Shown one piece after another: positions 1 through 64,000 of a stretch of 64,000 nucleotides of DNA. The DNA is from Candidatus Woesebacteria bacterium GW2011_GWA1_44_23 (GTDB taxonomy: Bacteria; Patescibacteriota; Microgenomatia; UBA8517). The stretch covers positions 21,409 to 85,408 of the forward strand of contig LCIL01000005.1 in NCBI GenBank assembly GCA_001001045.1, in the 5' to 3' direction. The notes under the pieces are model-generated. The model did not search any database and was not told the origin of the DNA. It saw only the letters and a program-made list of their open reading frames with translations. Each line of letters opens with the position of its first letter. Within the stretch, counting starts at the first letter, position 1. The translations under genes and the position numbers were made by a program.

Positions 1-228
1 TTTCAGTATCTTTCCTCGGGATTTTTACAACTCATACTCCTCCCCCTGATTTTGATCCAGCAAAATCTTCAAAGCAGGCATGATGAGCTTAGGGCCCAGC
101 ATGATTACGAAACAAATATCAAGGCCGAAAAAGAAATTGAGGCTATCCTGCTTCACCTGGAAAAACAGGATGAAGTTATGCGTAAAATTTTGCAGAAGAT
201 CGAAACTTTGGAGAAAGCCGGAAAATAG
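1..228 (+). CDS. 3' fragment of a hypothetical coiled-coil protein (runs off the left edge)
   Basis: The frame is open from position 1 to TAG at 226-228. The translation ...QQNLQSRHDELRAQHDYETNIKAEKEIEAILLHLEKQDEVMRKILQKIETLEKAGK is heptad-like. There is no start codon inside the window. Confidence 0.3.
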   Translation, partial: FQYLSSGFLQLILLPLILIQQNLQSRHDELRAQHDYETNIKAEKEIEAILLHLEKQDEVMRKILQKIETLEKAGK

Positions 229-329
229 TTTCCGTCACATCCTCTCCGGAGTCTGTATACCCAGAAGCTTCAAGCCATTTTTGAGTACTTGCCCCACTCC
301 AAATGTCAGGGCAAGCCTAAGCTCTTCAT

Positions 330-1829
330 TTAGAAACTGTTGTACTTTTGCGCCAAATCATGTAAGAAGTTGCAGAGAAGGTTCGGTGAATATAATAGTG
401 CAGCCGATTCAATGGCTTCGGGGTATCTAACTAGACTCCGGAGAACTGATGCTTCTTCGGCATTTAAGCTTCCTTCCTTTTTTTTGCTTTCCGGCTTTGC
501 TTTTGCAAGCACGGAGTTCGTTCGGGCGACGGTATACTGAAGATAGGGCCCCGAATTGCCCTCCATGTTCATTATTTTGTCCCATTCAAAAATTACGTTG
601 CTGGCAACCGAATGCATCAGATCAAAATACTTTATTGCCCCAATTCCCACCTCTTTTGCAACATTTTCTTGGCTATTACCCAATTTTTTAGCCCTTTTAA
701 CCGCCTCATCTAATACCTCCTCCAATTTTATGGTTTTACCTTTTCTGGTACTGAATTTTTTGCCGTCGGGCGCCAGGTAAAGCCCGTGGGCGGTATGAAT
801 AAGCTTAACCCGCTCTTTCACAAGACCCAAAAGCCTGGCTGCGGCAAAAAGTTGCTTGAAATGAAGGGATTGTTCGGCTCCGACTTCATAGATAATAGTG
901 TCCGGATCCCATTTTCGCTCCCTGAACTTAATTGTCGCCAGATCGCGTGTTGCGTAGGTTGTGGCCCCGTCGCTTTTAAGAAACATCAGGGGTGTTCCTA
1001 TCCCCTCTTTGGCCAGATCGATAATCAGTGCCCCGTCTTCGCCTTTGACAAGATGTTTTTTAAAACCGGGGTCCTGCATCATTTGCTTCATTTCACTCTC
1101 GTAATAGCTTTCACCGAAGGCAAAATCTATTTTTACCCCCAAGAGCTTGTAAATCCTGTCAAACTCTTCCATTGAGGCGTCAACACACTTCTGCCAGATA
1201 TCTTTAGCCTCGCTGTCCCCCTCTTCAAGCTTTTTGAACCACTCCCGGGCGCTTTCTTCAAGACTTGAATCTGTCTCGGCAAGTTTGTGAAACTCAACGT
1301 AAAGATCCTCAAGCTTGGCAATGTCAAAATCGGCCACATTTTTCAGTTTAATCATGTAAAGAAGCTTCCCGAATTGGGTTCCCCAATCCCCCAAATGGTT
1401 ATCCCCCACGACGGTGTAGCCGAGTGCCCCGTAAAGATTGTATAAAGCGGCCCCAATTATTGTTGAGCGCAGATGCCCGATCCCAAAAGGTTTGGCAATA
1501 TTGGGCGAGGAATAATCAATTATCACTGTTTTGCCTTTGCCTGCGTCTGAAGTCCCGTATTTCTCTTTTCGCTCTTCAATTTGGCTTAAATTATCAAGAA
1601 GGGCTTCTTTTTTCAGCCAGAAGTTAATAAATCCAGGCCCTGCAACCTCTATCCGGTCCACTAAATTGGTTAAATCTTTGTTTACTTTTAACTTTTCTGC
1701 AATTTCCTCTGCTATTTTCTTCGGCGAGCCATGCTGCAGGGCAATGTTGGCGGAGTAGTCCCCGAAAGCGGGATTATCCGTTGCCTCCAGTCCGAATCCC
1801 AGGATTTTTTCTAGTACTGTTTTCATCAC
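330..1829 (-). CDS. argS: arginine--tRNA ligase (class I aaRS)
   Basis: 499 aa. HIGH-like motif SPNIAKPFGIGHLRSTIIG, the anticodon-binding C-terminal region, and a KFSTRKG (MSK-like) motif are present. Confidence 0.85.
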   Translation of the reverse strand: MMKTVLEKILGFGLEATDNPAFGDYSANIALQHGSPKKIAEEIAEKLKVNKDLTNLVDRIEVAGPGFINFWLKKEALLDNLSQIEERKEKYGTSDAGKGKTVIIDYSSPNIAKPFGIGHLRSTIIGAALYNLYGALGYTVVGDNHLGDWGTQFGKLLYMIKLKNVADFDIAKLEDLYVEFHKLAETDSSLEESAREWFKKLEEGDSEAKDIWQKCVDASMEEFDRIYKLLGVKIDFAFGESYYESEMKQMMQDPGFKKHLVKGEDGALIIDLAKEGIGTPLMFLKSDGATTYATRDLATIKFRERKWDPDTIIYEVGAEQSLHFKQLFAAARLLGLVKERVKLIHTAHGLYLAPDGKKFSTRKGKTIKLEEVLDEAVKRAKKLGNSQENVAKEVGIGAIKYFDLMHSVASNVIFEWDKIMNMEGNSGPYLQYTVARTNSVLAKAKPESKKKEGSLNAEEASVLRSLVRYPEAIESAALLYSPNLLCNFLHDLAQKYNSF

Positions 1830-1882
1830 GGCAATGTCAAGATCATGATAATATCTTGCTTGTTGATTTATTCTACAACATT

Positions 1883-2815
1883 TTACTCTATCCAGTACTT
1901 TGTTCCGTCGGTCGTTACCCGGATATCCCCCGCTTGATCGGTTCTTAAAACCTTGACGTTATATCTCGCCAACATGTCGATTATTTCCGGGCGGGGAAAA
2001 TTCCACATGTTTTTGCCAACGCTGATTACCGCAACTTTAGGCACAAGGGACTTGAGGAGATTCTCGGTTAATCCGTTGACACTTCCATGATGAGGTATTT
2101 TGATATAGTTGACGCCCCCTTCCGTCACAACTTTTGATAGTTCGTCGGATAGCTCCTTGGGTATATCTCCCGGGAAAAACCCCGAGAAGTTTTTGAAGCT
2201 AAGTATGTAGACTATTGAATACAGATTGGTGTCCCTCGAAATCAGGTATTTTGCCATGTTGTCGTTGAGGTCATTGATGATTAGCTTAGCATAGAGCTCT
2301 TTGGAAGGGTTAAGTATATCTAAATATATCAGACCTACCCCAAGTCTCATGCCTGCAACCGGACTGATGACGGGTATACCCCGACCCCCCACCTCTTTTT
2401 TTAGCACTTCATAAACGGAAGTGCCAGGATCTATCGGGTTAATCAGAATTCCGCCCACTCTATAATTTTTGACCACTTCTATTAAACCGCTTGAATGGTC
2501 CTTGTCCGGATGAGTGGAAATAATTAGTTCAACGTCACGGTCCCAAAAAGGCATGTACTTCCCCAGACAACTCAAGACGCTTTTATCAGGTCCCCCGTCC
2601 GTCAGTATTTGGGTTTTTCCGTAAGTAATTAATATCGCATCCCCCAGTCCGACGTCACAGGCGATAACATGTAAATTTCCGTCCGGCAACTGAGTAAGAG
2701 CAACAACTGCCGTTGCCAGCATAAGCAGTAGTATTCCAAAAATATATTTCCAAAATTTCATGCGAATAAATAAACCATTTTTACAAACCACCAGTTTAAG
2801 GGGTAGGAAAGCCAA
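1883..2815 (-). CDS. comEC: ComEC/Rec2 C-terminal metallo-beta-lactamase domain protein (TM helix + MBL fold)
   Basis: N-terminal TM helix, then HVIACDVGLGDAILI...TDGG and ISTHPDKDH...KIPHHGS, the MBL-fold motifs typical of the ComEC C-terminus. Confidence 0.75.
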   Translation of the reverse strand: MAFLPLKLVVCKNGLFIRMKFWKYIFGILLLMLATAVVALTQLPDGNLHVIACDVGLGDAILITYGKTQILTDGGPDKSVLSCLGKYMPFWDRDVELIISTHPDKDHSSGLIEVVKNYRVGGILINPIDPGTSVYEVLKKEVGGRGIPVISPVAGMRLGVGLIYLDILNPSKELYAKLIINDLNDNMAKYLISRDTNLYSIVYILSFKNFSGFFPGDIPKELSDELSKVVTEGGVNYIKIPHHGSVNGLTENLLKSLVPKVAVISVGKNMWNFPRPEIIDMLARYNVKVLRTDQAGDIRVTTDGTKYWIE

Positions 2816-3840
2816 AGTATCATTTTACCCAAAAACGGGAATGCCAGACCTATTACTCCCCCTATGCTTCCCAGAATCATAATATAAGGGATTGTCCAAA
2901 GAACAAGTGCGTTGATAAGCGGAGACCATATATTAAACTGTCCAAATGTGACAAACAATATCGGAGCTACTCCGATTTGGGCGGCAAATGAGGTGGTCAA
3001 GCCCTCTTTCAAAATCTGCGGGACAAATTTTAGCCGCTTTGCAATCTTTTTTTCAAAAAGCATTATGGAGGCAGTGGAAACAAAGGAAAGGGCAAAACCG
3101 ATATCGGTTATCCAATCCGGCTCAATTACAAGCATGAGTGCTGCCGTGAGAAACAAAATCCGCCACGCCGTAACCAGCCTTCCCGTTTCCGCCGCCCAAA
3201 AGGCCAGCAGCGCCATGACCGCTGCCCTGACAAGCGGAGCCTCAAATCCCGACAAGAACAGATATAAAATAATACCTAATATAACAAACAGTATCGCCTT
3301 TTTCCGCGGTAGCAAGAGGGTTGTTATACCCATTAAAAAGGAGACAACAAAAGTTACGTTAGTGCCCGAGGCAACTACGACATGGGCAACTCCGGTAAGT
3401 TTCACCTTGTCCCAAAAGTCGGCGGTTAATGTTCCTTTACTTCCCAAGATTATTCCGGCAGTTAGACCCGACATCGGCTGGGGTAAAACTTCCTGGTAAA
3501 AAGCGATTATTCTTTTTCGGGCTAGGGAGCCAAAACTTATATTTCCGCTTACGGAAATTAGTTTTGGATCTTTTAATTTTCCATTACTTACCACTCCTTC
3601 AACCACCACCCTATCCCCGTAAGACACTTCCGGGTAGGCCGGAAGGTAAGCGGTTAATCCCGCGATTTTAATTCCCTGAAAACCCGGATAACTAATCGGG
3701 TCGGTAAAGACGGTTGCGGTTATCCGTACCGCGTCCCCGTTTTTATAAACCGGACGGGATGAGTAAAAACGGAAAGCAATTAATGAAATTATGAAGACTA
3801 TTAACATCAAATTTCTAAAAATTGGAGGGTTTTTAGTCAT
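2758..3840 (-). CDS. comEC: ComEC/Rec2 N-terminal competence (polytopic membrane) domain protein
   Basis: 360 aa polytopic membrane protein with an OB-like N-terminal region and a competence-channel-like TM bundle. It overlaps the MBL ORF by 58 nt in a different frame. Confidence 0.7.
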   Translation of the reverse strand: MTKNPPIFRNLMLIVFIISLIAFRFYSSRPVYKNGDAVRITATVFTDPISYPGFQGIKIAGLTAYLPAYPEVSYGDRVVVEGVVSNGKLKDPKLISVSGNISFGSLARKRIIAFYQEVLPQPMSGLTAGIILGSKGTLTADFWDKVKLTGVAHVVVASGTNVTFVVSFLMGITTLLLPRKKAILFVILGIILYLFLSGFEAPLVRAAVMALLAFWAAETGRLVTAWRILFLTAALMLVIEPDWITDIGFALSFVSTASIMLFEKKIAKRLKFVPQILKEGLTTSFAAQIGVAPILFVTFGQFNIWSPLINALVLWTIPYIMILGSIGGVIGLAFPFLGKMILWLSYPLNWWFVKMVYLFA

Positions 3841-3860
3841 TAAAAATCGATAACCGGAAA

Positions 3861-4490
3861 TTAATATACGCTAACCAAATCTTTGACCTTTTGATAGACG
3901 GAGGACTTGAGAACCCCCTTCGACAAGAGTTCTGAGGTATCTGAGTATGGTCTGTATTCAATGATTCTTTGGCCGTAAACAGGGCCAATACCCGGTAAGG
4001 AGTCCAATTCTCCCAGGCTGGCTGTATTAATGTTAATTAGCGTGTTACTATCGGATGAAAAAGTCGATGATACAGTTTGATCCCCCCCACTATTTTTAGC
4101 ACTCAGGACATTTGAGTGCTCATTTATGTTTGGTATATAAACCTTCTGCCCATCCGTCAACTTTGACGCCCGATTAAGGTATTTATCGGTCCAATTTCTG
4201 TCGGCATTTATACTAAATCCTCCGGAAACGATCAATAAATCCTCTACCCTGCCTCCCGCCGGCAGTCTATAAACACCGGGGGTCAAAACTTCCCCGGCAA
4301 TTTCCACTGCAATTTCTCCGTTAACTGCGGCCGATGTAGTCGCCGTCAAAACCTCCACTTTAGTTGAAGGAGACACCAGTCCGCTTTTAACAATGAAAAG
4401 ACCTGTGGCGATTAATATCAGACCCAGTAAAAGAAAAAGGAGAGGATAGCGGAATTTAATAATCAGTTCGTCAACATTGAAACCATTCAT
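3861..4490 (-). CDS. comEA: competence protein ComEA (SLBB + tandem helix-hairpin-helix DNA-binding)
   Basis: N-terminal TM anchor. C-terminus ININTASLGELDSLPGIGPVYGQRIIEYRP...KVKDLVSVY is an HhH pair. Confidence 0.8.
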   Translation of the reverse strand: MNGFNVDELIIKFRYPLLFLLLGLILIATGLFIVKSGLVSPSTKVEVLTATTSAAVNGEIAVEIAGEVLTPGVYRLPAGGRVEDLLIVSGGFSINADRNWTDKYLNRASKLTDGQKVYIPNINEHSNVLSAKNSGGDQTVSSTFSSDSNTLININTASLGELDSLPGIGPVYGQRIIEYRPYSDTSELLSKGVLKSSVYQKVKDLVSVY

Positions 4491-4522
4491 CTAATTAGTT
4501 ATACCCTATTTAGATGACAAAG

Positions 4523-6640
4523 TTAACTAACTTGCCGGGGACAAACACTACCTTCTTGATGTCTTTTCCCTTTATGAATGCTGAACGGCTTACCCAGGAT
4601 CTCCACCCAAGCCTCTTCACTCAGGTGAGGCGCGAAAGGAGCCAGAAGAAGCGCCAGAGCCTCCAGGTATTCGGTACTATATGTTTTGTACTCGTTTATC
4701 ATATTTACCAATTCCATTAGGGACGATATCGCAGTGTTATATTTATACTCTCCGATGTCACTCCCTACCTTTTTAATGGTTTGGTGAAGTTTTGAGGTAA
4801 CTTCGGGAATTACTTTTTCGTTTGGCTTTTCGTTAAAAAGCTTCCACACACGCTTTATAAACCTGTTTGCGCCTTCCATGCCGGAATCCCTAAAGTCGGG
4901 GGAAGCATCCATCGGTCCCATAAAAGCTAAATACAGGCGGAGGGTGTCTGCACCGAACTTATCAATATAATCGTCGGGGTTTACCACATTTCCCCTACTT
5001 TTGCTCATTTTGGATCCGTCTTTTATCATGAGCCCGTGCGCGAAAAATTTGGGGAAAGGTTCGTCGAAATCTATATGTTTCAAATCATTTAGGACCATTG
5101 TTACAAAACGGGAATACATCAGGTGCAGTACCGAATGCTCCGCTCCGCCAAAGTAAAGGTCAACGGGCAACCACTTCTTCGAAATAACCGGATCAAACGG
5201 TAACTTTGAGGATGTTCCGGCCTTGACTGACGGATAACGCAAGAAGTACCAGGATGAATCAACAAAGGTATCCATAACGTCAGTTTCGCGTTTAGCCTGC
5301 CCCCCGCAGCTAGGACACGCCACTTGATAAAATTCCTTGTGGTTTGCCAAAGGTCCCCGTCCGGAGCCTTCGGGTTTATAGTCCGATATCGGTGGAAGTA
5401 AAAGCGGCAGATCCTCCTCCGGAACCGTAACCCAACCGCATTTTGGGCAGTCGATCATGGGGATGGGTGCCCCCCAATATCTCTGCCTGCTGACCAACCA
5501 ATCCCTAAGGTGGTAATTGATGTGTTTTTTACCCCAACCCTCCTTTTCAATTCTTTCCCAGAGAGAATCATCGGGATCCTTCTCTACTATATCCAAATGA
5601 TATTTTTTAGCAAACTCCATATCACGCTCGTCATGTGCCGGAACTCCCATCACCGATCCAGTTCCGTAGCCGGCAGCTATGTAGTTAGTTTTCCAGATCG
5701 GAAGTTTTTTCCCGGTCAGAGGATCAATCGCACATTCACCGTTGGGCTCGCCGATCTTTTCGGTATTCCCCTCGTTGTACATTTTCTCATCCGCAACGGC
5801 TATAAAAGTAACCGCATTTAATGTATCCGGGCGTGTGGTAAATACAGGCAGATTCCCCCCGTTCTCTTTTTTAAAATTGATAATCATCCCCTCCGACTTC
5901 CCTATCCAGTTTTTCTGGGCGCTTACAACCCTCCGACTCCAGTCTATTTTATTTAAACCGCCCAAAAGCCTGTCGGCATAGTCCGTTATTTTGAAAAACC
6001 ACTGATCAAGGTCTTTCTTTTCCACAATCGTCCCGCAGCGCTCGCATACCTTAAGTTCTTCCGAGTACGAGACAGTTTCACCCTCTGCATTTTTAGGGTC
6101 TTTACCAGCGGTTTTCGGGCTTACTACCTGCTCGTCCGCCAGAACGGTCTTACAGGAAGGGCAAAAATTAACCGTAGCCTTTTTCTTGTAAGCAAGGCCG
6201 GCCTCAAACATCTTAATAAATAACCACTGTGTCCATCTGTAGTAATCCGGATCCGATGTTGTTACCGTTCTGGTCCAATCATATCCGTGACCGAGGCAGC
6301 GCAATTGATTCTCGTAATGCTTCGTTGTTCTTTTAACAACATCTTGGGGGTTTTCATTTATCTTAATTGCATAATTTTCGGAGTGAATTCCAAAAGAATC
6401 ATAGCCGATGGGCTGAAAGACGTCTTTCCCGTTCATTCTCATGAAACGTCCGACAATGTCACTGCCCGTTGAGGCGAAAGCATGTCCCGCATGAAGTCCT
6501 TCCGCGGAGGGGTACGGAAACATCCAAAGGTTATAGAAATGATTCTTTCCGTTTTCTATATCCGCAACGTAAAGCCCGGTCCTGTCCCATTTTTCCTGCC
6601 ATTTTTTCTCAATGGCCGCGTGGTCATACTTTTTTTGCAT
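4523..6640 (-). CDS. leuS: leucine--tRNA ligase (compact form, 705 aa)
   Basis: HAGH motif, Zn-finger insertion CPSC...CERC, TTRPDT and GTGSVMGVPAHDERD editing-domain motifs, and KMSKS. Confidence 0.85.
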   Translation of the reverse strand: MQKKYDHAAIEKKWQEKWDRTGLYVADIENGKNHFYNLWMFPYPSAEGLHAGHAFASTGSDIVGRFMRMNGKDVFQPIGYDSFGIHSENYAIKINENPQDVVKRTTKHYENQLRCLGHGYDWTRTVTTSDPDYYRWTQWLFIKMFEAGLAYKKKATVNFCPSCKTVLADEQVVSPKTAGKDPKNAEGETVSYSEELKVCERCGTIVEKKDLDQWFFKITDYADRLLGGLNKIDWSRRVVSAQKNWIGKSEGMIINFKKENGGNLPVFTTRPDTLNAVTFIAVADEKMYNEGNTEKIGEPNGECAIDPLTGKKLPIWKTNYIAAGYGTGSVMGVPAHDERDMEFAKKYHLDIVEKDPDDSLWERIEKEGWGKKHINYHLRDWLVSRQRYWGAPIPMIDCPKCGWVTVPEEDLPLLLPPISDYKPEGSGRGPLANHKEFYQVACPSCGGQAKRETDVMDTFVDSSWYFLRYPSVKAGTSSKLPFDPVISKKWLPVDLYFGGAEHSVLHLMYSRFVTMVLNDLKHIDFDEPFPKFFAHGLMIKDGSKMSKSRGNVVNPDDYIDKFGADTLRLYLAFMGPMDASPDFRDSGMEGANRFIKRVWKLFNEKPNEKVIPEVTSKLHQTIKKVGSDIGEYKYNTAISSLMELVNMINEYKTYSTEYLEALALLLAPFAPHLSEEAWVEILGKPFSIHKGKRHQEGSVCPRQVS

Positions 6641-6687
6641 CTAAATCCTTTGCAAATTATATCGTATGAACTATACTTTTAGAAGAT

Positions 6688-7326
6688 ATGCAATTTGTAT
6701 CCCCAATCCTTGGCGTCATAACTGTTGTTGCTGCTTTTCTTATAGCGGTCAGTCCCCTGGCAGACTACGGCTTACAAATCGCGGCTTTTACGATGGTGGT
6801 TTACGTGGGGGTTTCTTTTTTAATCCGAAAGCGCATTCTTTCGGCAGACATCAAAGTTACTCTTGATATTTTGGTTTTTTCCCTGACGATTTCCCTTTTG
6901 ATATTTACCACCGGCGGTTTTGCCTCCCCCGTATTCTTTTTAAGCTACTTTTTGCTTTTTGGGGTAACTCTTTTTTCTTCCCCCATCACGGCAACCGCAA
7001 TTACCGTTACCTTCGCACTCCTTTTTATAGTTGCGCCAAAGGCCGATTTTTGGATGGATTTACTTTTCGGGAGACAATATATAAAGGTTATTGCGGACAA
7101 AAAAATGATTACCGGGCTTAATCAGAAAGTCCAAAAAGACAAAATTGATGTAACAACCTGGACCGAGGGGGATTTCCGGAGGCGCCTTCTCAGGATCCAG
7201 GAATACCTGCAAAAGCTTGGGCAGGACCCCTCCATCGAACTTGACAAAAAAGAAAGGATTAACTCACTCTACCGGCAGATTTATGATTTGTTTTTAAGCG
7301 GCAGAAGTCTGGAGAAAAAAATTTAA
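6688..7326 (+). CDS. hypothetical polytopic membrane protein with C-terminal coiled-coil tail
   Basis: Five to six hydrophobic helices followed by a charged C-terminal region. No recognisable family. Confidence 0.45.
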   Translation: MQFVSPILGVITVVAAFLIAVSPLADYGLQIAAFTMVVYVGVSFLIRKRILSADIKVTLDILVFSLTISLLIFTTGGFASPVFFLSYFLLFGVTLFSSPITATAITVTFALLFIVAPKADFWMDLLFGRQYIKVIADKKMITGLNQKVQKDKIDVTTWTEGDFRRRLLRIQEYLQKLGQDPSIELDKKERINSLYRQIYDLFLSGRSLEKKI

Positions 7327-7331
7327 ATGCA

Positions 7332-8039
7332 ATGCTTAAGCTTACCCTCGGCCTGATTGCATCCCTAATCGGAACAGCCAACGCGCAGGGCGTAATCCAA
7401 TCCCCGAATTATATAATCCAGATGCCGAATTTGAATTCGGGCGCCGGGATCCCCTCGTCCAGCAATTATAATGTCGGAACAACAATCGGCCAAACCGGAC
7501 CCGGGCTTTATTCGTCAAGCGGCTACCGCGTTAAATCCGGTTTTCAATATATTTATTCAATAATTCCGTTCTCCTTTACCATTTCATCGGTTTCCATTAA
7601 TTTCGGGAGCCTTATACCCCAAACTCCGGCAACTTCGACCAACACCCTGACCGTCGCAAGCGGAGGCGCGGGGGGGTATCAGGTCAAAGCTTCCGAAAAT
7701 ACTCCCTTGAAACTTTCAAGTTCGGCCTCAACTATTCCCAATACGAATTGTGACTCTTCCTGTACGAATACCACCGCAGGGGTGTGGAGTTCAACCTCAA
7801 GATATGGTTTTGGGTTTAACATGTCGGGGGATGACATACCCGCTGATTTTGTCGATTTGACATATTTCCGCCCGTTTGCCGATAGGGCCAATAGTGAAAG
7901 TCCCCAAATCGTGATGTCTTCAATTTATGTCGGGCGCGGCAGACAATCAACCGTCACCTACAAAGTCAATATTTCAGGGGTTCAACCGGCGGGAACTTAC
8001 AACAATATAATTACTTTTACGGCAATCCCAAGCTACTAA
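7332..8039 (+). CDS. secreted hypothetical protein (family A, shares a C-terminal motif with the 9005..10534 product)
   Basis: Signal peptide MLKLTLGLIASLIGTANA. C-terminus ...YKVNISGVQPAGTYNNIITFTAIPSY. Confidence 0.55.
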   Translation: MLKLTLGLIASLIGTANAQGVIQSPNYIIQMPNLNSGAGIPSSSNYNVGTTIGQTGPGLYSSSGYRVKSGFQYIYSIIPFSFTISSVSINFGSLIPQTPATSTNTLTVASGGAGGYQVKASENTPLKLSSSASTIPNTNCDSSCTNTTAGVWSSTSRYGFGFNMSGDDIPADFVDLTYFRPFADRANSESPQIVMSSIYVGRGRQSTVTYKVNISGVQPAGTYNNIITFTAIPSY

Positions 8040-8233
8040 AAAATGACAAGGCACAAACTACAAACTTCAATTATCGGCATATTTCTATTTTTACTTGGTT
8101 ACTTGAGGTATCCCTTTCCATCTCTCCCCCCATTACCGAACTTGCCATCCAACCGGGCAGAAGTTTCAGCCAGGTTTTTACCGTCAAAAATAACGGGGTT
8201 CCCGTCACCGTCGTTGCAAAGATTTTCCCATTT

Positions 8234-8938
8234 GTGCCTTTTGACAAAGAAGGGCATGCGGAGCTTATCGAGGACCAAAATTCCATTAATGCCTTTACCG
8301 GCTGGTTCTTTTTTGATACGAACCCAACGTCTCTCGGAACAACCGCCAGTCATGACTTTTATGTAAAAATTACCCCTCCCGCAGGAGCCGAGGAAAAAGA
8401 TTATTATTTTACGTTCATTGCCGAGGTCCAAAGCGACAACGGCCTGGGAATCAATAATTCAAAGGCGCAATCAAGAATCGGGGCAAATCTCCTGGTAAGC
8501 GTATCCAAAGGCGGGACACCGGGAAAAAAGGCTTCGATAATTACATTTGCTGCACCCAAAATAATAGACTCATTTTCCGGACTGACTTATGAAGTTTTAA
8601 TAGGAAATTTGGGATCAAGCTTTTTTAAACCGGTTGGCAAAATTACGGTTGATCAAATTTTAGGTTCAACCACTACACTCAACCTGGCACCTCTTAATGT
8701 ACTTGTGGGCGGATCCAGGGAAATCTCATGTATTCAGGAAGAAGAGCTAACCCCCTGCAAAATGCCCGGGAAGTTTTTGATCGGGATTTATAGAGCCAAC
8801 CTGAGTTTTACGGTTGACGGATCCGGCGAAAGTATCGAAAAACAAATTTATACTATAGCTTTTCCGTTTTCCATTGTCCTGGGACTTATTACTATATTTA
8901 TAATCTATCGGTTAATCAGGAGATTGGCCTCCACGTAG
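8234..8938 (+). CDS. hypothetical surface protein with C-terminal TM anchor; the 5' part is probably frameshifted (signal peptide encoded in another frame from 8043)
   Basis: This frame is open from about 8040 with no ATG. A signal-peptide-like MTRHKLQTSIIGIFLFLLGYL sits in frame 0 at 8043. C-terminal anchor ...FPFSIVLGLITIFIIYRLIRRLAST. Confidence 0.45.
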   Translation: MPFDKEGHAELIEDQNSINAFTGWFFFDTNPTSLGTTASHDFYVKITPPAGAEEKDYYFTFIAEVQSDNGLGINNSKAQSRIGANLLVSVSKGGTPGKKASIITFAAPKIIDSFSGLTYEVLIGNLGSSFFKPVGKITVDQILGSTTTLNLAPLNVLVGGSREISCIQEEELTPCKMPGKFLIGIYRANLSFTVDGSGESIEKQIYTIAFPFSIVLGLITIFIIYRLIRRLAST

Positions 8939-9004
8939 TCTCAGTTTCCAAGTTTGGTAATTGTCACTTGACAGGATTTATAGCATGTATAACAATCTAT
9001 CTGT

Positions 9005-10534
9005 ATGCGTATAAGTAGAAGAGTTTTGTTTGTACTTCTTGTGGCAGTTTTTCTCGCCGCATTTGTATTTCTCTCCGACAGCCTCACCAGAAAAGCAGAT
9101 GCCGCTTCCCTATCAGGCGCCAAGGTGACTTTGGCCAATTCAAGACTATCCTATAAGGCGGGTGTGGCGACCGGATCCTCAGGTTCGTCAGTTGTAACAA
9201 TCGACAATTCTTCCCAGCCTGATATCAACACCGGCCATCTTTTCCCGGGTGATGTTCTTTGCTTTACCGATGCGGGGCAAAACGGATGCATCGGAAGCAA
9301 ATCTTATACAGTAGCCAGTGTTATTGATGGAACAACTTTTAACTTGACTTCCACACTCACAAATAACCTGGATACTTCGGGGTACGCGGTTGCAACGCAG
9401 TCGGGGCAATGGACGGTGTCGTTTACCACCGTAGCTGCGGTCCCGGTCGGGGGAAGTATTTTGATTACTATTCCTGAGGCAGACGGGGTTAGCGCCGTTC
9501 AAAGCAACAACGGAATTCCGGACTCAGGTTCAAGTGTCGCGCTAAGCGGTTTTGACTTAAACAGTCTTGCTGCCGGTGGTATTTCAATCACGGGCTGCAC
9601 CCCGGCAAACTGGTCAACCCCGGTTGTAACGGTTGGAGACGGAACCACCAACCATACAATTTCGATTCCCAGAGTTACCGCCGATTGTACGGGAGGAACG
9701 GCAATAGTAGTGACTCTCGGCACCGGTACTCCTTATATAGTCAATCCCGCCCCCTACATAGGCCACACCCAGGGGATTTCGGACGTTTATGGAGTAACCG
9801 TTCAGACGAAAGATGCCGGCGATAACGTTGTGGATTCAGCCATCCCCAGGGCCGCCGCCGTTGAAGCTGTTCTTATTTCGGCAAGTGTAGACGAAAGTCT
9901 GTCTCTGACCGTTGATTTCGTTACGGCAGCAACTCTTTATAATGGGGGCGTGGAAGGCGTTTGCGGCACAATTCCGGCATTATCAGATGCCAGAACTACA
10001 ACCGTCACATCAGTCCCCTGGGGAACGATAACTCAACCGAATCACTTTCTTTACGCTGCCCAAAAACTGACAGTAAGCACCAACGCGGCAACCGGCTATG
10101 TCGTAACATTTGAGGAAAATGACCAAATGGGAAGAAACGGAAATACCTGTACCGGAACTTCTCCCTCCGCCGGAGACTACACCTTCGGAGCGGGAACTTG
10201 CATAAGAGATACCACCTGTAACGGCTCTTGTTCGGAATCTGTCATGGGTGATTGGCAAAATGCGACAAGCTACCCCGGACTGGGTTATTCTCTTGCCAGC
10301 GCAAGCGGAACCGACGCTCCGTTCTTTTACAATCAGGGAGGAGGCTCAACTTGGTATGCCAAACAGCTAGCCGATAAAACCCAAGGTGGAGAGACGGCAC
10401 AGACCATTATGTCAAATGGTGCTCCGGTAAGCGGCAGCGCAGTTTATGTTTGTTACAAATTCACCATTCCCGGAACCCAGCCCGCAGGTTATTATTACAA
10501 TATAGGCAAGTATACAACCACGTCGACCTTTTAA
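9005..10534 (+). CDS. secreted hypothetical protein (family A paralog, 509 aa, Gly/Thr-rich beta-rich)
   Basis: Signal peptide MRISRRVLFVLLVAVFLAAFVFL. C-terminus ...YKFTIPGTQPAGYYYNIGKYTTTSTF matches the C-terminus of the 7332..8039 product. Confidence 0.6.
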   Translation: MRISRRVLFVLLVAVFLAAFVFLSDSLTRKADAASLSGAKVTLANSRLSYKAGVATGSSGSSVVTIDNSSQPDINTGHLFPGDVLCFTDAGQNGCIGSKSYTVASVIDGTTFNLTSTLTNNLDTSGYAVATQSGQWTVSFTTVAAVPVGGSILITIPEADGVSAVQSNNGIPDSGSSVALSGFDLNSLAAGGISITGCTPANWSTPVVTVGDGTTNHTISIPRVTADCTGGTAIVVTLGTGTPYIVNPAPYIGHTQGISDVYGVTVQTKDAGDNVVDSAIPRAAAVEAVLISASVDESLSLTVDFVTAATLYNGGVEGVCGTIPALSDARTTTVTSVPWGTITQPNHFLYAAQKLTVSTNAATGYVVTFEENDQMGRNGNTCTGTSPSAGDYTFGAGTCIRDTTCNGSCSESVMGDWQNATSYPGLGYSLASASGTDAPFFYNQGGGSTWYAKQLADKTQGGETAQTIMSNGAPVSGSAVYVCYKFTIPGTQPAGYYYNIGKYTTTSTF

Positions 10535-10535
10535 T

Positions 10536-11594
10536 ATGAAAAAAACTGCCCTGATCATTGCTTCTTTCCTGCTCCTCCTGGGAGGAGTTTTTGTAGCCTC
10601 CCGTATTCATGCTCAAGAAAGTCTGCAGGTTTTGCCTCTGACCGTCGTTCCTCCCAAACAGGAGGTTTTGATTAACCCCGGAGAGAAGTTTTCCACCTCC
10701 GTCAAGTTTTTAAATCAGGCCGACTCCCCCGTTACAGGCTCCCTGTATGTTCTTGATTTTGTGGTTGAGGATAATGTAGGCACGCCGATGTTTCTGGATA
10801 ATCCCCAGGTTGTGGGTACGACTCAAATCCCGGCCAAGTATTCCGCTGCCAAATGGATATCGATTCCGGATGACACCGTCACCATAGCTTCAAAGGGAAA
10901 TATTTCAGTCCCGATTACGATTAACGTTCCCAAGACTGCCGTTCCCGGAGGAAGATACGCGGCGGTTCTTTTCCAGCCTGCAACAAACCTGACCATGGAG
11001 GATTCGGAATCTGCACTGGAAACTCCAATTACGGTTCGGCTTGCGTCTCTTATTTATATAAGGGTGGCCGGTCCTATTTCCGAAAGCGCAACCGTTACCA
11101 AGTTTGAGGGTCCCAAATTCCTTGAATACGGGCCCGCATCAATCACCACGCAAATTTTAAACCAGGGTAATTACCATATTTCCCCCCAGGGAGATGTCAC
11201 TTTGAAAGACATATTCGGCCGTGTGGTTGCCAAGAGCAAACTTGATGCCAGAAATATCTTCCCGGGTACTTCTAGGGTCTATACAAACGAACTGGGGCAA
11301 AAGTTGATGATCGGTAAGTTCACCACTACCCTCAATGCCACATACGGAGATACGGGAAAACTTCTCACCGCAAGTTTTGTTATGTGGGTCCTGCCCTGGA
11401 GAATAATGCTGGCGATCCTCCTGGCGCTTATAATAATTGCCCTGACAGGAACCATGTGGTACAAGAGAATCAAAAAGAAGGAAGAAAAATTGGTTGAGGA
11501 ACTTAAAGAAGAAAAGACCGAACTCGAAGAATTAAAAGAAGAGCTTAAAGATAAAGTTGCCGGCGAGCCTACTCCAAAAGAAGAGACTAAATAG
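10536..11594 (+). CDS. cell-surface protein, DUF916-like N-terminal domain with C-terminal TM anchor and Lys/Glu-rich tail
   Basis: Signal peptide; QESLQVLPLTVVPPKQEVLINPGEKFSTSVKFLNQ...; C-terminus WVLPWRIMLAILLALIIIALTGTMWYKRIKKKEEKLVEELKEEK. Confidence 0.45.
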   Translation: MKKTALIIASFLLLLGGVFVASRIHAQESLQVLPLTVVPPKQEVLINPGEKFSTSVKFLNQADSPVTGSLYVLDFVVEDNVGTPMFLDNPQVVGTTQIPAKYSAAKWISIPDDTVTIASKGNISVPITINVPKTAVPGGRYAAVLFQPATNLTMEDSESALETPITVRLASLIYIRVAGPISESATVTKFEGPKFLEYGPASITTQILNQGNYHISPQGDVTLKDIFGRVVAKSKLDARNIFPGTSRVYTNELGQKLMIGKFTTTLNATYGDTGKLLTASFVMWVLPWRIMLAILLALIIIALTGTMWYKRIKKKEEKLVEELKEEKTELEELKEELKDKVAGEPTPKEETK

Positions 11595-11644
11595 TCCAAA
11601 CCTGCTGTGGTTAAAAACCCAAAGGACTAGTAAAATAATTAAAG

Positions 11645-12580
11645 ATGAAACGTCTCGCCGAGATAGCCTTCGTGTACCTCATTTTGGGGTGCCTATTTTT
11701 GTCCGCTGGTGGTTTACCCGCCTCGGCCCAAATACTGCCGAATCTGGGGACCAGGAGGGCCCAAGTGACGATTTCCGCAAGCCTCGGGGAACCGGTTTTG
11801 CGGCTTTGGGGCTACGGCTCTGCAAACTCAAGGGTTGAGTTGAGCGGACGGGGTGTTGCCGATTTTGCATATTCAAGGAGTGACGGCTATTATGAGTTTT
11901 CAAAAGCTTTTCTGCCGGCACCAACGGATTTTCTTTACCCCGAGCTTTGTCTGACCGCAATTGACCAGACCGGCCGGGCTACTCCCCCCACCTGCATCCC
12001 GGCTCTTCCCGCAAATGAATTCAGCTACGATATAGGGCCGATAATTTTACCCCCCACACTAAGTCTGGAGGCAGGAAGTACCACTCCGGACACTCAAGTG
12101 GCGGCAAGCGGCATGACAATTCCTAATTCCGAAGTCAAAATTGTTTTGGCGGAAGGCGGTACCGGCAACGCCATTACTAAACTCAGCATCGTTACCGAAG
12201 TTTCGGCGTATTACATTCCGAATTATACTGTGAAATCCGATTCTCAAGGCTACTTCAACTTCAACATGCCCGCGACAACTTCAGATAAATGGCGTATGTT
12301 TGCAATCACAAACTATTCACAGGTAGCCACATCCCCCAAAAGCAACACCCTCACCTTTGAAGTAATTTCCCCGGCCCTTGCCGCTGCCCAAAAATTTTGG
12401 AAACTGATTCTTTCACTTTTAACGCTACCTGTATTTATATCTTTCGAAATATTAATCATTCTCGTCCTTATCGCTTTATTGCTGGTGAAAAGGGGTAAAA
12501 AGAAAGTATCTCCAACTATTTCAAACAAGATCGATGAATATCAAGCTTACCTGATTTCGAAGCGCTTACCCAAAATCTAA
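11645..12580 (+). CDS. secreted hypothetical protein with C-terminal TM anchor
   Basis: Signal peptide MKRLAEIAFVYLILGCLFLSAGGLPASA. C-terminus ...LILSLLTLPVFISFEILIILVLIALLLVKRGKKK. Confidence 0.5.
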   Translation: MKRLAEIAFVYLILGCLFLSAGGLPASAQILPNLGTRRAQVTISASLGEPVLRLWGYGSANSRVELSGRGVADFAYSRSDGYYEFSKAFLPAPTDFLYPELCLTAIDQTGRATPPTCIPALPANEFSYDIGPIILPPTLSLEAGSTTPDTQVAASGMTIPNSEVKIVLAEGGTGNAITKLSIVTEVSAYYIPNYTVKSDSQGYFNFNMPATTSDKWRMFAITNYSQVATSPKSNTLTFEVISPALAAAQKFWKLILSLLTLPVFISFEILIILVLIALLLVKRGKKKVSPTISNKIDEYQAYLISKRLPKI

Positions 12581-13134
12581 TCAAAAGTGACAGTTGCTTT
12601 TTGGATCAAGGTTGCACCGTCGACTGCAGCCTCTATAATGTAAACCCCGGGGGCACTCTCCGAGGCTATATCAAAAGTCGCCCTTCCCTGATTGTCCGTA
12701 ACCGGCTGGATGGGAGAAACCTGGAGTGGGCCTCCTCCCAATGAAACGGTTTTGCCGGATATCCCAAGCCCCCTGTCGTTAAGAATGTAAACGGTTATTC
12801 TTATCTGTTCCCCTCCCACTTTAGCTCTTAAGGGGGACGCAAAAACGTATGAGTTCTCCAAAGACAAACCCGAGCTGCCCGCCGGCCGCGTTTTTTCGGT
12901 ACTGGTTGTAACGGAAGAATAAGCACCGCTTCGAAAAATAAGGGGGCTACGTATCAGATACAGAAAAAGGATGAGTATAAGAATAAGGATAATAAAAACA
13001 ATAAAAACTAAAATTATGTACCTCGTCCTCCTGGAGTCCCTTTCATTTTTTGTATTTTCGCTCTCTATTTTTTCGTCCTCTATACTTTTATCCTCGATAC
13101 TCCTGCCAACAATACTTTCATTATCCGCATCCAT
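12577..13134 (-). CDS. membrane-anchored protein with extracellular Ig-like (Big-like) domain
   Basis: Acidic N-terminus, TM helix YIILVFIVFIILILILILFLYLI, C-terminal beta-rich domain ...GQIRITVYILNDRGLGISGKTVSL.... Confidence 0.45.
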   Translation of the reverse strand: MDADNESIVGRSIEDKSIEDEKIESENTKNERDSRRTRYIILVFIVFIILILILILFLYLIRSPLIFRSGAYSSVTTSTEKTRPAGSSGLSLENSYVFASPLRAKVGGEQIRITVYILNDRGLGISGKTVSLGGGPLQVSPIQPVTDNQGRATFDIASESAPGVYIIEAAVDGATLIQKATVTFD

Positions 13135-13608
13135 GATATTATAATGAGGTACATCGTAATAAAAATCAAGTTTCTATGTATCTTCACAACTTTTGCGTGA
13201 AAATGTAACTCTCAGCTCACGTAAATTATAATTGCCATAAATTCGGGGTAAAAGTAGGGTAAATATTCCTGGCACTCAAGATATGGGTTTGCCAATTATA
13301 TGCGTAATTTTTCTATATTGAGCATACCAAGCTGCTGACAGTGTTTGATATACATATATACCGACAAATTGGAAAGTTAACCGCAAAATTATAGGACTTC
13401 ATATAATAAACGCATATCTCCGCATAAGAATTTTAGGCACGATATTTGTGTGTAAAACAGCGTTATTTTACAGTTATAGCCCCTGCCTTTTATTAATATA
13501 TAGTATTTTTGATGCGTGAAATTACTGCGGTAAATATACTATATACTGCATGAAATATATTTTACCATTCACCCGTTTTATTGCTAATATATTGCAACAA
13601 TTAGGCTC

Positions 13609-13637
13609 TTGACAGCCTTGGTAAATACTTTAATAAT
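13609..13637 (+). promoter_or_regulatory. candidate sigma70-type promoter (TTGACA, 17 nt spacer, AATAAT) for the 13675 gene
   Basis: TTGACA at 13609-13614, 17-nt spacer, AATAAT at 13632-13637, inside a 540-nt AT-rich intergenic region. Confidence 0.35.
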
Positions 13638-13674
13638 AGTCTAATTAGTATAATTCAGTATAATCTAGCCTTAA

Positions 13675-14193
13675 ATGCCCGATACACAATCCGACTCAGT
13701 CAAAAAAGATTTTATTAAATATCTCGATTCTCTTGGCCTTTCTCCCAGATCTCATAAAAATTATAGGAGCGATTTGGGCTACTTCCTTTCCTGGACAATA
13801 TTAAGAATCAGGTCTTTCGGAGCGTACGTCGAGTCGTTAACTGAAGTTGTCCCCTTTTTGAACAAAGATCTTGGCCGTGAATTTAAGAACTACATGACCG
13901 AGAATTCTGTTCCGTCAAAGACCATAAACCGGAGGCTATCCACTCTCAGGCACCTATCCAAATTTTTGACGCAAAGCCATGTTGTCGACAAGGATTTTGC
14001 CGGAGGAATTGAAAATATCAGTTCAAATTACAACAAGAGGCCCGGTATTAATCCTGTTTTCAATGATTTTAGATCGTTTCTCGAAAGTGAGAAGGTTTCC
14101 CCTAACACTATCAAAAACTATCTTTCTGATATAAGACATTTTCTGGCGTGGCTGGAGAATGACAACAAACAAACAGGTAACTTAACAAATTAA
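13675..14193 (+). CDS. tandem phage-integrase N-terminal SAM-like (core-binding) domain protein; probable frameshifted 5' part of the giant gene that follows
   Basis: DFIKYLDSLGLSPRSHKNYRSDLGYFLSW...INRRLSTLRHLSKFL, then a second FNDFRSFLESEKVSPNTIKNYLSDIRHFLAWL whose second half lies in the next ORF. Confidence 0.55.
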   Translation: MPDTQSDSVKKDFIKYLDSLGLSPRSHKNYRSDLGYFLSWTILRIRSFGAYVESLTEVVPFLNKDLGREFKNYMTENSVPSKTINRRLSTLRHLSKFLTQSHVVDKDFAGGIENISSNYNKRPGINPVFNDFRSFLESEKVSPNTIKNYLSDIRHFLAWLENDNKQTGNLTN

Positions 14194-14201
14194 CTAAATA
14201 T

Positions 14202-17200
14202 ATGTCCAACCTGCCTGATATCACTCCTGATTTAATAAAAAGATACCAAGAAGATTTGGTTGCACGCTTCTCCCCGGCCACGGTTAAGAGAAAGTCGATT
14301 TCGGTCGGTAAGTTTCTTGACTGGGCTCAAAAGGAAGGATTCCTGGATACGAATCCCGGAGGTGTTCTTTCGGCTCAGCGTTCAAAGGAGACACTAATCC
14401 CCGCAAAAGCTGCGGGAAAAACTGGTCTCCGCAAATGGTACCATAGGTATCAAAGTATTCCGGGAGCTTCGTATCTCGGGGTTGCGGTTGCCTTAATCCT
14501 TGCTTCAACTATTGGTCTTGGAGTATATAATCAATTCTTTAAAAATGCGCAAAACCCCCTGGCCTACCCCACTTCTCTAACGCCTCCAAGCCGTTATTTA
14601 TCCTTCCAGGGCAGACTCACAAATCAATTCGGTAACCCGATAACAGCCGTAACCAGTGTTACTTTTAAGCTTTATGACGATCCTAGTGCGGGTACAACTC
14701 TTTGGACGGGTACATGTAATGTTTCACCGGATACTGACGGGGTTTTTTCTTCTCTCCTCGGAAGCGATTGCGGAACACAGCTAACAAGCAACGTTTTCTC
14801 CGAAAATGCCGCGGTCTGGCTGGGAGTAAAGGTTGAGTCCGATCTTGAAGCCACACCCAGGGTGCAAATCGCAACCGTCGCCTATGCTACGAATTCGGAG
14901 ACCTTGCAAGGATTCCCTGCCTCCGCATCGGCAACGATCAACACGGTTCCCGTAATAGACAACTCGGGGCAATTGGTCATCGCAGCCTCCTCCCCCAAAA
15001 TTCAATCCACTTCAGGCACATTTGCGATTGAGGGACAGGCTTTGACAATAAGCACACCAACTGCATCAAACGGTGATGTTACTATAGCACCAGATGGCAC
15101 GGGTCAGCTCAATTTAACTTTTTCCGGAGCATCCCCGGGATCCGGAACCGGGATGGTGAATGCTACCGATGCCAATTTAACCTCAGGGTCTCTCTACTAT
15201 GGTGAGGTTGCCAATGACGCCACGGGATACAATCTGCTTGAGCTTGCAAGCGGTGCCACACCGAGAACCAAATTTGCGGTTGATTCGGCAGGTAATGCAA
15301 CGCTTTCGGGAACGATCAACGGCCTTGCCATTTCCGGAGGAACGATAACCTCAGGAACTTGGAATGGAACCGTAATTTCCACTACATACGGGGGTACCGG
15401 ACAGGACTGGGATTCCATCGCCCAAGGTTCACTTCCCTATTTCTCGGGAACCGGGACTATGAGTACGCTGGCTCCGGGGACTTCGGGATATGTTCTAATG
15501 ACTCAAGGGGCTTCAGCCAATCCGATTTGGACTCCTTCCTCAGGGGTAGGAACCAACTACTGGCAACTAACTTCAAATGCCCTCTCCCCCGTTAACTCAA
15601 CTTACGCACTAAACATAGGTAACACCGCAAGTACTTCCGCCTACTTCCATGTACCGGGAACCAATAATCAAAACGCATGGTTCAACTTGGGAACCGGGTA
15701 TTTAGGTGTTGGAACAACATCACCAACGGCTATATTGGATATTTCTGGAAATACAACAACATCGCTGGTTAAAATAACCCAAAATCACAGCTGGTCCGGT
15801 ACAGAATATGCGCTTACCGTTTCGGGATATTCAAATTTGGGAGGTTTTCGTATTAATGCTGCAGATGGTGCCAATGCAATATATAACACTCTTAATGGAA
15901 CGCTGGGTTTTACGAACAACCAAGGATATCCAATAACCTTCTCTAGTTGGAGCGGATCAACGGGTACTGAACGTATGAGGATAGACACCACTTCTGGTAA
16001 CGTCGGTATAGGTACCACTTCACCATCCCAAAAGCTTGATGTTGCCGGCAATGTCAATATCTCAGGCTATGCCACAGCTTCAGCATCTCTTAATGTCGGT
16101 AGCGGAAATGCATTGGCTGGGATAGGAAATATTTCGTATTCCAATGCACTCCTTCCTGGTGGAGTTGCAGGAACTTCAGGATATGTACTCACTTCCTCAG
16201 GGGGTGGAGTAAACACTTGGACAAACCCTGCAACTGTAGGAACTAACTACTGGCAGTTGAACGGATTGGTTCTCTCCCCTGCCAATGCAGTAGCATATGA
16301 TCTCACTATTGGAGGGACGGCAACAGGTTCTGCCTTCCAGGTATTTGCTGCAACAGGGAATATTACAACCTCGGGAGATTTAGCTCTCAATGGTGGGGAT
16401 ATCACATCGACCGGAGATCTGACTATTGATCCTGCGGGTGGAGACGTCTTCCTAAACTCAGACAATCTTAACCTTACGGCCTCCACCAACCTTATCTTTG
16501 GATCAACATCACTTGGAGAATACACATCAAACACAGATTCTGGAGCATATGTTGTTGGCGTATATGATGAGTTTACATATTCTACTGCAACCAATGTCCA
16601 GGGAGTACTAAAGAGCTTTGATACAGCTATCGCAGGAGCCTCCCTTTGGCAAAGAACAGCAGGCTCTCTTGCTCCTGCCAATATTACAGACTCACTTAAT
16701 CTCGGCAATACAGCAACAGCCTCAGCTCTAGTCCACTTGGCAGGAACAACCGGAGAAAACTCATGGATCAACACAGGGAGTGTGGGAATCGGAACAACAA
16801 ATCCGACTTTCAAACTTCATGTTATTGGTACAGCTGGCTTTTCAAATACGGTTACACTTACTACCAACAATGGCTTTTTCTTCGGAACTAAAACTGATGG
16901 TTCTACTACACACCGACTGATTGGACTTAATAATTCAAATCAGCTTCAAATTGGAGAAAATGCTAACGGTGTTCCTCTTATTTTTAAATCTGGAAGCAGC
17001 GGCCAAATGCTGTTTGACACATCAGGAAATCTAGGCATTGGCCTCACTAACCCTTCCTACAAACTGGATGTTACCGGCGATATTAACCTCACTGGAGCTC
17101 TGAGAGATAACGGTTCGGCAGGAACTTCCGGTCAGGTTCTTTCAACTACAGGAACAGGGGTGCAGTGGATAGATGCGGCAGGAGTAGGAACAAACTACTG

Positions 17201-18890
17201 GTCGGTGCTGAGTAACAACACAATATACCCCACAAACACCCTTCAGGATCTGCTTTTGGGTTCGTCTGCCACCGCATCAGCCAAATTTGCATTCAAAGGG
17301 GTTGGATCAGGAGTCCCTACAGCTTCCATCTCAGGAACAACTGCCAATGTAGCTACATTCATTGATGGTAACGGTAATATTTCCACAACAAACCGTAATA
17401 ATCTGATACTTGGAAATTCCTCCACATACAATTCAACCGGGAATATTCTTCTTAACCCCAATGGGACTGGAAATGTGGGGATTGGGACAACTGCCCCAAG
17501 TGGAAAGACCCATATTTTAGGATCTACAAACTCTGGGAACCAGCTTCTTGTCCTACAGAGTTCTGATGATTCCATAAATGACAACGCCCTTGAGATTCAG
17601 ACAAGCTCAGGAACTGTAGTAAGCCGATTTCGCGGTGATGGACGACTCTTTGTTTCAAATCAAATCGGAGTAACCAATGGAGCCTACTCCGGCAACTGGT
17701 ATGGACATCAACTGGATTTGACTGGAAGTGGTACCGTTTCTATTACTGCCGCAGGTAATTCTTATTTTAATTCTGGCAATGTTGGTCTCGGTACTGTTTC
17801 CCCGACAGCCAAACTTGACGTAGCAGGTGACGCTTCCACCTCTGCCTCGCTTGTATTTAGAGGTGCCACCCCAACCATTGATATTCTTAACGGTTCAACT
17901 CTCACATTCCAATCCTCCCCCGGTGGGGATGCCGGTCTAACAAGCATTGCTACCCTTGCACCTGCCGGCAACTTTACCGTTAACGGAACATTAAATGGAT
18001 TAACGGTATCGGGAGGAACAATAACGGGAGGGACCTGGAATGGAAGTTTAATTGGTACTCAATGGGGTGGAACGGGGGCCAATAACTCCACCGCAGCCCA
18101 ATATTCAGTTCCTTACTACTCTGCAACGGGAGTATTGGGAGGAGTTCTAGCTCCGGGAACCTCAGGATATGTATTGACCACAAACAGTACCAGTGGAGCT
18201 CCTACCTGGACCAATGCAGGAAGTGTTGGAACCAACTACTGGCAACTAAATAGCCTTGTTCTCTCCCCTGCCAATGCCTCTGCGTATGACCTTGCTATAG
18301 GAGGGACAGCAACAGGTTCTGCCTTCCAGGTATTTGCTGCAACCGGAGATATTACAACCTCGGGAGATTTGGCTCTCAATGGTGGGGATCTTACAACCAC
18401 AGGTGATTTGACCATTAATCCTGCGGGTGGGGATGTCTACTTGAACTCAGACAATCTTAACCTTACGGCCTCCACCAACCTTATCTTTGGATCAACATCA
18501 CTTGGAGAATATACATCAAACACGGATTCGGGAGCATATGTTGTTGGTGTATATGATGAATTCACATACTCTACTGCTACCAATATACAGGGAGTGCTAA
18601 AAAGTTTTGATACGGCCATTGCAGGAGCTTCTCTTTGGCAAAGAACAACAGGTTCACTCGCTCCTGCAAACATTACAGACTCACTTAACCTTGGCGCTAC
18701 CGCCACAGCAAGTGCCCTCGTGCACCTTGCCGGTACTTCGGGAGAAAACTCATTCATTAATACGGGTAATGTGGGGATAGGAACAAGTGCTCCTTCCACA
18801 TATAAGCTCCAGGTAGTAGGAACGGGAGGATTTAGTACAGACAGGCTGCTGCCGTTACTTTCGGAAACGCTTCATACCAGACGAATATAA
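14202..18890 (+). CDS. giant surface protein, part 1 (1562 aa): SAM-like half-domain, TM helix, tail-fibre-like repeats (GxVGIGTTxPxxKLDV)
   Basis: TM helix GASYLGVAVALILASTIGLGVY. More than 15 copies of the motif N(V/L)GIGTT(S/N)P.(A/Y)KL(D/H)V. Internal 200-aa near-identical duplication. Confidence 0.7.
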   Translation: MSNLPDITPDLIKRYQEDLVARFSPATVKRKSISVGKFLDWAQKEGFLDTNPGGVLSAQRSKETLIPAKAAGKTGLRKWYHRYQSIPGASYLGVAVALILASTIGLGVYNQFFKNAQNPLAYPTSLTPPSRYLSFQGRLTNQFGNPITAVTSVTFKLYDDPSAGTTLWTGTCNVSPDTDGVFSSLLGSDCGTQLTSNVFSENAAVWLGVKVESDLEATPRVQIATVAYATNSETLQGFPASASATINTVPVIDNSGQLVIAASSPKIQSTSGTFAIEGQALTISTPTASNGDVTIAPDGTGQLNLTFSGASPGSGTGMVNATDANLTSGSLYYGEVANDATGYNLLELASGATPRTKFAVDSAGNATLSGTINGLAISGGTITSGTWNGTVISTTYGGTGQDWDSIAQGSLPYFSGTGTMSTLAPGTSGYVLMTQGASANPIWTPSSGVGTNYWQLTSNALSPVNSTYALNIGNTASTSAYFHVPGTNNQNAWFNLGTGYLGVGTTSPTAILDISGNTTTSLVKITQNHSWSGTEYALTVSGYSNLGGFRINAADGANAIYNTLNGTLGFTNNQGYPITFSSWSGSTGTERMRIDTTSGNVGIGTTSPSQKLDVAGNVNISGYATASASLNVGSGNALAGIGNISYSNALLPGGVAGTSGYVLTSSGGGVNTWTNPATVGTNYWQLNGLVLSPANAVAYDLTIGGTATGSAFQVFAATGNITTSGDLALNGGDITSTGDLTIDPAGGDVFLNSDNLNLTASTNLIFGSTSLGEYTSNTDSGAYVVGVYDEFTYSTATNVQGVLKSFDTAIAGASLWQRTAGSLAPANITDSLNLGNTATASALVHLAGTTGENSWINTGSVGIGTTNPTFKLHVIGTAGFSNTVTLTTNNGFFFGTKTDGSTTHRLIGLNNSNQLQIGENANGVPLIFKSGSSGQMLFDTSGNLGIGLTNPSYKLDVTGDINLTGALRDNGSAGTSGQVLSTTGTGVQWIDAAGVGTNYWSVLSNNTIYPTNTLQDLLLGSSATASAKFAFKGVGSGVPTASISGTTANVATFIDGNGNISTTNRNNLILGNSSTYNSTGNILLNPNGTGNVGIGTTAPSGKTHILGSTNSGNQLLVLQSSDDSINDNALEIQTSSGTVVSRFRGDGRLFVSNQIGVTNGAYSGNWYGHQLDLTGSGTVSITAAGNSYFNSGNVGLGTVSPTAKLDVAGDASTSASLVFRGATPTIDILNGSTLTFQSSPGGDAGLTSIATLAPAGNFTVNGTLNGLTVSGGTITGGTWNGSLIGTQWGGTGANNSTAAQYSVPYYSATGVLGGVLAPGTSGYVLTTNSTSGAPTWTNAGSVGTNYWQLNSLVLSPANASAYDLAIGGTATGSAFQVFAATGDITTSGDLALNGGDLTTTGDLTINPAGGDVYLNSDNLNLTASTNLIFGSTSLGEYTSNTDSGAYVVGVYDEFTYSTATNIQGVLKSFDTAIAGASLWQRTTGSLAPANITDSLNLGATATASALVHLAGTSGENSFINTGNVGIGTSAPSTYKLQVVGTGGFSTDRLLPLLSETLHTRRI
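16236..16840 (+). repeat. about 600-bp internal near-identical duplication, copy 1 (copy 2 at about 18227..18835)
   Basis: The encoded 200-aa segments GTNYWQLN.LVLSPANA...GVIGTTNP are over 90% identical. The antisense ORFs 16247..16813 and 18437..18799 share identical peptides. Confidence 0.7.
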
Positions 18891-18925
18891 GCGGATCTTC
18901 GGTTGTTGTTAACTCCCTAACCGGA

Positions 18926-21900
18926 ATGATCAAAGGAACAAGCGGAACACTTAGTGCAATTACGGGGACAGCCGGATATGTAACTTACTGGAGTGATGCC
19001 AATACCATCGCAGCGGAACAATTTGTGACCACAGCCCAAGGAGGCTTGGGAGCAAATGTAACGGCAGGAGGTATAGGAGAAATCCTTTACTCAACAGGAA
19101 CAACCACGTATGACTCCTTAACTGCGGGGACTAGCGGATACATCCTTAAAGCAGCAGGAGCGGCTGCTCCTGCCTGGACGGCGCCTGCTGCTTTGACCAA
19201 GACGGATGACACCAATGTTACCGCCACTCTCGGGGGAAGCGCTTCCACCGCTTTGGTCAATGCTGCCTCCATTACCCTGGGCTGGACGGGACAGCTTTCC
19301 TTGGCCAGGGGCGGAACAAATAAAGCAATGACAGCATCAGCCGGAAGTGTTGCCTACTCCGATGCCGATTCACTGGAACTAGGGGTGGGAACTTCCGGAT
19401 ACGTACTTACCTCAGCAGGAACGGGAACTCCTACTTGGACCAATCCTGCAACACTCGGAACCAATCACTGGCAGCTTGCAAATAACATCCTGGCACCTAT
19501 TAATGTAACCAATGATCTTGCTATTGGGGGAAACTCTACAGCTTCTGCAAAATTCCAGGTGATGGGAACAACAGGCAATATCTCAACAGCCAACAATACC
19601 GTTGACTGGACACTAAACTCTGCAGTTGATGCACTAAATATTGATACCAATACACTTTCAGTAGATGCATTAAATAACAGAGTAGGGATTGGGACAACCA
19701 ATCCTTCTTCAAAAGTGGAGATCTCCGATGGAACAGACTCATTACAAATAGCCGCAAATGGCGATCTTACCTTTGTTGATGCTGACAGCTTTGCGCAAAT
19801 CATAGGACCTAACGGGGGCGGTCTCTATATCAGCTCAGGGACAAGTCAGGATATAGACCTTAATGCCGGCTCAAACAGAATCTATGTTAACGAGGGTCAA
19901 TTAGAATTTAATGCTTCAAGCAGCGATGCTATTTTAGATATTAATAAAAATGGAACAAGTCTACTAAGAATTGAGAATGAATGGGGTGGACAGGTTGCCA
20001 ATATGTATGTGGAGGGCCGCGTCGGTATTGGCACGACTGCTCCTACCGCAGAACTTGATGTTGCCGGTACCGCTTCTGTCTCTGCACTAACCATACGCGG
20101 CGCGTCTCCCGGCTATATAAACCAAGTCAACGGAAACAGCCTAATATTCCGCACGTCTCCCGGAGGAGATACGGGACTTACCGAAAAAATGACTCTCACC
20201 AACGCAGGCTACCTTGGAATCGGAACAACGTCTCCAAATACTAGTCTTCAGGTTGGATCGGGAACGAGCAATCACTCGCTAAGTGCTAATGACACCCTTC
20301 TAACCGCCGATCTTGAACTGGATGGAACAATGTATCTTGATGGCGGACAGATAGCCAATTCGGCCGGAACGGTGTCATTTAGCCTTTCCGCCACACCTGC
20401 AACTTCTTACAACTATCTTTCGTCCAGCAGTTGGCTTATTGATAATCCTGTCAATGTAGGCCAGGCTGCCCTGATGGTAAATCAAGGGAAAGGAGGAGAC
20501 ATTTTTACAGCCTCCGCTTCGGGATCTACTAAGTTTGTCATCAAGAACGATGGCAAAGTCGGGATTGGGACAACAGATCCTCAGGCAATTACACATATAA
20601 AAAACATGAATAACACGCAAGAGATGACAATTCTCCAAATCGATCCTGGTACTTTCACTACGGCAGGCACCTTCTCTGGCATAGTGGCAGATTTCAGTAG
20701 TATTACCCGAAGCGATAGCGACGCCATTGTTTATGGTATCTTTTTAAACAGTCCAACGGCAGGAGGCACCCCGCTCGATACGGTATACGGATTGTACATT
20801 GCAGGGACCAACTGGAATTACGGGATCGTGTCCGAAGACGATGTCTGGTTTCTATCCAACACAACTATCGGGGACGCCAGCGGTGATGCGGTTACGGTAA
20901 ATAGCGCCGGTTGGACTTTCAGCAATGATACCAACTTTTCTCTTTCCGGTGGGGTCAACGGACTGTCTTTCGATACAAGTACTCTGTCAATTGATGCAAC
21001 TAATGATCGAGTCGGCATTGGAACAACCAGCCCCAATGCCAAATTGGAAGTAACCGGAGATGTTTACCTGAGTAACGGTGCAACCCGGAATATAAAAATC
21101 CCAGCGAATATTGATGCTAACGGCAACGATCTTTATATCATGGCCGGAAGCGGAACCTCGACCGGGCCTGGCAATTATAACGGAGGGGATCTCTATCTTG
21201 ATGCCGGCAGTGGTATCAATGCCGGAGTCCCGGGGGATATTCTGCTTCAAACCACGAGCGGTAATGTCGGTATCGGTTTGACAAACCCCAGCCAGGCTCT
21301 TCAGGTTACAGGTAGTATTAATACCAGCGTCCAGTTCCTGGGTCAATCGGCAGATACCGTCTCTGCTCCGGCTTTCTCATGGACCGGTAATACGACTACC
21401 GGAATATATCGTCCTGCCGCCAGCCAAATTGCTCTTACCCTTGGAGGAACCCAAAGAGCTCTTTTCACCGCCACAGCCGTTACCCTTACCGGCCAGACAA
21501 CCCTTACCGCCTCATCACTGTCTACTCTCACCACATCCGCCACACTTAGTTTGGGTGGTGCCACAACTTTGACCTTTACTTCAGACAATGCCACCATCAA
21601 TGGTTCTGATGTTGCAGACGGCGATCTGACTCTTCAAGGAACATCCAACGCGACAAGGACAACAAGTTACGTTCTGCTTCAACCCACAGCCGGATACGTC
21701 GGCATTGGCACGACAGCACCTGTAACCCTGCTACATATACCCAGCACAGCCGATGGAGGTTTGAGCACTCATGGCTCTGAGGTATTAGGCCCGGTATCTG
21801 GAATAAATATGATGATGGATTCTAACGAAATCATGGTAAGAAACAATGGTGTCGCTTCAGCGCTGTATTTAAATCATGAGGGTGGGACTGTCAATATAAG

Positions 21901-23980
21901 CCAGTCAACTGCAGGTATCTTTTCAGTTAACACTAATGGACTTTATGTTAATGCAAGCAATAGTGTCGGCATTGGAACAACGGCACCCGGGGAGGAGCTT
22001 GATATAGCAGGACAAATCCAATTTAACTTGGATGGCGCCGCGGGAGATAATACGATTGGTGTTTGTAAAAGCGTGGCTGACAGCACGGGGGTAGAAGCCG
22101 ACGTTGAATTCCGAGACTGCAGCGGTACTCCGGGTGATATTGCGGAATATTATGCGGCGGAGGCCGACTTACATCCCGGAGACATTGTATCTATTACATA
22201 CATTGACAACAAACCCACGTTGATCAAAACAAACACTTCCTATGACAAGAATGTATTTGGAGTTGTATCTACCTATCCTGTCGGACAACACGGAAAACCG
22301 TTAAGTTCCGGTCTCTATTCTGCAGATGAATATCCAACAGCCATAGGTCTTGCAGGAAAAGTGCCGGTTAAAATCAGCGCAGAAAACGGACCTGTGGCAC
22401 CGGGTGATCCACTCGTATCGTCCTCCATTCCCGGCGTTGCCATGAAAGCTGGAAAAGCAGGCAAGATCATCGGTTATGCAATTGAACCGTATGACGGATC
22501 AACAACGGTCAGTAACGAGGTCAGGGTGCAGGAGTCTATGCGTAGCGGCGCAACCATGAAGTTCAATCTTGACCCACAAGACCCGACAGAGCCCGGAGTC
22601 GGCAAAATTCTGATGGCAGTCAACAATTCCACATATGATCCGGATATTTACCTTACCGATTCCGGCAATCTGAACGTTACCGTTGATCAAAACGGAAACT
22701 ACGAACTTACCGATACCACGACAGGAAACATAATCGACAGGGTTGGTGCATTTGCCGAAACGGTAGCCGCAACGGTGAGGGCAGGAGCAATTGTAACTTC
22801 CGATTTTGTTACCGAAAACCTGACCGCAGAAGTTGCCAACATAGCAAGTGTTGTTGCCCAAAACATTCAGGCAGGTGTGGTTGTAACTCAAGACCTGGCT
22901 ACAACTTCATTTACGGCTTTCCAGGGGACGGTTGACAATATGCTGATAAGTACGGGTTTGGTAGCCCAAAATGTACAAACGGATCTTATCTCTCCCCTTG
23001 CCGATTCTACTGACGTAAAAGTACAAGTGGGATCAAGCGCAACACCCTCCGGAAAGTTCATTGTCCAAGATACCGAAGGAAGTGCTGTGGCTTCAATCGA
23101 CAACGAAGGGAACGCCACATTCTCCGGAACTCTATATGCGGGAGCGATTGAGTCTCAGAGCCTGGATGACATTAAAGCCCTTTTGACCAGTGTCCAGACG
23201 GATCAGAATCTTTTGAAGGATGCTGCAAACTGGAATACTTTAACTGCAACAAACTCTGCAAGTCTTGATCAAATAGCGGTTGCCGATCTTTATGTAACCA
23301 ATCAAGCGGCCATTAATTCTCTCTCCGTAACCAATAGTGTAACAATAGGTTCCGATATGGTATTTAGTTCAACGCTCAACGACCAGTCATTGGCCGTCAA
23401 CAGCATCGATACGCTTTCCGCCCCCCTTAAGATTCAGGCTCTTGCCATGGCTCCTGTAGAAATCATGGCGGGCTTAGTCACAATTGATACTCACGGAAAT
23501 GTAAATATCAGCGGGAATCTTTATGTTGCCGGCCGGGTTAAGGCTTCCGGATTGACTTTGTCGGAAACCGATGTCCCGGAGAATGCTACAGCTTCAGCTC
23601 TTCTTACTCTTCAAAACCTGGCCGGGAGCGAGGTTGCCTCGGTTAATGCATCCGGCTCGGCCCAATTCGGATCAATCTCCACTCCCCAACTTGTTATTGC
23701 GGGGGCTGATGCAACGCAATCGGGTACTATTATAAACGGGGTTATTTCTACAAACTCAACCGTCGGGCAGGCGGTTATCCCGGCGGGAACCAGTGAAATT
23801 ACGATTAAAAATCCTAAAGTTACGGACTACACTTTGGTCTACGTAACTCCAACCTCTTCGACGGAAAACAACGTACTATATGTAAAGAGTAAACAGGGAG
23901 GTCAGTTTGTTGTTGGGTTTGCAAACCCAATAAATGTTGACGTCAGCTTTAACTGGTGGATAGTTCAAGTGAGCCAATGA
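18926..23980 (+). CDS. giant surface protein, part 2 (1684 aa; frame open from 18836): tail-fibre-like repeats and a distinct C-terminal region
   Basis: Same GIGTT repeat family. The frame continues upstream to 18836, which points to a single frameshift relative to part 1. C-terminal region GDIAEYYAAEADLHPGDIVSI...VFGVVSTYPVG. Confidence 0.7.
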   Translation: MIKGTSGTLSAITGTAGYVTYWSDANTIAAEQFVTTAQGGLGANVTAGGIGEILYSTGTTTYDSLTAGTSGYILKAAGAAAPAWTAPAALTKTDDTNVTATLGGSASTALVNAASITLGWTGQLSLARGGTNKAMTASAGSVAYSDADSLELGVGTSGYVLTSAGTGTPTWTNPATLGTNHWQLANNILAPINVTNDLAIGGNSTASAKFQVMGTTGNISTANNTVDWTLNSAVDALNIDTNTLSVDALNNRVGIGTTNPSSKVEISDGTDSLQIAANGDLTFVDADSFAQIIGPNGGGLYISSGTSQDIDLNAGSNRIYVNEGQLEFNASSSDAILDINKNGTSLLRIENEWGGQVANMYVEGRVGIGTTAPTAELDVAGTASVSALTIRGASPGYINQVNGNSLIFRTSPGGDTGLTEKMTLTNAGYLGIGTTSPNTSLQVGSGTSNHSLSANDTLLTADLELDGTMYLDGGQIANSAGTVSFSLSATPATSYNYLSSSSWLIDNPVNVGQAALMVNQGKGGDIFTASASGSTKFVIKNDGKVGIGTTDPQAITHIKNMNNTQEMTILQIDPGTFTTAGTFSGIVADFSSITRSDSDAIVYGIFLNSPTAGGTPLDTVYGLYIAGTNWNYGIVSEDDVWFLSNTTIGDASGDAVTVNSAGWTFSNDTNFSLSGGVNGLSFDTSTLSIDATNDRVGIGTTSPNAKLEVTGDVYLSNGATRNIKIPANIDANGNDLYIMAGSGTSTGPGNYNGGDLYLDAGSGINAGVPGDILLQTTSGNVGIGLTNPSQALQVTGSINTSVQFLGQSADTVSAPAFSWTGNTTTGIYRPAASQIALTLGGTQRALFTATAVTLTGQTTLTASSLSTLTTSATLSLGGATTLTFTSDNATINGSDVADGDLTLQGTSNATRTTSYVLLQPTAGYVGIGTTAPVTLLHIPSTADGGLSTHGSEVLGPVSGINMMMDSNEIMVRNNGVASALYLNHEGGTVNISQSTAGIFSVNTNGLYVNASNSVGIGTTAPGEELDIAGQIQFNLDGAAGDNTIGVCKSVADSTGVEADVEFRDCSGTPGDIAEYYAAEADLHPGDIVSITYIDNKPTLIKTNTSYDKNVFGVVSTYPVGQHGKPLSSGLYSADEYPTAIGLAGKVPVKISAENGPVAPGDPLVSSSIPGVAMKAGKAGKIIGYAIEPYDGSTTVSNEVRVQESMRSGATMKFNLDPQDPTEPGVGKILMAVNNSTYDPDIYLTDSGNLNVTVDQNGNYELTDTTTGNIIDRVGAFAETVAATVRAGAIVTSDFVTENLTAEVANIASVVAQNIQAGVVVTQDLATTSFTAFQGTVDNMLISTGLVAQNVQTDLISPLADSTDVKVQVGSSATPSGKFIVQDTEGSAVASIDNEGNATFSGTLYAGAIESQSLDDIKALLTSVQTDQNLLKDAANWNTLTATNSASLDQIAVADLYVTNQAAINSLSVTNSVTIGSDMVFSSTLNDQSLAVNSIDTLSAPLKIQALAMAPVEIMAGLVTIDTHGNVNISGNLYVAGRVKASGLTLSETDVPENATASALLTLQNLAGSEVASVNASGSAQFGSISTPQLVIAGADATQSGTIINGVISTNSTVGQAVIPAGTSEITIKNPKVTDYTLVYVTPTSSTENNVLYVKSKQGGQFVVGFANPINVDVSFNWWIVQVSQ

Positions 23981-24171
23981 TTTTATGGACATAAAAGGAA
24001 TACCTACTGATAAAAAGACATTAGCCATATTCGGCATATTACTTTTACTAGAAGGAGCCATTCTTAAAGGTCTGATTTTACAATGATAGCAAACCATATC
24101 AATATATATATATTTATATATCGTGAAATATTTTGATGTGAAAAGAAACAATTTGTTCTAAAAATGGGGTA

Positions 24172-24198
24172 TTGACAACGCCTAAAAAATGCTAAATA
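24172..24198 (+). promoter_or_regulatory. candidate promoter for the Wzy_C/TPR gene
   Basis: TTGACA at 24172-24177 and TAAATA about 15 nt downstream, in an AT-rich 240-nt spacer. Confidence 0.25.
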
Positions 24199-24220
24199 CT
24201 CATATGTACAAATAAAAAAA

Positions 24221-26149
24221 ATGGAAATAACCAAGCTCATCCGAAATATCGAAAAATACATCTTGGTAGCACTGGCGGGTTTATTTGCTTTATTTGTTTT
24301 TCCGAAATTTGCCTCCCCCTTCGTTGTCCCTAAGGAAATTTTTGGGGCCGTTGCCGTATCGACAGTGTTGGTTCTTTGGTCGGTGAGATCGATTATTAAA
24401 AGAGAGTCGACTTTTTCTGTCGGAAAGTTTGATCTTGGAGTACTTTTGATAGCACTTGCCTATGTTGTTGCGGCGGTAGTTAAAACTCCGAACAAAATGG
24501 AGGCATTTTTCTTCCCCGGTACCGTAACTTTTGTCATTATTTCTGCTATATTCTATTTTCTGGTCAACCAGTTCGGCAGAAGGACAAAGAACCTGATTTT
24601 AATTGCGCTTTTCGGCTCGGGAATCCTTCTTACGATCTCAATTCTTTTTACGCAGCTTGGGCTTTTTGCCAAAATTCCCCAGCTTCCGGATTTTATGAAA
24701 AACTCTTCTTTCAATCCCGTAGGCGGAGCGCTGCCTTCGGCTCTTTACCTGGTAACCTTACTTCCCGTTGGTATTGCCCTGGTTATTAAGGAGAAGGACT
24801 TGGCCAAAAGGTTATTTTACGGGGTTGCGTCTGTTGTTATCTTTTTTGGAGCAGCTCTTCTTACCATTAACCTTCTTCCCGGAAAGCCCCAAGCCTTGAT
24901 TTTTCCCAGCCTGCTGACCACCTGGGCGATAGTTATTGAGACCTTGAAGACAAGCCCAGTCTGGGGAATGGGCCCTGATAACTATGTTACCGCTTTTAAC
25001 TTGTTTAGGCCCATTTCCTACAATCAAACTGCTCTTTGGGCCGCCAGATATGCCACCGCGAATAACTACTATTTTACTTTGATTACCGAGGTTGGTTTTG
25101 CCGGACTTGCAGCCATCTCGGTACTTCTTATCGGTATTTATAGGGCGGTAGTGGCGGGCTTTAAACAGAAAAACTGGGAGATTGCTTCTTTGGCTCTGCT
25201 GGTTGTGCTTTTTGCGATATTTCCATCCGCTCCGGTTCTCTTTTTCCTTTTGATGGCTCTTCTGGCGGTTTTCTCGAAATCGGAGGAGAAATCCGTAAGT
25301 TTGGCTACCAATAGGGTCCCGACTGCCATTGTTGCAGCTCCGATACTTATTGGGGTTGTTGCTTTGGCAATTTTTGGTACAAGGGCCGTGATGGCGGAAG
25401 TAACTTACAAGAAGTCTTTGGATGCATTGGGCAGCAACAACGCCAAGGATACCTATACGCTAATGGCTCAGGCGATAACCCAGAGCCCATATGTGGATCG
25501 GTACCACGCTTCCCTGGCGCAGGTAGAGATGGCCATTGCTTCGTCAATCGCCAACAACAAGGATTTGACGGAAGAAGACCGTCAAACTATAACACAACTG
25601 ATCAGTCAGGCTATAAATGAGGGCAAGGCGACCGTGACCCTTAATCAGGGAAGGTCGGCCAATTGGGAGCTTCTTGCCCAGATCTATCAGAACATTATGT
25701 CCTTTGCCGAAGGGGCCGATCAGTTCGCCATTGATACATACACGCAGGCGGTTGCGCTTGATCCGATAAACCCCAACCTGAGAATCGGACTCGGTGGAGT
25801 GTATTACGCACTCGGCAGATACGATGACGCGATTGATATCTTTAAGCTTGCAGCTTTGGCAAAGCCCGATTTGGCCAACTCCCATTATAATCTGGCCATA
25901 GCCTATGGAGAGAAGAAAAACTATGACAGTGCAATTGCCGAGATGAACACGGTCTTGACCCTTGTGGCCAAAGATTCACCCGACTACACCTTGGCCAAAA
26001 ATACTCTGGATGCCTTGGAGAAAGCCAGACCCGCAACGCCCGCCGCAGCCGGATCTGAAAATCTGACCCCTCCCCAAAAGCAGGAAACAGTCATAGAGCC
26101 TCCCATAGAACTTCCGGAAGAGGCTACTCCCCCCGCAGCCACACCGTAA
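24221..26149 (+). CDS. O-antigen ligase (Wzy_C)-domain polytopic membrane protein with C-terminal TPR repeats; candidate protein O-oligosaccharyltransferase
   Basis: Ten or more TM helices. WGMGPDNYVTAFNLF...ANNYYFTLITEVGFAGL resembles the Wzy_C/WaaL/PglL motif. C-terminal TPR repeats ...LGRYDDAIDIFKLAALAKPDLANSHYNLAIAYGEKKNYDSAI. Confidence 0.65.
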   Translation: MEITKLIRNIEKYILVALAGLFALFVFPKFASPFVVPKEIFGAVAVSTVLVLWSVRSIIKRESTFSVGKFDLGVLLIALAYVVAAVVKTPNKMEAFFFPGTVTFVIISAIFYFLVNQFGRRTKNLILIALFGSGILLTISILFTQLGLFAKIPQLPDFMKNSSFNPVGGALPSALYLVTLLPVGIALVIKEKDLAKRLFYGVASVVIFFGAALLTINLLPGKPQALIFPSLLTTWAIVIETLKTSPVWGMGPDNYVTAFNLFRPISYNQTALWAARYATANNYYFTLITEVGFAGLAAISVLLIGIYRAVVAGFKQKNWEIASLALLVVLFAIFPSAPVLFFLLMALLAVFSKSEEKSVSLATNRVPTAIVAAPILIGVVALAIFGTRAVMAEVTYKKSLDALGSNNAKDTYTLMAQAITQSPYVDRYHASLAQVEMAIASSIANNKDLTEEDRQTITQLISQAINEGKATVTLNQGRSANWELLAQIYQNIMSFAEGADQFAIDTYTQAVALDPINPNLRIGLGGVYYALGRYDDAIDIFKLAALAKPDLANSHYNLAIAYGEKKNYDSAIAEMNTVLTLVAKDSPDYTLAKNTLDALEKARPATPAAAGSENLTPPQKQETVIEPPIELPEEATPPAATP

Positions 26150-26256
26150 AGGGTACTCCTTGCAAGTTCTTCGGATACAAAAGTTACCTGAAAACCCTGT
26201 TTTAGCCTCAATAAATGCCCCTTGCAAAGTCTCTTCTTACAAGGTAGTTTTAGATT

Positions 26257-27417
26257 ATGCCTGCCAAACTGCTTAGAAGGGTGGCTGAAGAAGGTACGTT
26301 CAGTCATATATATAATAACGGGGTTGAAAATATAGCCATCTTCAAGGACCGGCAAGACTTTGAAGTCTTTCTGGGTTTTTTGAAAGATTACCTATCTCCG
26401 GTCAGTTCCGAAGTTCCCAAAAAAGAATTCACTATTGAAGGCCGCTCTTTCCGGGGCACTCCCCGCCAACCTAAAAATTACCTGGGCAGAGTCGAGCTTA
26501 TCGCCTACCGGCTCACCCCTACCCATTTCCACCTCATCCTGCATCAGAATACCCCGGACTCGCTTGGGAATTTCATCAGGTCCCTCTGCACCAGATACTC
26601 GATATATTTTAATAAAAAATATTCCCATTCCGGAGCTTTATTCAACGGCCCCTACAAATCAGTTTATATCAAGGGTATATCCCAGCTTTTGCACTTCACC
26701 CGGTATCTCCACCGCAGTCCAGATAATGGTGAAGACCCTGTCAAAATATATACATCATACCCAGAGTATATCGGTCAAAGACAATCTTCATGGGTAAAGA
26801 CGAACGCGGTGCTTTCGGTCAAAGGAGTAGACGAGTACAAGGATTTTGTAGAAAAATATCAGCTTAACCAAGAAGAAAGAGATATTCTCGAAGGTGTTCC
26901 TTTTGATGTCAAAGCCCCGCACAAGGAAGAAGTCCTTTATGCACCCGACACCGTTTCCGCTTCTTCCCATGGGACACCTGAACTTTCCCACAAGGCACCG
27001 CCTACTGATTTAAAACCCCGGCCCCGTATTTTCGAGTACGGACTGGCAATGGGGGTTTTTATTGTACTTCTGAGCTTTGGGTTAAATAATGTCCGTGTTT
27101 CTCAGGCAAGATATTCAACAAACTCTCCGGTTCTTTCCGAATCAACAAGCATTATGCCCTCCCCGACCGCTGCCTTACCACCCACCGGTTCTCCCGAACC
27201 AAAAATAATGGTAACAGTTAAAACTGCTGATGCCTCGGTAAGTGCCAATATCCGCAAGGAGCCGAGTTTTCAGGCGGAAATAATCGGTATGGCCAAAAAC
27301 GGTGAAGTTTTTGAATCCGTGTCGATAGGCCCGGAGTGGAATGAGATCAAACTAAATGACGGTTCAATAGGATTTATATTATCAAAACTGGTACTAATAG
27401 ATCAAACTAATATCTAA
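26257..27417 (+). CDS. IS200-like Y1 (HUH) transposase domain fused to TM helix and C-terminal SH3b domain (copy 1, HuH intact)
   Basis: NIAIFKDRQDFEVFLGFL...VELIAYRLTPTHFHLILHQ...RYSIYFNKKYSHSGALFNGPYKS...RYLHRSP...YTSYPEY; TM helix GLAMGVFIVLLSFGL; SH3b ANIRKEPSFQAEIIGMAKNGEVFESVSIGPEWNEIKLNDGSIGFI. Confidence 0.7.
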   Translation: MPAKLLRRVAEEGTFSHIYNNGVENIAIFKDRQDFEVFLGFLKDYLSPVSSEVPKKEFTIEGRSFRGTPRQPKNYLGRVELIAYRLTPTHFHLILHQNTPDSLGNFIRSLCTRYSIYFNKKYSHSGALFNGPYKSVYIKGISQLLHFTRYLHRSPDNGEDPVKIYTSYPEYIGQRQSSWVKTNAVLSVKGVDEYKDFVEKYQLNQEERDILEGVPFDVKAPHKEEVLYAPDTVSASSHGTPELSHKAPPTDLKPRPRIFEYGLAMGVFIVLLSFGLNNVRVSQARYSTNSPVLSESTSIMPSPTAALPPTGSPEPKIMVTVKTADASVSANIRKEPSFQAEIIGMAKNGEVFESVSIGPEWNEIKLNDGSIGFILSKLVLIDQTNI

Positions 27418-27418
27418 T

Positions 27419-28009
27419 ATGCGCAAGATTTTAACATATATCGGCTTTGTAATCGCATGTGTTTTGGTTTCTCTGCTTTTTGTAACCGCCACTACATATA
27501 TTCAGTTAGCCGTTGCTGTCATCCTCTACCCCATCGTTGCCTATTTTGTAATGAAGATCCTCCCCCGCAAGACTAGAGTGGTCCCGGCAGTCGCGGTACA
27601 GACAGCGGGAACACAGGAGGAGGTTGCCGATTTTGACAGACGTACATTTCTCAAACTTGTGGGGGCAACAGGAATTTTCTTTTTTGTGTCCTCGCTTTTC
27701 GGTAAATGGGCCGGTGCTTTGCCGTTTGGCAAATCCTTGGGGTTGGGAGGCAATAGCATACAGGGGAATTCCGCCACCCCCGGAGCCGGCAACCCAGGAT
27801 CTTTGACTGCAAATGGCTACCAAATTTCCGAGATCGATGACGGCGCAATTACGTTTTACGGATTTACCAATGTTGACGGATCCTGGCTAATCATGAAGGA
27901 AGACACCGAAACAAGTTCTTTCCGCTATGCAAAAGGAAGCTCGGGATTTCCCGCAAGTTGGGATAACCGGCAAAATCTCAAGTACGACTACTACTATAAT
28001 CTCTTCTGA
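27419..28009 (+). CDS. membrane protein with internal twin-arginine-like motif (DRRTFLKLVGATG) and conserved C-terminal domain; partner of the Y1-TM-SH3b gene (copy 1)
   Basis: The start lies 1 nt after the upstream stop. Two N-terminal TM helices, then RRTFLK plus a hydrophobic stretch. C-terminus YGFTNVDGSWLIMKEDTETSSFRYAKG...YDYYYNLF is conserved with the 43904..44572 product. Confidence 0.6.
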   Translation: MRKILTYIGFVIACVLVSLLFVTATTYIQLAVAVILYPIVAYFVMKILPRKTRVVPAVAVQTAGTQEEVADFDRRTFLKLVGATGIFFFVSSLFGKWAGALPFGKSLGLGGNSIQGNSATPGAGNPGSLTANGYQISEIDDGAITFYGFTNVDGSWLIMKEDTETSSFRYAKGSSGFPASWDNRQNLKYDYYYNLF

Positions 28010-29007
28010 GATTCTTTTGTATTAAGCCCTGCCCGGATTTGGCTTTCGCGGGTAACTATGGCTCCGTAAAAAAGAATACTCAGGGAGAACAACAAAAACA
28101 TTGCCGCCTGACGCACATAAAATGGAGTCGTCGTATCAACCATCTGTTGATCCGGTGAAGCCGTGACCAAAAGCCAATTTCTGTTTCCCAAAGGTACGGG
28201 GGAATATGAAATCAGACGGCCGTCCCTAGCTAAACTCCCTTCCTTTGTCGTATTTAGGGCATCCTTGAGACTGTCGCTGACAGTTTGATTACCCAGAAAC
28301 GGTTCTTCGCCGGCTTCAAAAACCTTGACTCCCACTTTATCAGGCGTCTTGCTATCGTACAATAGATCCCCTTGCACACCTATCAGATACACCTCTGTAG
28401 CATCCGATATTTTCATTAACTCCAAATAGTGTTCCGTCAAAGGCTTCAATTTCGCCGAGGTAACTACAGCCCCTACAAAAACGCCGTTTTGAAATACCGG
28501 AGAGACCACCGGAATTATTACCTGGCCCTTGGTGCCGCCCATTCGGCTAACAATCGAGGTGCCAACCAAATATTCCCCTTCATCTGACCAGTTTTTGGCC
28601 CAGTCAAAATAATCACGGTCGGCCAGGGAAACTCCCACATCTTGCGTTCCCAAAACATTGGAGATAAACCTGACAATTCCGCGGCTGTCCGTTAATGCGA
28701 CTCCGGCAACCAGGCCGCTGTTGCTCCATTGAGTTACAAAGGCGTCTAAATCAGATTGGGTATTTTCACCCCAGCTTTCCATACTGCCCAACTTCGCAAG
28801 TACCGCAACCGAATTGCCGAACGTTTCGAAAAAAGCCTCAAGATTGCTGGCTTCAGCTCTCGTCACCATTTGTTGCTGATTTAAAAACTGGTTAGTGACC
28901 GCAGGTTTGACTCTCCAGCTTAGGATTACTAAAAAGGCAGCACCCAAACCCACTATCAAAAGAAGGCCAAATAACCAAATCCTGCCCGACAATGCTTTCC
29001 AAAACAT
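27994..29007 (-). CDS. membrane protein with periplasmic Cache-like sensor domain flanked by two TM helices, no output domain
   Basis: N-terminal TM helix IWLFGLLLIVGLGAAFLVIL, a 250-aa extracytoplasmic domain, and C-terminal TM helix AAMFLLFSLSILFYGAIV. Confidence 0.45.
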   Translation of the reverse strand: MFWKALSGRIWLFGLLLIVGLGAAFLVILSWRVKPAVTNQFLNQQQMVTRAEASNLEAFFETFGNSVAVLAKLGSMESWGENTQSDLDAFVTQWSNSGLVAGVALTDSRGIVRFISNVLGTQDVGVSLADRDYFDWAKNWSDEGEYLVGTSIVSRMGGTKGQVIIPVVSPVFQNGVFVGAVVTSAKLKPLTEHYLELMKISDATEVYLIGVQGDLLYDSKTPDKVGVKVFEAGEEPFLGNQTVSDSLKDALNTTKEGSLARDGRLISYSPVPLGNRNWLLVTASPDQQMVDTTTPFYVRQAAMFLLFSLSILFYGAIVTRESQIRAGLNTKESQKRL

Positions 29008-29100
29008 CTTGTTTAAAGGTTAGGGCCAAATGTTTACCCTGTCAATACGTCTTGAGCGTCCCACTGTAAAATTGTTGGGGTATGTCATATAATCGGCCGT

Positions 29101-29886
29101 ATGCTCTCGATCATAATTCCGTCTTATAAAGATCCCCTACTGGGTAAAACCATTGAATCTCTTCTGGAAAACGCCGAGGGTGAAATAGAAATAATCCCCG
29201 TTCTTGACGGATACTACCCGGAAACCCCGATAAAAGAGGATAGAAGAATAAGAGTTGTGCACCTTGGCAGAAATCAAGGTATGCGAAGAGCGATAAACGC
29301 GGGAGTTTCGGTAGCCCGGGGGGAATTTCTGATGCGGAACGACGAGCACCAGATGTTCGGCAAGGGATATGACGTAATTCTTACCCGTGATTGTCAGCCT
29401 AACTGGATTATCACACCCAGGCGTTATGCGCTTGATCCTGTAAAGTGGGAAATAATGAAAGAGGTTCCACCGGTAGATTTCATGAAGCTTAAAATCGTCA
29501 ACATGGCACCCGGTGTCAGAAAATTTTCAGGTGTTGAGGCCCCGGGAGATCCGGGAAAACCCATTCAGGAATCAATGGCTATGCAGGGAAGCTGTTGGGT
29601 AATGCCGCATGCATGGTGGGACAAAGTTATCGGAGAGCTCGAAAACGAAGGTTATGGACCACATTATCAGGACAGCCATGAGATGGTGTTTAAAACCTGG
29701 CAGGCAGGGGGAAAATTAATGGTAGATAAAAACACCTGGCACGCCCACAAACACAGGAATTTTCCCCGGACGCATAATAACGGCACTGCCGAAAACCCAT
29801 CCAATAATGAATCCTGCTGGGCTTATTCATTAAGTATTTGGGAAGATTACTATAATAAAGAAATTAAACCAAGGTGGAAGGTTTAA
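29101..29886 (+). CDS. glycosyltransferase family 2-like (GT-A) protein, paralog family with QGSCW motif
   Basis: MLSIIIPSYKDP...; motif MAMQGSCWVMP shared with the 31019 and 36362 products. Confidence 0.55.
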   Translation: MLSIIIPSYKDPLLGKTIESLLENAEGEIEIIPVLDGYYPETPIKEDRRIRVVHLGRNQGMRRAINAGVSVARGEFLMRNDEHQMFGKGYDVILTRDCQPNWIITPRRYALDPVKWEIMKEVPPVDFMKLKIVNMAPGVRKFSGVEAPGDPGKPIQESMAMQGSCWVMPHAWWDKVIGELENEGYGPHYQDSHEMVFKTWQAGGKLMVDKNTWHAHKHRNFPRTHNNGTAENPSNNESCWAYSLSIWEDYYNKEIKPRWKV

Positions 29887-29913
29887 CAAAATTGGAGTTA
29901 TAATTCCATCACG

Positions 29914-30132
29914 GTGGCTATTATATATGAAAGTATGAAAAAAACTATTGGGGAGCTTATCGACGGACTGTCTATTACTAACAACAAGATCTTCCATCTC
30001 GTCGACAAAGTCCAGCGCAACGAGCATACGCGCGAGGATGCAAAAAAAATCCAAGATTTAAATAAGTTAAGAAGTGAGTATATGAATGCTATAAACGAAT
30101 TCTTTAAGGAAAGGATAGATATAAAAGTGTGA
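29914..30132 (+). CDS. small hypothetical coiled-coil protein (72 aa)
   Basis: Its stop overlaps the next gene's GTG start (translational coupling). No similarity recognised. Confidence 0.3.
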   Translation: MAIIYESMKKTIGELIDGLSITNNKIFHLVDKVQRNEHTREDAKKIQDLNKLRSEYMNAINEFFKERIDIKV

Positions 30133-30917
30133 TTAGTATTTTCTCTGGAACAAAATTAACATCCTCCCGGATTAGAGGTATAGAAATGGCTACCTATCTC
30201 CAGGCCAAACACAACCCAAAAGAAGGATATAAAAACGATGTTTGTATTTATGTCAAACCCAAAGAAATGAGCGCAATTAAAGACGGTGACTGGGTTGATT
30301 TTCTAGATTCCAACATCAGCCTCATCGTCCAGTTGAAGGATCGGCCAAAGGTAAAGGTGATTGCCGCTTCGGAAGCCAGCAATGAAGCCCTCAAGCGGGT
30401 TTTGCCAAACGAAATTATCCTTATTCCCTCACATCACATCAATCAGGAAAAACTTAAAAGAACAAGAAGGCAGATCTCTATCGGAGGCTATATCGGAGGA
30501 TTCTCACCCATGTATGAAGAAATTAGAAGAGGGTTAAAGAAAATCGGATTTGATTTTGTAACCTGCTTCGATTTCAAAGGACGAACAGATGCGATGAAAC
30601 TGTACGAAAGCATCGATCTTCTGATTATTGGGTGGTGGACCGGAGACGACAGCCCCCATAAGATACCGACCAAGATTATCAACGCCGCCTCGTTTGGAAT
30701 CCCGTCGATTGCATATCCTTTGCGCGGATATAAAGAAATTGAAGGATTTTATGTTTCTGCTCATAATTTAAGTGAGATAATAACTGAAGCGGAAAAATTT
30801 AAGGATGAGGACTATTACAATAGATGGGCAAAGAAGATTTCCAAGATGGCTGAAAAATACCATATTAGCAAGATTGCCAAACTATATAAAAAACTAAAAC
30901 CAGGTTTTCCTGCTTAA
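30129..30917 (+). CDS. putative glycosyltransferase (GT-B-like C-terminal motif)
   Basis: ...KIINAASFGIPSIAYPLRGYKEIEG resembles the GT4-type nucleotide-sugar-binding C-terminal motif. Confidence 0.4.
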   Translation: MISIFSGTKLTSSRIRGIEMATYLQAKHNPKEGYKNDVCIYVKPKEMSAIKDGDWVDFLDSNISLIVQLKDRPKVKVIAASEASNEALKRVLPNEIILIPSHHINQEKLKRTRRQISIGGYIGGFSPMYEEIRRGLKKIGFDFVTCFDFKGRTDAMKLYESIDLLIIGWWTGDDSPHKIPTKIINAASFGIPSIAYPLRGYKEIEGFYVSAHNLSEIITEAEKFKDEDYYNRWAKKISKMAEKYHISKIAKLYKKLKPGFPA

Positions 30918-31018
30918 ATCTCTTGAAGGAATGGGGTATTATACACATTCGGAGAGAAGAGTAATTCCATACCTTCCCTGCTGAGAATCGGGTAAAATGG
31001 TGCGTATAGAATATCCAT

Positions 31019-31888
31019 ATGGGTTCAAACAAAAAACCAATAAACTTATCAATAATAATTCCCAGTCGAGATTGCCCCTATTTAATGAAAACTATCCAAA
31101 GTATATTAGACAATTGCGTCACCAATATTGAAATTATGGTAAATATTGACGGAAAACCCCCGAGAAAATTTATTAAGGACAAAAAGGTCACATATATCGT
31201 ACAACCTACTCCAATTGGGATGCGGGGCGGAATAAATAATGGGCTTAAAGCAGCTAAGGGCAAATTTATAATGAAGTGCGATGACCACTGCTTATTTGCT
31301 AAAGGATTTGACAAGATTCTGACAAACACCATGCAAGAGAATTGGCTGGTAACCCCCAAACGTTATTCTCTAAACGAAGTGAAATGGGAAAGGGATGAAA
31401 CCCGACCAATTAAAGAATATCTCTACCTATCCTATCCCAAAAAGTCCGTTCACGGACTTGCCATGTTCCCCGTAGATTGGAATAAAAAAAGTGATCGTCT
31501 TATAGATGATACCATGATGATTCAGGGAAGCTGTTGGCTAGCAAACAGAAAATATTTCATGAAACGAGTGGGTTTTCTTGACGATAAGCCTGAAACGTAC
31601 GGGACCTTTGCCCAGGAACCCGTAGAAGTTGCTTTGAAATACTGGCTTGGAGGCGGGGCGGTCAAGGTAAACAAAAATACCTGGTATGCCCACCTAAAAA
31701 AGAGTAAAAGGTACTATAACGAAACAGGCTGGGCAGAAAAGTTTGCAAAGCAGAACAAAGCAGTAGCAAAAGGCAATGAATGGGCAACCGTACACTGGAT
31801 GAATAATGAGGAACCCAACATGATTCACCCTTTTAGCTGGTTTATAAAAAAATTTCAACCGATTCCGGGTTGGGAGAATTACAAATGA
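31019..31888 (+). CDS. glycosyltransferase family 2-like protein (QGSCW paralog)
   Basis: LSIIIPSRDCP...MMIQGSCWLANRKYF. Confidence 0.55.
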   Translation: MGSNKKPINLSIIIPSRDCPYLMKTIQSILDNCVTNIEIMVNIDGKPPRKFIKDKKVTYIVQPTPIGMRGGINNGLKAAKGKFIMKCDDHCLFAKGFDKILTNTMQENWLVTPKRYSLNEVKWERDETRPIKEYLYLSYPKKSVHGLAMFPVDWNKKSDRLIDDTMMIQGSCWLANRKYFMKRVGFLDDKPETYGTFAQEPVEVALKYWLGGGAVKVNKNTWYAHLKKSKRYYNETGWAEKFAKQNKAVAKGNEWATVHWMNNEEPNMIHPFSWFIKKFQPIPGWENYK

Positions 31889-33372
31889 AAAAAATACTAA
31901 TAACAGGATGCGGAGGGATGTTGGGCGATGCTGTTTATGCTCAATTACGTAAAAGGTATCATGTCAACGCCACCGACATCAACCTCATTGAACCCTGGCT
32001 AAGTTACTTGGACGTCAGAGACCTTAAGAGTGTTAAAAAGGTTTGCGCCGAATTCAAACCGGATTATCTGATTCATCTGGCAGCCTTAACCGACATGGAA
32101 TACTGTGAAACCCACCCAGAAGAGGCGGCGCAAGTTAACGGAACTGCCACAGAAAATCTGGTTAAAATCTCCAAAAAACTTGATATTCCCTTTGTCTACA
32201 TCAGCACTGCAGGTATTTTTACCGATGACAAAAAGGAGCATAGCGAAAAAGACGACCCCAAAGACACTCCTGTAAGTGTATATGGCAAAACCAAATACCA
32301 AGGTGAGGTAGCAGCGAAATCATGGCGTAAGTCGATCATAATCAGGGCCGGTTGGATGATGGGTGGCGGACCCAAAAAGGACAAAAAATTCATCAATAAA
32401 ATTGTCAAACAATTAAGTAGCGGCGCTACAAAGATAAATGTGGTCAACGACAGGGTCGGCACCCCAAGCTATACCTACGATTTGGCAAAAATAATTGTAT
32501 TTCTTCTCGAAAGGAATCTTTACGGTTTATATCACGGCACTTGCGACGGAGGAAACGTAACCCGCCACGATGTCGTCAGTCATATACTTGAATGTTTTAA
32601 CTTGCAAGACAAGGTCAAAGTGGTTGAGGTGGGATCAGATTATTTTAAGGATAGTTTTTTTGCCCCGCGGCCGTTTTCCGAACAGCTAGGCAACAAAAAA
32701 CTTAAATCCACCAACCCAGAATTATTCCGCAGCTGGCGGGACTGTTTAAAGGAATATTTAGGCATGTTTTATTGGAAAGTATCAGGCAACCATACCCCGC
32801 TTTGCGATCTGGCCTATAAATACGGAACCGACAAATGTCCGGAAATAAACCATTCGTATACCCCTTTTTATTACAAATTGCTACAACCCAAAAGAAACTC
32901 TATCAAAAAGATTTTGGAAATAGGAATAGGCTACCCGTCCAACATGAATCATATCGTCCCCCATTACCGGGCGGGTGCAAGTTTATATATGTGGAGGGAG
33001 TTTTTCCCCAACGCCATGATTTACGGAGCTGATATTCTCCCGGAAGCGTTGTTCAAAGACGCACATATAGAAACTTTTTTGTGTAACCAGAAAAAAGACA
33101 CGGACCTAACGAATTTAATCAAAAGCACGGGCTCGGATATCGATATCGTAATTGACGACGGCTCTCATGTAAAAAAGGTCCAGGTGTTTACTTGCCTTAT
33201 CCTATTGCCTCTTCTCAAAAAAGATGTTATTTACATAATAGAAGATGTTAAAGATGCCGTCGAGGTTACCGGAATGATTAAAAAACTCGGCGGGTATGAT
33301 TGCGAGGTTCCGAAGTTGAACCCGGAAAGGCAAGTGAGGCAGGATTGTTTGGTTATTGTTAAAAACAAATGA
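31870..33372 (+). CDS. bifunctional protein: RmlD-like dTDP-4-dehydrorhamnose reductase (SDR) fused to class I SAM-dependent (sugar O-)methyltransferase
   Basis: N-terminal ITGCGGMLG...YGKTKYQGE (YGxSKxxGE RmlD signature). C-terminal LEIGIGYP...DIVIDDGSH (MTase motifs I and post-I). Confidence 0.6.
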   Translation: MGELQMKKILITGCGGMLGDAVYAQLRKRYHVNATDINLIEPWLSYLDVRDLKSVKKVCAEFKPDYLIHLAALTDMEYCETHPEEAAQVNGTATENLVKISKKLDIPFVYISTAGIFTDDKKEHSEKDDPKDTPVSVYGKTKYQGEVAAKSWRKSIIIRAGWMMGGGPKKDKKFINKIVKQLSSGATKINVVNDRVGTPSYTYDLAKIIVFLLERNLYGLYHGTCDGGNVTRHDVVSHILECFNLQDKVKVVEVGSDYFKDSFFAPRPFSEQLGNKKLKSTNPELFRSWRDCLKEYLGMFYWKVSGNHTPLCDLAYKYGTDKCPEINHSYTPFYYKLLQPKRNSIKKILEIGIGYPSNMNHIVPHYRAGASLYMWREFFPNAMIYGADILPEALFKDAHIETFLCNQKKDTDLTNLIKSTGSDIDIVIDDGSHVKKVQVFTCLILLPLLKKDVIYIIEDVKDAVEVTGMIKKLGGYDCEVPKLNPERQVRQDCLVIVKNK

Positions 33373-34091
33373 AAAATCTACTGGTTTATGTAAGTAAAGA
33401 TAAAAAGTTTAACCGGGAGTGTGAGACTCTGGCCAAAATCCAAATTGACAACAGTCTTCGTTTAAAGTGGAGAAAAGAAGATATTTTAATGGTCACTAAC
33501 TTTGATTATGAGTATCGGGGAGTTAAAGCTATCGTTGTAGGGGACGAGAATTATTGTGCAGTCAGGCCAAGATCGATTAAAACTTCGATAATCCCCCACT
33601 TAATTGAAAAGGGAATCATAGAAAAAAGGCATATTTACTGGAATCATGATTTTGACGCTTTTCAATTGCATTCTATCAAAGATGAAGAATTGGGACTAGA
33701 CGGTTTTGATGCGGGCTTTACCGACTACGGTTGGAAAAACGACTGGTGTTTGGGAAGTGATTTTATAAAGGAGAGCGCAAAAGACATCTTTGAGTGGCTG
33801 AGGGACGCAATATTTGCTAATTGGGAGGATGAGGAAATACTCGGAAGAATTACGAGAAGGAATACACATAATATCAACTCGAGAATAAAGAAAATGAATA
33901 TAACTTATCAGATTGGAATGAAAAACGTTGATTTTAACTACAAAATAGCTGCAAAACCGCTAAAAGTTCTCCACTTCCATCCGCATAAACCGGGGCTCCT
34001 AGACATCTTCATGTACGGCAAAAACCAAACGGACAAACCCCTTATGCCTAAGGGTTTAATCAATATATTTAATAAACACGGAATAAAGTAA
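33369..34091 (+). CDS. hypothetical protein (glycan-locus associated)
   Basis: 240 aa, no recognisable motif. Start overlaps the upstream stop. Confidence 0.45.
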   Translation: MKNLLVYVSKDKKFNRECETLAKIQIDNSLRLKWRKEDILMVTNFDYEYRGVKAIVVGDENYCAVRPRSIKTSIIPHLIEKGIIEKRHIYWNHDFDAFQLHSIKDEELGLDGFDAGFTDYGWKNDWCLGSDFIKESAKDIFEWLRDAIFANWEDEEILGRITRRNTHNINSRIKKMNITYQIGMKNVDFNYKIAAKPLKVLHFHPHKPGLLDIFMYGKNQTDKPLMPKGLINIFNKHGIK

Positions 34092-34260
34092 ATACGTTAT
34101 GAGCAAACCATCAGTGGTGGCAATCTTGCCGAATTTTTAAAAAGTATTAGAAAAAGGTGCGAAAACCTATAGAGATCCATAATATTTGCAATCCAAATAT
34201 TAATTCCCAAACGAATATCCTGGGTATCGGAATGAAGGTCATGGAAATTTTCAGAAATAT

Positions 34261-34944
34261 ATGAATAGAGATTTAACAATAATTTATTACTCATCTAATC
34301 GGGAAGTGCCCGAGTTTGAGACCAGAATTAGGAACAATATTTTAAAAGTTTGTGGCGATTTGCCCATAATAAGCGTTACTCAAAAGCCGATAGACTTTGG
34401 AAAAAATATTGTTGTTGGAGATGTGGGAGCTTCTGGGTTTAACATGTTTAGGCAAGTTCAAATTGCCTGCAAGGAGGCAACAACGAAGTTCGTAGTTTCT
34501 GCTGAAGCGGATTGCTTGTACCCCCCGGACTATTTCACCTTTATTCCCGAGAAGGACAACGTATGTTACCGTAATAAAAATCTATATGTAATGGGTCAAT
34601 ATAGAACCTATTTCTACAAAAAGGAGGAAGGTGCAACGCACGCCCAAGTGGTCGGGCGGGAGTTCTGCTTAAGAACTCTGGATAAACTTTTTGAAGGAGG
34701 TCCGAATTGGTCAATCAAGGAGAGAAATTTCCCCAAAGAGAGGACTCATCAAAAAAAGGAGGATGTTTTTGGCAGTGACGAAATTGAATTCTACGAGACA
34801 AAAAATCCGATTGTACAAATAAAAACAAGCCACAGCATGCGACATTACACTCATTCTGATAGAATACCTCGTGACGAACTTCCCTATTGGGGCAAGGGGG
34901 TAGATTTTAGAAAAAAATATTACGATATCGGATTTAGGCATTAA
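34261..34944 (+). CDS. hypothetical protein, paralog family B (QPIDFGKNIV motif), possible GT-A-like
   Basis: Shares ...V(S)..QPIDFGKNIV...(E)AD/EHD..LY.P..F with the 35578..36321 product. Confidence 0.45.
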   Translation: MNRDLTIIYYSSNREVPEFETRIRNNILKVCGDLPIISVTQKPIDFGKNIVVGDVGASGFNMFRQVQIACKEATTKFVVSAEADCLYPPDYFTFIPEKDNVCYRNKNLYVMGQYRTYFYKKEEGATHAQVVGREFCLRTLDKLFEGGPNWSIKERNFPKERTHQKKEDVFGSDEIEFYETKNPIVQIKTSHSMRHYTHSDRIPRDELPYWGKGVDFRKKYYDIGFRH

Positions 34945-34946
34945 AT

Positions 34947-35576
34947 ATGAAACTAATAGATGCAATTAAAGAGCAGCACGGAAGGCCATTTACAATCCCC
35001 GATTGCTCCCGTGATGAACTCCCCGAATGTTTTAAACAAATGGGCTACAAAACAGGGGCAGAGGTCGGGGTTTATAAGGGGGCGTTTACCGAAAAATTCT
35101 GTAAAGCAGGCTTAAAAATGTATGCCATAGATCCCTGGAAGGCATATCAGGGAGCCGGCCGTACTCAACAGGAACAAGCAAGGCAAGACTTCCTTTACGG
35201 GCATACTCAAAGGACTCTCGCTCCCTATAAAGACTGTACAATAATCAGAAAGACGTCGATGGACGCTCTAAACGACTTCGGCCCGGGAAGCCTGGACTTT
35301 GTCTATTTGGACGGCGATCACCGCTTCCCGTACGTGGCACAAGATATTTATGAATGGAGCGAGAAAGTCAAAAACGGTGGGGTGGTCTCCGGGCATGATT
35401 ATTTCTGCACGGATCCACGGGCAAAAAATGTTTTGTGCCAGGTGGGCGCGATAGTAGATGCTTATGTTAGTGCCTTCGGAATTGAAAATTTTTATGTATT
35501 CGGACGGTCCAAATCACTGGAACTTGAGGCCAAAGATGACAGATATCTAAGCTGGATGTGGATTAAGCCTCTCTGA
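34947..35576 (+). CDS. class I SAM-dependent methyltransferase (Methyltransf_24/TylF-like)
   Basis: GAEVGVYKGAFT...FVYLDGDHRFPYVAQDIYEWSEKVKNGGVVSGHDY. Confidence 0.55.
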   Translation: MKLIDAIKEQHGRPFTIPDCSRDELPECFKQMGYKTGAEVGVYKGAFTEKFCKAGLKMYAIDPWKAYQGAGRTQQEQARQDFLYGHTQRTLAPYKDCTIIRKTSMDALNDFGPGSLDFVYLDGDHRFPYVAQDIYEWSEKVKNGGVVSGHDYFCTDPRAKNVLCQVGAIVDAYVSAFGIENFYVFGRSKSLELEAKDDRYLSWMWIKPL

Positions 35577-35577
35577 C

Positions 35578-36321
35578 ATGACAAGCACAAAAGGGTGCAT
35601 TTACTACACCGATAACCGCCCGAAGTCTTTTATTTTGGATAAATGCCGTGAGGAAATTTTAAAAGGCTGGAAAGGTCCCCTGGTTTCGGTTTCGCTTCAA
35701 CCGATTGACTTCGGCAAAAATATAGTCTTGGCAGGGGTAGAACGCGGACTCCCGACTATGATCAAACAAATAACAATGGCTTTGGAGGCACTGGATACTG
35801 ACATTGTCTTTTTTCTGGAACATGATGTTTTATATCACCCGTCTCATTTCGATTTCACTCCCCCAAAGGAAGAAATCTATTATTACAATCTCAATAACTG
35901 GCGCTGGGGAATTAAGGAAAATTTTGCTATTACATACGATGGTCTGACCTCCCTTTCTCAACTCGCATGTTACCGAAAAACTGCCCTAAACCATTATAAA
36001 GGAAGACTTAAATACATCATTGACCACGGACTTAACAAGGACCAAAGCCGGGATCCGAGATGGGGACGGGTTATGGGCTACGAGCCCGGAACAAAGCCCA
36101 GGAGGAGGGGTGGTTTTTCCGATGAAAAGTTTGAGATTTGGAAAAGCGATTTTCCAAACATAGATATCCGCCACAGACATACATTTTCCCCGCCGAAATA
36201 CAATTTGGCTGATTTCAAACATCAACCGATAAACTTCCGCCAAGAGAAAATTGAAAATATTCCTTACTGGAATCTGAAAACGTTGCGGGATCAATGGCTG
36301 GATAAATACATAATAAATTAA
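35578..36321 (+). CDS. hypothetical protein, paralog family B
   Basis: Paralog of the 34261..34944 product. Confidence 0.45.
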   Translation: MTSTKGCIYYTDNRPKSFILDKCREEILKGWKGPLVSVSLQPIDFGKNIVLAGVERGLPTMIKQITMALEALDTDIVFFLEHDVLYHPSHFDFTPPKEEIYYYNLNNWRWGIKENFAITYDGLTSLSQLACYRKTALNHYKGRLKYIIDHGLNKDQSRDPRWGRVMGYEPGTKPRRRGGFSDEKFEIWKSDFPNIDIRHRHTFSPPKYNLADFKHQPINFRQEKIENIPYWNLKTLRDQWLDKYIIN

Positions 36322-36361
36322 ATGAATAAAGGCATGGTTCTCCACACCGCTTTTCCCGGCT

Positions 36362-37474
36362 TTGATAATGCCTAAGTATGCTGTATTATTGCCTCACGCG
36401 AAACCTATGGCTGATCTTTCAATATTAATACCGGCACGGAATGAAATATTTCTGGCCCGCACGATAGAAGACCTCCTGGCAAACATCGAGGCTGATACCG
36501 AGATCATCGCTGTTTTGGACGGGGTACCCGCCAACCCTCCGATTCCCAAAAATGAAAGAGTAAATGTAATCTCCCTTTCCGAAAGTATCGGACAAAGGGC
36601 GGCAACTAATCTTGCCTGTAAATTAAGCCGCGCCAAATATGTAATGAAGGTAGACGCACACTGCGGATTTGATAAAGGTTTTGACCGAAAAATGCTCGAG
36701 GCATTTAAAATTACCGGAGACAACGTTACGATGGTCCCAATTATGCGTAACCTCTGGGCATATGACTGGAAATGCTACCACTGCGGCTGGAAAAAATACC
36801 AAGGCCCCACTCCGGAAAAGTGTGGGCAGTGCGGTAAGGGAGACAAAATTAGAAGAAAGATGCTTTGGATCGGAAAACATAACCCTCAAAGTACTTCTTA
36901 CTGCTTTGACTCGTCTCCCCATTTCCAGTACTTCGAGGATTGGAAACACCGGCCGCAATACGAAAAAGACAAGAGAGAAACGGGACTGACTGAAACAATG
37001 AGCCTGCAGGGCAGCTGCTGGATGTTGACCCGCGAAAAATACTGGGACCTTAATGTTTGCGAAGAAGCATTTGGGGGTTGGGGTTCTCAGGGAATTGAAG
37101 TTGCGGTTAAAACCTGGCTTTCCGGAGGTAGAGTTATTGTCAATCATAAAACTTGGTATGCACATATGTTTAGAACCCAAGGGGGCGACTTCGGGTTCCC
37201 CTACCCGATTTCAGGAAAGGATCAGGAAAAGGCGAAAAGATATGCAAGGGATTTGTTTTTCAACAATAACTGGAATAAGCAAATTCGCCCTCTTTCCTGG
37301 CTCATCGAAAAATTCTGGCCGGTGAAGGGGTGGGCAGAAGAAGACTTGACCAAGCTTAAAACAAACACTTTCAGATTTAAAGAGAAAGCGGAGCCAAAAC
37401 CTGCCGAGAGTGAGCCCGTTACAAGTGATCCGGTAAGAAACCATCAGACGGGTGTTATTTACTCCGCCACTTAA
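36362..37474 (+). CDS. glycosyltransferase family 2-like protein (QGSCW paralog) with inserted CxxC...CxxC zinc-ribbon
   Basis: LSILIPARNE...; WKCYHCGWKKYQGPTPEKCGQCGKGD; MSLQGSCWMLT. Confidence 0.55.
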   Translation: MIMPKYAVLLPHAKPMADLSILIPARNEIFLARTIEDLLANIEADTEIIAVLDGVPANPPIPKNERVNVISLSESIGQRAATNLACKLSRAKYVMKVDAHCGFDKGFDRKMLEAFKITGDNVTMVPIMRNLWAYDWKCYHCGWKKYQGPTPEKCGQCGKGDKIRRKMLWIGKHNPQSTSYCFDSSPHFQYFEDWKHRPQYEKDKRETGLTETMSLQGSCWMLTREKYWDLNVCEEAFGGWGSQGIEVAVKTWLSGGRVIVNHKTWYAHMFRTQGGDFGFPYPISGKDQEKAKRYARDLFFNNNWNKQIRPLSWLIEKFWPVKGWAEEDLTKLKTNTFRFKEKAEPKPAESEPVTSDPVRNHQTGVIYSAT

Positions 37475-37520
37475 TCAAGAAATTCTTCAGAGTTAGAATC
37501 TCATAGTTACAAATTTTAAG

Positions 37521-37574
37521 AATGTATATAATGGCTTAGCCGTTTTGAAACGGTTATGTTGTTGTATATAAATG
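37521..37574 (+). promoter_or_regulatory. conserved roughly 50-nt element (TATAAT box plus 13-bp palindrome CCGTTT(T)GAAACGG) upstream of the SP-repeat gene; copy A
   Basis: aatgtatataatggcttagccgttttgaaacggttatgttgttgtatataaatg is nearly identical to 44912..44961. Confidence 0.6.
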
Positions 37575-37648
37575 TTTAAGAATAAATACTTCTCAGATGG
37601 CTTCAGAAAGGAGGAGATTAGTATAAAAACTAACAGGAGGAAAATCTA

Positions 37649-40600
37649 ATGGCAGTAACATACGTCAAAGCTAGTACCCCCAATACAGATGCGGCGGGAG
37701 CCTTTACAGTAACAGGTGCAGCTCCTGCTGTTGCTGGGAATATTATCATCCTTCAAATTTTTCAGGACGGTACTACTGACGGGGCGGTAACTCAAACCAG
37801 TGCTACCAATATTACTGCTCTAGATGGTACGGCTAATACATGGACTGCTATTACCGAACAGTCGGTAGGAGCATCAGACGAAGGTAGACAGTATCTATGG
37901 GTAGGGCGTTCAAGCGGAAGGTCTACTCCCACATTTACAGGCGGCAACACAACTTCAGAGGATCTTTACCTCAGGATGTATGAGTTTAGCGGAGTAGATG
38001 CTAATGCCACGACTTTATCTGGGATTCTTGAAAACGGTACTGCAGGAACTGTAGCTAACGGCACTGGAACATCTGCGTCCGTTTCTGATACAAGCGTTCA
38101 GACACTGGGAGATGGCCGGCTCGCATTAAATTTTATCGCTGTAAACGATGATCCCCAGGCAGCAGAACTAGCCGCAATGACTGGTGAAACAGGGGGGGAT
38201 TGGGCTTATCCTGTTGCTGCGTGGGGTTCTAGTTCTGGCACTGACGGTACAATCGCTTTAGTTACAGCTTCTATCCCTTCTTCGGGAACAATTGATGGAG
38301 GCTCAGATGCCATAACTTCAGCTGCTTGGGGGGTGATAGGCTTTGCCCTTAAACCTGAATTTACTCCAACAGTAGCTTTAAGTACCCCTGCAGATGACGC
38401 GACAGGAGTAAGTACCACCCCAGCCCTAGTTTTTACAGGAACAGATGCTAACTCAGATGAAGTGGAATATGAGGTACAGGTAGATACAGTAAACACTTTT
38501 GATTCTTCGTCAGCCACTATGGCTAGCAATAGTGAAAGTACTTATGACCATGATTACATTGATAATTATAATTCAGTACCTCCTTCATGGTATGGTCAGA
38601 CATTTACCCCACCTTTTATGGGACCCGTCACTTCAGTTAAGTTTTATTTAAAAGGTTCCGATGGTTTAACGGGTAACATGCCAGTTAGATTGTATGCCAC
38701 AGACACCTCTGGTACTCCAGTAGGTGAAATATTAGCCACATCAGCTAATTTGGATTTATCTAGTCTTTCAACTTCTGCTTATGAACTAGTAGAGTTTATA
38801 TTTAGTTCCCCATACACAGTTGAGTCTGGGGTTCTGTATGCATTAACTTTAGAAAATCTTAGTTCCTCTAACCTATATGTTGGTGCAGATATTAGTTCTC
38901 CTGCTTATACAAATGGTACTGCAATTAGTATGAGTCCCGGTGGTTACCTGACTGTTGCTAGTGATTTATGTTTTTATGTTTATAGTGGAGGTTCTCTTCT
39001 TGACATCTTCTCCCTCGCCGATAACGATGCTAACTGGGCAGGCACAGGAGCACCTAATCCCTTTCCTTCAGGAAATGAAATAACCTATACAGTACCGGCA
39101 GGAAGTGCTTTAGCCGCAGGAACTACTTATTACTGGAGAGTACGAGCTATTGACCCTCTAGGAAGTAATGCCTGGGGATCTTGGAGTCCTGGGGCACATA
39201 GTGGATATAGTGAGTTTACAACACAGGCAACAGGTTCATTTTCGCCTTCGATTTCTCCATCTGTAAGTCCAAGTGCGTCTCCTTCGGTATCCCCCTCAGT
39301 CAGTCCGTCTATCTCGCCTTCTGTAAGTCCCTCAGTTAGCCCTAGTGTTTCCCCAAGTCTATCTCCCAGCGTTTCTCCTTCTGCATCTGTTTCGCCATCA
39401 ATCTCACCCAGTGTTAGTCCTTCGGAAAGCCCATCAGTATCGCCCTCGGTCTCGCCTTCAGTTTCACCCTCTGCATCCATATCTCCATCGACCTCACCCA
39501 GTGTTAGTCCATCAGTAAGTCCCAGTGCAAGTGCTAGCCCATCGGTCTCACCATCGGCTAGTCCGTCGGTGTCTCCCAGCGTTTCTCCTTCCGTAAGTCC
39601 GTCGGCTTCTGTTAGTCCGTCTATGAGTCCGAGTGTATCGCCCTCTGTAAGTCCCTCTGCATCAGTTTCACCATCTATCAGTCCTTCTGTGTCTCCCTCC
39701 GTCAGCCCCAGTGTCAGCCCCAGTGTCTCACCCAGCGCAAGTATCTCTCCAAGTGTTAGTCCCAGCGTGTCGCCAAGTGCTTCTCCTTCTATTTCACCTT
39801 CCGTTTCTCCATCAGCTTCTATATCTCCGTCAGTTTCGGAAAGTGTAAGTCCATCCGTTAGCCCAAGTGCGAGTGTAAGCCCGTCGGAATCACCGTCAGT
39901 TAGTCCATCTGTATCTCCAAGCTTTAGCCCTTCGATCTCAGCCAGTATATCGCCAAGCATATCTCCGAGTGTGTCCCCTTCGGCTTCCGTATCCCCATCG
40001 GTTTCCCCCAGTATCAGCCCTTCTGTCTCCCCAAGTGCCAGCCCAAGTCAAAGCCCATCGGCATCAATTAGTCCTTCCGTAAGTCTATCCATTTCTCCTT
40101 CTTTCTCTCCGTCCGCATCCATTAGTCCCAGTGTCTCTCCCAGCATATCGCCCTCGATCAGTCCATCAGTATCCCCTTCGGAGTCTCCCTCTGCATCAGC
40201 TAGCCCATCTATTAGCCCTAGCGTATCTCCTTCTGTCTCGCCCAGTGCTTCTGTGTCCCCTTCGGTAAGTCCGTCTGCAAGTGTTTCGCCTTCTGTCTCC
40301 CCATCGGCCAGTCCATCTGTCTCTCCGAGTCAAAGTCCATCGATTAGCCCATCAATTAGTCCGAGTATATCTCCTTCCGTTTCGCCTTCAGCGTCGATTA
40401 GTCCGTCAATTAGTCAATCAGCAAGTCCGTCAGTGTCACCGAGTGCGAGTATTAGCCCTTCACTAAGTCCAAGCATGTCTCCTTCTGTTTCTCCTTCTGG
40501 GTCAATCTCACCCTCAATAAGTGCTTCCGTTTCGCCTTCTGTCTCCCCTTCAGCATCTATTTCTCCGTCAATAAGTCCTTCTATTAGTCCGTCTGTTTCC

Positions 40601-42538
40601 CCATCGACTAGTCCATCTGTCTCTCCGAGTCAAAGTCCATCGGCTTCGATTTCCCCGTCTGTCTCTCCAAGCGTTTCTCCTTCAATAAGTCCATCGGTAA
40701 GTCCAAGTTTGTCTCCTTCGGTAAGTCCTTCAGCTTCGGTTTCACCAAGTATCTCGCCAAGTTTGTCTCCTTCGGTTTCCCCCAGCGCAAGTATTTCACC
40801 TTCCATTTCTCCAAGCGTTTCTCCTTCGATAACTATATCATCGTCTATCAGTCCAAGTGTGTCACCCAGTGTCAGTCCATCGGTAAGTCCTTCGGTATCA
40901 TCTTCTCAAAGCCCTTCCGCATCAGTATCCCCATCAGTTTCACTGTCCGTAAGCCCAAGTGTATCTGCGAGCGTTTCCCCGTCGGTTTCCCCTTCAGCCG
41001 GATCAAGCGAGTCTCCATCACTTTCACCAAGTATAAGCCCATCAATTAGCCCCTCAGTTTCCCCATCTGTCAGTCCTTCGATTTCCCCTAGTGTTTCGCC
41101 ATCAATCAGTCCTTCTGCTTCGATTTCTCTATCTGTAAGCCCGTCGGTTTCACCATCAGTCAGTCCGTCGATAAGCGCTTCCGTTTCACCAAGCCCCAGT
41201 GTTTCTCCTTCGACTAGTGCGAGCATTTCTCCTTCCATTAGCCCATCAGTCAGTCTGTCGGTGTCACCCTCAATTAGTCCAAGTGTCTCTCCTTCGGTTT
41301 CACCAAGTATCTCGCCAAGTTTGTCTCCTTCGGTTTCCCCCAGCGCAAGTATTTCACCTTCCATTTCTCCAAGCGTTTCTCCTTCGATAATCAGCCCTTC
41401 GGTGTCACCAAGTATAAGCCCATCCATTTCGCCCAGCATCTCACCTTCTCAAAGTCCGTCAGTGTCCGTATCACCTAGCCAATCTCCCTCCGCCTCTCTG
41501 TCACCGTCAGTATCGCCCAGTGCAAGTATTAGCCCTTCAATAAGTCCAAGTGTCTCACCTTCGGTTTCACCTTCTGGATCAATCTCACCCTCAGTAAGCC
41601 CTTCTGTTTCACCTTCTGTCTCTCCTTCAGAATCTATTTCCCCGTCAATAAGCCCATCCCGCAGCCCGTCAGTTTCTCCATCCATCAGCCCGTCAGCAAG
41701 TCCGTCTGTGTCACCAAGCGCAAGTATTTCGCTGTCTATTAGCCTGAGTGCTTCTCCATCTGTTTCCGCCTCGATATCGCCGTCTGTTTCACCTTCTGTA
41801 AGTCTCAGCGTTTCTCCTTCGATAAGCCAATCGGTAAGTCCAAGTTTGTCTCCTTCGGTAAGTCCTTCAGCTTCGGTTTCACCAAGCGCAGGCTTTTCAA
41901 TTTCACCCAGCGTTTCACCGTCTCAAAGCCCTTCGGCTGCGGCTCCCTCAAGTCTCAGTCCATCCGTGTCTCCATCAATTTCTCCTTCAATTGCCATTTC
42001 AACCTCACTATCTCCAAGTGTGTCCCCTTCTATCTCAGCATCCCCATCAATACCGTCTTCAATATCTCTTTCTGTATCACCAAGTGCGAGTCTAAGTCCA
42101 AGCCTGAGCCCATCGGTCGGTCCTAGCGGGAGTCCGCCAGCTTTGCCCAGCACCAGTGCCTCTTTCTCTGTTAGCCCAAGTGCCTCACCGTCACTGTCTG
42201 CTAGTGCTTCTCCTACTGAATCAGCATCACCTTCACCTGCCACGGTGGTATATTCTGCCAGCGCCAGCCCGAGTGTTTCTCCGTCGATCAGCCCCTCTCC
42301 CGCCCGCTATGCATCACCAGAAAAGCCCAGCTTTTATTATGACTCCGCTATTGTTCTCCGGGATGTGGCAAATCGTGATGTTAACTTAAGTGGGCTTCAA
42401 GATACCATACCTTCATGGAACAATGCAGGCCGGCCGAAGAATTTAAAACCCGCCACATTAGGTTTCAATATTGAGACAAAGGATCTCGAATTATATGACG
42501 GATCATTATGGCATAGGCTGCCAATGAAAAAAGTATAG
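37649..42538 (+). CDS. giant Ser/Pro-repeat surface protein (1629 aa): N-terminal globular/FN3-like region, about 1000 aa of SPSxSP repeats, conserved C-terminal domain
   Basis: RBS ggagg upstream. N-terminal region includes ...TTYYWRVRAIDPLGSNAWGSWS. Repeats SPSVSPSISPSVSPSAS.... C-terminus ...PSWNNAGRPKNLKPATLGFNIETKDLELYDGSLWHRLP. Confidence 0.8.
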   Translation: MAVTYVKASTPNTDAAGAFTVTGAAPAVAGNIIILQIFQDGTTDGAVTQTSATNITALDGTANTWTAITEQSVGASDEGRQYLWVGRSSGRSTPTFTGGNTTSEDLYLRMYEFSGVDANATTLSGILENGTAGTVANGTGTSASVSDTSVQTLGDGRLALNFIAVNDDPQAAELAAMTGETGGDWAYPVAAWGSSSGTDGTIALVTASIPSSGTIDGGSDAITSAAWGVIGFALKPEFTPTVALSTPADDATGVSTTPALVFTGTDANSDEVEYEVQVDTVNTFDSSSATMASNSESTYDHDYIDNYNSVPPSWYGQTFTPPFMGPVTSVKFYLKGSDGLTGNMPVRLYATDTSGTPVGEILATSANLDLSSLSTSAYELVEFIFSSPYTVESGVLYALTLENLSSSNLYVGADISSPAYTNGTAISMSPGGYLTVASDLCFYVYSGGSLLDIFSLADNDANWAGTGAPNPFPSGNEITYTVPAGSALAAGTTYYWRVRAIDPLGSNAWGSWSPGAHSGYSEFTTQATGSFSPSISPSVSPSASPSVSPSVSPSISPSVSPSVSPSVSPSLSPSVSPSASVSPSISPSVSPSESPSVSPSVSPSVSPSASISPSTSPSVSPSVSPSASASPSVSPSASPSVSPSVSPSVSPSASVSPSMSPSVSPSVSPSASVSPSISPSVSPSVSPSVSPSVSPSASISPSVSPSVSPSASPSISPSVSPSASISPSVSESVSPSVSPSASVSPSESPSVSPSVSPSFSPSISASISPSISPSVSPSASVSPSVSPSISPSVSPSASPSQSPSASISPSVSLSISPSFSPSASISPSVSPSISPSISPSVSPSESPSASASPSISPSVSPSVSPSASVSPSVSPSASVSPSVSPSASPSVSPSQSPSISPSISPSISPSVSPSASISPSISQSASPSVSPSASISPSLSPSMSPSVSPSGSISPSISASVSPSVSPSASISPSISPSISPSVSPSTSPSVSPSQSPSASISPSVSPSVSPSISPSVSPSLSPSVSPSASVSPSISPSLSPSVSPSASISPSISPSVSPSITISSSISPSVSPSVSPSVSPSVSSSQSPSASVSPSVSLSVSPSVSASVSPSVSPSAGSSESPSLSPSISPSISPSVSPSVSPSISPSVSPSISPSASISLSVSPSVSPSVSPSISASVSPSPSVSPSTSASISPSISPSVSLSVSPSISPSVSPSVSPSISPSLSPSVSPSASISPSISPSVSPSIISPSVSPSISPSISPSISPSQSPSVSVSPSQSPSASLSPSVSPSASISPSISPSVSPSVSPSGSISPSVSPSVSPSVSPSESISPSISPSRSPSVSPSISPSASPSVSPSASISLSISLSASPSVSASISPSVSPSVSLSVSPSISQSVSPSLSPSVSPSASVSPSAGFSISPSVSPSQSPSAAAPSSLSPSVSPSISPSIAISTSLSPSVSPSISASPSIPSSISLSVSPSASLSPSLSPSVGPSGSPPALPSTSASFSVSPSASPSLSASASPTESASPSPATVVYSASASPSVSPSISPSPARYASPEKPSFYYDSAIVLRDVANRDVNLSGLQDTIPSWNNAGRPKNLKPATLGFNIETKDLELYDGSLWHRLPMKKV
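39240..42290 (+). repeat. coding tandem repeat array, 9-nt/18-nt periodicity (SPS[VIAL]SP)
   Basis: Direct reading of the translation. Antisense ORFs (GE/TD/LG-rich) are artefacts of the same repeat. Confidence 0.85.
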
Positions 42539-42818
42539 TATCTTGCAATATTTTTTGACTATAAGCGTATTCTTAAAGCCGTATCTAACTACCCATAGTT
42601 CCTTATAAGCTTCTGGTACTCTCCTACTCCTATAACCATTACCGATCTCCAATATATTAACTAAATCATGATTTTACTCATTTGTTGCATTTTGCGGGCT
42701 TCCATGAATTATAAGGGGAATTTCCTAGATAGCTTCCTGAATAATCGGATAGTTAAGAAGGCTCAGTCTACTAAAAGACTCTTGTAAATCATAATCGCTT
42801 TATACATACTTGTAATCT

Positions 42819-42844
42819 ACTTGCTATCTTCAGTGATAGCAAGT
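42819..42844 (+). promoter_or_regulatory. 10-bp-arm inverted repeat (ACTTGCTATC-N6-GATAGCAAGT) 12 nt upstream of the GTG start of the second Y1-like gene
   Basis: Seen directly. Candidate operator or 5' UTR hairpin. Confidence 0.35.
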
Positions 42845-42855
42845 AACTTAAAACT

Positions 42856-43902
42856 GTGACTGCCCATGATTATCAAGCCAAACTAAATGGGGTACTATAT
42901 TCCCATGTTTATCGTGATCTCGCATCTGAAAAAATTTTCATTGATAACGAAGATTATCAGGCATTCGTAAACTTCTTAAATGAATACTTGTCTGACAAAA
43001 ATGTTGATGATAGTAAAAAAATATTTACAATAAGGGGGCATACTTACCAAGGAGTCCCCCGTTTACCTAAAAACTTCTCTAAACAGATTGAGCTTTTAGC
43101 CTATAAGTTAGAGCCAAATCGTTTTGACTTCCTGATAAGAGAAAATGTTCCTGGGACTACTCAAAAGTTCATAAGAGCCGTATCAACAAGGTACGCCCTA
43201 TACTACAACAAGAAACATCATCGAACCGGTTCCCTATTCAAGGATACTTACAAACTGGAAAGAATCAGCGATCCTGCACTACTACCAGGTCTAATTCGTA
43301 GCCTCCACAGTAACTTTAGTAAAAAAGACGGTGTGCCCGATCATGCTTACTCTTCATGCCCTGAATATCTTGGTCAAAGAGCATCGAATTGGATCAATTC
43401 GCAGGCTATACTTTCTAATGAAGGACTGGGTGATCAAAAGCTGTACCCGGAAAAGGGTAAACCGGAAACCGGTGTACGTGTCACCCGTTATCGCCCAAGA
43501 TCCAAAGCCAGGGTACCAGAAATAATATTATCCATTGCGATTCTGGCTATGCTAATAGCTCAAAGTATATTAAGAATCGAAACTTCTTCAACATCAAAAG
43601 CTTCATACTCGCCTCCTTCATACGCTACGGTTCTGGGTGACAAAAGGGAAGCAACGGAAGACGAAAATATAAAAACCGTAGAAGTGAATCAAGGGAAGGT
43701 TTTAATTGATACCGTTGATAATTTGGAAAGTGTAGATATCTATCGGGACGCTTTGTTATCGTCACTTAAAATTGGCGAGGCTAAGGATAATGACATCTTT
43801 GAGCTTGTTTCTGAAAGCCCGGGCTGGTATCAAGTAAAACTTATTAATGGGTCAACTGGCTATGTCTCGTCAGAATATTCGGAAATAATAACGAATTATT
43901 AA
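42856..43902 (+). CDS. IS200-like Y1 transposase domain fused to TM helix and SH3b domain (copy 2, HuH motif degenerated to FDF)
   Basis: GVLYSHVYRDLASEKIFIDNEDYQAFVNFL...IELLAYKLEPNRFDFLIRE...RYALYYNKKHHRTGSLFKDTYK...; TM helix IILSIAILAMLIAQSIL; SH3b ...SPGWYQVKLINGSTGYVSSEY. Confidence 0.7.
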   Translation: MTAHDYQAKLNGVLYSHVYRDLASEKIFIDNEDYQAFVNFLNEYLSDKNVDDSKKIFTIRGHTYQGVPRLPKNFSKQIELLAYKLEPNRFDFLIRENVPGTTQKFIRAVSTRYALYYNKKHHRTGSLFKDTYKLERISDPALLPGLIRSLHSNFSKKDGVPDHAYSSCPEYLGQRASNWINSQAILSNEGLGDQKLYPEKGKPETGVRVTRYRPRSKARVPEIILSIAILAMLIAQSILRIETSSTSKASYSPPSYATVLGDKREATEDENIKTVEVNQGKVLIDTVDNLESVDIYRDALLSSLKIGEAKDNDIFELVSESPGWYQVKLINGSTGYVSSEYSEIITNY

Positions 43903-43903
43903 A

Positions 43904-44572
43904 ATGATCAAAAAAATTATGTTATATGGCAGTTTCTTGGCTGCCAGCTCTGCTGATACGGCCGTTTTCCTTGCGTCTAATGATTATTTTCATCTTGCGC
44001 TTGCCATCCTTCTTTATTTCCCGTTAATTTATATTGCTTTTATAATATTTCCTCGCAGAACCGAATTTGCTGGGAATGTCCCAATCCACCAGGGAAATGG
44101 AATAGAGCCAAACCTGCTAACCACTAACAAGATCGGACAATTTTCCGGCTCCCCTTCCCCTTCGACCGACAGCGTCGAAGTTTCCGACATCAATAAACGG
44201 GTGTTTCTCAAAATGATTGGGGCTACGGGTTTATCCTTCTTCATTTCTTCTCTTATTTCAAAAAGGTTGCCTTCTCATGTTTTCGGGCAATCTGAAGAAC
44301 CAACAACAACCTCTATCATAGATTCCACAGGAGAGGCAGTAGACCCTGCCAAGCACCACCCCACTGACAGCTATAAAATTTCCGAGGTCGACTATGGAAT
44401 TAATACCTATTATGGCTTTATTGATGAAAATGATGGCTGGTTCATTATGGAACAAGATACAAATGCCGGAACCTACCGTTATATAAAAGGCAATGCGAAT
44501 TTTCCTGATAATTGGAGGAGCCGCGAAAGTCTTACATATGACTATTACAATAAAATTTTTGCCAAATCGTGA
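43904..44572 (+). CDS. partner membrane protein (copy 2): KR-FLK motif and conserved C-terminal domain
   Basis: DINKRVFLKMIGATGLSFFISS; C-terminus YGFIDENDGWFIMEQDTNAGTYRYIKG...YDYYNKIF. Start lies 1 nt after the upstream stop. Confidence 0.6.
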   Translation: MIKKIMLYGSFLAASSADTAVFLASNDYFHLALAILLYFPLIYIAFIIFPRRTEFAGNVPIHQGNGIEPNLLTTNKIGQFSGSPSPSTDSVEVSDINKRVFLKMIGATGLSFFISSLISKRLPSHVFGQSEEPTTTSIIDSTGEAVDPAKHHPTDSYKISEVDYGINTYYGFIDENDGWFIMEQDTNAGTYRYIKGNANFPDNWRSRESLTYDYYNKIFAKS

Positions 44573-44911
44573 TCTTAATACGTGTTTACAATCAATAGGA
44601 AGTTGAATAGTAAGTGAAGCATGATTTGGACGACGATAGACTTGGGATCGAAAGCGTACCCCACTAGGAATACTCCCGGTGTTTCGATGGAAGCCATGTA
44701 CAAAGCAACAGCCAGTGTGGCTAGGACCAAACCGTGATTACCCACCCACTGGTCCTGCTCAAAGCCGAACAAAGAATCGATGGCAAACGAGTTGAAAGCT
44801 AGCCTGCCGTACCACAGAAAAGCGGTATTTTTATGGCGCTTCAGAAAACCACTTCGCAAATGTCAATTGATGTTTGTAAACTCACAAAATCTTATAGTTG
44901 GAACGCACAAA

Positions 44912-44961
44912 AATGTATATAATGGCTTAGCCGTTTGAAACGGTTGTGTTGTTGTATAAAT
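44912..44961 (+). promoter_or_regulatory. conserved roughly 50-nt element, copy B, upstream of the second SP-repeat gene
   Basis: aatgtatataatggcttagccgtttgaaacggttgtgttgttgtataaatg. Confidence 0.6.
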
Positions 44962-45050
44962 GATACTTATTATTGTTAATAGGCCGCATGCGAATAAAAA
45001 TATATTTTAATGCTGTAATTTATGTAGGTTTTACGTTCAAGTAATCTAAA

Positions 45051-46496
45051 ATGGCAACACGGTTGTATCTACCATCAACGGGGACTCCCGCGGTAACCCC
45101 CGCTTATAGTGCGTCTTGGACCGGAACTGACGAGGCGTCAAGGCTAAGTGCTGTAACAACAAAAATCTCTTCGGCGATGGCCTCTGCTTCGACCACAACC
45201 GATACCAGTAAAGTCCCGGATGCTTATCTCATGAGGCAGTACGTTTCTGATCCTTTGACCACTCAAACAATTTTAGCCCAAACAGTCAAATGGCAAATTA
45301 GAGCCTCTGAGACAAACCTATCAAACAATATTTTTACCGCAATTACTATTAGAAGTTGGGACGGTGCTTCTACTTTTCAAACACTGCTTGCTTTAACCTA
45401 TGACGGTACGGAGTTAACAACGTCTCTGGTCAACAGACAATTTAGCGCCACAACCACAGAGGTAAGTATTACTTCCGGAGACAGGTTAATTATTGAAATC
45501 GGAGTAGGTGGTGACCCTACACCCTCCGGATCCGACTTTCATCACGGATCCTTGCGTATTGGAGACGCATCATCAACGGACCTGCCAGAAAATGATACCG
45601 ATACAAACGATTACAATCCCTGGGTCGAGTTTGCAAATACTTTGACATTCGCTGTGGCCGGCCCTTCGTTTTCGCCATCGGTTTCTCCTTCAGTTTCTCC
45701 TTCGGTTTCTCCTTCTATTTCCCCTAGTATTTCTCCGTCAGTTTCTCCCAGTATTTCTCCTTCTATTTCACCTTCAATTTCACCATCTGTTTCCCCTAGT
45801 ATTTCTCCGTCAGTTTCTCCCAGTATTTCTCCTTCTATTTCACCTTCAATTTCACCATCTGCCTCGATATCCCCTTCTATTAGTCCAAGTGAGTCTCCTT
45901 CGGTTTCACCATCAATCAGCCCGTCAATTTCACCATCTGAATCACCATCGACAAGTCCTTCGGTAAGTCCCAGTGCTTCACCGTCGGTCTCACCGTCAGA
46001 AAGTCCATCCGAAAGCCCATCAGAATCTCCTTCGGTTTCTCCGTCAATTTCTCCCAGCGCTTCGCCTTCGGTATCACCATCCGAATCTCCGTCAGCGAGT
46101 CCTTCTATATCCCCTTCAATATCACCCAGTCCGAGTATGTCTCCTTCAACCTCACCAAGCACATCTCCTTCAATAAGCCCTTCCGAATCACCATCGGCTA
46201 GCCCTTCAATTAGCCCTAGCTTATCTCCATCTGTTTCTCCATCAGAAAGTCCATCGGAGAGCCCGTCCGTTTCTCCAAGTGTCTCACCGTCTGTTTCACC
46301 TTCCATTGCCTCCAGCTTTTCACCTTCTATCTCACCTTCGGAAAGCCCGTCGGTGTCCCCGTCGGTGTCCCCGTCCCTTTCCCCGAGTGCCTCCCCAAGC
46401 ATTAGTCCGTCTGTTTCTCCTTCAGCTTCGATTTCACCATCTTATTCACCGTCTGTTTCACCTTCAGTCTCTCCATCGCAATTAGCCCTTCCATAA
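45051..46496 (+). CDS. Ser/Pro-repeat surface protein, N-terminal part (unique 200-aa domain plus SPS repeats); probably continuous with the next two ORFs
   Basis: N-terminus MATRLYLPSTGTPAVTPAYSASWTGTDEASRL.... Repeats begin about aa 205. The frame ends inside the repeat at a junction sequence that recurs at 47740. Confidence 0.6.
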   Translation: MATRLYLPSTGTPAVTPAYSASWTGTDEASRLSAVTTKISSAMASASTTTDTSKVPDAYLMRQYVSDPLTTQTILAQTVKWQIRASETNLSNNIFTAITIRSWDGASTFQTLLALTYDGTELTTSLVNRQFSATTTEVSITSGDRLIIEIGVGGDPTPSGSDFHHGSLRIGDASSTDLPENDTDTNDYNPWVEFANTLTFAVAGPSFSPSVSPSVSPSVSPSISPSISPSVSPSISPSISPSISPSVSPSISPSVSPSISPSISPSISPSASISPSISPSESPSVSPSISPSISPSESPSTSPSVSPSASPSVSPSESPSESPSESPSVSPSISPSASPSVSPSESPSASPSISPSISPSPSMSPSTSPSTSPSISPSESPSASPSISPSLSPSVSPSESPSESPSVSPSVSPSVSPSIASSFSPSISPSESPSVSPSVSPSLSPSASPSISPSVSPSASISPSYSPSVSPSVSPSQLALP

Positions 46497-49110
46497 GCCC
46501 CTCCCTTTCTCCCTCGGTTAGTCCGAGTCTGTCTCCATCGGTCTCCCCGAGTGCCTCCCCAAGCATTAGTCCGTCTGTTTCTCCTTCAGCTTCGATTTCA
46601 CCATCTATGAGCCCCTCCGAATCACCATCTACGTCTCCTTCCACGTCACCGTCGATTTCGCCTTCGGTTTCACCAAGCCCGAGTATTAGTCCCTCAGTAA
46701 GTCCGAGTTTTTCTCCGTCAGTTTCATCGTCAATCTCACCAAGCATTTCACCCTCCGTCTCGCCGTCACCGTCGATATCTCCTTCAATAAGTCCGTCCGT
46801 TTCACCTTCCCCCGGCTCCAGTTTTTCTCCATCCATAAGTCCGTCAATCTCGCCTTCGATTAGCTCTAGTGTTTCGCCGTCAGTCAGCCCGTCGGTATCA
46901 CCATCTCCCTCCGTCTCGCCTTCGGTTTCGCCAAGCCCGAGTATTAGTCCCTCAATAAGCCCGAGTGTCTCTCCGTCAGTCTCTCCCAGTGTAAGTTCAT
47001 CGGTTTCTCCCTCAGTATCGCCATCGGCGTCGATCTCGCCATCTATATCTCCAAGCAAGTCGCCATCAGTGTCTCCAAGTGTATCCGTCAGTATCTCCCC
47101 TTCGGTTTCGCCTTCACCATCCATCTCGCCTTCAGTAAGCCCATCGGTAAGTGCGTCGATCTCTCCTTCTATCAGTTCCAGTGTCTCGCCTTCTGTCTCC
47201 CCAAGTCCTAGCATGTCCTCATCGATAAGCCCGTCGGCGTCCCCGTCTGTTAGTCCGTCCGTTTCCTCATCTGTTAGTCCGTCTATTTCCCCGTCACCGT
47301 CAGCATCACCTTCGAATAGCCCATCGGTAAGTCCATCGATCTCTCCTTCAGTAAGTCAAAGCATTTCCCTTTCGGTTTCTCCTTCCCCATCCGTCTCGCC
47401 TTCGGTAAGCCCATCGGTTTCCCTGTCTGCATCGCCGTCCGGATCGCCGTCTGTTTCACCATCGGTTTCTCCCTCACTGTCTGTTTCGCCATCCGTCTCC
47501 CCGAGCCCAAGTGCTTCACCATCCGTAAGTGCCTCGATCTCTCCTTCAATAAGTCCGTCCGTTTCGCCTTCCCCCGGCTCCAGTTATTCTCCTTCCATAA
47601 GTCCGTCAATCTCGCCTTCAATTAGCCCGAGTCTGTCTCCATCGGTCTCCCCGAGTGCCTCCCCAAGCATTAGTCCGTCTGTTTCTCCTTCAGCTTCGAT
47701 TTCACCATCTTATTCACCGTCTGTTTCACCTTCAGTCTCTCCATCGGTGTTTCGGCATCCATTAGCCCATCTACCTCGCCCTCGGTTTCCATATCTCCGT
47801 CTATTTCACCCAGTAAATCTCCGTCTATTTCACCAAGTGTTTCTCCCAGTATTTCCGCCTCTATTTCTCCAAGTCCTAGTATTTCGCCTTCAATTAGCCC
47901 AAGTGTGTCTCTTTCGGTGTCTCCCAGTGTTAGCCTGTCAATTTCTCCCTCCGTCTCGCCATCACCTTCCCTGTCCCCGTCCTTTAGTCCAAGCCAATCT
48001 CCTTCGGTTAGTCCGAGTGTTTCCCCGTCAGTCAGCCCGTCGGTATCACCATCTCCTTCGATCTCGCCATCGGTGTCACCAAGCGCGAGTATCAGCCCTT
48101 CAATAAGTCCGAGTATTTCTCCGTCAGTTTCTCCCAGCGTAAGTTCATCGGTTTCTCCCTCGGTATCGCCCTCACCGTCGATTTCACCTTCAATGAGCCC
48201 ATCGGTAAGTCCATCAATCTCTCCTTCAATAAGTCAAAGCATTTCCCCTTCGGTTTCGCCCTCTATTGGTGTAAGTATTTCTCCATCGGTTAGTCCCAGC
48301 GTCTCAGTATCCAAATCCCCGAGTATTTCACCGTCAAAGTCTCCGTCCTTAAGTCCGTCGGTTTCACCCTCGCCTTCCCGTTCGCCCTCTCTTAGCCCAA
48401 GTGAGTCCGCTTCTGTTTCACCCTCTGCTTCACTTTCGCCGTCGGAATCCGCTTCGGTAAGTCCTTCCTTCTCACCATCGGCTTCCATCTCACCCTCAAG
48501 AAGCCCTTCTATTTCACCTTCTATAAGTCCCAGTATTTCACCCTCAAAGTCTCCATCAGCAAGCCCGTCCACTTCTCCCTCTGCTTCAATCTCGCCATCT
48601 TTGAGCAAGTCTGCCTCACCTTCAAGATCGCCTTCAGTTTCCCCGTCAGGATCGGCGTCAATTTCACCTTCATCAAGCTCATCGGTCTCACCTTCGGTAT
48701 CAATCTCGCCAAGTGTTTCTCCTTCGGTTTCTCCAAGCCCCAGTCTGTCACCTTCTGTAAGTCCAAGTAAATCGCCCTCTCTTTCTCCGTCAATCTCACC
48801 AAGCTTTTCTCCGTCGGTTTCTATCTCCCCTTCATTAAGCGCATCGGTCTCGCCAAGCCCGAGCGTTTCTCCTTCCCCTTCCCTCTCCCTGTCCATTTCA
48901 CCAAGCGTTTCTCCGTCGGCTTCTATATCACCTTCGGTTTCGCCACCAAATTCAATTTCACCTTCCATTTCCCCCTCAAGCGCTCCTGTTGCGAGCGCCT
49001 CGCCTTCGGTTTCCCCGTCCCCATCAGCTGCCGGGGTGGCTTCTTCTGTCTCGCCGTCACCTTCTCCGGCGGTAATTGTTTACTCGGCCAGTGCCAGCCC
49101 ATCAACCTCT
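45660..49110 (+). repeat. coding SPSxSP tandem repeat array spanning three ORFs in three frames
   Basis: Seen directly. An 80-100 bp sub-repeat recurs at about 46370, 46531 and 47641. Confidence 0.8.
46607..48106 (+). CDS. SP-repeat ORF (frame open from about 46481); middle segment of the same repeat gene
   Basis: Pure SPSxSP repeat translation. The frame differs by one from its neighbours. Confidence 0.45.
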   Translation: MSPSESPSTSPSTSPSISPSVSPSPSISPSVSPSFSPSVSSSISPSISPSVSPSPSISPSISPSVSPSPGSSFSPSISPSISPSISSSVSPSVSPSVSPSPSVSPSVSPSPSISPSISPSVSPSVSPSVSSSVSPSVSPSASISPSISPSKSPSVSPSVSVSISPSVSPSPSISPSVSPSVSASISPSISSSVSPSVSPSPSMSSSISPSASPSVSPSVSSSVSPSISPSPSASPSNSPSVSPSISPSVSQSISLSVSPSPSVSPSVSPSVSLSASPSGSPSVSPSVSPSLSVSPSVSPSPSASPSVSASISPSISPSVSPSPGSSYSPSISPSISPSISPSLSPSVSPSASPSISPSVSPSASISPSYSPSVSPSVSPSVFRHPLAHLPRPRFPYLRLFHPVNLRLFHQVFLPVFPPLFLQVLVFRLQLAQVCLFRCLPVLACQFLPPSRHHLPCPRPLVQANLLRLVRVFPRQSARRYHHLLRSRHRCHQARVSALQ

Positions 49111-49365
49111 TTCAGTCCTTCCATCCCCCCAGTTCCGGAAGAGCCGATACTGTATAAAAATCCAACTATTTTCAGAAACAAAAGAGTATCTGTAGGTGTG
49201 AGCTATGTTCCAAGCGGACAGCCAAGACTCCCGTCATGGAACACGGCGGGAAGACCCAAAAACCCAAGGGCAAGAGTCGTCGGATTTAATTTCGCAACTT
49301 CCAGTTTAGAATATTGGAATGGATCAAAGTGGTTAATACTACCTATGAAGAGGATCAAAACTTAG
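47905..49365 (+). CDS. SP-repeat ORF (frame open from about 47750) carrying the conserved C-terminal domain
   Basis: C-terminus ...RLPSWNTAGRPKNPRARVVGFNFATSSLEYWNGSKWLILPMKR. Confidence 0.55.
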   Translation: MSLSVSPSVSLSISPSVSPSPSLSPSFSPSQSPSVSPSVSPSVSPSVSPSPSISPSVSPSASISPSISPSISPSVSPSVSSSVSPSVSPSPSISPSMSPSVSPSISPSISQSISPSVSPSIGVSISPSVSPSVSVSKSPSISPSKSPSLSPSVSPSPSRSPSLSPSESASVSPSASLSPSESASVSPSFSPSASISPSRSPSISPSISPSISPSKSPSASPSTSPSASISPSLSKSASPSRSPSVSPSGSASISPSSSSSVSPSVSISPSVSPSVSPSPSLSPSVSPSKSPSLSPSISPSFSPSVSISPSLSASVSPSPSVSPSPSLSLSISPSVSPSASISPSVSPPNSISPSISPSSAPVASASPSVSPSPSAAGVASSVSPSPSPAVIVYSASASPSTSFSPSIPPVPEEPILYKNPTIFRNKRVSVGVSYVPSGQPRLPSWNTAGRPKNPRARVVGFNFATSSLEYWNGSKWLILPMKRIKT

Positions 49366-49445
49366 CAGGTTGGGCATCTTGTAAGGAGAGACCTTTCAAG
49401 GAGGCTAACAGGAAGATTAACCATTAACCTATCAAATTTTTACTA

Positions 49446-49474
49446 TTGATATGGGGTGGTAAGATTAATATAAT
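49446..49474 (+). promoter_or_regulatory. near-consensus promoter TTGATA-17-TATAAT, 12 nt upstream of the ATG of the mini-gene
   Basis: TTGATA at 49446-49451, 17-nt spacer, TATAAT at 49469-49474. The leader is very short and has no obvious SD. Confidence 0.45.
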
Positions 49475-49486
49475 AATTTAAACAAT

Positions 49487-49681
49487 ATGGCAATTTCTTC
49501 ACCGGTACTTGTTGAGATAGGTCAGGGTTTGTCTTTAATGGTCGGTCTCCCGACGATCGCATCTTGGAATTCTCAGAAGCGTCCGCAAAAAGCAAAAAGG
49601 GGTACGTTCGGATTTAACACCCAGACAAAAAGTTTGGAATATTGGGACGGGTCGGGGTGGTACACTGCCAAGCTTAGTTAG
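49487..49681 (+). CDS. 64-aa stand-alone copy of the conserved C-terminal domain of the SP-repeat proteins
   Basis: MAISSPVLVEIGQGLSLMVGLPTIASWNSQKRPQKAKRGTFGFNTQTKSLEYWDGSGWYTAKLS aligns with the C-termini of the 37649 and 47905 products. Confidence 0.5.
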   Translation: MAISSPVLVEIGQGLSLMVGLPTIASWNSQKRPQKAKRGTFGFNTQTKSLEYWDGSGWYTAKLS

Positions 49682-49731
49682 TCAAAAGTACTACTTGTTT
49701 TTTTATAATTTCGGATTAATAATGTTGCAAG

Positions 49732-49935
49732 ATGCTTAATTTCATTAAAAATATCGGTCCCGTAGAGTGGGTGGTTATTCTTCTTATTCTGATAATAATT
49801 TTCGGCCGCAAAATACTTGTAAGCCTTGGCCGTGCCAGTGGTGAAACAGTTAGGGAACTGAAAAGCGTTAAGAAAAGCTTGACCGACGCTGTTGAAGGAA
49901 CAGAGGACAAGCCCGAGAAGAAGGAGGTGTCTTAA
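49732..49935 (+). CDS. tatA: twin-arginine translocase subunit TatA/E
   Basis: N-terminal TM helix followed by the FG hinge: WVVILLILIIIFGRKILVSLGRASGETVRELK. Confidence 0.7.
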   Translation: MLNFIKNIGPVEWVVILLILIIIFGRKILVSLGRASGETVRELKSVKKSLTDAVEGTEDKPEKKEVS

Positions 49936-49941
49936 AAATTT

Positions 49942-50103
49942 ATGTTTCAATCGATAGGGACAACAGAGTGGATAATAATTGCCGTCTTGGTACTTTTACT
50001 CTTCGGAGGAAAAAAGATTCCGGAATTTTTCAAAGGCATCGGTGAGGCCGTCAGGGAGTTTAAGAAAGCTTCAAAAGATACCGACGAGAAAAAAGAAGGA
50101 TAA
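49942..50103 (+). CDS. tatA: second TatA/E-family protein (53 aa; below the ORF-track cutoff)
   Basis: [53 protein letters not shown]. Confidence 0.65.
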
Positions 50104-50123
50104 TCCAGTAGAATGTTCTCAAG

Positions 50124-50873
50124 GTGGAAAACATCAAGGCTCTCGGATCCCCCGAAGTTAAAGAAGCGCTAGCCAAGTACTCTCACTATTTGGTTGAAGC
50201 CCGCAAAAAGATCATATTTACGCTTATTGTTTTCGTTCTGGCAACTTTCGTGGGTTTTTTCTTTTATGAACAGATAATAAAATTTCTGGTTGATTTCCTG
50301 AGTCTTACCGGAATCAACATAGTTTTCACTTCCCCATTCCAGTTTATCAATCTTGCAATCAGTTGCGGCGTGGCAACCGGCATAATATTTTCCTTTCCGC
50401 TTCTTGTCTTCCAAATCATGTCCTTTTTGAAGCCGGCTCTCAGAGGAAAAGAATATAAAATGATCATGAGGCTCCTGCCCTTTTCCCTTATTCTTTTCGC
50501 TTTGGGGTTTTCATTCGGGGTTTTTATTATGAAATGGCAGGTCCAGATATTTTTAAGCAGGGCAGTTTCAATCGGCATCGGCAACATCCTGGACATAAGT
50601 AAGCTTTTATCGGTAGTTCTTTTAACCTCCGCTCTGATGGGGATAGGTTTCCAGTTTCCTATCCTGTTGCTTCTTCTTCTCAGAATCGGTCTAATTACCA
50701 ACGGTCAACTTCGTAAAATCCGTAAATGGGTTTATCTCGGTTCTTTCGTGTTCGCGCTGCTGCTGCCGCCGGATTCAATTTTGGCAGACGTACTTTTATC
50801 GCTGCCTTTGATAATCCTTTACGAAATTACCCTGATTCTAGATAGAACTTTTGACGGTCACCGTTTAACCTAA
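50124..50873 (+). CDS. tatC: twin-arginine translocase subunit TatC (GTG start)
   Basis: Six TM helices, TatC-like ...FTSPFQFINLAISCGVATGIIFSFPLLVFQIMSFLKPAL. Confidence 0.8.
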   Translation: MENIKALGSPEVKEALAKYSHYLVEARKKIIFTLIVFVLATFVGFFFYEQIIKFLVDFLSLTGINIVFTSPFQFINLAISCGVATGIIFSFPLLVFQIMSFLKPALRGKEYKMIMRLLPFSLILFALGFSFGVFIMKWQVQIFLSRAVSIGIGNILDISKLLSVVLLTSALMGIGFQFPILLLLLLRIGLITNGQLRKIRKWVYLGSFVFALLLPPDSILADVLLSLPLIILYEITLILDRTFDGHRLT

Positions 50874-51821
50874 GCGGTTTGCCTTAAACCAATCGACAAA
50901 TTCGGTTAGACCAGCCTCCAAGGTGATCTTGGATTCAAATCCGAGAAGTTTTTTGGCCTTTGAGGTATCCGCATACGTGTTTCTCGATTCCCCGCTGAGA
51001 CTTGGAAGATATTTGATTTTTGCCTTCTTACCGGTTATTTTTTCCAAAACGGAAATAAACTTTTTAATGCTTACCGGACGGCTTGCGCCGAGGTTAATTA
51101 TTTCGTAACCGAAAGGTTTGGCAAGGGCAAGTGTTATGCCCCGGACAATATCTTTTATGTTCGTAAAGTCGCGCGTTGCACGCCCGTCCCCGTTCAGGTT
51201 AATTTTTTTACCTGTTAAGAGAGATTGCGTAAAAATGTAAGGTGACATGTCGGGGCGCCCCTTGGGGCCGTAGACAGTAAAAAAACGGAGTATGGTAACG
51301 TTTAGGCCGTAAATCATGTGGTAGGTGTAGCAAAGGAGCTCAGCCGACCTTTTGGACATCGCGTAGGGATTAAGAGGCTTAAGACACGGCGCATCTTCCT
51401 TTGAGGGAATGGGTTCATCATTGCCGTAGACCGATGAGGATCCTGCAAATACGACGTCTTTAACTCCCATTTCCCTTGCGGCCTCCAAAACGTTAAGGGT
51501 ACCGGTAACATTTGTTTTGATGTATAAATCCGGGTTTTTAAGCGAATTTCTTACCCCTACTCTTGCGGCCAAATGGACAACTTTATCGAAGTGAAGCCCC
51601 TTAAGAAGGCGCATTAACCGGGCGCGGTCCTCAATATCGACGTTCAAAACCCGCAGGCGTTTATTTTTGAGCCTACGGATATTTTCCTTCTTGAAAAGGA
51701 TGTCATAATAGTCACTGAAATTATCAACACAGGTAACCTTGTCCCCTTTTTTAAGTAGTTCCTCAATTAAACTTGAGCCGATAAATCCGGCGCCTCCCGT
51801 AACAAGAATTTTCATATTCAA
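50865..51821 (-). CDS. NAD-dependent epimerase/dehydratase (extended SDR; UDP-sugar 4-epimerase-like)
   Basis: VTGGAGFIGS...YAMSKRSAE (YxxxK). Confidence 0.8.
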   Translation of the reverse strand: MNMKILVTGGAGFIGSSLIEELLKKGDKVTCVDNFSDYYDILFKKENIRRLKNKRLRVLNVDIEDRARLMRLLKGLHFDKVVHLAARVGVRNSLKNPDLYIKTNVTGTLNVLEAAREMGVKDVVFAGSSSVYGNDEPIPSKEDAPCLKPLNPYAMSKRSAELLCYTYHMIYGLNVTILRFFTVYGPKGRPDMSPYIFTQSLLTGKKINLNGDGRATRDFTNIKDIVRGITLALAKPFGYEIINLGASRPVSIKKFISVLEKITGKKAKIKYLPSLSGESRNTYADTSKAKKLLGFESKITLEAGLTEFVDWFKANRLG

Positions 51822-51848
51822 AACTGAGGGCAGTATACTCCAAAGATG

Positions 51849-51919
51849 TGGACCGTGGGGGAATTGAACTCCCTTTTCCGCAATGCGAATGCGGTGTACT
51901 ACCGGTGTACTAACGGCCC
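51849..51919 (-). tRNA. tRNA-Ala (anticodon CGC) candidate, 71 nt
   Basis: Hand-folded cloverleaf. Acceptor GGGCCGU/ACGGUCC carries the G3:U70 Ala identity pair. D-arm GUAC-ACCGGUA-GUAC. Anticodon arm CCGCA-UUCGCAU-UGCGG. T-loop UUCAAUU. There is one A-C mismatch in the T-stem and no encoded CCA. Confidence 0.55.
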
Positions 51920-51949
51920 AGACACACTTGGATTATACCAAAGTATTCC

Positions 51950-53098
51950 CTAACGAAGATAGTTAAGCGGATTGACGCGTACTCCATTGAGGAATATCTC
52001 AAAATGCGTGTGAGGGCCGGATGAGCGGCCTGTAGAACCCATCTTCCCGATCGCCTGGCCGCGGCCGATGTTTTGCCCCGATATGACCATAATCTGGGAT
52101 AAATGCGCGTAGCGTGTTTTGTAGCCGTTTCCATGATCGATAAGTACCATATTTCCATACCCGGCAGTATCCCAGCCCGCGTAGATAACACGCCCGCTGT
52201 CGGCAGCCACGTCCGGAGTCCCGGTGGAGTTGGCAATATCAAGACCCGGGTGGTACCAGGAGAATCTTTGAGTGATTCTTCCCGCAGTCGGCCAGACGAA
52301 TTGGCCCATGGCGGTAACCGTGCCCGCATCGGGCGTAACTTGCCTTACCCTCGGGGCTACCGCGGCGGCCGGCATAACTCCGTCGGGAACCACAACAATC
52401 TGGCCTATGGCCAGTTCAAAGGTTTCGTCATCGGTGAAAGTATTAAAGGGAAAATCGACTATCGCCTGCGAATCCGCGTCATATTTTTTTGCAATGGAAT
52501 AAACTGTGTCGCCCTTGGCTACAGTATGGGTAATTCCCGTTACGGGCATGACTTTGAGGGTTTGCCCGACTTTAATTTTGTCGTTCGTAAGTCCGTTTCC
52601 CCAACGGACTGTGTCGGCCGAAACACCAAACTTATTGGCAATGGATGCAACCGTGTCCCCGCTTTGAACCTTGTAATCAACCACACTATCTCTTACCTTA
52701 CTGGATATTTGTGTATCAATGGCAGGGTCGTCGGTGGAAGCGGAAAGCACGACGGGGGTAACCGATATGCTCCAGGGATTTACACTTTTGCCCGGAAATT
52801 CCTGGGCAATAATAGGAGCCATCATGACTCCAAGGGCCGTTATTGCCACCATTCCAGAATGAGAAAGAGTTCTTGAAAGTTTCCCCCTTTTTCTATACAG
52901 TGCCGTAACAACGACTCCCTTTTTCTCCTCAAACCGCAAGAAACTTATGTGAAGACTTTTAAATGCAAAATTAGCAAGCTCTCTTAGAAAAATCTTTATG
53001 TCTTGCCATATTCCAACCAAAGCCTCGAGGGTATCATCCATGCGACATAGATGATATCGTATAAAAGGGTGTGAAGCAAACTTTTTAGAAGAACACAA
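51950..53098 (-). CDS. LysM-repeat M23 family metallopeptidase (membrane-anchored)
   Basis: Two LysM repeats (VQSGDTVASIANKFGVS...; VAKGDTVYSIAKKYDAD...). M23 motifs HPGLDIA...GYGNMVLIDHGNGYKTRYAHL...GPHTHFE. Confidence 0.75.
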   Translation of the reverse strand: MCSSKKFASHPFIRYHLCRMDDTLEALVGIWQDIKIFLRELANFAFKSLHISFLRFEEKKGVVVTALYRKRGKLSRTLSHSGMVAITALGVMMAPIIAQEFPGKSVNPWSISVTPVVLSASTDDPAIDTQISSKVRDSVVDYKVQSGDTVASIANKFGVSADTVRWGNGLTNDKIKVGQTLKVMPVTGITHTVAKGDTVYSIAKKYDADSQAIVDFPFNTFTDDETFELAIGQIVVVPDGVMPAAAVAPRVRQVTPDAGTVTAMGQFVWPTAGRITQRFSWYHPGLDIANSTGTPDVAADSGRVIYAGWDTAGYGNMVLIDHGNGYKTRYAHLSQIMVISGQNIGRGQAIGKMGSTGRSSGPHTHFEIFLNGVRVNPLNYLR

Positions 53099-53105
53099 AA
53101 TTAGC

Positions 53106-54431
53106 TCAGGCAGTTTTTAGGCTGTCGAGGAATTCGTCATTGGTCTCAGTCCTGGAAAGTCTATCGATCAGAGTCAGGGTTTTTTCATCATCATTCATCA
53201 TTTCAATCATCCTCCGAAGCGTATTTACCTTCTTAAGTTTTTCCATTCCGAAAAGAAGTTCATCCTGTCTTGTCCCGCTTCTTGATATGTCAATAGCTGG
53301 AAAAACGCGCTTGTCCGAAAGCTTTCTGTCCAAGTGAAGTTCCATATTTCCGGTTCCTTTGAATTCTTCATAAATCAGGTCATCCATTCTGCTTCCCGTG
53401 TCAACCAAACAAGTTCCGATAATGGTCAGGGATCCCTTGCCTTCAATTTTTCTGGCAGCTCCGAAGAATTTTTTAGCAGGGAAAAGAGCCATGGGGTCAA
53501 ATCCTCCCGAAAGGGTTCTGCCGGAAGTCGGAAGAGCCAGGTTGTATGCCCTGGCCATTCTGGTAATCGAATCAAGGACTATAACAACATCACGCCCACC
53601 TTCAACCAGCCTTCTGGCCCGTTCCAGTGCCAACTCTCCCACTCTGGTTTGGTCCTGAGGAGCTTCATCAAAATTGGAGGCCGCAACCTCTCCCATTTTA
53701 TCCGTGACAATGTCCATCGTTCTTATGATATCCGTGACTTCCTCGGGGCGCTCCCCGATAAGAACGGCCATAATGTGAACTTTTCTGGCTTTTCCTTTTC
53801 CTTTCTCCGGATAATTGAGTGCGATTCCCTTGATAATGTCTTTCACAAGCCAGGTTTTACCGGCTTTGGGTGGAGAAACTATAAGGGCACGCTGACCGAA
53901 ACCTATCGGAGCAACCAAATCTATCATTCTATTAGTTAATGTATCTTTATCGGTCGAAAGAATAATCTGTGCATCAGGGTAAACGGCCGTCATGTCGTCA
54001 AAGTCCACTCTTTGACCCAAAGCTTCAACCGGTTCTCCGTTAACTTTTTCAACCTTCAAAAGACCCCAATATCTTTCGTTTTCTTTTGGACGCCTGGCCT
54101 GTCCGCCAACCATGTCTCCGACACGCAAGTTAAACCTTCTGATTTGTGAGGCGGAAATATAAATATCGTGATCGCTCGGAGCAAACCTTTGAGGCCTAAG
54201 AAGTCCGCTTCCCTCATTGGCAATATCCAGAACTCCCTCTACAGACTCCGTAGGTAGCCCCGCATCGGGAATCATCCTCTCATCAACCACCAAGGGGTTA
54301 ATGGGCCTTTCCTGAATGGCCACAGGAGCCGGAGGAAGCATCCCTGCATCAACCGGGGCACCGACCAGCGACTGCACGTCACTATCCCCCTCTTCTTTTA
54401 TAAGTGTCTTCTCAACTGCTTTTTTCGGCAT
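53106..54431 (-). CDS. rho: transcription termination factor Rho
   Basis: GVLDIANEGSGLLRP (OB/CSD), Walker A FGQRALIVSPPKAGKT, ...VVIVLDSITRMARAYN. Confidence 0.85.
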   Translation of the reverse strand: MPKKAVEKTLIKEEGDSDVQSLVGAPVDAGMLPPAPVAIQERPINPLVVDERMIPDAGLPTESVEGVLDIANEGSGLLRPQRFAPSDHDIYISASQIRRFNLRVGDMVGGQARRPKENERYWGLLKVEKVNGEPVEALGQRVDFDDMTAVYPDAQIILSTDKDTLTNRMIDLVAPIGFGQRALIVSPPKAGKTWLVKDIIKGIALNYPEKGKGKARKVHIMAVLIGERPEEVTDIIRTMDIVTDKMGEVAASNFDEAPQDQTRVGELALERARRLVEGGRDVVIVLDSITRMARAYNLALPTSGRTLSGGFDPMALFPAKKFFGAARKIEGKGSLTIIGTCLVDTGSRMDDLIYEEFKGTGNMELHLDRKLSDKRVFPAIDISRSGTRQDELLFGMEKLKKVNTLRRMIEMMNDDEKTLTLIDRLSRTETNDEFLDSLKTA

Positions 54432-54504
54432 TAAATTAGTGGTAATAGAAAACTCACGGAAATCCGGGCAAACTCGAAGTTACAACTGTAAGTATAGCCC
54501 TATT

Positions 54505-57291
54505 TTAGACCATGTCAAGGGTAGCGCTTCTGCCCTTTTTAGACTTAAAAATCAACACAAGCAGTGTAACAAGTCCCAAGACTCCTCCTCCCCACTCCAA
54601 AATCTGAGGCCAGAAGAAAATATAGATTACGGAATTTGATTTTGCATTTTCGGACTTCCCGGTAGTCCACCCGTTTGCCCAACTATTAATCCTAACGTGA
54701 TTCAATACCTGGAATCTGGAATTGACGATCCGGAAGGCCACCCAACCCCTATCATAACCTTGTCCCAATTCAAGTAAGCCTTCACCTCCTGTTTCAACGC
54801 CATAACCCCACGTACCAAACTTTTGAACTTTCAGGAGCCTCAGATCATTTTGGATAGCTTGGAGGCTTCCCGAGGGAGACGCAATAAAGCTATTCAGATA
54901 CCCGGAATCTACCGGGTAAAACTCGACTTTCGTCAAAAGGTTTTCGGAGGCAATTCTACCAAAAGACCTTGTTTCAAGATTCAAAACATATCCTGCGCCT
55001 TCAACATTTTTCGGATAAACAAAATATGTCTTATCAAACTTGCCGGAAGGAAGAATTTCCTCAACGTCCGGCACCTGAGAATATAAATTAAATAAATAAA
55101 TCTTGAGTCCTCTTCCTTCCCTGTTTTCTCCGGAAATTCTTACGATATAACCTTGGTTATATCGGAGATCGGGGTAAGGTAAATAGTCGCAGGATGCTCC
55201 ACTTCCTTCCGCGCGGTACAGGATTCCAATGGCAGAGTTGGTTTTGAAAACACTACCGATTTTTTTCAAATCGCAGTTATAAGCACTGGGAAAACCGCGG
55301 TTCACCGAAAGATTCTCTGATATTGCGGGACTTCCCGAAGGTAAATCCGGAGCTTTTCTGGCCGGAACCACGCTATCGTCGCCTGTATAATCGCCATACG
55401 CTGCAAACTCCGGATCAACCGGCGAATATGACAAATCTGAATCGGTTCGAATAAATTCAGATGGGGCAAATACTTCCGCCTTACCGAAACCGGTTTCGTA
55501 AATTGTCAAAAAGCCAAATTTTGCCTCTTCCCTAATCCCGTTTTCTGCAAAGATAGCTTTAAGTTCGGGAATTTTAAGAATATCTGCTGTCCCGCCGGGG
55601 TTAACTATCGACTCGTCCAAAAGCAAATATTTTACCTGATATTTTTTGAGTGTATTCACAAAGCTCTGAGTGTCATTCGCATATAATGCGAATGCGCTTT
55701 GAGTGTAAAAGTCTTCGTTACCGATGCTCCAACGGTCAAAATCACGGTATAAAATCGGGTCGGAGACTCCATATGTTAAAAACCCTGATCCTTCATACCC
55801 CCAACTTCTGTACTCCCAGCCGTATTTGGAATTGATAGGGAAAAGGGCAACACGGCCTCCCGGATTTGAATTAAACCGGTCAAATACCCGACCGTACTCC
55901 TCCGGTAAAACCTTTTTAACATTGGGTCCAATCAACCAGCCATTGAATACGGGCAGGGCAAAGTAAATCAGACCGGCAGTGGTTAAAAGAAAAAATAATA
56001 CCTTAACCAAAACCACAAACGCTTTTAAACGGGCTCCCCAGAAAGTTAGGAGTATAAATGTAAAATAACCGAAATAGAATGAGGCGGTAATTTCAAACAA
56101 AATTGAAAACTTCGTGAAAGGCATTCTGAATCCCTCGGCAAAAACCCCAAAGTTGTTATAGAAATAGGCATATAAATTCCCCAACGGCGGGTTAATATTC
56201 AAAAGGAAAAACAGGCAAAAGATAAGTACAGGGATAAAAGCCAGGGCGGCTTTTCCCAGTTTTATGATTCCTGAAAAAAGCCCCAAAAGGGTTAAGCCAG
56301 CCAGGATATATCCTGTGGCGGTAACGGCAGGAATTGACAAATATTTTGTCCAAACTCCCAATAGATCGGTAAATTGATTGCCGGCAAAATCAAAATTACG
56401 CCACCCGAAAAGAAAGTTTTTCTGCAAAAGAATATCGGCAGGATTACCGTAATCACGGTTTCTTAAAAACGCCTCCTGGCTAAAAAGGCGGTTTATATTT
56501 GAGTTTGAAATCACCCCTGATTGGTTGGCGATCGAATAAATATTGGGCAAGATCCAATACAGGCTTAAAAGCACGGCGGTTAGTATCATTACTAAAAGTC
56601 TTACAAATTTAACTTTTTTATCCGGGGACACAAGGACGTAAGTGCAAAAAAAGACAAAAAGCCCGGCGAAGCTCGCATACCAAAGCGTCGCCGCATAAGC
56701 CATAGGTGATGATAAAATCAAGATTACCGCCCAAAATATGAGACTTACCTTACCCCCTTCCTGCAGGTATTTAAGTCCTGAGAACGCTATCCAAGGGAGG
56801 AATGCAAACGCCGCCGTAAACATCTCGAAAGGAACGTAAAAGTTCTGCAAAGTTCCAAGGTTCAGAAGGTAAAATAGGGCCCCCGAAAAAGCTGCAGGAT
56901 ATATCCAAACACTTTCCTTCTCTTTCCGGAAAACATATTTAAGAAAAAAATAGACCCCCAGGGGACCCAAAATCAGACAAATAAAAATATAGGAATAACG
57001 AAGGAAAGAGGCCGGGAGAACAAACGATTCGAGCCATAAGAAGATAATTCTTGGAAAGTCGGCCATGTGCGAATGAGCCGCAACCGCCCCCAACCCCTGT
57101 TCCGCCCTCCATACGCCTTCCCAAACGCGCCTAAAGGCCTCGGCAAAATTAAACTCCGGGTGCAGGGAGTCCCAACCGATAAGATAAGTGCCCGGAGAGT
57201 AATTTTTAAAACAGATAAACGCCGCAACGGAAAAAATAATAAGCGGGAATAAAATACTAAGGAGCAGTTTGAATTTTTTATTAGAAATCAT
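54505..57291 (-). CDS. large polytopic membrane protein (928 aa) with C-terminal extracytoplasmic domain; GT-C-like (AftD/DUF3367-like?) glycosyltransferase candidate
   Basis: About 14 TM helices in the first 450 aa, then a soluble domain. N-terminus YLIGWDSLHPEFNFAEAFRRVWEGVW. The family assignment is tentative. Confidence 0.45.
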   Translation of the reverse strand: MISNKKFKLLLSILFPLIIFSVAAFICFKNYSPGTYLIGWDSLHPEFNFAEAFRRVWEGVWRAEQGLGAVAAHSHMADFPRIIFLWLESFVLPASFLRYSYIFICLILGPLGVYFFLKYVFRKEKESVWIYPAAFSGALFYLLNLGTLQNFYVPFEMFTAAFAFLPWIAFSGLKYLQEGGKVSLIFWAVILILSSPMAYAATLWYASFAGLFVFFCTYVLVSPDKKVKFVRLLVMILTAVLLSLYWILPNIYSIANQSGVISNSNINRLFSQEAFLRNRDYGNPADILLQKNFLFGWRNFDFAGNQFTDLLGVWTKYLSIPAVTATGYILAGLTLLGLFSGIIKLGKAALAFIPVLIFCLFFLLNINPPLGNLYAYFYNNFGVFAEGFRMPFTKFSILFEITASFYFGYFTFILLTFWGARLKAFVVLVKVLFFLLTTAGLIYFALPVFNGWLIGPNVKKVLPEEYGRVFDRFNSNPGGRVALFPINSKYGWEYRSWGYEGSGFLTYGVSDPILYRDFDRWSIGNEDFYTQSAFALYANDTQSFVNTLKKYQVKYLLLDESIVNPGGTADILKIPELKAIFAENGIREEAKFGFLTIYETGFGKAEVFAPSEFIRTDSDLSYSPVDPEFAAYGDYTGDDSVVPARKAPDLPSGSPAISENLSVNRGFPSAYNCDLKKIGSVFKTNSAIGILYRAEGSGASCDYLPYPDLRYNQGYIVRISGENREGRGLKIYLFNLYSQVPDVEEILPSGKFDKTYFVYPKNVEGAGYVLNLETRSFGRIASENLLTKVEFYPVDSGYLNSFIASPSGSLQAIQNDLRLLKVQKFGTWGYGVETGGEGLLELGQGYDRGWVAFRIVNSRFQVLNHVRINSWANGWTTGKSENAKSNSVIYIFFWPQILEWGGGVLGLVTLLVLIFKSKKGRSATLDMV

Positions 57292-57399
57292 TTGGGGATC
57301 AATCTAATCATAACACTAAAAAAATATGGGGCTGGCTGGCAAATGTTGATTAAAAAATCAAATTTGGTATCCAACCAACCCCCTTCTTAGACTTAAAGC

Positions 57400-57804
57400 C
57401 TAAGGCCAATATACATAAACTGGAATATCAAAATCATATCCCCCTCCATTCAGTCCCGTGACGGTCAGTCGAGCGGTAAAGCTCGTAAACGGCCACGGAT
57501 AGTAGTGATCTGTAAACGCAACACCGTTTATCATTTCAATATCGGTTGATGCGCCATCCTGTCCCAAAGTGTCAAACTGGATATGTGCCCAACCGTCTGG
57601 AGCATTCTGACAGCTTATATCAAATGTCACAAAGTTCGGCGCATAGGTTGTAACTACAATGTTGCATTGCGGCTCTGGATACGGCTTCATAATAAGTGGT
57701 AGGAAAACTTGATGTCCTTCCGCCGCTTTTACTTGAACCGACCCGATCCCGACAAATACAAATATGACCATCGTTATGATGGTCAAAAACAGGTGTTTCT
57801 TCAT
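57400..57804 (-). CDS. small secreted hypothetical protein
   Basis: Signal peptide MKKHLFLTIITMVIFVFVGIGSVQVKA. Confidence 0.45.
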   Translation of the reverse strand: MKKHLFLTIITMVIFVFVGIGSVQVKAAEGHQVFLPLIMKPYPEPQCNIVVTTYAPNFVTFDISCQNAPDGWAHIQFDTLGQDGASTDIEMINGVAFTDHYYPWPFTSFTARLTVTGLNGGGYDFDIPVYVYWP

Positions 57805-57980
57805 TTGATCCTCCTTTTGGGTATATGAAAAAACTTTTGGTCTTAGAATTAAAGAGCAAAACTTCGCTCAGCTAAATTAATAAAAAATATTATTAACTTA
57901 GTCGAACGGGTAACCACTTTATTTTAATCTCAGATGAGAAGAAAATTGTGGTTACCCGAATCGAGGCAAATATTTATTAT

Positions 57981-58967
57981 CTACCGGGTAAAGGTAGTTT
58001 CAAGGCCCATCAGGGGTTCGTTTCCAGATGTAAATAACACTTGGATGTGAACGCCTTTGCAGCCTTCAGGAACGGAACAATTTGCTCCAGCATTTTGAAT
58101 CCCGGTCGGATTCAATTTGGAGTTCATGTTCAACATTTTGTTGGTACCTTCACTGGTAAGACCCCAGATGGCCATGTCCAACGCATTTCCGTTGAAATAG
58201 CGGCCATGTAGCCTGAAACCTTGGTTAAAGATACCTGTGTAATCGCTGGTAACCTTACCTACATTGATGACTACTAACATACAACCGATTCCAGTTCCGT
58301 TTTCTGAACAAGAACCAACACCGGGTATATCGTAATCGCCACTGTAATACAGGTAGGATTCCGAAGCGACTGGCACGCGACAAGCTTCTCCGGCCAATTG
58401 CTGGCAGAAGTTGCTTTCGGGATTGGCGTATTCCAATCCGTCCGGGACACATTGCTTGGTGGGGTCATCGGCGCACGTGACTACCGGAAATTCCGGAACC
58501 AGAGGATTCGGCTCATTTGGAAATGTAGGCCAAAGCTCCGGAGCGATTGCGCGCCAAGTCCACTTCTCAGCATCCTGCCGGAAGGTTGTTCCATCCCCAC
58601 GGTCAAAATCAGCACCTGCCAACCATGTCAATGTCCAGTCGTTTGACTGACTTGACCCTACAATAACCTGTGCGCCAGCAGGTTGGACTGCAGGTTGGAC
58701 AGCAGGTTCTGCCGTTGCGGCGGGTACGGTTACTGCTGATACTTGGTTTTGACCTGCTGGGCCTTGTGGGCCTGCGGGACCTGCTGGGCCTTGCGGACCT
58801 GCGGGACCTGCTGGGCCTTGTGGGCCTGCCACTGCGGCCTGATTTTTAATTTCAGAAAGCATATTTACCGTATTCGCAATCTGAGGACCGGGCCACACAA
58901 ACCAGAGAAACGCAAGTACTGCCAAAAAAACAATCACGATTAGAATCAACCACAAAATCTTTCTCAT
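57981..58967 (-). CDS. membrane-anchored protein with short collagen-like (GPQ/GPA)n stretch and Cys-rich C-terminal domain
   Basis: RBS aaggagg. TM helix ILWLILIVIVFLAVLAFLWFV. AGPQGPAGPAGPQGPAGPAGPQGPAG. Confidence 0.55.
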   Translation of the reverse strand: MRKILWLILIVIVFLAVLAFLWFVWPGPQIANTVNMLSEIKNQAAVAGPQGPAGPAGPQGPAGPAGPQGPAGQNQVSAVTVPAATAEPAVQPAVQPAGAQVIVGSSQSNDWTLTWLAGADFDRGDGTTFRQDAEKWTWRAIAPELWPTFPNEPNPLVPEFPVVTCADDPTKQCVPDGLEYANPESNFCQQLAGEACRVPVASESYLYYSGDYDIPGVGSCSENGTGIGCMLVVINVGKVTSDYTGIFNQGFRLHGRYFNGNALDMAIWGLTSEGTNKMLNMNSKLNPTGIQNAGANCSVPEGCKGVHIQVLFTSGNEPLMGLETTFTR

Positions 58968-59223
58968 TTCAGCCTCCTTTCAAGGCGAAAGATAGATCTT
59001 GTTTTCTGGCGCCAGAAAACAAACATTTTTTATCGAAAAAATTGTTTCGCTTTTTGAACGCCCGTTTCGACTTCGGGAATCTAAGAACTAAAAACTGAAT
59101 AACAAAAACAAATGCTTTTCTAATTCCTAGAGTCCCAAAGCCGAATTTTTTGCCTCGATATATTAAAGTGCTAACTAACCTATCAAGCCGCCACGCATTT
59201 GTGATGGCCTGAATTGGTCAGTT

Positions 59224-59463
59224 TTAAGCAGAAACTTTATTTAGTTTCTTTGAAAGAACCAAAAACATTAGTGAGGAAACCAGAAGCACTCCCCCAACCA
59301 CGGCTAGATTGTCTCCCAAACCGGCTGCTACCGGTGTATGAACTCCACAAACAACTCCCCCTCCGTATGGCTGGGGACAAATAATCTCAACTTCCTCCGC
59401 CAAAACCCTTACCGGGGCGGCAAGAAATACCAAAGCCAAAATCACTAAAATCAGCTTTTTCAT
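59224..59463 (-). CDS. small secreted protein with C-terminal hydrophobic anchor and basic tail (candidate sortase substrate, no canonical LPXTG)
   Basis: MKKLILVILALVFLAAPVRVLA...HTPVAAGLGDNLAVVGGVLLVSSLMFLVLSKKLNKVSA. Lies immediately downstream of the sortase gene. Confidence 0.4.
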   Translation of the reverse strand: MKKLILVILALVFLAAPVRVLAEEVEIICPQPYGGGVVCGVHTPVAAGLGDNLAVVGGVLLVSSLMFLVLSKKLNKVSA

Positions 59464-59563
59464 ATTGATGTGGGCACTATATCACGGATATACCGGTTTG
59501 TCAACATTATAAGACATGTTTTGTTCTGTGTATGACAAGCCATAGTTTTTAGGTTTATTTTCG

Positions 59564-60454
59564 TTAAACCTGAATCAGGCGTGCGTAGATAAATACCTTC
59601 TCTTCCCCGGTCAAGGTCTCACAGGTATAAAGGATAAGGTCAGCCGAATAATCCAGTATTTGGGTCCCCTTGCTGGTCGCATAAACCTCATATAGATATT
59701 TCCTTTGGCTCCAATCGATTTCCACCATATCCCCAACCTTAACTTTGGGTAGATTGTAAAATGAATTATTGCGCCTGTAAGAGTTTGTCCAGGCCAGATA
59801 CCCGAATCTGTGCGCGGCAAGTATGATTGATCTGCCGTTATCATTCGGGGCACCAAAGTCGGAAACCCTCCAAACACCCTTTTTTAAAGCAGCCTCGAAA
59901 TTATCGGCAGTAGCCTCCTGAATGTCGGTATCCACTCCGATAGACGCTATAACCAGGTGGTTGGTTAAGGGCAATCTCGGGTCAAAAGGGGGGAAATAGA
60001 CAGGTTTTGATGTATTTAGATCACTTTTAAGGGTCTGAACTTCGGTGCGGGACATCCTGAAATTCTCAAAAGTCGTGCTGATAATAGTCTTTCCAAAGGT
60101 TAATGCTCTCGGAGCGAAGAAGGTGAGAACCAAGGCAATGCCTATTAAGGCCGAGAATTTTGAAAGTTTTCGAAAAGATAAGGATACTTTACCGGGCTGC
60201 CTTGGAGCCACGACACGCTCAGGCATGATCGGCTGCGGAGACACCTCCACGGTGCCAAATTTCCTGTTGTATATATGTTGGTAGATAACAACTTCTGCCA
60301 TATTTGAATCCGTATTATAGGCTACTTGAAGGAAAATTGCAACTTTTACAATAAAAAAATGCACTCCGTACCAAACTTGAGGAACGGGTAGATCCCCTGC
60401 CCTAGAATCCACCCGTCCCTCAAACCTGGTATTAAAAGTGCATTTTCCTCCCAA
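59564..60454 (-). CDS. sortase family transpeptidase (membrane-anchored)
   Basis: IILAAHR (catalytic His context), LILYTCETLTG (TLxTC Cys motif), N-terminal TM helix. Confidence 0.7.
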   Translation of the reverse strand: MGGKCTFNTRFEGRVDSRAGDLPVPQVWYGVHFFIVKVAIFLQVAYNTDSNMAEVVIYQHIYNRKFGTVEVSPQPIMPERVVAPRQPGKVSLSFRKLSKFSALIGIALVLTFFAPRALTFGKTIISTTFENFRMSRTEVQTLKSDLNTSKPVYFPPFDPRLPLTNHLVIASIGVDTDIQEATADNFEAALKKGVWRVSDFGAPNDNGRSIILAAHRFGYLAWTNSYRRNNSFYNLPKVKVGDMVEIDWSQRKYLYEVYATSKGTQILDYSADLILYTCETLTGEEKVFIYARLIQV

Positions 60455-60882
60455 CTATCAAAGGGCCTTGACAACCCCTTGCATTCGCTTTAGTCTGATT
60501 ACGATTTGTCTTGAGCTAGTCAGTTCGTCAGTTAACCTGTCCGCAAGACAAATCCCGTGTACGAAGTACTTGAAAATTTACTTCGTTATAGTTTTGAAAG
60601 AGCATCTCTATTCGTGGCGAGTCCCACTAGAAATTAGAGGAGAACCCAACGATGGCGATGCTCTTTTTTTACTTCCTCAAACCAATTTCAATGTTCAAGA
60701 AAAAGTGTAACACTCCATGTCAACTCTGTCAAACCCTATAACATATTTAACTGTAAAATTTTACTCACCCATAGTCGAAAATCCCCCAATAATGCCATAT
60801 ATACGGCATTATTTTTTTATACTCAAAATTTGTGGATAACTCGTTGATATCTCTAAATGGCTGCGTTATAGTCTGAAAGGGG

Positions 60883-62190
60883 TTATCTGAAGAGTTGTTT
60901 GATTGCAGCCCCCACATACTTTACCTCTTTTGATGTAATTGCAATAGTAAACCCGAGTCTTTTTGACTCTTTTATCCTTTTGTCCTGCGCCACCACTTCC
61001 CGGACCTCTCCCAGAAGGCCCACCTCCCCAACCGCGATAACTTTTCCTGAGACTGGTTTATCAAAATAGCTTGAAGCCACTGCCAAGCAGATGGAAAGAT
61101 CACTCGCCGGTTCCGTCACCTTAAGTCCCCCCGCTACGTTTACAAAGACATCGTAATCATAAACAGGGAGACCGCAACGACGTGTCAGTACGGCAAGCAG
61201 CAGTTCAAGACGCCTCGAGTCAATTCCTTGTGCAACTCGCCTTGGAATGGCCAACTTTGTGGGCACAACAAGTGCCTGAATTTCCACCAAAAGCGGCCGT
61301 GTTCCCTGCATAACACTCGTTGCAATACTCCCCGAAACATTCTTTACCCCCTTCTCCAGAAATGCTTTTTCGATATCGTCAACGGGCATAAGTCCCCTGT
61401 CCTGCATCTCGAAAACCCCCACTTCGTCAGTCGGCCCGAACCTGTTTTTAACGGCCCGCAGCACGCGAGTTGTGAGTGTTTTATCCCCTTCAAACCACAG
61501 GACGGTATCTACTATATGAGCAAGCACCGCGGGTCCCGCAACCGTACCTTCTTTGGTAACATGTCCAACCAGGAAAAGAGGAATATTCTTCTCTTTTGCG
61601 GCCTTGAGGAGCCTGAATGTGCACTCGCGAACCTGTCCTACCGATCCTGCCATACCTGACAGGTCCGATGTAGTCATTGTTTGGATAGAATCGACAATAA
61701 CGGCTGAGGGGCTTTCGATCGAATCGATTACCGTATCCACATCTGTATTCTCCAAAAGGTTAATTCCACTTTTTTTGATACCAAGCCTCATAGCCCGGAC
61801 CTTGATTTGGCTCACAGATTCCTCCCCACAAACATAGAGAACATTGTCAAGGTTTTCCGAAAGCTGAAGAAGAAGTGTCGATTTACCTATTCCGGGCTCT
61901 CCCGCAACAAGTACGACCTGCCCCGGCACGAGTCCCCCTCCAAGCACCCTGTCAAGCTCGGAGATCTTGGTGGAAACGCGCTTCGTGGCAGCGTTTTTTA
62001 TATCCGAAAGTTTTATGGTTTTTGCCTGTTTTGCTGTTCCCTGACCACGGCTTGTCTTTACAGATTTGGTCCCCGTTTCAATGACAGTCTCAACAAGGCT
62101 GTTCCAGGTTCCGCACTCGGGACATTTGCCCATCCAGCCGGCAGACTCGTAACCACATTGCTGGCAGACATATTTGGAGTGAAGTGACAT
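60883..62190 (-). CDS. radA: DNA repair protein RadA/Sms
   Basis: N-terminal C4 zinc finger CQQCGYESAGWMGKCPECGTWN, Walker A GEPGIGKST, Lon-like C-terminal domain. Confidence 0.85.
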   Translation of the reverse strand: MSLHSKYVCQQCGYESAGWMGKCPECGTWNSLVETVIETGTKSVKTSRGQGTAKQAKTIKLSDIKNAATKRVSTKISELDRVLGGGLVPGQVVLVAGEPGIGKSTLLLQLSENLDNVLYVCGEESVSQIKVRAMRLGIKKSGINLLENTDVDTVIDSIESPSAVIVDSIQTMTTSDLSGMAGSVGQVRECTFRLLKAAKEKNIPLFLVGHVTKEGTVAGPAVLAHIVDTVLWFEGDKTLTTRVLRAVKNRFGPTDEVGVFEMQDRGLMPVDDIEKAFLEKGVKNVSGSIATSVMQGTRPLLVEIQALVVPTKLAIPRRVAQGIDSRRLELLLAVLTRRCGLPVYDYDVFVNVAGGLKVTEPASDLSICLAVASSYFDKPVSGKVIAVGEVGLLGEVREVVAQDKRIKESKRLGFTIAITSKEVKYVGAAIKQLFR

Positions 62191-62216
62191 CTCGGCTCAA
62201 TAATACCACAAAGGGG

Positions 62217-63332
62217 TTATTTGTATCCTACCGGGACTGAGGTTAAAACGAGGCCCAGAGCAATCCTTTTATCTTTTAAATTAACTTCCTCAATTGTGCA
62301 TTTGACTTCTGCCCCAACCGAAAGCTTATAAGCAGGAGGGATTTGAGTAATGTGGATCAAGCCCTCAACCCCCGGTTCAAGCTCAACAAACGCTCCAAAA
62401 TCACTGATCCGGACAATCTTACCCGTAACTTTATCCTCAGATTTATACTTTTTCGGAACTTCCTCCCAGGGATCTTTCTTAGCCTGTTTAATGGAAAATG
62501 CAAGTTTTCCCTCGTGTGCAGCCAGAACCTTCACCTGGACCTGGTCACCTTCGTGAATAACATCGGATGGAAGGTTAACTCTCGAGAAGGAAAGCTCGGA
62601 AACATGGACCAGGCCTTCTACTTCTGCTTTTTGCTTTTTAGCGCTCTTCGCTGTCGCCACCGGGACCTCAATTTTTACAAAAGCGCCGAAAGGAGCGACG
62701 GTTGTGACAACTCCCTCGTAAACTTCCCCTTCTTTGATCTTTTTCAAAGCTTCTTTTACTAGTGCGATATTCCCTGCTTCCGACACTTCCTTCTCGGATA
62801 GAACTACTTTTTTGTTCATTTTATCAACCTCCATGACGCGGGCTTTAAAGTACTTGCCGACCAAATTCTGAGGATTCCCGGTGATTTCCTTCCCAAGTTG
62901 GGAGGTTGGAATAAACCCTTCAATCCCCATAACGTCCACTACAAACCCGGGGGTACTTACTCCCTTGCCAAAAACAGGAACCGCTTCTCCGGATTTTTTG
63001 CAAGCTTCCAATTTTTCCCAGGAGATATCCTTCATGGCATCTTTAAGACCCAAAATTGTGGTTCCCTCGCGGGTTTCCGGCACCAAAATGGTAACCATTA
63101 CATCATCGCCCACCTTAATGCCTTCAATGAATTCTTTGGCGTCGGTGTAGCCTTTTTCCTTAACAATTCCTTCGGATTTGCCGCCGATATCAAAAAGGAT
63201 TACGGAATCCGTTTTGGAAAGGACTTTGGCAACGACTCTCTGCCCTTTCGTGAATGTTTGGACCTTATTCTTGGCACGAGCGAGGAGCTCCGCCATGGTT
63301 ACTGCCTTAGTTGAAGTTGTTTTTGTAGTCAC
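62217..63332 (-). CDS. rpsA: 30S ribosomal protein S1 (short four-S1-domain form)
   Basis: Four S1 repeats (GQRVVAKV..., GDDVMVTI..., GKYFKARV..., GEVYEGVV..., GDQVQVKV...). Confidence 0.75.
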   Translation of the reverse strand: MTTKTTSTKAVTMAELLARAKNKVQTFTKGQRVVAKVLSKTDSVILFDIGGKSEGIVKEKGYTDAKEFIEGIKVGDDVMVTILVPETREGTTILGLKDAMKDISWEKLEACKKSGEAVPVFGKGVSTPGFVVDVMGIEGFIPTSQLGKEITGNPQNLVGKYFKARVMEVDKMNKKVVLSEKEVSEAGNIALVKEALKKIKEGEVYEGVVTTVAPFGAFVKIEVPVATAKSAKKQKAEVEGLVHVSELSFSRVNLPSDVIHEGDQVQVKVLAAHEGKLAFSIKQAKKDPWEEVPKKYKSEDKVTGKIVRISDFGAFVELEPGVEGLIHITQIPPAYKLSVGAEVKCTIEEVNLKDKRIALGLVLTSVPVGYK

Positions 63333-63394
63333 TAATCATTACCGCCTTTCTTTTGTAATACAGGTATTGTACGCCTAAAAACTAAAACTGACAA

Positions 63395-63449
63395 GGGAAA
63401 AAAGAAAAATCCGCCTGCAGGGGTGTGTTGAAAATACCCTTACAGGCGG
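63395..63449 (-). terminator. rho-independent terminator for the 63471..63836 gene (minus strand)
   Basis: 12/13-bp stem CCGCCUGCAGGGG...CCCUUACAGGCGG followed on the minus strand by a U-rich tract (plus-strand gggaaaaaagaaaaat). Confidence 0.5.
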
Positions 63450-63470
63450 CAACTTGCAAAAAAAGGATTG

Positions 63471-63836
63471 TTACAGGTGTTTGGCTTGGTTTTTAAACCA
63501 ATTTCGAATCTCTGGCCAAAGAGCCCATATCCAAATCAATACGACTCCTATTACCATAATGAGTAAACCCGATAGGGTTTTACCATAACGGTCAAGGATA
63601 AAACCAACGATTAGTGATGCAAACATCACAACGACTGGCCAATCCTTCTGCATTTTTCCTCCTTGTGTCTTCAGGTTTGCCCAAATTGTCTTGGGAAACT
63701 TGCTGTTAAAAAAATGCCAGAATACGATTACAAAGATAATGTACGCGATCAAGACTTCCTGTTCGGTCATTCTTCCTCCTTTTGCAAAGTCAAAGAACAT
63801 CATATCGGCGATATGATTGTGGGAATTTTCCCACAA
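63471..63836 (-). CDS. small hypothetical membrane protein (121 aa, three TM helices)
   Basis: Hydrophobic helices. No recognisable family. Confidence 0.4.
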   Translation of the reverse strand: MWENSHNHIADMMFFDFAKGGRMTEQEVLIAYIIFVIVFWHFFNSKFPKTIWANLKTQGGKMQKDWPVVVMFASLIVGFILDRYGKTLSGLLIMVIGVVLIWIWALWPEIRNWFKNQAKHL

Positions 63837-63860
63837 AAAACCCCGATTTACAAATCGGGG
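63833..63860 (-). terminator. rho-independent terminator just downstream of 5S rRNA (minus strand)
   Basis: Minus strand reads CCCCGAUUUGUAAAUCGGGG followed by UUUUUU. Confidence 0.55.
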
Positions 63861-63880
63861 TAATTTGTTTCAAGACATTG

Positions 63881-63998
63881 TTCTGGCGATGAGATATTTT
63901 CGCGCTCAGTTGCCCGAGGACTATCGTCTCCGCTAAAGTGTTTCACTTCTGAGTTCGGAAAGGGATCAGGTGGGACCACTTTGCACTAATCACCAGAA
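63881..63998 (-). rRNA. rrf: 5S ribosomal RNA (minus strand), at the window edge
   Basis: The reverse complement reads UUCUGGUGAUUAGUGCAAAGUGGUCCCACCUGAUCCCUUUCCGAACUCAGAAGUGAAAC...CUCAUCGCCAGAA. It carries the conserved loop-C block CCGAACUCAGAAGUGAAAC. Helix I pairs 5' UUCUGGUGAU with 3' AUCGCCAGAA. Confidence 0.8.
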
Positions 63999-64000
63999 AA

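Follow-up and report, generated by a model that had tools for sequence, protein, structure and literature searches.

A candidate two-gene module in Microgenomates pairing a small core-binding-domain protein with a giant surface fibre

CPR bacteria (Patescibacteria) are believed to rely on host-cell attachment, of whose molecular agents very little has been described. Tyrosine recombinases, among them XerC/XerD, lambda Int, Cre and Brujita Int, carry an N-terminal core-binding (CB) domain that has the same four-helix, SAM-like fold and belongs to the same sequence family as the CB domains considered here. Giant surface proteins have been described, in those parts of the two sources that deal with them, from the host-dependent bacterium Patescibacterium danicum (FhaB-domain surface/adhesin proteins; PMC11809585) and from host-associated Apilactobacillus (Giant1-5; PMC12863079). 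The locus analysed here lies in a 64,000-nucleotide stretch of contig LCIL01000005.1 from the groundwater genome of Candidatus Woesebacteria bacterium GW2011_GWA1_44_23 (the window) and belongs to a family of Microgenomates defined here as the CB-TM-fibre family, in which at least one CB hairpin or domain is followed by a transmembrane (TM) helix, a beta-sandwich base of the type LSFQGRLTD...QIATVAYALNSETLQG and a giant repetitive region. The window locus has all of these elements, and a divergent upstream Big_1 gene as well. The family comprises 345 loci in GTDB species representatives and 489 representatives at E<=1e-30 (proteins of 1,000-6,346 aa, the module always N-terminal), and it spans hundreds of 50%-identity clusters. 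Its proteins currently bear the database names "site-specific integrase, partial" or "hypothetical", and no published description of the CB-TM-fibre module was found in the searchable literature. The features of the locus, in window coordinates, are as follows.

12577..13134, minus strand: small membrane protein of 185 aa; N-terminal TM helix, Ig-like domain of the Big_1 type (Pfam Big_1, E 4e-8)
13135..13674, no strand: divergent intergenic region, 540 nt, AT-rich
13606-13674, no strand: promoter-like site and leader, the last ~70 nt of the intergenic region, conserved in relatives
13675..14193, plus strand: ORF1, 172 aa, soluble, basic, pI 9.4
13696-13974, plus strand: CB1, complete core-binding domain, ORF1 residues 8-100 (Pfam, NCBIfam, AF2)
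14053-14175, plus strand: CB2 hairpin A, the first helical hairpin, ORF1 residues 127-167 (Pfam, NCBIfam, AF2)
14194..14201, plus strand: 8-nt spacer from the ORF1 TAA to the fibre-gene ATG, with the same bases in L002-L007
14202..18890, plus strand: ORF2 as assembled, 1562 aa
14202..18839, plus strand: first part of the fibre gene, with CB2 hairpin B, cytoplasmic linker, TM helix, base domain and tail-fibre-like repeats
14223-14336, plus strand: CB2 hairpin B, ORF2 residues 8-45 (profile match and AF2)
14457-14537, plus strand: TM helix, ORF2 residues ~86-112 (hydrophobic segment)
14598-14921, plus strand: beta-sandwich base domain, ORF2 residues 133-240 (AF2/sequence conservation)
16232..16797, plus strand: internal direct repeat copy 1, 566 bp, 84% identical to copy 2 (blastn self-match)
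18221..18786, plus strand: internal direct repeat copy 2, 566 bp (blastn self-match)
18839..18840, plus strand: deletion site, 25 bp (TCCGTCAACTCTCCCATATTCCAGG) missing (alignment with L002-L007)
18840..23980, plus strand: second part of the fibre gene, its frame open from 18836, with further tail-fibre-like repeats and the C-terminal module
18926..23980, plus strand: ORF3 as assembled, 1684 aa
21950..23977, plus strand: C-terminal module, 676 aa (AF2, Foldseek)
22130-22639, plus strand: confident beta domain of the C-terminal module ("DIAEYY...GDIV..."; AF2)
23717-23977, plus strand: terminal beta-sandwich of the C-terminal module (AF2)

Residues 12-100 of ORF1 match Pfam Phage_int_SAM_1 (PF02899) with an E-value of 9e-15, and a second half-copy lies at residues 129-165. 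When ORF1 and ORF2 are conceptually joined, the profile aligns end to end (positions 2-83 of 83) over residues 130-222, spanning the junction, with an E-value of 4.7e-18. The CB matches extend to Phage_int_SAM_4 and Phage_int_SAM_5 and to the XerC/XerD N-terminal region of NCBIfam, whose Xer models align by their first ~100 positions only and far under cut-off, and the CB domains here show the positions that are usually conserved in this family (S..T.KNY.SD...F and T.NRRLS.LR). AF2 modelled both four-helix units of an artificial ORF1-ORF2 fusion with pLDDT >90 and gave a loop of low confidence right where the two ORFs meet, and Foldseek matched the CB model to Brujita Int, XerD and lambda Int (prob 1.0, rmsd 2.6-3.3 A). 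No match to the catalytic Phage_integrase domain (PF00589), which bears the RKHRH-Y active site, was obtained in ORF1, ORF2, ORF3 or the fused homologue P0001. Tyrosine recombinases differ further in that the CB domains here are arranged in tandem, are linked to a TM helix followed by a giant fibre predicted to be extracellular, and include one that is split between two genes. Because of the lack of a catalytic domain, the attachment to a TM-fibre protein and the split coding, the name "site-specific integrase, partial" is misleading.

The fibre protein has a single TM segment, preceded by RKWYHRYQ, and across the family no part is better conserved than its beta-sandwich base domain. After the base comes a tail-fibre-like region of ~2,500-3,000 aa, with 14-15 VGIGTTxPxxKLxV motifs in the fibre protein and weak matches to PHROG tail-fibre families (E 9e-9 and 2e-7). 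The C-terminal module was modelled by AF2 as two beta units linked by low-confidence helical or extended stretches; Foldseek related it to pre-mature phi29 gp12 (3suc), the phi29 gp8.5 base, tailspike C-terminal domains and the R2 pyocin fibre, the matches to gp12 and to tailspike C-terminal domains standing at E ~1e-3 with a query model of mean pLDDT 68. Homologues of the module occur in Patescibacteria and some of them match Peptidase_S74, Peptidase_G2 or Intein_splicing (PF13884, PF11962, PF14890); the window protein itself gave no Pfam match to Peptidase_S74 or Peptidase_G2. By analogy, the protein is most likely an extended cell-surface attachment fibre. The preliminary description of this DNA had proposed, from the letters and ORF translations, three ORFs at 13675..14193, 14202..18890 and 18926..23980, cytoplasmic SAM-like domains with the second copy cut by the first ORF boundary, one TM helix, about 3000 aa of tail-fibre-like repeats and a distinct C-terminal module. 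This layout agrees with the profile search, which found Phage_int_SAM_1 in ORF1 and across the junction, with the SAM-like fold predicted by AF2, and with the hydrophobic segment and repeat motifs above; only its count of 2.5 SAM-like domains changes, to 2.0 CB domains.

The same description had taken the three ORFs, which lie in three different frames, for one gene broken by frameshifts, a reading that stands at the second break and falls at the first. At the second, the 25 bp that follow position 18839 in six other assemblies of the same population (99.4-100% identical) are absent in this assembly only, confirming the frame-breaking lesion that had been suspected. Their restoration gives an uninterrupted ORF of 3,268 aa, the length of OGM87731.1, and the deletion is the sole frame-breaking difference from L003 across 11.2 kb; the truncated ORF2 protein is found on one contig only, against 31 for that of ORF1. 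On this alignment ORF2 and ORF3 are one gene, ORF3 having no separate start of its own, and the deletion could be either an assembly error or a genuine rare variant. The ORF3 frame is indeed open from 18836, following a TAG at 18833-18835, but the break, which had been placed inside a duplicated segment, lies 53 nt downstream of where the 566-bp repeat stops. The GW2011 assemblies have two distinct private deletions that fall in or just after repeat copy 2, and the number of repeat copies differs between strains (L002 versus L003).

The ORF1/ORF2 junction, where the downstream frame is -1 relative to ORF1, is base-identical in seven assemblies (the window and L002-L007), and the exact ORF1 protein is present on at least 23 contigs of independent assemblies. 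In a survey of 75 related Microgenomates loci the coding sequence is broken in ~36, at CB2, the CB domain nearer the membrane, between hairpins A and B and never elsewhere, and in split loci the downstream main ORF always begins with Met followed by hairpin B. The spacers in this survey range from -56 to 902 nt and take all three relative frames: the window's clade has 3-15 nt, with frame relations of 0, +1 and -1 occurring even there, relatives have 3, 6, 10, 15, 113, 517 and up to 902 nt (517, 10, 6 and 113 nt, with frames +1, +1, 0 and -1, in split homologues L008-L011, respectively), and five loci carry an inserted 23S_rRNA_IVP or NYN gene. The tree does not set fused forms apart from split ones, and the split type makes up 32 of 124 metagenome-wide representatives. 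Judged by these comparisons, the ORF1/ORF2 boundary is a real gene boundary that cuts CB2 in half, with separate ORFs and separate starts on its two sides, and not the frameshift artefact first supposed. Nor does the A-rich tract at ~14166, earlier pointed to near this boundary, allow a shift: a TAA at 14178-14180 closes the ORF2 frame there, and therefore both frames are open only over 14181-14190.

That a single gene of ~3,400 aa was artificially cut in three by two sequencing or assembly indels is extremely improbable. The junction is crossed by fused homologues, the three ORFs forming a single coding unit in many relatives (CB-CB-TM-fibre proteins P0001, P0003, P0006, P0017 and others), the ORF2/ORF3 break really is a private indel and another repeat-rich gene on the contig (45051-49365) is likewise fragmented, but an error at ORF1/ORF2 would have to be systematic and common to all assemblies, hardly plausible given that both the sequencing projects and the sequences differ, and the boundary recurs in ~36 diverged loci with every frame relation. 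Programmed recoding, by a -1 frameshift here and stop read-through in relatives, would join ORF1 to the fibre protein and would suit the very short spacers of the window's clade, the stop falling right at a domain-internal loop, and the absence of a Shine-Dalgarno-like motif before the fibre-gene ATG, which leaves the conserved Met and the variable frames as the only grounds for placing a translation start at the second gene. The sole two-frame stretch, 14181-14190 (CTTAACAAAT), however, contains no X XXY YYZ slippery heptamer and no homopolymer of four or more; the slippery site of dnaX, prfB and IS3-type genes is missing, as is their fixed frame relation. Shifts of 0, +1 or -1 would be required among close relatives and therefore no single recoding mechanism is conserved; in many loci, moreover, spacers of 100-900 nt hold stops in all frames or entire genes, and every downstream ORF opens with a conserved ATG. 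Recoding is accordingly regarded as highly unlikely. Decay of the locus, with ORF1 a dead N-terminal fragment and the fibre not properly made, has a very small probability: the two interruptions in the window and further ones in L001 and L005 would fit a pseudogene, but ORF1 orthologues hold their length (150-190 aa) with dN/dS of 0.08-0.38, indicating purifying selection, conservation of the orphan hairpins (0.51 and 0.44) is on a par with that of the hairpins in the intact domain (0.46 and 0.48), sister assemblies have an intact fibre ORF of at least 3,268 aa, and the promoter region is strongly conserved. In that region a TTGACA-17-AATAAT sequence at 13609-13637 matches at 11 of 12 positions, the block AGGCTCTTGACAGCCT...TTTAATAATAGTCTAATTAGTATAATnnnGTATAATCTAGCC is nearly invariant among relatives whose proteins are ~60-65% identical, and, elsewhere in the intergenic region, a 21-nt tandem repeat lies at 13523-13564.

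A prophage or tailocin remnant, with the giant gene as its phage tail fibre, would account for the PHROG matches, for the C-terminal fold resembling phi29 gp12, tailspikes and pyocin fibres, and for the Peptidase_S74/G2 matches of homologues. The neighbours are cellular (LeuRS, GT2, RmlD and TPR genes), however, without phage structural, replication or lysis genes; across species the locus stays syntenic with LeuRS and the Big_1 gene, a homologous Big_1 ORF lying upstream of the CB gene on the opposite strand in 62 of the 75 related loci; and the N-terminal TM anchor with its cytoplasmic domains, together with the constant N-terminal position of the module among the 489 representatives, leaves such an origin scarcely credible. 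A reading that deserves more weight, though we think it rather unlikely, has ORF1 as an independent small DNA-binding regulator, for instance of the divergent Big_1 and fibre promoters, which makes no contact with the fibre tail, the orphan hairpins standing alone or pairing in homo-oligomers. ORF1 has a basic pI and a complete CB domain, the adjoining intergenic region is long, conserved and repeat-bearing, and gene order is conserved; against this, fused relatives place both hairpins in one domain, a hairpin of two helices would probably not be stable by itself, and fission that always cuts within a domain, with the halves kept adjacent in ~36 lineages, is what is classically seen in partners that continue to assemble.

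The explanation we favour, and hold to be probable, is a conserved Microgenomates two-gene module of a small CB protein and a giant fibre, in which the fibre serves attachment, the divided CB domain is rebuilt in trans and the ORF2/ORF3 split is private to this assembly. In the real population, two co-oriented genes lie behind one promoter-like site. The product of the first is small, soluble and basic and has a complete CB domain together with the first hairpin of a second; the other gene encodes a 3,268-aa single-pass, N-in membrane protein whose 85-aa cytoplasmic tail begins with the complementary second hairpin. Its TM helix is followed by the beta-sandwich base, about 2,500 aa of repeats like those of phage tail fibres and, at the C-terminus, a tailspike-like head. 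The fibre would be used for attachment by a presumably episymbiotic CPR bacterium. On the cytoplasmic side, the small protein's orphan hairpin would pack non-covalently against that of the fibre tail, rebuilding a four-helix CB domain, so that each fibre would bear the tandem CB-CB module that is covalent in fused relatives. This module, which has no recombinase catalytic domain, would most plausibly bind DNA or, at the base of the fibre, provide a platform for assembly or oligomerisation. A bolder and improbable extension would make the split CB domain a reversible docking device: the soluble CB protein would be kept at the membrane by completing the half-domain of the fibre tail, and fibre engagement or tension on a host cell would change the association and free or activate a DNA-binding CB module that regulates genes or handles incoming DNA; if true, it would represent a new type of contact-sensing, membrane-tethered signalling system in CPR bacteria. 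The strongly conserved divergent promoter region next to the CB gene is one example of a target for such regulation.

The family couples a phage-fibre-like surface structure to cytoplasmic recombinase-type CB domains, and offers a concrete candidate for how the surface apparatus of an ultra-small episymbiont may be coupled to the cell interior. In roughly a third to a half of the cases two genes share the coding of one CB domain, a natural example on which split-domain assembly can be tested. Counts of integrases or mobile-element markers in CPR genomes should leave out ORF1-like genes, and apparent frameshifts in these giant genes call for read-level checking, one of those here being private to an assembly and one genuine biology.

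Like the P. danicum FhaB-domain proteins and Apilactobacillus Giant1-5, as presented in the relevant parts of PMC11809585 and PMC12863079, the fibre is very large, repeat-rich and fast-varying, belongs to a small-genome, host-associated bacterium and has an inferred role in attachment; its repeat chemistry and its N-terminal signal-anchor helix are different, and the cytoplasmic CB module with a split partner gene, found here, goes unmentioned in those parts of either source. Regulators of the ToxR/CadC/TcpP type share an N-terminal cytoplasmic domain of nucleic-acid-binding type, a single TM helix and an extracytoplasmic part able to sense the outside, but have an OmpR-type winged helix in place of the CB fold (no Trans_reg_C-type domain was matched in the ORFs examined or in the fused homologue) and small periplasmic sensor domains rather than a 3,000-aa fibre; the likeness is one of functional analogy only, not of membership. 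With auto-chaperone-bearing phage tail fibres and tailspikes (phi29 gp12, endosialidase-type Peptidase_S74 proteins and R-type pyocin fibres) the protein shares a repetitive Gly/Thr/Ser/Asn-rich fibre with VGIGTTxPxxKLxV motifs, and the weak PHROG matches and the modelled C-terminal folds, tentatively similar to those of gp12, tailspike and pyocin fibre, may add to the likeness, whereas its gene is chromosomal and syntenic across species and its N-terminus is a membrane anchor where the phage proteins have a virion-attachment domain.

The host genome is cellular and belongs to the CPR/Microgenomates, and the window also encodes a 5S rRNA, a tRNA, LeuRS, glycosyltransferases and RmlD. No phage structural genes were found near the locus, Rfam at gathering thresholds matched only the 5S rRNA and tRNA-Ala in the window (both away from the locus), and a search across the window for a further fibre-base or core-binding (CB, the SAM-like domain of tyrosine recombinases) locus found none. 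The three ORFs, which the preliminary description had regarded as one gene of ~3400 aa cut by frameshifts, lie where it placed them, each in a different frame, and their products are identical to KKT54492.1, KKT54493.1 and KKT54494.1 (contig UW47_C0005).

Features of the locus and its surroundings in the window
12577–13134 (-), small membrane protein with a Big_1 Ig-like domain, divergent and upstream of the CB gene
13497–13545, 14-nt inverted repeat, intergenic, 5′ of the promoter-like site
13523–13564, 21-nt tandem direct repeat, one pair, TACTGCGGTAAATATACTATA / TACTGCATGAAATATATTTTA, 5′ of the promoter-like site
13675–14193 (+), ORF1, 172 aa
14202–18890 (+), ORF2, 1562 aa
18926–23980 (+), ORF3, 1684 aa
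24221–26149, TPR protein, downstream neighbour
26257–27417, SH3_3 protein, downstream neighbour
27994–29007, dCache_1 sensor-domain protein, downstream neighbour

An exact look-up of ORF1 recovered the locus from six further independent assemblies (L002–L007, from NCBI, JGI and ENA). A 25-bp sequence, TCCGTCAACTCTCCCATATTCCAGG, which follows window position 18839 in all six, is absent from the window; over 11.2 kb the window and L003 otherwise differ only by one substitution and one in-frame 3-bp indel. Restoring the 25 bp yields a single unbroken ORF of 3,268 aa, the length of OGM87731.1 (L003). Because the 25 bp are carried by L002–L007, the restored ORF is of this length and the shortened 1,562-aa product is recorded from one contig only, ORF2 and ORF3 are one gene, as had been proposed; the break between them reflects either misassembly or a rare variant, and the start codon of ORF3 (ATG, 18926) is an artefact of ORF calling. 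The sister assembly L005 has another private deletion (58 bp, window 18683–18740), situated ~100 nt upstream of that in the window and within copy 2 of a 566-bp internal repeat. An additional internal repeat unit is present in L002 (15,801–15,826, against window 18636–19447), in which the fibre is at least 3,556 aa, and repeat number therefore differs between populations.

Elsewhere in the window, 37649–42538 and 45051–49365 (both +) encode two paralogous giant Ser/Pro-repeat proteins of the form (SPSxSPSV)n, with ∼35–42% Ser, 15–20% Pro and alike C-terminal ends (…SWN.AGRPKN…LPMK). These two genes produce the deep troughs in GC and AT skew seen at 40–42 kb and 46–48 kb. The second is fragmented within the repeat into three overlapping ORFs, probably another repeat-associated assembly problem.

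The Pfam profile Phage_int_SAM_1 gives a full match to ORF1 residues 12–100 (E 9e-15) and a half match to residues 129–165, while ORF2 by itself is matched weakly and by the second half of the profile only (positions 39–83, E 0.14). In a conceptual ORF1–ORF2 fusion, positions 2–83 of the 83 in the profile align over residues 130–222, spanning the gene boundary (E 4.7e-18). The claim that this boundary splits a second SAM-like domain is thus upheld by an end-to-end alignment, whereas the count of 2.5 domains is replaced by two: CB1, which is whole in ORF1, and CB2, composed of hairpin A in ORF1 and hairpin B in ORF2. Matches to NCBIfam XerC/XerD models are confined to the N-terminal ∼100 positions of the models. 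AlphaFold2, applied to the conceptual ORF1–ORF2 fusion with 39 aligned homologues, predicted two four-helix units (pLDDT >90), a low-confidence loop at residues 168–184 that coincides with the gene boundary, the transmembrane (TM) helix and a beta-sandwich. Foldseek related the four-helix fold to the CB domains of Brujita integrase, XerD and lambda Int (probability 1.0, rmsd 2.6–3.3 Å, ∼105 columns). In recombinases the CB fold is DNA-binding. Both ORF1 (pI 9.4) and the tail of the fibre (pI 10) are basic; the C-terminal peptide of ORF1 is …QTGNLTN and the N-terminal peptide of the fibre is MSNLPDITPDLIK.

The ORF1/ORF2 boundary had been attributed to a frameshift at an A-rich tract near 14166, an interpretation that fails on the sequence of the window and on its relatives alike. 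Positions 13500–14500 are identical base for base in all six other assemblies, and a TAA at 14178–14180 closes the ORF2 frame, so that both frames are open only over 14181–14190; the A-rich tract lies outside this stretch. Programmed -1 frameshifting or read-through was also rejected, since no slippery heptamer was found within 14181–14190 and both frames and spacers vary among homologues. P0002, P0004, P0007, P0011, P0012, P0016 and other homologous proteins have a Met a few residues ahead of the ITPDLIKRY… helix, and in all four such homologues whose contigs were inspected an ORF1-like gene lies directly upstream, with spacers of 10, 517, 6 and 113 nt and frame relations of +1, +1, 0 (a plain in-frame TAA) and -1, respectively. 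A Shine-Dalgarno search 5′ of the downstream gene detected at best a weak purine motif, in 8 of 35 loci.

A scan of GTDB species representatives with an alignment of the TM segment and base domain detected 345 loci, nearly all in Woese-, Roizman-, Gottesman-, Shapiro- and Pacebacteria or generic Microgenomates, of which the best 80 were retrieved and classified using a purpose-built CB-domain HMM. Among these best matches ∼36 of 75 loci are split, with a full CB and hairpin A in the upstream ORF, which stops 0–15 residues past hairpin A, and Met and hairpin B in the main ORF; relative frames are 0, 1 or 2 and spacers range from -56 to 902 nt. In the remainder the protein is fused and has one or two CB domains. 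The split and fused forms are interleaved in a crude NJ tree, even inside the clade of the window, in which the frame relation changes too. When 1.84 billion cluster representatives were searched exhaustively with a profile, 489 proteins matched at E ≤ 1e-30. The best 150 range from 256 to 6,346 aa and have the module close to the N-terminus; of 135 new representatives, 75 reach at least 2,000 aa. The 124 classifiable representatives include 32 that are split, 48 with one full CB and 34 with two or more. ORF1 orthologues hold a length of 150–190 aa, with dN/dS of 0.08–0.38 (0.09–0.38 for unsaturated pairs), and mean pairwise identity is 0.51 and 0.44 for the orphan hairpins versus 0.46 and 0.48 for the intact CB1 hairpins, falling to 0.03 in the unconserved stretch after hairpin A. 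The ORF1/ORF2 junction is a genuine and long-lived boundary between two genes, placed in the middle of a domain, and neither a frameshift error nor a pseudogene nor a recoding site; the split and fused forms are a Rosetta-stone fusion/fission pair.

In five of the related loci a whole gene has been captured in the spacer, and additional IVP genes lie close to the locus in L001 and L008.

Genes captured in the spacer of related loci
L008, 3489–3989, 23S_rRNA_IVP four-helix-bundle protein
L036, ∼2600–3245, 23S_rRNA_IVP four-helix-bundle protein
L048, ∼2395–3115, 23S_rRNA_IVP four-helix-bundle protein
L029, ∼2045–2880, NYN-domain protein
L089, ∼2610–3175, NYN-domain protein

In a relative with 58% identity, the gene in the syntenic position (L001 10001–19850, ENA contig_28718) has a fused CB–CB N-terminus and is broken at two other, downstream places, one clearly within the conserved motif NFWQLNS…LSPANTTYDLAIGG; these breaks are probably assembly error in contig_28718.

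The fibre gene encodes one hydrophobic segment (ORF2 residues 86–112); the RKWYHRYQ sequence before it is in keeping with an N-in orientation. Thr, Gly, Ser, Ala and Asn are abundant in the rest of the protein, which contains 14–15 VGIGTTxPxxKLxV motifs; PHROG tail-fibre families match it weakly (E 9e-9 and 2e-7), Pfam and NCBIfam searches of the fibre body found no families, and PDB sequences gave a single marginal match, 8oml. The final 676 aa have homologues across Patescibacteria, some with Peptidase_S74, Peptidase_G2 or Intein_splicing Pfam matches, and a ∼120-aa piece is common to collagen-like proteins. The AlphaFold2 model of this C-terminal module (mean pLDDT 68) contains two confident beta domains. 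The best Foldseek matches of the module (E ∼1e-3 to 1e-2) were the pre-mature phi29 gp12 appendage (3suc), the phi29 head-fibre base, the C-terminal domains of several tailspikes and the R2 pyocin fibre. The modelled structure supports a phage-fibre-like head, possibly with an auto-chaperone, the matches being short of establishing family membership.

The divergent Big_1 gene is found at 62 of 75 loci. The 540-nt intergenic region is AT-rich, with a near-consensus promoter-like site at 13609–13637, and the last ∼70 nt before ORF1 (13606–13674) are nearly invariant, compared with the equivalents in nine relatives (L001, L008, L009, L012, L013, L015, L016, L021 and L022), where the proteins are just ∼60–65% identical. 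This block consists of the promoter-like site and a ∼40-nt leader, AGGCTCTTGACAGCCT…TTTAATAATAGTCTAATTAGTATAAT-N3/4-GTATAATCTAGCC, and most loci of the family have a (c)ctcTTGACA element 5′ of the first CB gene. The block also has a small palindrome centred on the region of the -35 hexamer, and GTATAAT boxes in tandem; it could act as an operator in addition to a promoter. Parts of the upstream intergenic repeats (TGCGGTAAT.ATACTAT, GTGAAA) are kept in relatives. The region has several AT-rich inverted repeats, which could be due to chance, and CTCTTGACA occurs once in the window, which is statistically not unusual.

What is directly observed is how the genes are built, which domains they encode, the topology signals, the conserved split and the neighbourhood; these genomic facts are solid and widespread, whereas function is inferred. 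The giant protein would be an N-terminally anchored surface fibre for attachment, which fits the proposal of such a role for other giant Patescibacteria proteins (PMC11809585). The small protein may dock on the cytoplasmic tail of the fibre, CB2 being rebuilt from two polypeptides, and docking would give a tandem CB module equal to the covalent one of the fused relatives. The searched literature returned no description of the CB–TM–fibre architecture or of the split, and databases name these proteins "site-specific integrase, partial", "Core-binding (CB) domain-containing protein" or "hypothetical"; they are probably giant surface fibres or adhesins, set apart by an unusual cytoplasmic module that is split in some of them. 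In its topology, and by analogy alone, the CB–TM–fibre arrangement parallels that of ToxR-type membrane-bound regulators.

Follow-up and report, generated by a model that had tools for sequence, protein, structure and literature searches.

Domesticated Y1/HUH transposases are already known, and the domains known to have been added to their core are cytoplasmic DNA-binding domains. One of these transposases, RayT (TnpA-REP; E. coli YafM, PDB 4ER8), belongs to class 2 of the TnpA-Y1 superfamily (Quentin et al. 2018, PMC6006769). In RayT, N119, four residues beyond the active-site Tyr (Tyr+4), is a metal ligand (PMC3479197), and an Asn or Gln ligand at Tyr+4 is conserved across RayT and the IS608-type enzymes (PMC6006769, PMC3479197); IS200-type enzymes have the motif Y-x-x-x-Q (PMC6006769). 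Members of TnpA-Y1 subclass 2.1.2 are not REP-associated and carry C-terminal Bac_DnaA_C/HTH domains (PMC6006769). Mobile IS200/IS605 elements are recognized by near-identical copies, hairpins at both ends and, often, a tnpB gene.

Two further systems, both of them membrane proteins, are useful for comparison. Regulators of the ToxR/ToxS, TcpP/TcpH and CadC type are bitopic, with a cytoplasmic DNA-binding head, one transmembrane (TM) helix and a sensor domain outside, and they are encoded together with a small partner, itself a membrane protein with a domain on the outside. The actinobacterial 3-TM Rieske proteins, e.g., Sco2149, carry an internal Tat motif ahead of TM3. Here we describe a gene pair that resembles parts of all of these. 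It lies in a window of 64 kb, by which we mean the whole stretch of DNA that was analysed.

A bitopic membrane protein with a Y1/HUH head and an SH3b C-terminus

The gene, referred to as copy 1, and its domains are as follows.

26257..27417, + strand: Y1/HUH-TM-SH3b gene, copy 1; 386 aa, open reading frame confirmed
26257..26901, + strand: HUH/Y1 (IS200/RayT-like) domain, aa 1-215; from pLDDT, Foldseek, hhalign and site statistics
27028..27105, + strand: single transmembrane helix, aa 258-283; from the AF2 helix and hydropathy
27208..27402, + strand: SH3b (bacterial SH3) domain, aa 318-382; from Pfam SH3_3, PDB profile matches and Foldseek

Copy 1 is a bitopic membrane protein with a presumably cytoplasmic HUH/Y1 head of ~215 aa and an SH3b domain at its C-terminus. 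The AF2 model (mean pLDDT 82, and >90 over aa 1-215) predicts a helix for residues 258-283 and an SH3 barrel for 318-382, and the mean 19-mer hydropathy of the TM helix is 2.13 over 161 family members. The head has the three-dimensional fold of TnpA and RayT: Foldseek matched it to ISDra2 TnpA (2xo6), ISHp608 TnpA (2a6m) and RayT (4er8) with E ~3e-4, TMt 0.5-0.66, probability 1.00 and a sequence identity of 12-15%, the best structural matches (TMt up to 0.66) being the two IS200/IS605 enzymes. For the SH3b domain, SH3_3 (PF08239) scores of 31.9 bits (aa 329-378 of copy 1) and 33.1 bits exceed the Pfam cut-off of 27, the family profile matched 4krt (4e-12) and 2krs (6.5e-6), and Foldseek found 2kt8 and 2krs, in keeping with the SH3 beta-barrel fold. 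AF2, Foldseek and the SH3_3 score thus agree on the order of domains that the first-pass annotation had read from the sequence. The domain logic suggests an N-in, C-out topology; a positive-inside charge test around the helix gave no signal (flanks +1.05 vs +1.18).

The profile search proposed in that annotation bore out only one of the two domains, SH3_3. Y1_Tnp (PF01797) stayed below the Pfam gathering score of 23, at 19.5 bits for copy 1 and 15.2 for copy 2, and the equivalog model REP_Tyr_transpos (NCBIfam NF047646) gave copy 1 11.6 bits against a cut-off of 80. Because the Pfam and NCBIfam scores fall under their cut-offs, the Y1 assignment rests on the fold and the motifs. Most homologues do have precomputed PF01797 matches. 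A PDB sequence search with the single protein returned no transposase match, and with the family profile the best match was ISDra2 TnpA at E 0.055, over the HuH strand only.

A second copy of the gene lies further along the window.

42856..43902, + strand: copy 2, same architecture, 348 aa; dead site (HuH to R-F-D, Tyr to Ser)
43904..44572, + strand: partner of copy 2, 222 aa, motif DINKRVFLK; from homology to the partner of copy 1

The two-gene module does recur at 42856..44572, as had been noted, with 28% identity between the two copies and 33% between the partners (E 6e-50 and 1e-42), and tblastn found no Y1 copy in the 64-kb window beyond these two. The architecture occurs in at least 160 Patescibacteria proteins, mostly from Microgenomates, and the same architecture in so many independent sequences excludes a gene-call or assembly artefact. 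Architecture and partner are kept at 40-50% identity across many genera, with common synteny; in Microgenomates/WWE3 Patescibacteria the membrane-type gene occupies a single locus and is inherited vertically.

Our literature searches found no paper on a Y1-TM-SH3b architecture, and the main papers on Y1 classification and domestication that we consulted (including PMC6006769) describe neither an SH3 nor a transmembrane architecture, so the remark that no such description was known holds for those papers. Like RayT, copy 1 has the HUH/Y1 fold and the class-2 motifs HuH, R-Y-x-H on helix alpha-D and the Ser extension (YTSYPEY here, WPFSTFH in RayT), and it is low-copy, vertically inherited and domesticated, with a cognate imperfect palindrome adjoining. 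Unlike RayT, it continues into a TM helix and an SH3b domain and comes with an obligate membrane partner. YTSYPEY had been taken for a C-terminal Tyr cluster; it is the "conserved serine" extension of class 2 (PMC6006769) rather than a cluster of catalytic tyrosines. Subclass 2.1.2 offers another likeness, a non-REP Y1 core extended by a C-terminal domain, but what is added in that subclass is a cytoplasmic, DNA-binding HTH, as against a TM helix with a predicted extracytoplasmic SH3b here. What is new is a class-wide, membrane-anchored, domesticated Y1 protein in ultra-small host-dependent bacteria, with a catalytic centre in decay.

The membrane partner, a possible Tat link and the neighbourhood

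The surroundings of the two modules contain the following features.

27419..28009, + strand: partner, 196 aa, 1 nt after copy 1; directly downstream in 46/47 loci
27629..27655, + strand: internal twin-arginine-type motif DFDRRTFLK of the partner, aa 71-79; conserved in 121 sequences
27994..29007, - strand: dCache_1 membrane protein with no output domain; convergent, overlapping the 3' end of the partner
24221..26149, + strand: polytopic membrane protein with C-terminal TPRs; upstream neighbour of copy 1, and upstream in 8/35 loci
49732..50873, + strand: tatA, tatA, tatC; Pfam TatA_B_E 1e-11 and 2e-16, TatC 8e-41

The membrane-type Y1 gene and its 3-TM partner are translationally coupled. The partner follows directly 3' in 46 of 47 membrane-type genes, at gaps mostly of -8 to +7 nt, and directly downstream of the soluble-type genes (described below) it was found in 0/41. 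The genome search for fusion and partner together, also suggested at first pass, bears out their co-occurrence, and the 1-nt spacing between copy 1 and a membrane protein whose sequence includes an internal twin-arginine motif stands as well. The partner spans the membrane three times, has a four-stranded beta domain at its C-terminus and carries, ahead of TM3, a Tat-like D-x-D-[KR]-R-x-F-L-K motif. Across 121 sequences D71, R75, F77 and K79 of the motif are invariant, and D73, K74 and L78 are conserved at 90% or more. The motif is internal with TM3 next to it, and it scores under the cut-offs of the Tat signal models (PF10518, 13.7 vs 22.7; TIGR01409, 11.7 vs 16.7). A Foldseek comparison of the partner model with the PDB gave nothing significant, leaving the beta domain without a known fold match.

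The Sco2149-type Rieske proteins are laid out in much the same way, with two N-terminal TMs, a cytoplasmic loop ending in RRxFLK, TM3 and an exported folded domain. The context is also alike, in that tatA and tatC lie near the partner modules: tatA-tatA-tatC comes directly after the copy-2-type modules in loci L090 and L091. The partner differs in having no Fe-S domain; its beta domain has no PDB match, and its Tat dependence is a prediction. The invariant motif, together with the tat synteny of the copy-2 type, points to the partner as one of a small number of Tat clients that these reduced genomes have.

Among the other neighbours, the dCache_1 gene (Pfam 4e-15) is in the same position in 12/44 loci, orthologues of the TPR protein at 24221..26149 are Wzy_C/O-antigen-ligase-like in loci L001 and L005, and distant loci have Wzy/TPR, dCache_1, GT2 and heptose genes in common. 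No tnpB lies beside copy 1, as first reported; its flanks are the TPR membrane protein and the partner.

Palindromes, soluble siblings and the probable origin of the membrane form

Comparison of loci brought out palindromes that had escaped the first reading.

26221..26243, + strand: imperfect palindrome CTTGCAAAGTCTCTTCTTACAAG, stopping 13 nt before the ATG of copy 1; its left arm has a -35-like TTGCAA
26245..26250, + strand: -10-like hexamer TAGTTT, 6 nt before the ATG; fits the family pattern TAnnnT
42820..42843, + strand: palindrome CTTGCTATC-TTCAGT-GATAGCAAG, stopping 12 nt short of the copy 2 start
49378..49400, - strand: orphan palindrome copy (CTTGAAAGGTCTCTCCTTACAAG), followed by a 12-codon remnant starting MPNLL

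The locus had been described as free of flanking hairpin structures; this is contradicted by the conserved palindromes at 26221..26243 and 42820..42843 and by a relic 3' hairpin in relatives. An inverted-repeat finder with seed 9 missed the copy 1 palindrome because of its mismatches. That palindrome is unique in shuffles of the window, ~31 distant loci have one in the same position, and 8/10 of its pairs covary, with values reached in 0/500 shuffles. Scanning metagenomes gave 17 exact matches, of which 15 sit 12-13 nt before a Y1 start of the form MPAK..., and the palindrome is single-copy and gene-linked in the 17 metagenome stretches. The 64-kb window has one cognate palindrome, at the 5' flank of copy 1, and the one orphan; neither there nor in the 17 stretches did we see a high-copy REP population, a possible further difference from RayT. 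The palindrome of copy 2 is preceded by a related ACTTGTAATCT unit, and related ACTTGCAATCT repeats occur in loci L090 and L091. An Rfam scan of 26000..44700 with E up to 1 came back empty. We also rejected the idea that the palindrome terminates the upstream gene, since it occurs regardless of the upstream neighbour and is found on both sides of the soluble genes.

The soluble siblings, also from Patescibacteria, are 227 aa long and retain the H-H-Y-N site in 40/41. At 28 of the 41 soluble loci the upstream and downstream flanks have an identical stretch of 12 nt or more in common (5% of non-cognate pairs do). The siblings have the IS200-like arrangement, in which a single gene sits between two subterminal hairpins. 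Paralogues within one genome are ~66% identical, and their similarity stops at the gene edges. In about one-third of the membrane-type relatives, a relic 3' hairpin lies within the coding sequence at the junction of Y1 domain and linker; its nucleotide sequence is fixed even though the residues it encodes differ (CTT in 16/16 against a 27% background). In copy 1 this 3' hairpin is absent. Judged from sequence comparison, the palindrome at 26221..26243 is the relic 5' hairpin of an ancestral Y1 element. Given the intact, hairpin-bracketed siblings, we infer that the membrane form probably arose by read-through fusion: the stop codon of a soluble-type gene would have been lost, so that the reading frame ran on across the 3' hairpin into a TM-SH3b gene. 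The evolutionary stages, i.e., hairpin-flanked gene, read-through fusion and pseudo-enzyme, are all extant.

The first-pass annotation had named IS ends plus C-terminal read-through as a finding that would overturn its view of the gene as domesticated. With the hairpin ends, the relic 3' hairpin and the soluble siblings, that scenario fits the likely origin; it does not fit the present state. An active IS200/IS605-type element or REPtron, its transposase reading through into a neighbouring gene, would account for the 5' flank hairpin, for the relic at the Y1/linker junction in relatives and for the IS200-like hairpin-gene-hairpin units of the siblings. Yet the two copies in the window are just 28% identical, the architecture and partner persist at 40-50% identity over many genera with shared synteny, there is no tnpB, every metagenome stretch has a single palindrome, linked to the gene, and even the soluble paralogues are ~66% identical with similarity limited to the gene. 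Neither near-identical copies nor hairpins at both ends mark copy 1, and compared with IS200/IS605 the membrane type has no Y-x-x-x-Q, no tnpB and no multiple copies. We reject the active-IS reading and consider it highly improbable. The claim of a domesticated, membrane-anchored HUH domain that is not a mobile IS is upheld by the at least 160 proteins, the partner linkage in 46/47 loci and the synteny.

Active-site decay and a possible regulatory role

Copy 1 had been annotated with its catalytic motifs intact, which is true of it only in part. H90-F-H92, the His-hydrophobic-His metal-binding motif, and Y150 are present, but Tyr+4 is Ser154, so the polar Tyr+4 metal ligand is missing. The HFH of copy 1 aligns with RayT H59/H61 (hhalign, family against RayT sequence). 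Because hhalign aligned the HuH strand alone, the equivalence of Y150 to RayT Y115 on helix alpha-D rests on the ungapped motif register and not on a superposition; the position is Tyr in 70% of the family. Among the 161 members, H90 is kept in 87% and H92 in 95%, and H-H-Y is intact in 101 (63%), copy 1 included. The Tyr is replaced in 30%, with Phe or His in 42/161 and the architecture and partner unchanged, and the Tyr+4 Asn, equivalent to RayT Asn119, is gone in nearly all members, where T, A, E, S or G stands instead. The subclade of copy 2 has a dead site: RFD replaces HuH in 12/12 and the Tyr has become D, S, N or E, while architecture, partner and upstream repeats are all retained. N-terminal MerR/HTH_17 fusions occur in members with Phe at the Tyr position.

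These data could be read to mean that only the RFD subclade is dead and that copy-1-type proteins are active HUH nucleases or strand transferases at the membrane, processing ssDNA in uptake or export, for instance, or nicking the cognate hairpin. H90, H92 and Y150 in copy 1 and H-H-Y in 101/161 speak for such activity, as do the strong conservation of the rest of the head (~70 nearly invariant positions) and the cognate palindrome that still adjoins the gene. However, the membrane family has lost the Tyr+4 Asn/Gln that RayT, the IS608-type enzymes and 40/41 soluble siblings keep; members with Phe or His for Tyr have the same architecture and partner, the HTH-fused members carry Phe there, and the dead subclade has kept architecture, partner and upstream repeats alike. 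We regard an active nuclease as unlikely.

The upstream region suggests a different role for the head. In a 58-sequence alignment the T, A and final T of TAnnnT, 6-7 nt before the ATG, are nearly invariant, and with TAGTTT 6 nt before the ATG of copy 1 the mRNA would therefore be leaderless. The palindrome at 26221..26243 presumably overlaps this inferred promoter, which makes it a candidate operator on sequence grounds. A promoter scan of 26100..26300 gave no match, the window's own hexamers being under the threshold of a simple scanner. The stem is weak (mean -3.9 kcal/mol in the membrane family vs -8.8 in the soluble family), with the apical pairs decayed in the membrane family, and conservation of the left arm could reflect nothing more than a -35 box.

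Our preferred reading, held tentatively and at a little under an even chance, is that the head acts as the non-catalytic, palindrome-binding part of an envelope complex controlling its own promoter, with read-through as the origin of the gene. With the Tyr+4 Asn gone nearly family-wide, Tyr lost in 30% and an Arg/Asp pair at the metal site of the RFD subclade, the head would be no transposase. It would have retained the remaining domain surface and the 5' palindrome over the -35/-10 of its own, probably leaderless, promoter. It would bind the palindrome, as duplex or as extruded hairpin, without cutting, and binding would lead to autoregulation of the two-gene operon. The SH3b and the Tat-exported beta domain of the partner would form an extracytoplasmic unit at the cell wall, and the whole would be a ToxR/ToxS-like membrane-tethered regulator in an envelope-glycosylation/Tat neighbourhood. 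The likeness to ToxR/ToxS is a functional analogy between non-homologous proteins, the head being a winged HTH there and a HUH fold here. In its most specific form, a HUH pseudo-enzyme would form the head of a transmembrane signalling device and bind the DNA hairpin by its sequence or its structure, with the SH3b as cell-wall reader, the partner domain exported by Tat and a dCache sensor as an option; this we hold to be doubtful.

The main competitor keeps the complex but gives the head no nucleic acid to bind. In the cytoplasm the head would then mediate protein interactions or act as a scaffold within an envelope complex (with SH3b, partner, dCache or Tat), and the palindrome would be a mere promoter or the site of another regulator, e.g., HTH_17/MerR. 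Locus L006 has a stand-alone TM-SH3b gene with a partner paralogue and no Y1 head, the apical stem pairs have decayed, TTGCAA and TAnnnT look like a promoter, a MerR/HTH_17 gene adjoins tatC in L090, and HTH fusions occur. This scaffold role is nevertheless rather improbable in our judgement. The right arm of the palindrome, TTxCAAG, is conserved at 90% or more outside both promoter hexamers and is still complementary to the left arm, and palindromes of this type lie on both sides of the siblings with an intact site, for which they are the expected Y1 substrate. In addition, R113, Y114, N119, K120 and K121, which form basic/aromatic motifs, are invariant even in the dead subclade.

If the reading as a signalling device proves correct, the state of the envelope or of the host-contact surface would be coupled to transcription in Microgenomates, by a new transposon-derived class of membrane-tethered regulator whose operator is a former transposon end. 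The membrane-type protein is a concrete candidate for linking the envelope to DNA in bacteria of which hardly any regulators have been characterised. In the RFD subclade the catalytic centre has been swapped for a conserved Arg/Asp pair, and across the family the former transposon end would live on as a palindrome overlapping the promoter.

The two-gene module and its distribution

The window carries the gene pair twice, and a third gene converges on the first pair.

26257..27417, + strand: copy 1 long protein, 386 aa, open reading frame present
27419..28009, + strand: copy 1 partner, 196 aa, starting 1 nt after the long reading frame ends at 27417
27994..29007, − strand: dCache_1 protein with a TM helix at each end and without an output domain, convergent to the partner with a 16-nt overlap
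42856..43902, + strand: long protein of the second gene pair (copy 2)
43904..44572, + strand: partner of the second gene pair

Both the 1-nt coupling and the recurrence of the module at 42856..44572 had been recorded in the first-pass annotation and are confirmed here. Since identity between the copies is only 28% for the long proteins (E 6e-50) and 33% for the partners (E 1e-42), we regard the modules as old paralogues.

The proposed fusion of a Y1 head, a TM helix and an SH3b domain was recovered by profile searches at one end only: Pfam SH3_3 scores above its cut-off of 27 in both long proteins (31.9 and 33.1 bits), whereas Y1_Tnp remains under its cut-off of 23 (19.5 and 15.2 bits). The AF2 model of copy 1, built on an alignment of 119 homologues, has a mean pLDDT of 82 (>90 over aa 1-215) and has a head of mixed alpha/beta structure, followed by a disordered linker, a single long helix at 258-283 and a beta-barrel at 318-382. 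Foldseek against the PDB matched the head to IS200/IS605 transposases (2xo6, 2a6m, 2vjv, 2f4f, 2ec2) and to RayT (4er8), and the tail to bacterial SH3 domains. On the strength of this model and these matches, the predicted Y1/HUH-TM-SH3b architecture is real. SH3b domains normally lie outside the cell, and this, together with the absence of a signal peptide before the 215-aa folded head, points to an N-in, C-out topology.

The first-pass annotation knew of no described Y1-TM-SH3b protein, and none came to light here. The two main superfamily surveys give only DnaA_C/HTH additions to the Y1 core, with SH3 domains and membrane anchoring unmentioned (PMC6006769; PMC5581495), and a literature search for the architecture found no paper. 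Database labels of members read only "SH3 domain-containing protein" or "putative transposase". Domesticated Y1 transposases are known; the membrane-anchored SH3b form appears to be new.

Database relatives of the long protein number 377; almost all are of 350-420 aa with PF01797 and PF08239, and those with a named source belong to Levy-, Curtiss-, Gottesman-, Woese- or Daviesbacteria. The copy 1 partner matches UV71_C0009G0005 of Microgenomates group bacterium GW2011_GWC1_43_13 at 100% identity. A scan at one genome per species gave 123 loci, with informative titles mostly from Microgenomates, other Patescibacteria or WWE3 and several of the "uncultured Gammaproteobacteria" type, which resemble placeholders. 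The partner lies directly downstream in 46 of 47 distinct membrane-type loci, mostly with an overlap of 1-8 nt or a gap of 0-7 nt, and the one exception is probably an ORF-start artefact of the locus script. Distant loci (∼45% identity) share a Wzy_C/TPR membrane protein upstream and a convergent dCache_1 protein downstream (the latter arrangement at the partner in 12 of 44 related loci), and are surrounded by GT2, methyltransferase and heptose-pathway genes and giant surface proteins. The window holds no tnpB and no near-identical copy of the Y1 gene. As proposed at first pass, this is not a mobile IS; the two genes form a fixed module. That the gene is an active IS is very improbable. The best structural matches are IS200/IS605 TnpA proteins; the marks of an IS (near-identical copies, hairpins at both ends, a tnpB neighbor) are all lacking in copy 1.

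Decay of the active site

The RayT active site comprises H59, H61, Y115, N119, H123 and E161 (PMC3479197). hhalign places the HFH of the membrane family on H59/H61, and the ungapped register from strand beta-4 to helix alpha-D sets Y150 on Y115 and Ser154 on N119, that is, at Tyr+4.

Conservation in 161 membrane-type proteins and 41 soluble, head-only siblings
H90: His in 87% of membrane-type, 100% of soluble
H92: His in 95% of membrane-type, 100% of soluble
Y150: Tyr in 70% of membrane-type (Phe 26, His 16, others), 100% of soluble
Tyr+4: unconserved in membrane-type, Asn in 40/41 soluble

The catalytic motifs of copy 1 had been called intact, which holds for H90, H92 and Y150, but not for Tyr+4 or for the family, where loss is widespread. 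Class-2 TnpA-Y1/RayT proteins are the closest relatives; copy 1 differs from RayT both in the Tyr+4 ligand and in its score against the NCBIfam RayT model (11.6 bits, cut-off 80). The supposed C-terminal Tyr cluster, YTSYPEY, matches instead the class-2 TnpA-Y1 extension that contains a Ser (PMC6006769). In the subclade of copy 2 (orthologues P0242-P0252, 39-54% identity), HuH is R-F-D in 12/12 and Asp, Ser, Asn or Glu takes the place of the Tyr, with R113, Y114 and the motif region N119/K120/K121 largely kept. Because the site is replaced by conserved charged residues, this subclade appears to be a maintained pseudo-enzyme. In some members (P0067, P0102), which bear an additional MerR/HTH_17 domain at the N-terminus, Phe stands in for the catalytic Tyr. 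The H-H-Y triad is complete in 101/161 membrane-type proteins (41/41 soluble), as might be expected of a still-active membrane nuclease, but H-H-Y-N is complete in 5/161 (40/41 soluble), and we consider such a nuclease distinctly unlikely. The common function of the membrane family is evidently independent of H90, H92 and Y150.

The upstream palindrome and the probable origin of the fusion

Contrary to the initial report of no flanking hairpins, a conserved, covarying palindrome lies upstream of copy 1.

26221..26243: 5' palindrome CTTGCAAAGTCTCTTCTTACAAG, before the copy 1 ATG
49378..49400, − strand: orphan palindrome copy, then ATGCCCAACCTGCTAAG, a 12-codon remnant starting MPNLL

The palindrome has 0 matches in shuffles of the window. 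In a 58-sequence alignment its 10-pair stem is 76.7% paired, with double-sided changes in 8 pairs, and every measure lies above 500/500 shuffles and all slid controls. Mismatch 16:30 is conserved, resembling REP and IS608 hairpins. The left arm carries TTGCAA, and a TAnnnT with nearly invariant T/A/T lies 1 nt past the right arm, the ATG following 6-7 nt on. From their sequence and spacing, these elements would form the promoter of a leaderless mRNA; the hexamers of the window itself are weaker than a simple promoter scanner can pick up. The right arm is still at least 90% conserved though in the spacer, so promoter function alone does not account for this.

An exact metagenome-wide scan gave 17 stretches with one match each, 15 of them 12-13 nt ahead of an MPAK... 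start. In contrast to RayT/REP systems, no dispersed REP population was seen in these stretches, and the window has the one orphan; the distribution of matches indicates that the palindrome is gene-linked, not a dispersed REP. Related ACTTGCAATCT units, in direct or inverted orientation, occupy this position before copy 2 and before its orthologues. The orphan's remnant resembles the N-terminus of the Y1 gene and sits between an SPS-repeat gene and tatA.

The soluble siblings (41 loci, 212-265 aa, head identity 35-47%) have no TM helix or SH3 domain, and the partner gene is absent from all 41 loci. A palindromic hairpin lies ∼13-15 nt before their ATG and its sequence is repeated, in either orientation, just past the stop; it varies across loci and matches within a locus. 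An exact match of 12 nt or more links the 5' and 3' flanks in 28/41 loci (median 16) versus 5% of non-cognate flank pairs (median 7). Since paralogues in the same genome are only ∼66% identical, with similarity ending at the gene + 35 nt, the soluble gene is an old IS200/REPtron-like unit, not a recently active IS. In loci L046-L089 (e.g., L048 3966..4709, L050, L082, L088; Woesebacteria and other Patescibacteria), the unit is ∼750 bp and encodes a Y1 protein of ∼227 aa with intact HHYN, with locus-specific cognate hairpins and at most 3 diverged paralogues per genome.

The membrane family retains the 5' palindrome, and 16/45 loci have a second copy ∼650 nt inside the gene, at the very point that corresponds to the end of the soluble protein. 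Its codons are fixed as CTT-GAA-AGG-AGA (CTT 16/16, background 27%) while the residues after it vary, which argues for constraint at the DNA level. Copy 1 has lost this relic. The most economical account is that the gene lost its stop codon and was read through, across the 3' hairpin, into a gene for TM-SH3b. Locus L006 encodes a free-standing membrane protein that ends in an SH3b-like domain (3801..4520) and, nearby, a 263-aa partner paralogue with an RRDFLK motif (4989..5780). A Y1 head is missing from both, and the Y1 gene may have fused to a module of this type. The relic hairpin occurs at about +650 nt in L012, L013, L017, L019, L023, L028, L033, L037, L043 and L044, where it encodes HLERRDxAR within an otherwise disordered linker, its nucleotides better conserved than the amino acids. 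In L001, which belongs to the window genome's closest relative, a frameshifted soluble-type remnant (7454..7745) with its own palindrome (7474..7496) separates the Wzy/TPR gene from the Y1-TM-SH3 gene.

The partner, Tat genes and other neighbors

A model of the partner has TM helices at 2-23, 27-47 and 70-100 and, at the C-terminus, a confidently modeled four-stranded domain that matches nothing in the PDB. The internal twin-arginine motif seen at first pass is borne out, D-x-D-[KR]-R-x-F-L-K before TM3 showing little or no variation in 121 sequences. In three-TM actinobacterial Rieske proteins the third helix is inserted by Tat, and we take the partner's layout to resemble theirs. Tat genes are present in this reduced CPR genome.

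49732..50873: TatA, TatA, TatC

In two loci (L090, L091) tatA-tatA-tatC directly follows a copy-2-type module; in the window, SPS-repeat genes lie between them. A separate HTH_17/MerR gene lies just past tatC in L090 (5395..5928).

The reading we favor, tentatively, is that the head would bind the palindrome without cutting and thereby regulate its own operon, and that the SH3b and the partner's presumably exported domain would act jointly, as a unit, at the wall. A DNA-binding, non-catalytic head fits the MerR/HTH_17 fusions with Phe at the Tyr and the repeats kept by the catalytically dead subclade. A head serving purely as scaffold, with an unrelated promoter, seems to us rather unlikely.

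Giant proteins composed mainly of S-P-S-x repeats lie at 37649..42538, 45051..46496, 46607..48106 and 47905..49365; the overlap of the last two suggests a frameshift or assembly problem inside the repeats. The first and last have in common a ∼45-aa C-terminal motif, PSWNxAGRPKN...GFN...LE.W.GS.W, also borne by the short ORF 49487..49681. Pfam had no match for two further giant proteins (14202..18890, 18926..23980). Proteins with only phage-integrase N-terminal SAM-like domains, without the catalytic domain (13675..14193 in the window; 4320..5498 in related locus L003), lie upstream of the cluster of surface-protein, Wzy/TPR and Y1 genes in both of these distant genomes; they could represent a further fragment of a domesticated recombinase.

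Follow-up and report, generated by a model that had tools for sequence, protein, structure and literature searches.

Introduction

To our knowledge, a joint requirement for Sec and Tat is known or predicted for just four membrane protein families, each of which bears cofactors. The closest to the case considered here are the actinobacterial three-helix Rieske proteins (e.g., Streptomyces coelicolor Sco2149 and M. tuberculosis QcrA), which are inserted by Sec and then by Tat (Keller et al., 2012, PMC3471235; Tooke et al., 2017, PMC5449189). The hallmarks of such dual insertion are the low hydrophobicity of the last helix and the positive charges at its C-terminal end (PMC5449189, PMC7317946). 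In proteins of this class, an even number of Sec-type helices leaves a consensus twin-arginine motif (S/T-R-R-x-F-L-K) on the cytoplasmic side directly ahead of the Tat-dependent last helix, and the outer domain, which holds a cofactor, has to fold before it is exported. The other families, predicted or verified, comprise Sco3746 (heme-molybdenum), the polyferredoxins (five helices), and the membrane-bound YkuE-type metallophosphoesterases (four helices) (PMC5449189). In model systems, the replacement of the arginine pair by Lys-Arg is poorly tolerated, though it is a conservative change (PMC7317946). Natural Tat signals with Lys-Arg exist, as in Salmonella TtrB (Hinsley et al., 2001, as cited in PMC7317946).

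Here, a stretch of 64,000 nucleotides from Candidatus Woesebacteria bacterium GW2011_GWA1_44_23, called the window below, was analysed. It contains two genes of a family in which a Tat-signal-like final membrane helix comes after two ordinary ones, and the family is therefore probably a new, cofactor-free case of insertion by Sec and Tat. Judging from sequence, we assign a probability of about 0.6 to the reading that its members are small membrane proteins integrated by Sec and Tat jointly and carrying no cofactor.

Two paralogous genes and their family

The open reading frames at 27419..28009 (copy 1) and 43904..44572 (copy 2), both on the forward strand, are paralogues. They can be aligned end to end with 33% identity (E 1e-42), which indicates that their likeness reflects homology and not chance. 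Both proteins consist of a two-helix hairpin, the motif [KR]-R-x-F-L-K, 16 uncharged residues, basic residues, a spacer, and a beta domain of about 65 amino acids. The ORFs and the alignment confirm the description in an earlier note on this DNA, according to which both proteins combine an N-terminal hairpin, a Tat-consensus-like segment, and a conserved C-terminal domain. A permissive six-frame scan for [RK]R-x-hydrophobic-hydrophobic-x with an uncharged hydrophobic stretch behind it found none in the window beyond these two copies.

Copy 1 (196 aa, containing DFDRRTFLKLVGATGIFFFVSS) matches a hypothetical protein of Microgenomates group bacterium GW2011_GWC1_43_13 with 100% identity. Its N-terminal hydrophobic hairpin (aa 2-47, 27422..27559) was modelled by AlphaFold2, with an alignment of 121 sequences, as helices 2-23 and 27-47 at a pLDDT of about 90, and it is predicted to be inserted by Sec/YidC with the N-terminus inside. 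In the same model, one helix (residues 67-100) includes the motif and the hydrophobic stretch, and residues 104-130 form a disordered spacer. The Tat-consensus-like motif, found in the sequence and by a motif scan, is D73-R-R-T-F-L-K79 (27635..27655); the h-region of 16 uncharged residues (aa 80-95) and the c-region K-W-A-G-A (aa 96-100) follow it (together 27656..27718), the latter consisting of a basic residue, K96, and an A-x-A-type tripeptide. The C-terminal beta domain covers aa 132-196 (27812..28006). Copy 2 (222 aa, containing DINKRVFLKMIGATGLSFFISS) has KR where copy 1 has RR. By alignment with copy 1, its hairpin lies at about aa 5-49 (43916..44050) and its C-terminal domain at about aa 155-222 (44366..44569). 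The first helix of this hairpin appears weak, since a crude hydrophobicity scan scores only one segment ahead of the motif. According to the sequence and the scans, the motif N97-K-R-V-F-L-K103 is followed by a 16-residue h-region (aa 104-119) and by K120-R121 (44192..44260 in all); the sequence after the h-region reads K-R-L-P-S, with no A-x-A.

The family comprises 1823 clusters at 50% identity, mostly from Microgenomates; neither Pfam nor NCBIfam has a model for it, and its members are annotated as "hypothetical protein". The C-terminal domain is predicted by AlphaFold2 to form four beta strands and a short helix (pLDDT about 95 to 97); it is rich in aromatic residues, and G148, W156, R169, Y170, G173, W181, and Y189 (copy 1 numbering) are invariant in it. 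Conservation counts revealed no conserved Cys or His, and no cofactor-binding family was matched in Pfam, NCBIfam, or the PDB profile search, so there is no obvious need for the domain to be exported folded. Foldseek gave no match to its fold in the PDB at E<=0.001, and its profile found nothing among PDB sequences at E<=1. The single Foldseek match in BFVD is an uncharacterised phage protein of 89 aa (E 8e-6), which is uninformative on function; a scan of viral contigs for relatives found none. The hairpin is as strongly conserved as this domain, with F21 invariant and T23, Y27, Q29, Y37, and P38 kept in at least 90%. On a crude scale, two segments upstream of the motif were counted in 167 of 253 members, one in 54, and three or four in 30; in distant members, two or four helices precede the motif, and we read the counts of one to four as two- and four-helix forms in which some helices fall below the threshold.

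The internal motif and the last helix

The motif begins at residue 73 in copy 1 and at residue 97 in copy 2, i.e., internally, after a conserved and translated hairpin. It had been considered earlier that the RR/KR motif might not be conserved in orthologues. This doubt is answered by the 121 close sequences, in which R75, F77, and K79, along with D71 and G85, are invariant, while position 74 is occupied by K (111) or R (10); R75 is also invariant in 149 diverse sequences. Of 147 representatives at 50% identity, 63 have RR and 72 have KR. In 214 of 253 members, the h-region is made up of exactly 16 residues, none of them charged. In all 253, one to three K/R residues occur within eight residues past it, and this stretch has a positive net charge in 223. 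The A-x-A tripeptide ahead of a conserved FFG is found in 34 of 76 RR members as against 5 of 186 KR members.

The hydrophobicity of the last helix was compared with that of the upstream helices by a crude sum on the scale of Hessa 2005, taken over 19 residues and position-independent, unlike the published position-dependent predictor; its median is +1.8 for the last helix and 0.04 for the upstream ones. By the same crude sum, 67% of members have a last helix that is less favourable than any of those upstream. The h-region of copy 1 is fairly hydrophobic by Kyte-Doolittle (about 2.0), which makes its insertion by Sec conceivable.

Curated models recognize the motif region to a different extent in different members. 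PF10518 (TAT_signal) aligns with residues 72-85 of copy 1 at 13.7 bits, below its cut-off of 22.7, and gives no match to copy 2. TIGR01409 (TAT_signal_seq) matches 37 of 149 members at E<=0.1, and its cut-off of 16.7 bits is exceeded at internal positions in P0260 (residues 206-234, 17.5 bits) and P0266 (residues 196-223, 18.1 bits). Models of the N-terminal anchor of the cytochrome b6f Rieske protein also match the region of the motif and helix, weakly (15-16 bits vs. thresholds of 154-250); of the PetC models, this anchor part is the only one that matches. Among the observations that speak against a Tat reading, neither copy in the window reaches the threshold of a curated Tat-signal model, and Lys-Arg stands in place of Arg-Arg in copy 2 as well as in some 90% of the nearest homologues.

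The orientation of the motif can be deduced from the charge distribution and from a natural fusion. The hairpin helices are uncharged, and the mean number of K/R residues is 1.5 at the N-terminus, 0.5 in the turn, and 10.2 in the linker. The family member P0172, present on two contigs from different samples, consists of two MerR HTH domains, then two helices, and then the motif. Both lines of evidence support a motif that faces the cytoplasm.

Comparison with known Sec/Tat-dependent proteins

Like the actinobacterial Rieske proteins, the family has two Sec-type helices, a cytoplasmic loop ending in a twin-arginine-type motif, a Tat-signal-like last helix with positive charges at its outer end, and a C-terminal domain outside the membrane, the last being a prediction here. 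The precedent that the earlier note saw in these proteins for an internal RR ahead of a late TM helix is borne out by the published work (PMC3471235, PMC5449189). Unlike them, the family has neither the Rieske fold nor the Cys/His cluster ligands (CxH, CxxH), its domain has only about 65 residues, Lys-Arg is its commonest pair, its hosts are CPR bacteria, and its use of Tat is predicted from sequence. With Sco3746 and the polyferredoxins it shares a motif placed directly before the last helix, and the family includes variants with four helices before the motif, i.e., five in all. The predicted features for release from Sec are common to the family, Sco3746, the polyferredoxins, and the YkuE-type proteins; the latter three bind a cofactor or metal, whereas the family shows none.

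A second group of relevant systems includes signals with Lys-Arg and uncleaved anchors. The chloroplast Rieske protein has a natural Lys-Arg Tat signal. The single-helix PetC of the cytochrome b6f/bc1 complexes resembles the family in its uncleaved signal anchor, predicted for the window's subfamily, and Lys-Arg is tolerated in natural signals. The signals of PetC, TtrB, and the chloroplast Rieske protein are N-terminal, unlike the internal one of the family.

The third comparison concerns regulators, namely the membrane one-component regulators of the ToxR/CadC type and the RsiV-type regulators, which are cut by signal peptidase. As in ToxR/CadC, membrane helices connect a cytoplasmic domain of DNA-binding type with a small domain outside, the former being MerR in P0172 and HTH_17 or Y1/HUH-like in the partner proteins. 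As in the RsiV type, some family members have A-x-A just outside the membrane. Unlike these regulators, to which it has no relation in sequence or fold, the family is linked to such domains by gene neighbourhood and one fusion only, and its regulatory role is putative.

Partner proteins and gene neighbourhood

Each family gene in the window directly follows, after a gap of 1 nt, a gene encoding a Y1_Tnp-like/SH3_3 protein, and a partner gene is located immediately upstream in most of 42 loci. The partner of copy 1 (26257..27417, forward strand) has a weak Y1_Tnp-like N-terminal domain (1e-3 in Pfam, below the cut-off), one TM helix, and a C-terminal SH3b domain (SH3_3, 1.5e-7). The partner of copy 2 (42856..43902, forward strand) has the same architecture by sequence and Pfam, with the HUH histidines and the Tyr replaced (RFDF, IRSLH). 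A profile of 25 partner proteins searched against the PDB matched SH3b structures only, including solved cell-wall-binding SH3b domains, and no HUH transposase; the Y1_Tnp assignment thus stays at the level of the weak Pfam match. The partner had been described earlier as a Y1-SH3b protein. The SH3b membrane protein is the consistent part of this description, but the Y1-like domain is sometimes missing or an HTH protein is found instead, and the cytoplasmic domains of the adjacent partners are either Y1/HUH-like or HTH_17.

Further neighbours recur as well. A gene for a dCache_1 membrane protein (27994..29007, reverse strand; dCache_1 4e-15) is convergent with copy 1 and overlaps its 3' end; a dCache gene occupies the same position in about 12 of 42 GTDB loci and, additionally, in L003/L005. 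The most constant downstream neighbour is a family-2 glycosyltransferase (29101..29886, forward strand; Glycos_transf_2 7e-14), for which tblastn matches (to 1e-157) were obtained in most loci, about half of them immediately downstream of the family gene or of its dCache neighbour. The window also encodes giant Ser/Pro-repeat proteins at 37649..42538 and 45051..49365, in which no N-terminal signal peptide is evident; the second lies between copy 2 and tatA.

Tat genes and alternative explanations

Pfam confirms the two tatA genes and the tatC that the earlier note had placed at 49732..50873. All three are on the forward strand: the tatA paralogues at 49732..49935 (TatA_B_E 1.1e-11) and 49942..50103 (TatA_B_E 1.7e-16), and tatC at 50124..50873 (TatC 8e-41), which lies downstream of both copies, 5.5 kb from copy 2 and 22 kb from copy 1. 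In an alignment with E. coli TatC, the two glutamates that bind the arginine pair, E15 and E103, have their counterparts in this protein. In a locus search with alignment A1, in which 42 independent GTDB loci were counted, tatA/tatC lies less than 10 kb from a family gene in five (L035, L040, L047, L048, and L050), as against 0.6-1.0 expected (Poisson p 0.0003-0.003), an excess that may be inflated if gene order is shared by descent. The family and tatC are present on one contig in three (near-)complete genomes and one Daviesbacteria genome; for the former three, contigs were paired between the family and tatC match lists by identical size (954911, 916571, and 925565), so that the pairing speaks for the presence of both in a few genomes only. 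In CP066693.1, a family gene and tatC are about 21 kb apart. Within about 795 kb of related DNA, one other ORF has an N-terminal consensus Tat motif (L040:11617), and the remaining matches outside the family are internal membrane-helix segments; family members are by far the commonest carriers of a Tat-like motif in the sampled DNA.

The alternative that survives best is that of a plain three-helix protein inserted by Sec/YidC only. It would treat D-x-D-K-R-x-F-L-K as a cytoplasmic juxtamembrane motif that sets topology by the positive-inside rule and contacts the partner domain or lipid head groups, its likeness to a Tat signal being coincidental or vestigial. The prevalence of KR in the window's subfamily and the sub-threshold scores of the window copies fit this explanation, as do a small, cofactor-free domain that Sec could thread, a reasonably hydrophobic h-region, and the 37 of 42 loci with no tat gene within 10 kb. 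However, the positive-inside rule cannot explain the invariant F77, L78, and K79, the fixed 16-residue h-region, or the basic residues on the trans side. The distant members with RR and A-x-A, the passing of a curated Tat-signal model, and the enrichment of tatA/tatC around family genes also argue against it. We consider insertion by Sec alone unlikely, though it deserves serious attention.

It can also be proposed that the family is an accessory or regulator of Tat, i.e., a membrane-tethered mimic of a signal peptide that docks on TatC and might hold the partner at the translocon or carry signal-less partners, e.g., the giant Ser/Pro-repeat proteins, by hitch-hiking. The family gene adjoins tatA/tatC in several genomes, and the apparent lack of an N-terminal signal peptide in the giant proteins and the abundance of Tat-like motifs in the family would suit such a role. 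However, the module is linked far more constantly to SH3b, dCache, and GT2 genes than to tat, and the conserved, well-folded C-terminal domain looks like cargo. An accessory function is therefore very improbable.

The least tenable explanation, with hardly any probability left to it, is that the product begins at an internal start just before the motif, giving a conventional N-terminal Tat or Sec signal and leaving the hairpin untranslated or as a separate product. An internal start followed by a plain Sec signal, which the earlier note had named as a possible better account, disagrees with the protein-level conservation of the hairpin, as strong as that of the C-terminal domain, and with the linker, which has no conserved Met in the 121 close sequences. 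Copy 2 contains no ATG, GTG, or TTG from codon 12 to the KR motif, and an internal start is thereby excluded for it; the only candidates in copy 1, ATG45 and GTG54, lack a ribosome-binding site. Some database entries (e.g., P0190, P0233, and P0239) do start a few residues ahead of the motif, and the reading frame of P0233 in L007 meets a stop about 60 codons further upstream. However, the start of P0239 is mis-called, its frame running on upstream through four helices and its tail being TGA read as sense, and L007 is a contig of 725 bp with 0.7x coverage. The short database members were rejected as a form with an N-terminal signal, L008 for a mis-called start and the wrong genetic code and L007 for low coverage.

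Proposed mechanism

In the preferred reading, joint integration by Sec and Tat, Sec/YidC would insert the hairpin, which has two helices here and four in distant members, during translation and with the N-terminus inside, and the basic linker with D-x-D-[KR]-R-x-F-L-K would be left in the cytoplasm. By analogy with the actinobacterial Rieske proteins, Sec would then be unable to finish inserting the last segment, because this segment is only 16 residues long, has Gly/Ser inside, and is directly followed by one to three Lys/Arg. The tethered segment would serve as a Tat signal recognized by TatC, and TatA/TatC would export the folded 65-residue domain. Members of the window's subfamily probably keep the segment as a signal anchor; distant members with RR have a conserved A-x-A just before the conserved FFG, which may permit signal peptidase to cut there. 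On the outer side, the aromatic-rich domain, held by its flexible spacer, probably works together with the SH3b domain of the partner, SH3b being a cell-wall-binding fold, and with the dCache neighbour, in a locus whose setting would be surface glycan synthesis.

The DNA-binding-type cytoplasmic domains of the partners (Y1/HUH-like, HTH_17, and the fused MerR) point to sensing or regulation at the envelope as the most likely, if weakly supported, function. A much bolder proposal, which we regard as doubtful, would make the family the main Tat client in Microgenomates and a new dual Sec/Tat class with a complete Tat signal inside a polytopic protein. In this proposal, signal peptidase would cut the RR/A-x-A signal and then release, or regulate, a small folded domain from a membrane N-terminal module that is linked to DNA-binding domains (MerR, HTH_17, HUH-like), either fused to it or encoded next to it. 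Export by Tat and cleavage would then act as part of a transmembrane signalling device for surface-glycan genes in ultra-small bacteria.

Significance

If joint integration by Sec and Tat is correct, this would be the fifth family that needs both pathways, very large, cofactor-free, and confined to CPR bacteria, and the handover from Sec to Tat would reach beyond redox enzymes. The Lys-Arg anchors and the Arg-Arg/A-x-A forms would provide a natural series for studying signal recognition. The family would also offer a specific explanation for the retention of tatA and tatC in bacteria that have genomes of about 1 Mb and lack a respiratory chain.

Two copies of a Microgenomates membrane protein family

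The two ORFs, 27419..28009 (196 aa; copy 1) and 43904..44572 (222 aa; copy 2), are as described in the earlier note and are homologous from end to end (33% identity over the whole length, E 1e-42). Each is separated by 1 nt from a preceding gene (26257..27417 and 42856..43902; partners 1 and 2) whose product has a Y1_Tnp-like domain (weak match) at its N-terminus, a single membrane helix, and an SH3_3 domain at its C-terminus. When the window was scanned from end to end in all six frames, with permissive settings, for a Tat-like motif and an uncharged hydrophobic stretch (h-region) after it, only the two copies were found. Copy 1 is a 100% match to a hypothetical protein of the CPR bacterium Microgenomates group bacterium GW2011_GWC1_43_13. 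A word-indexed search gave 244 relatives, and a profile search of 1.84 billion representatives gave 1823 clusters at E<=0.001, of which 674 reach E<=1e-10; the named hosts are Woesebacteria, Daviesbacteria, Levybacteria, Gottesmanbacteria, and other Microgenomates, and several genomes, like the window, carry two copies. MAG records titled “uncultured Gammaproteobacteria/Pseudomonadales” (L017, L019, L020, L022, L023, L027, L028, L033, L035, L036, L039, L045, L047–L050) bear the Microgenomates-type module and neighbours, and their titles are probably placeholders or wrong taxonomy. No family model in Pfam or NCBIfam covers the protein, and no paper was found on this family or on Tat signals placed internally in proteins of CPR bacteria.

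In the AlphaFold2 model of copy 1, obtained with a 121-sequence alignment, a hairpin of helices 2–23 and 27–47 is followed by a basic, poorly ordered linker, one long helix (67–100) that takes in the motif plus the hydrophobic stretch, a disordered spacer (104–130), and a C-terminal domain of four strands and a short helix (pLDDT about 95). This domain is rich in conserved aromatic residues, contains no conserved Cys or His, and resembles no solved structure significantly by fold or by profile. Only BFVD A0A6J7WTL6 matches the model significantly in structure (E 8e-6; 85 aligned columns, 26% identical); this uncharacterised 89-aa protein comes from an uncultured Caudovirales phage, and viral contigs, when scanned, yielded no relatives. 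The hairpin, whose second helix bears the signature “...L(Y/F)(L/F)P...Y(F/Y)”, occurs twice in four-helix members and recurs in a small, separately encoded membrane protein and in the end part of the HTH_17 partner (L048:3480-4358; L035:9830-10618; L047:9657-9995), and this suggests that the hairpin may be a repeated, interacting module.

The internal motif and membrane topology

Residues D71, R75, F77, K79, and G85 (copy 1 numbering) are invariant in 121 close sequences, and position 74 is occupied only by Lys (111/121) or Arg (10/121), so the motif is conserved in orthologues. Among 147 diverse representatives, many of which have four helices ahead of the motif, it is RR in 63 and KR in 72. 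The h-region is exactly 16 residues long in 214 of 253 members and is followed by 1–3 Lys/Arg in all 253; by a crude summing of Hessa-scale values its median is +1.8, compared with 0.04 for upstream helices. Of 149 diverse members, 37 match the Tat-signal model TIGR01409 at E<=0.1 and 11 match PF10518; the NCBI curated TIGR01409 cut-off is passed by two members, P0260 (residues 206–234) and P0266 (196–223), internally in both. Cytochrome b6f Rieske subunit models match the same region weakly through their N-terminal anchor part. Copy 1 falls below the Tat-model threshold (13.7 vs 22.7 bits), and copy 2 has no Tat-signal model match.

Lys and Arg together average 1.5 at the N-terminus, 0.5 in the turn of seven residues, 10.2 in the linker, and 2.4 directly behind the last hydrophobic stretch, a distribution that fits an N-in hairpin with a cytoplasmic linker and motif. 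An independent check is offered by the member P0172, which occurs on two contigs of separate samples (L055:2881-3999; L056:2208-3326), each time with the usual GT2 gene after it, and which joins two MerR-type HTH domains to a helix, a second hairpin-type helix, the motif, and then the last helix with the C-terminal domain. Assuming that a DNA-binding domain must be cytoplasmic, the two helices before the motif would place the motif in the cytoplasm as well. The C-terminal domain would then lie outside, provided that the last helix crosses the membrane.

Genomic neighbourhood and possible role

The module is housed in surface-glycan loci. In most of 42 GTDB loci it is followed at short distance by a GT2 gene, a convergent dCache_1 membrane protein (27994..29007 in the window) is next in about 12 of the 42 and in L003/L005, and in several loci the module is preceded by a TPR protein that matches Wzy_C weakly (24221..26149 in the window). 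The Y1-SH3b partnership proposed earlier holds for its SH3b half, as this domain, which matches solved cell-wall-binding SH3b domains, is nearly always present in the upstream partner. The Y1-like half is less constant: it is missing from the L035 and L048 partners, and in three of the loci with tat genes nearby (L047:9245-9995; L050:2481-3272; L040:4248-4996) an HTH_17 protein bearing two membrane helices at its C-terminus, plus a small membrane protein of ~110 aa, stands in for the partner. In the alignment of 25 partner orthologues, HFHL occurs in about 60%, with RFNL, RFDL, EFHL, and others elsewhere, and the Tyr of T-R-Y-L-H is not invariant; both are lost in partner 2. Since the HUH histidines and Tyr vary, a catalytic transposase role is unlikely, and the domain, in which the block R-S-L-C-T-R-Y-S-x-Y-F-N-K-K-x-x-x-x-G-x-L-F-x-G-P-Y-K-S is near-invariant, looks transposase-derived, domesticated, and membrane-tethered. 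The repeated coupling of the family to membrane-tethered DNA-binding-type domains suggests a putative envelope sensing or regulatory device.

Linkage to tat genes

Pfam agrees with the earlier assignment of tatA, a second tatA, and tatC at 49732..50873. The alignment shows that the window TatC keeps the equivalents of E15 and E103 of E. coli TatC, the glutamates binding the arginine pair. Within 42 loci, each from a different GTDB species genome, tatA/tatC lie <=10 kb from the family gene in five (L035, L040, L047, L048, and L050), in varying arrangements and at varying distances, where 0.6–1.0 would be expected for genomes of 0.7–1.2 Mb (Poisson p 0.0003–0.003, or 0.003–0.017 with L047 and L050 counted once). 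In three (near-)complete genomes tatC and a family member are apparently on one contig, as their contigs have the same length, and both are present in a Daviesbacteria genome; in the complete genome CP066693.1 the family gene is ~21 kb from tatC in the same envelope-glycan region, a spacing like that of copy 1 and tatC in the window. TatA/TatC were reported in Microgenomatia by a published survey (PMC9166423).

In ~795 kb of related DNA, a sample centred on the family and hence biased, ORFs with a Tat-like motif and h-region comprised family members and 13 other matches, most of them internal membrane-helix segments; the one classical N-terminal Tat signal in Microgenomates DNA was that of L040:11617. 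This ORF (11617-12036, and 11882-12604 in another frame) carries the consensus signal MPLTRREFLRLSTLAAGVVFLPNFAPAAE... and seems to run on in another frame, which would imply a frameshift or sequencing error.

The window also encodes giant Ser/Pro (“SPSVSPS”) repeat proteins with no evident N-terminal signal peptide (these and related ORFs at 37649..42538, 45051..46496, 46607..48106, 47905..49365, and 49487..49681), the second of which is spread over three overlapping frames; the opposite strand of the repeats gives long spurious “GETEG” ORFs. The repeat-protein C-terminal end (GFN.xT..LE.W.GS.W) recurs in a 64-aa ORF immediately upstream of tatA, and L052 and L054 have small ORFs in the same position. 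Elsewhere in the window, a 172-aa protein (13675..14193) consisting solely of phage-integrase N-terminal SAM-like domains (PF02899, 9e-15), without a catalytic domain, is followed by two giant proteins (14202..18890, 1562 aa; 18926..23980, 1684 aa) with no Pfam match.

Sec, Tat, or both

The precedent invoked in the earlier note, a Tat-dependent late helix in actinobacterial Rieske proteins, agrees with the literature: these proteins and two five-helix families were shown to require Sec to insert their first helices but Tat to insert the final one (Keller et al., 2012; Tooke et al., 2017), and the four-helix YkuE family is predicted to need Sec and then Tat likewise (PMC5449189; PMC7317946). 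The handover relies on a last helix that is weakly hydrophobic and carries positive charges at its C-terminal end (PMC5449189; PMC7317946). The present family shares with them an even number of helices upstream of the motif, a motif immediately ahead of the last helix, shortness and lower hydrophobicity of that helix, positive charges trailing it, and the presence of Tat genes. Unlike them it shows no sign of a cofactor, and Lys-Arg is commoner than Arg-Arg; a review describes Lys as a poorly tolerated replacement in the motif, yet also cites a natural KR signal (PMC7317946). Most likely (probability about 0.6), the proteins form a new family, free of cofactors, that is inserted into the membrane by Sec and Tat together. 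The main rival, a purely Sec-inserted protein whose motif merely resembles the Tat consensus, we consider rather unlikely.

Translation from an internal start followed by a plain signal is contradicted by copy 2, where the stretch from codon 12 to the motif is free of ATG, GTG, and TTG, by copy 1, whose only candidates (ATG45 and GTG54) lack a ribosome-binding site, by the linker, in which no Met is conserved (121 close sequences), and by the hairpin, which is as conserved as the C-terminal domain and is thus translated and under selection. Database entries apparently starting at the motif are unreliable as evidence for such a start. The L008 entry (P0239) was called from an internal Met, the reading frame running on upstream through four helices, and TGA read as sense adds a false 19-residue tail (the true ORF ends ...NNVF); L007 is a 725-bp contig at 0.7x coverage.

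The earlier note's suggestion of Tat dependence survives every test run, those on the start codon and on motif conservation included. Of 76 RR members, 34 have a strict A-x-A directly before the conserved (A)FFG, as do only 5 of 186 KR members; copy 1 has K-W-A-G-A at this position, and copy 2 has no A-x-A. The combination of RR and A-x-A after four helices could, if cleaved, prove more unusual.
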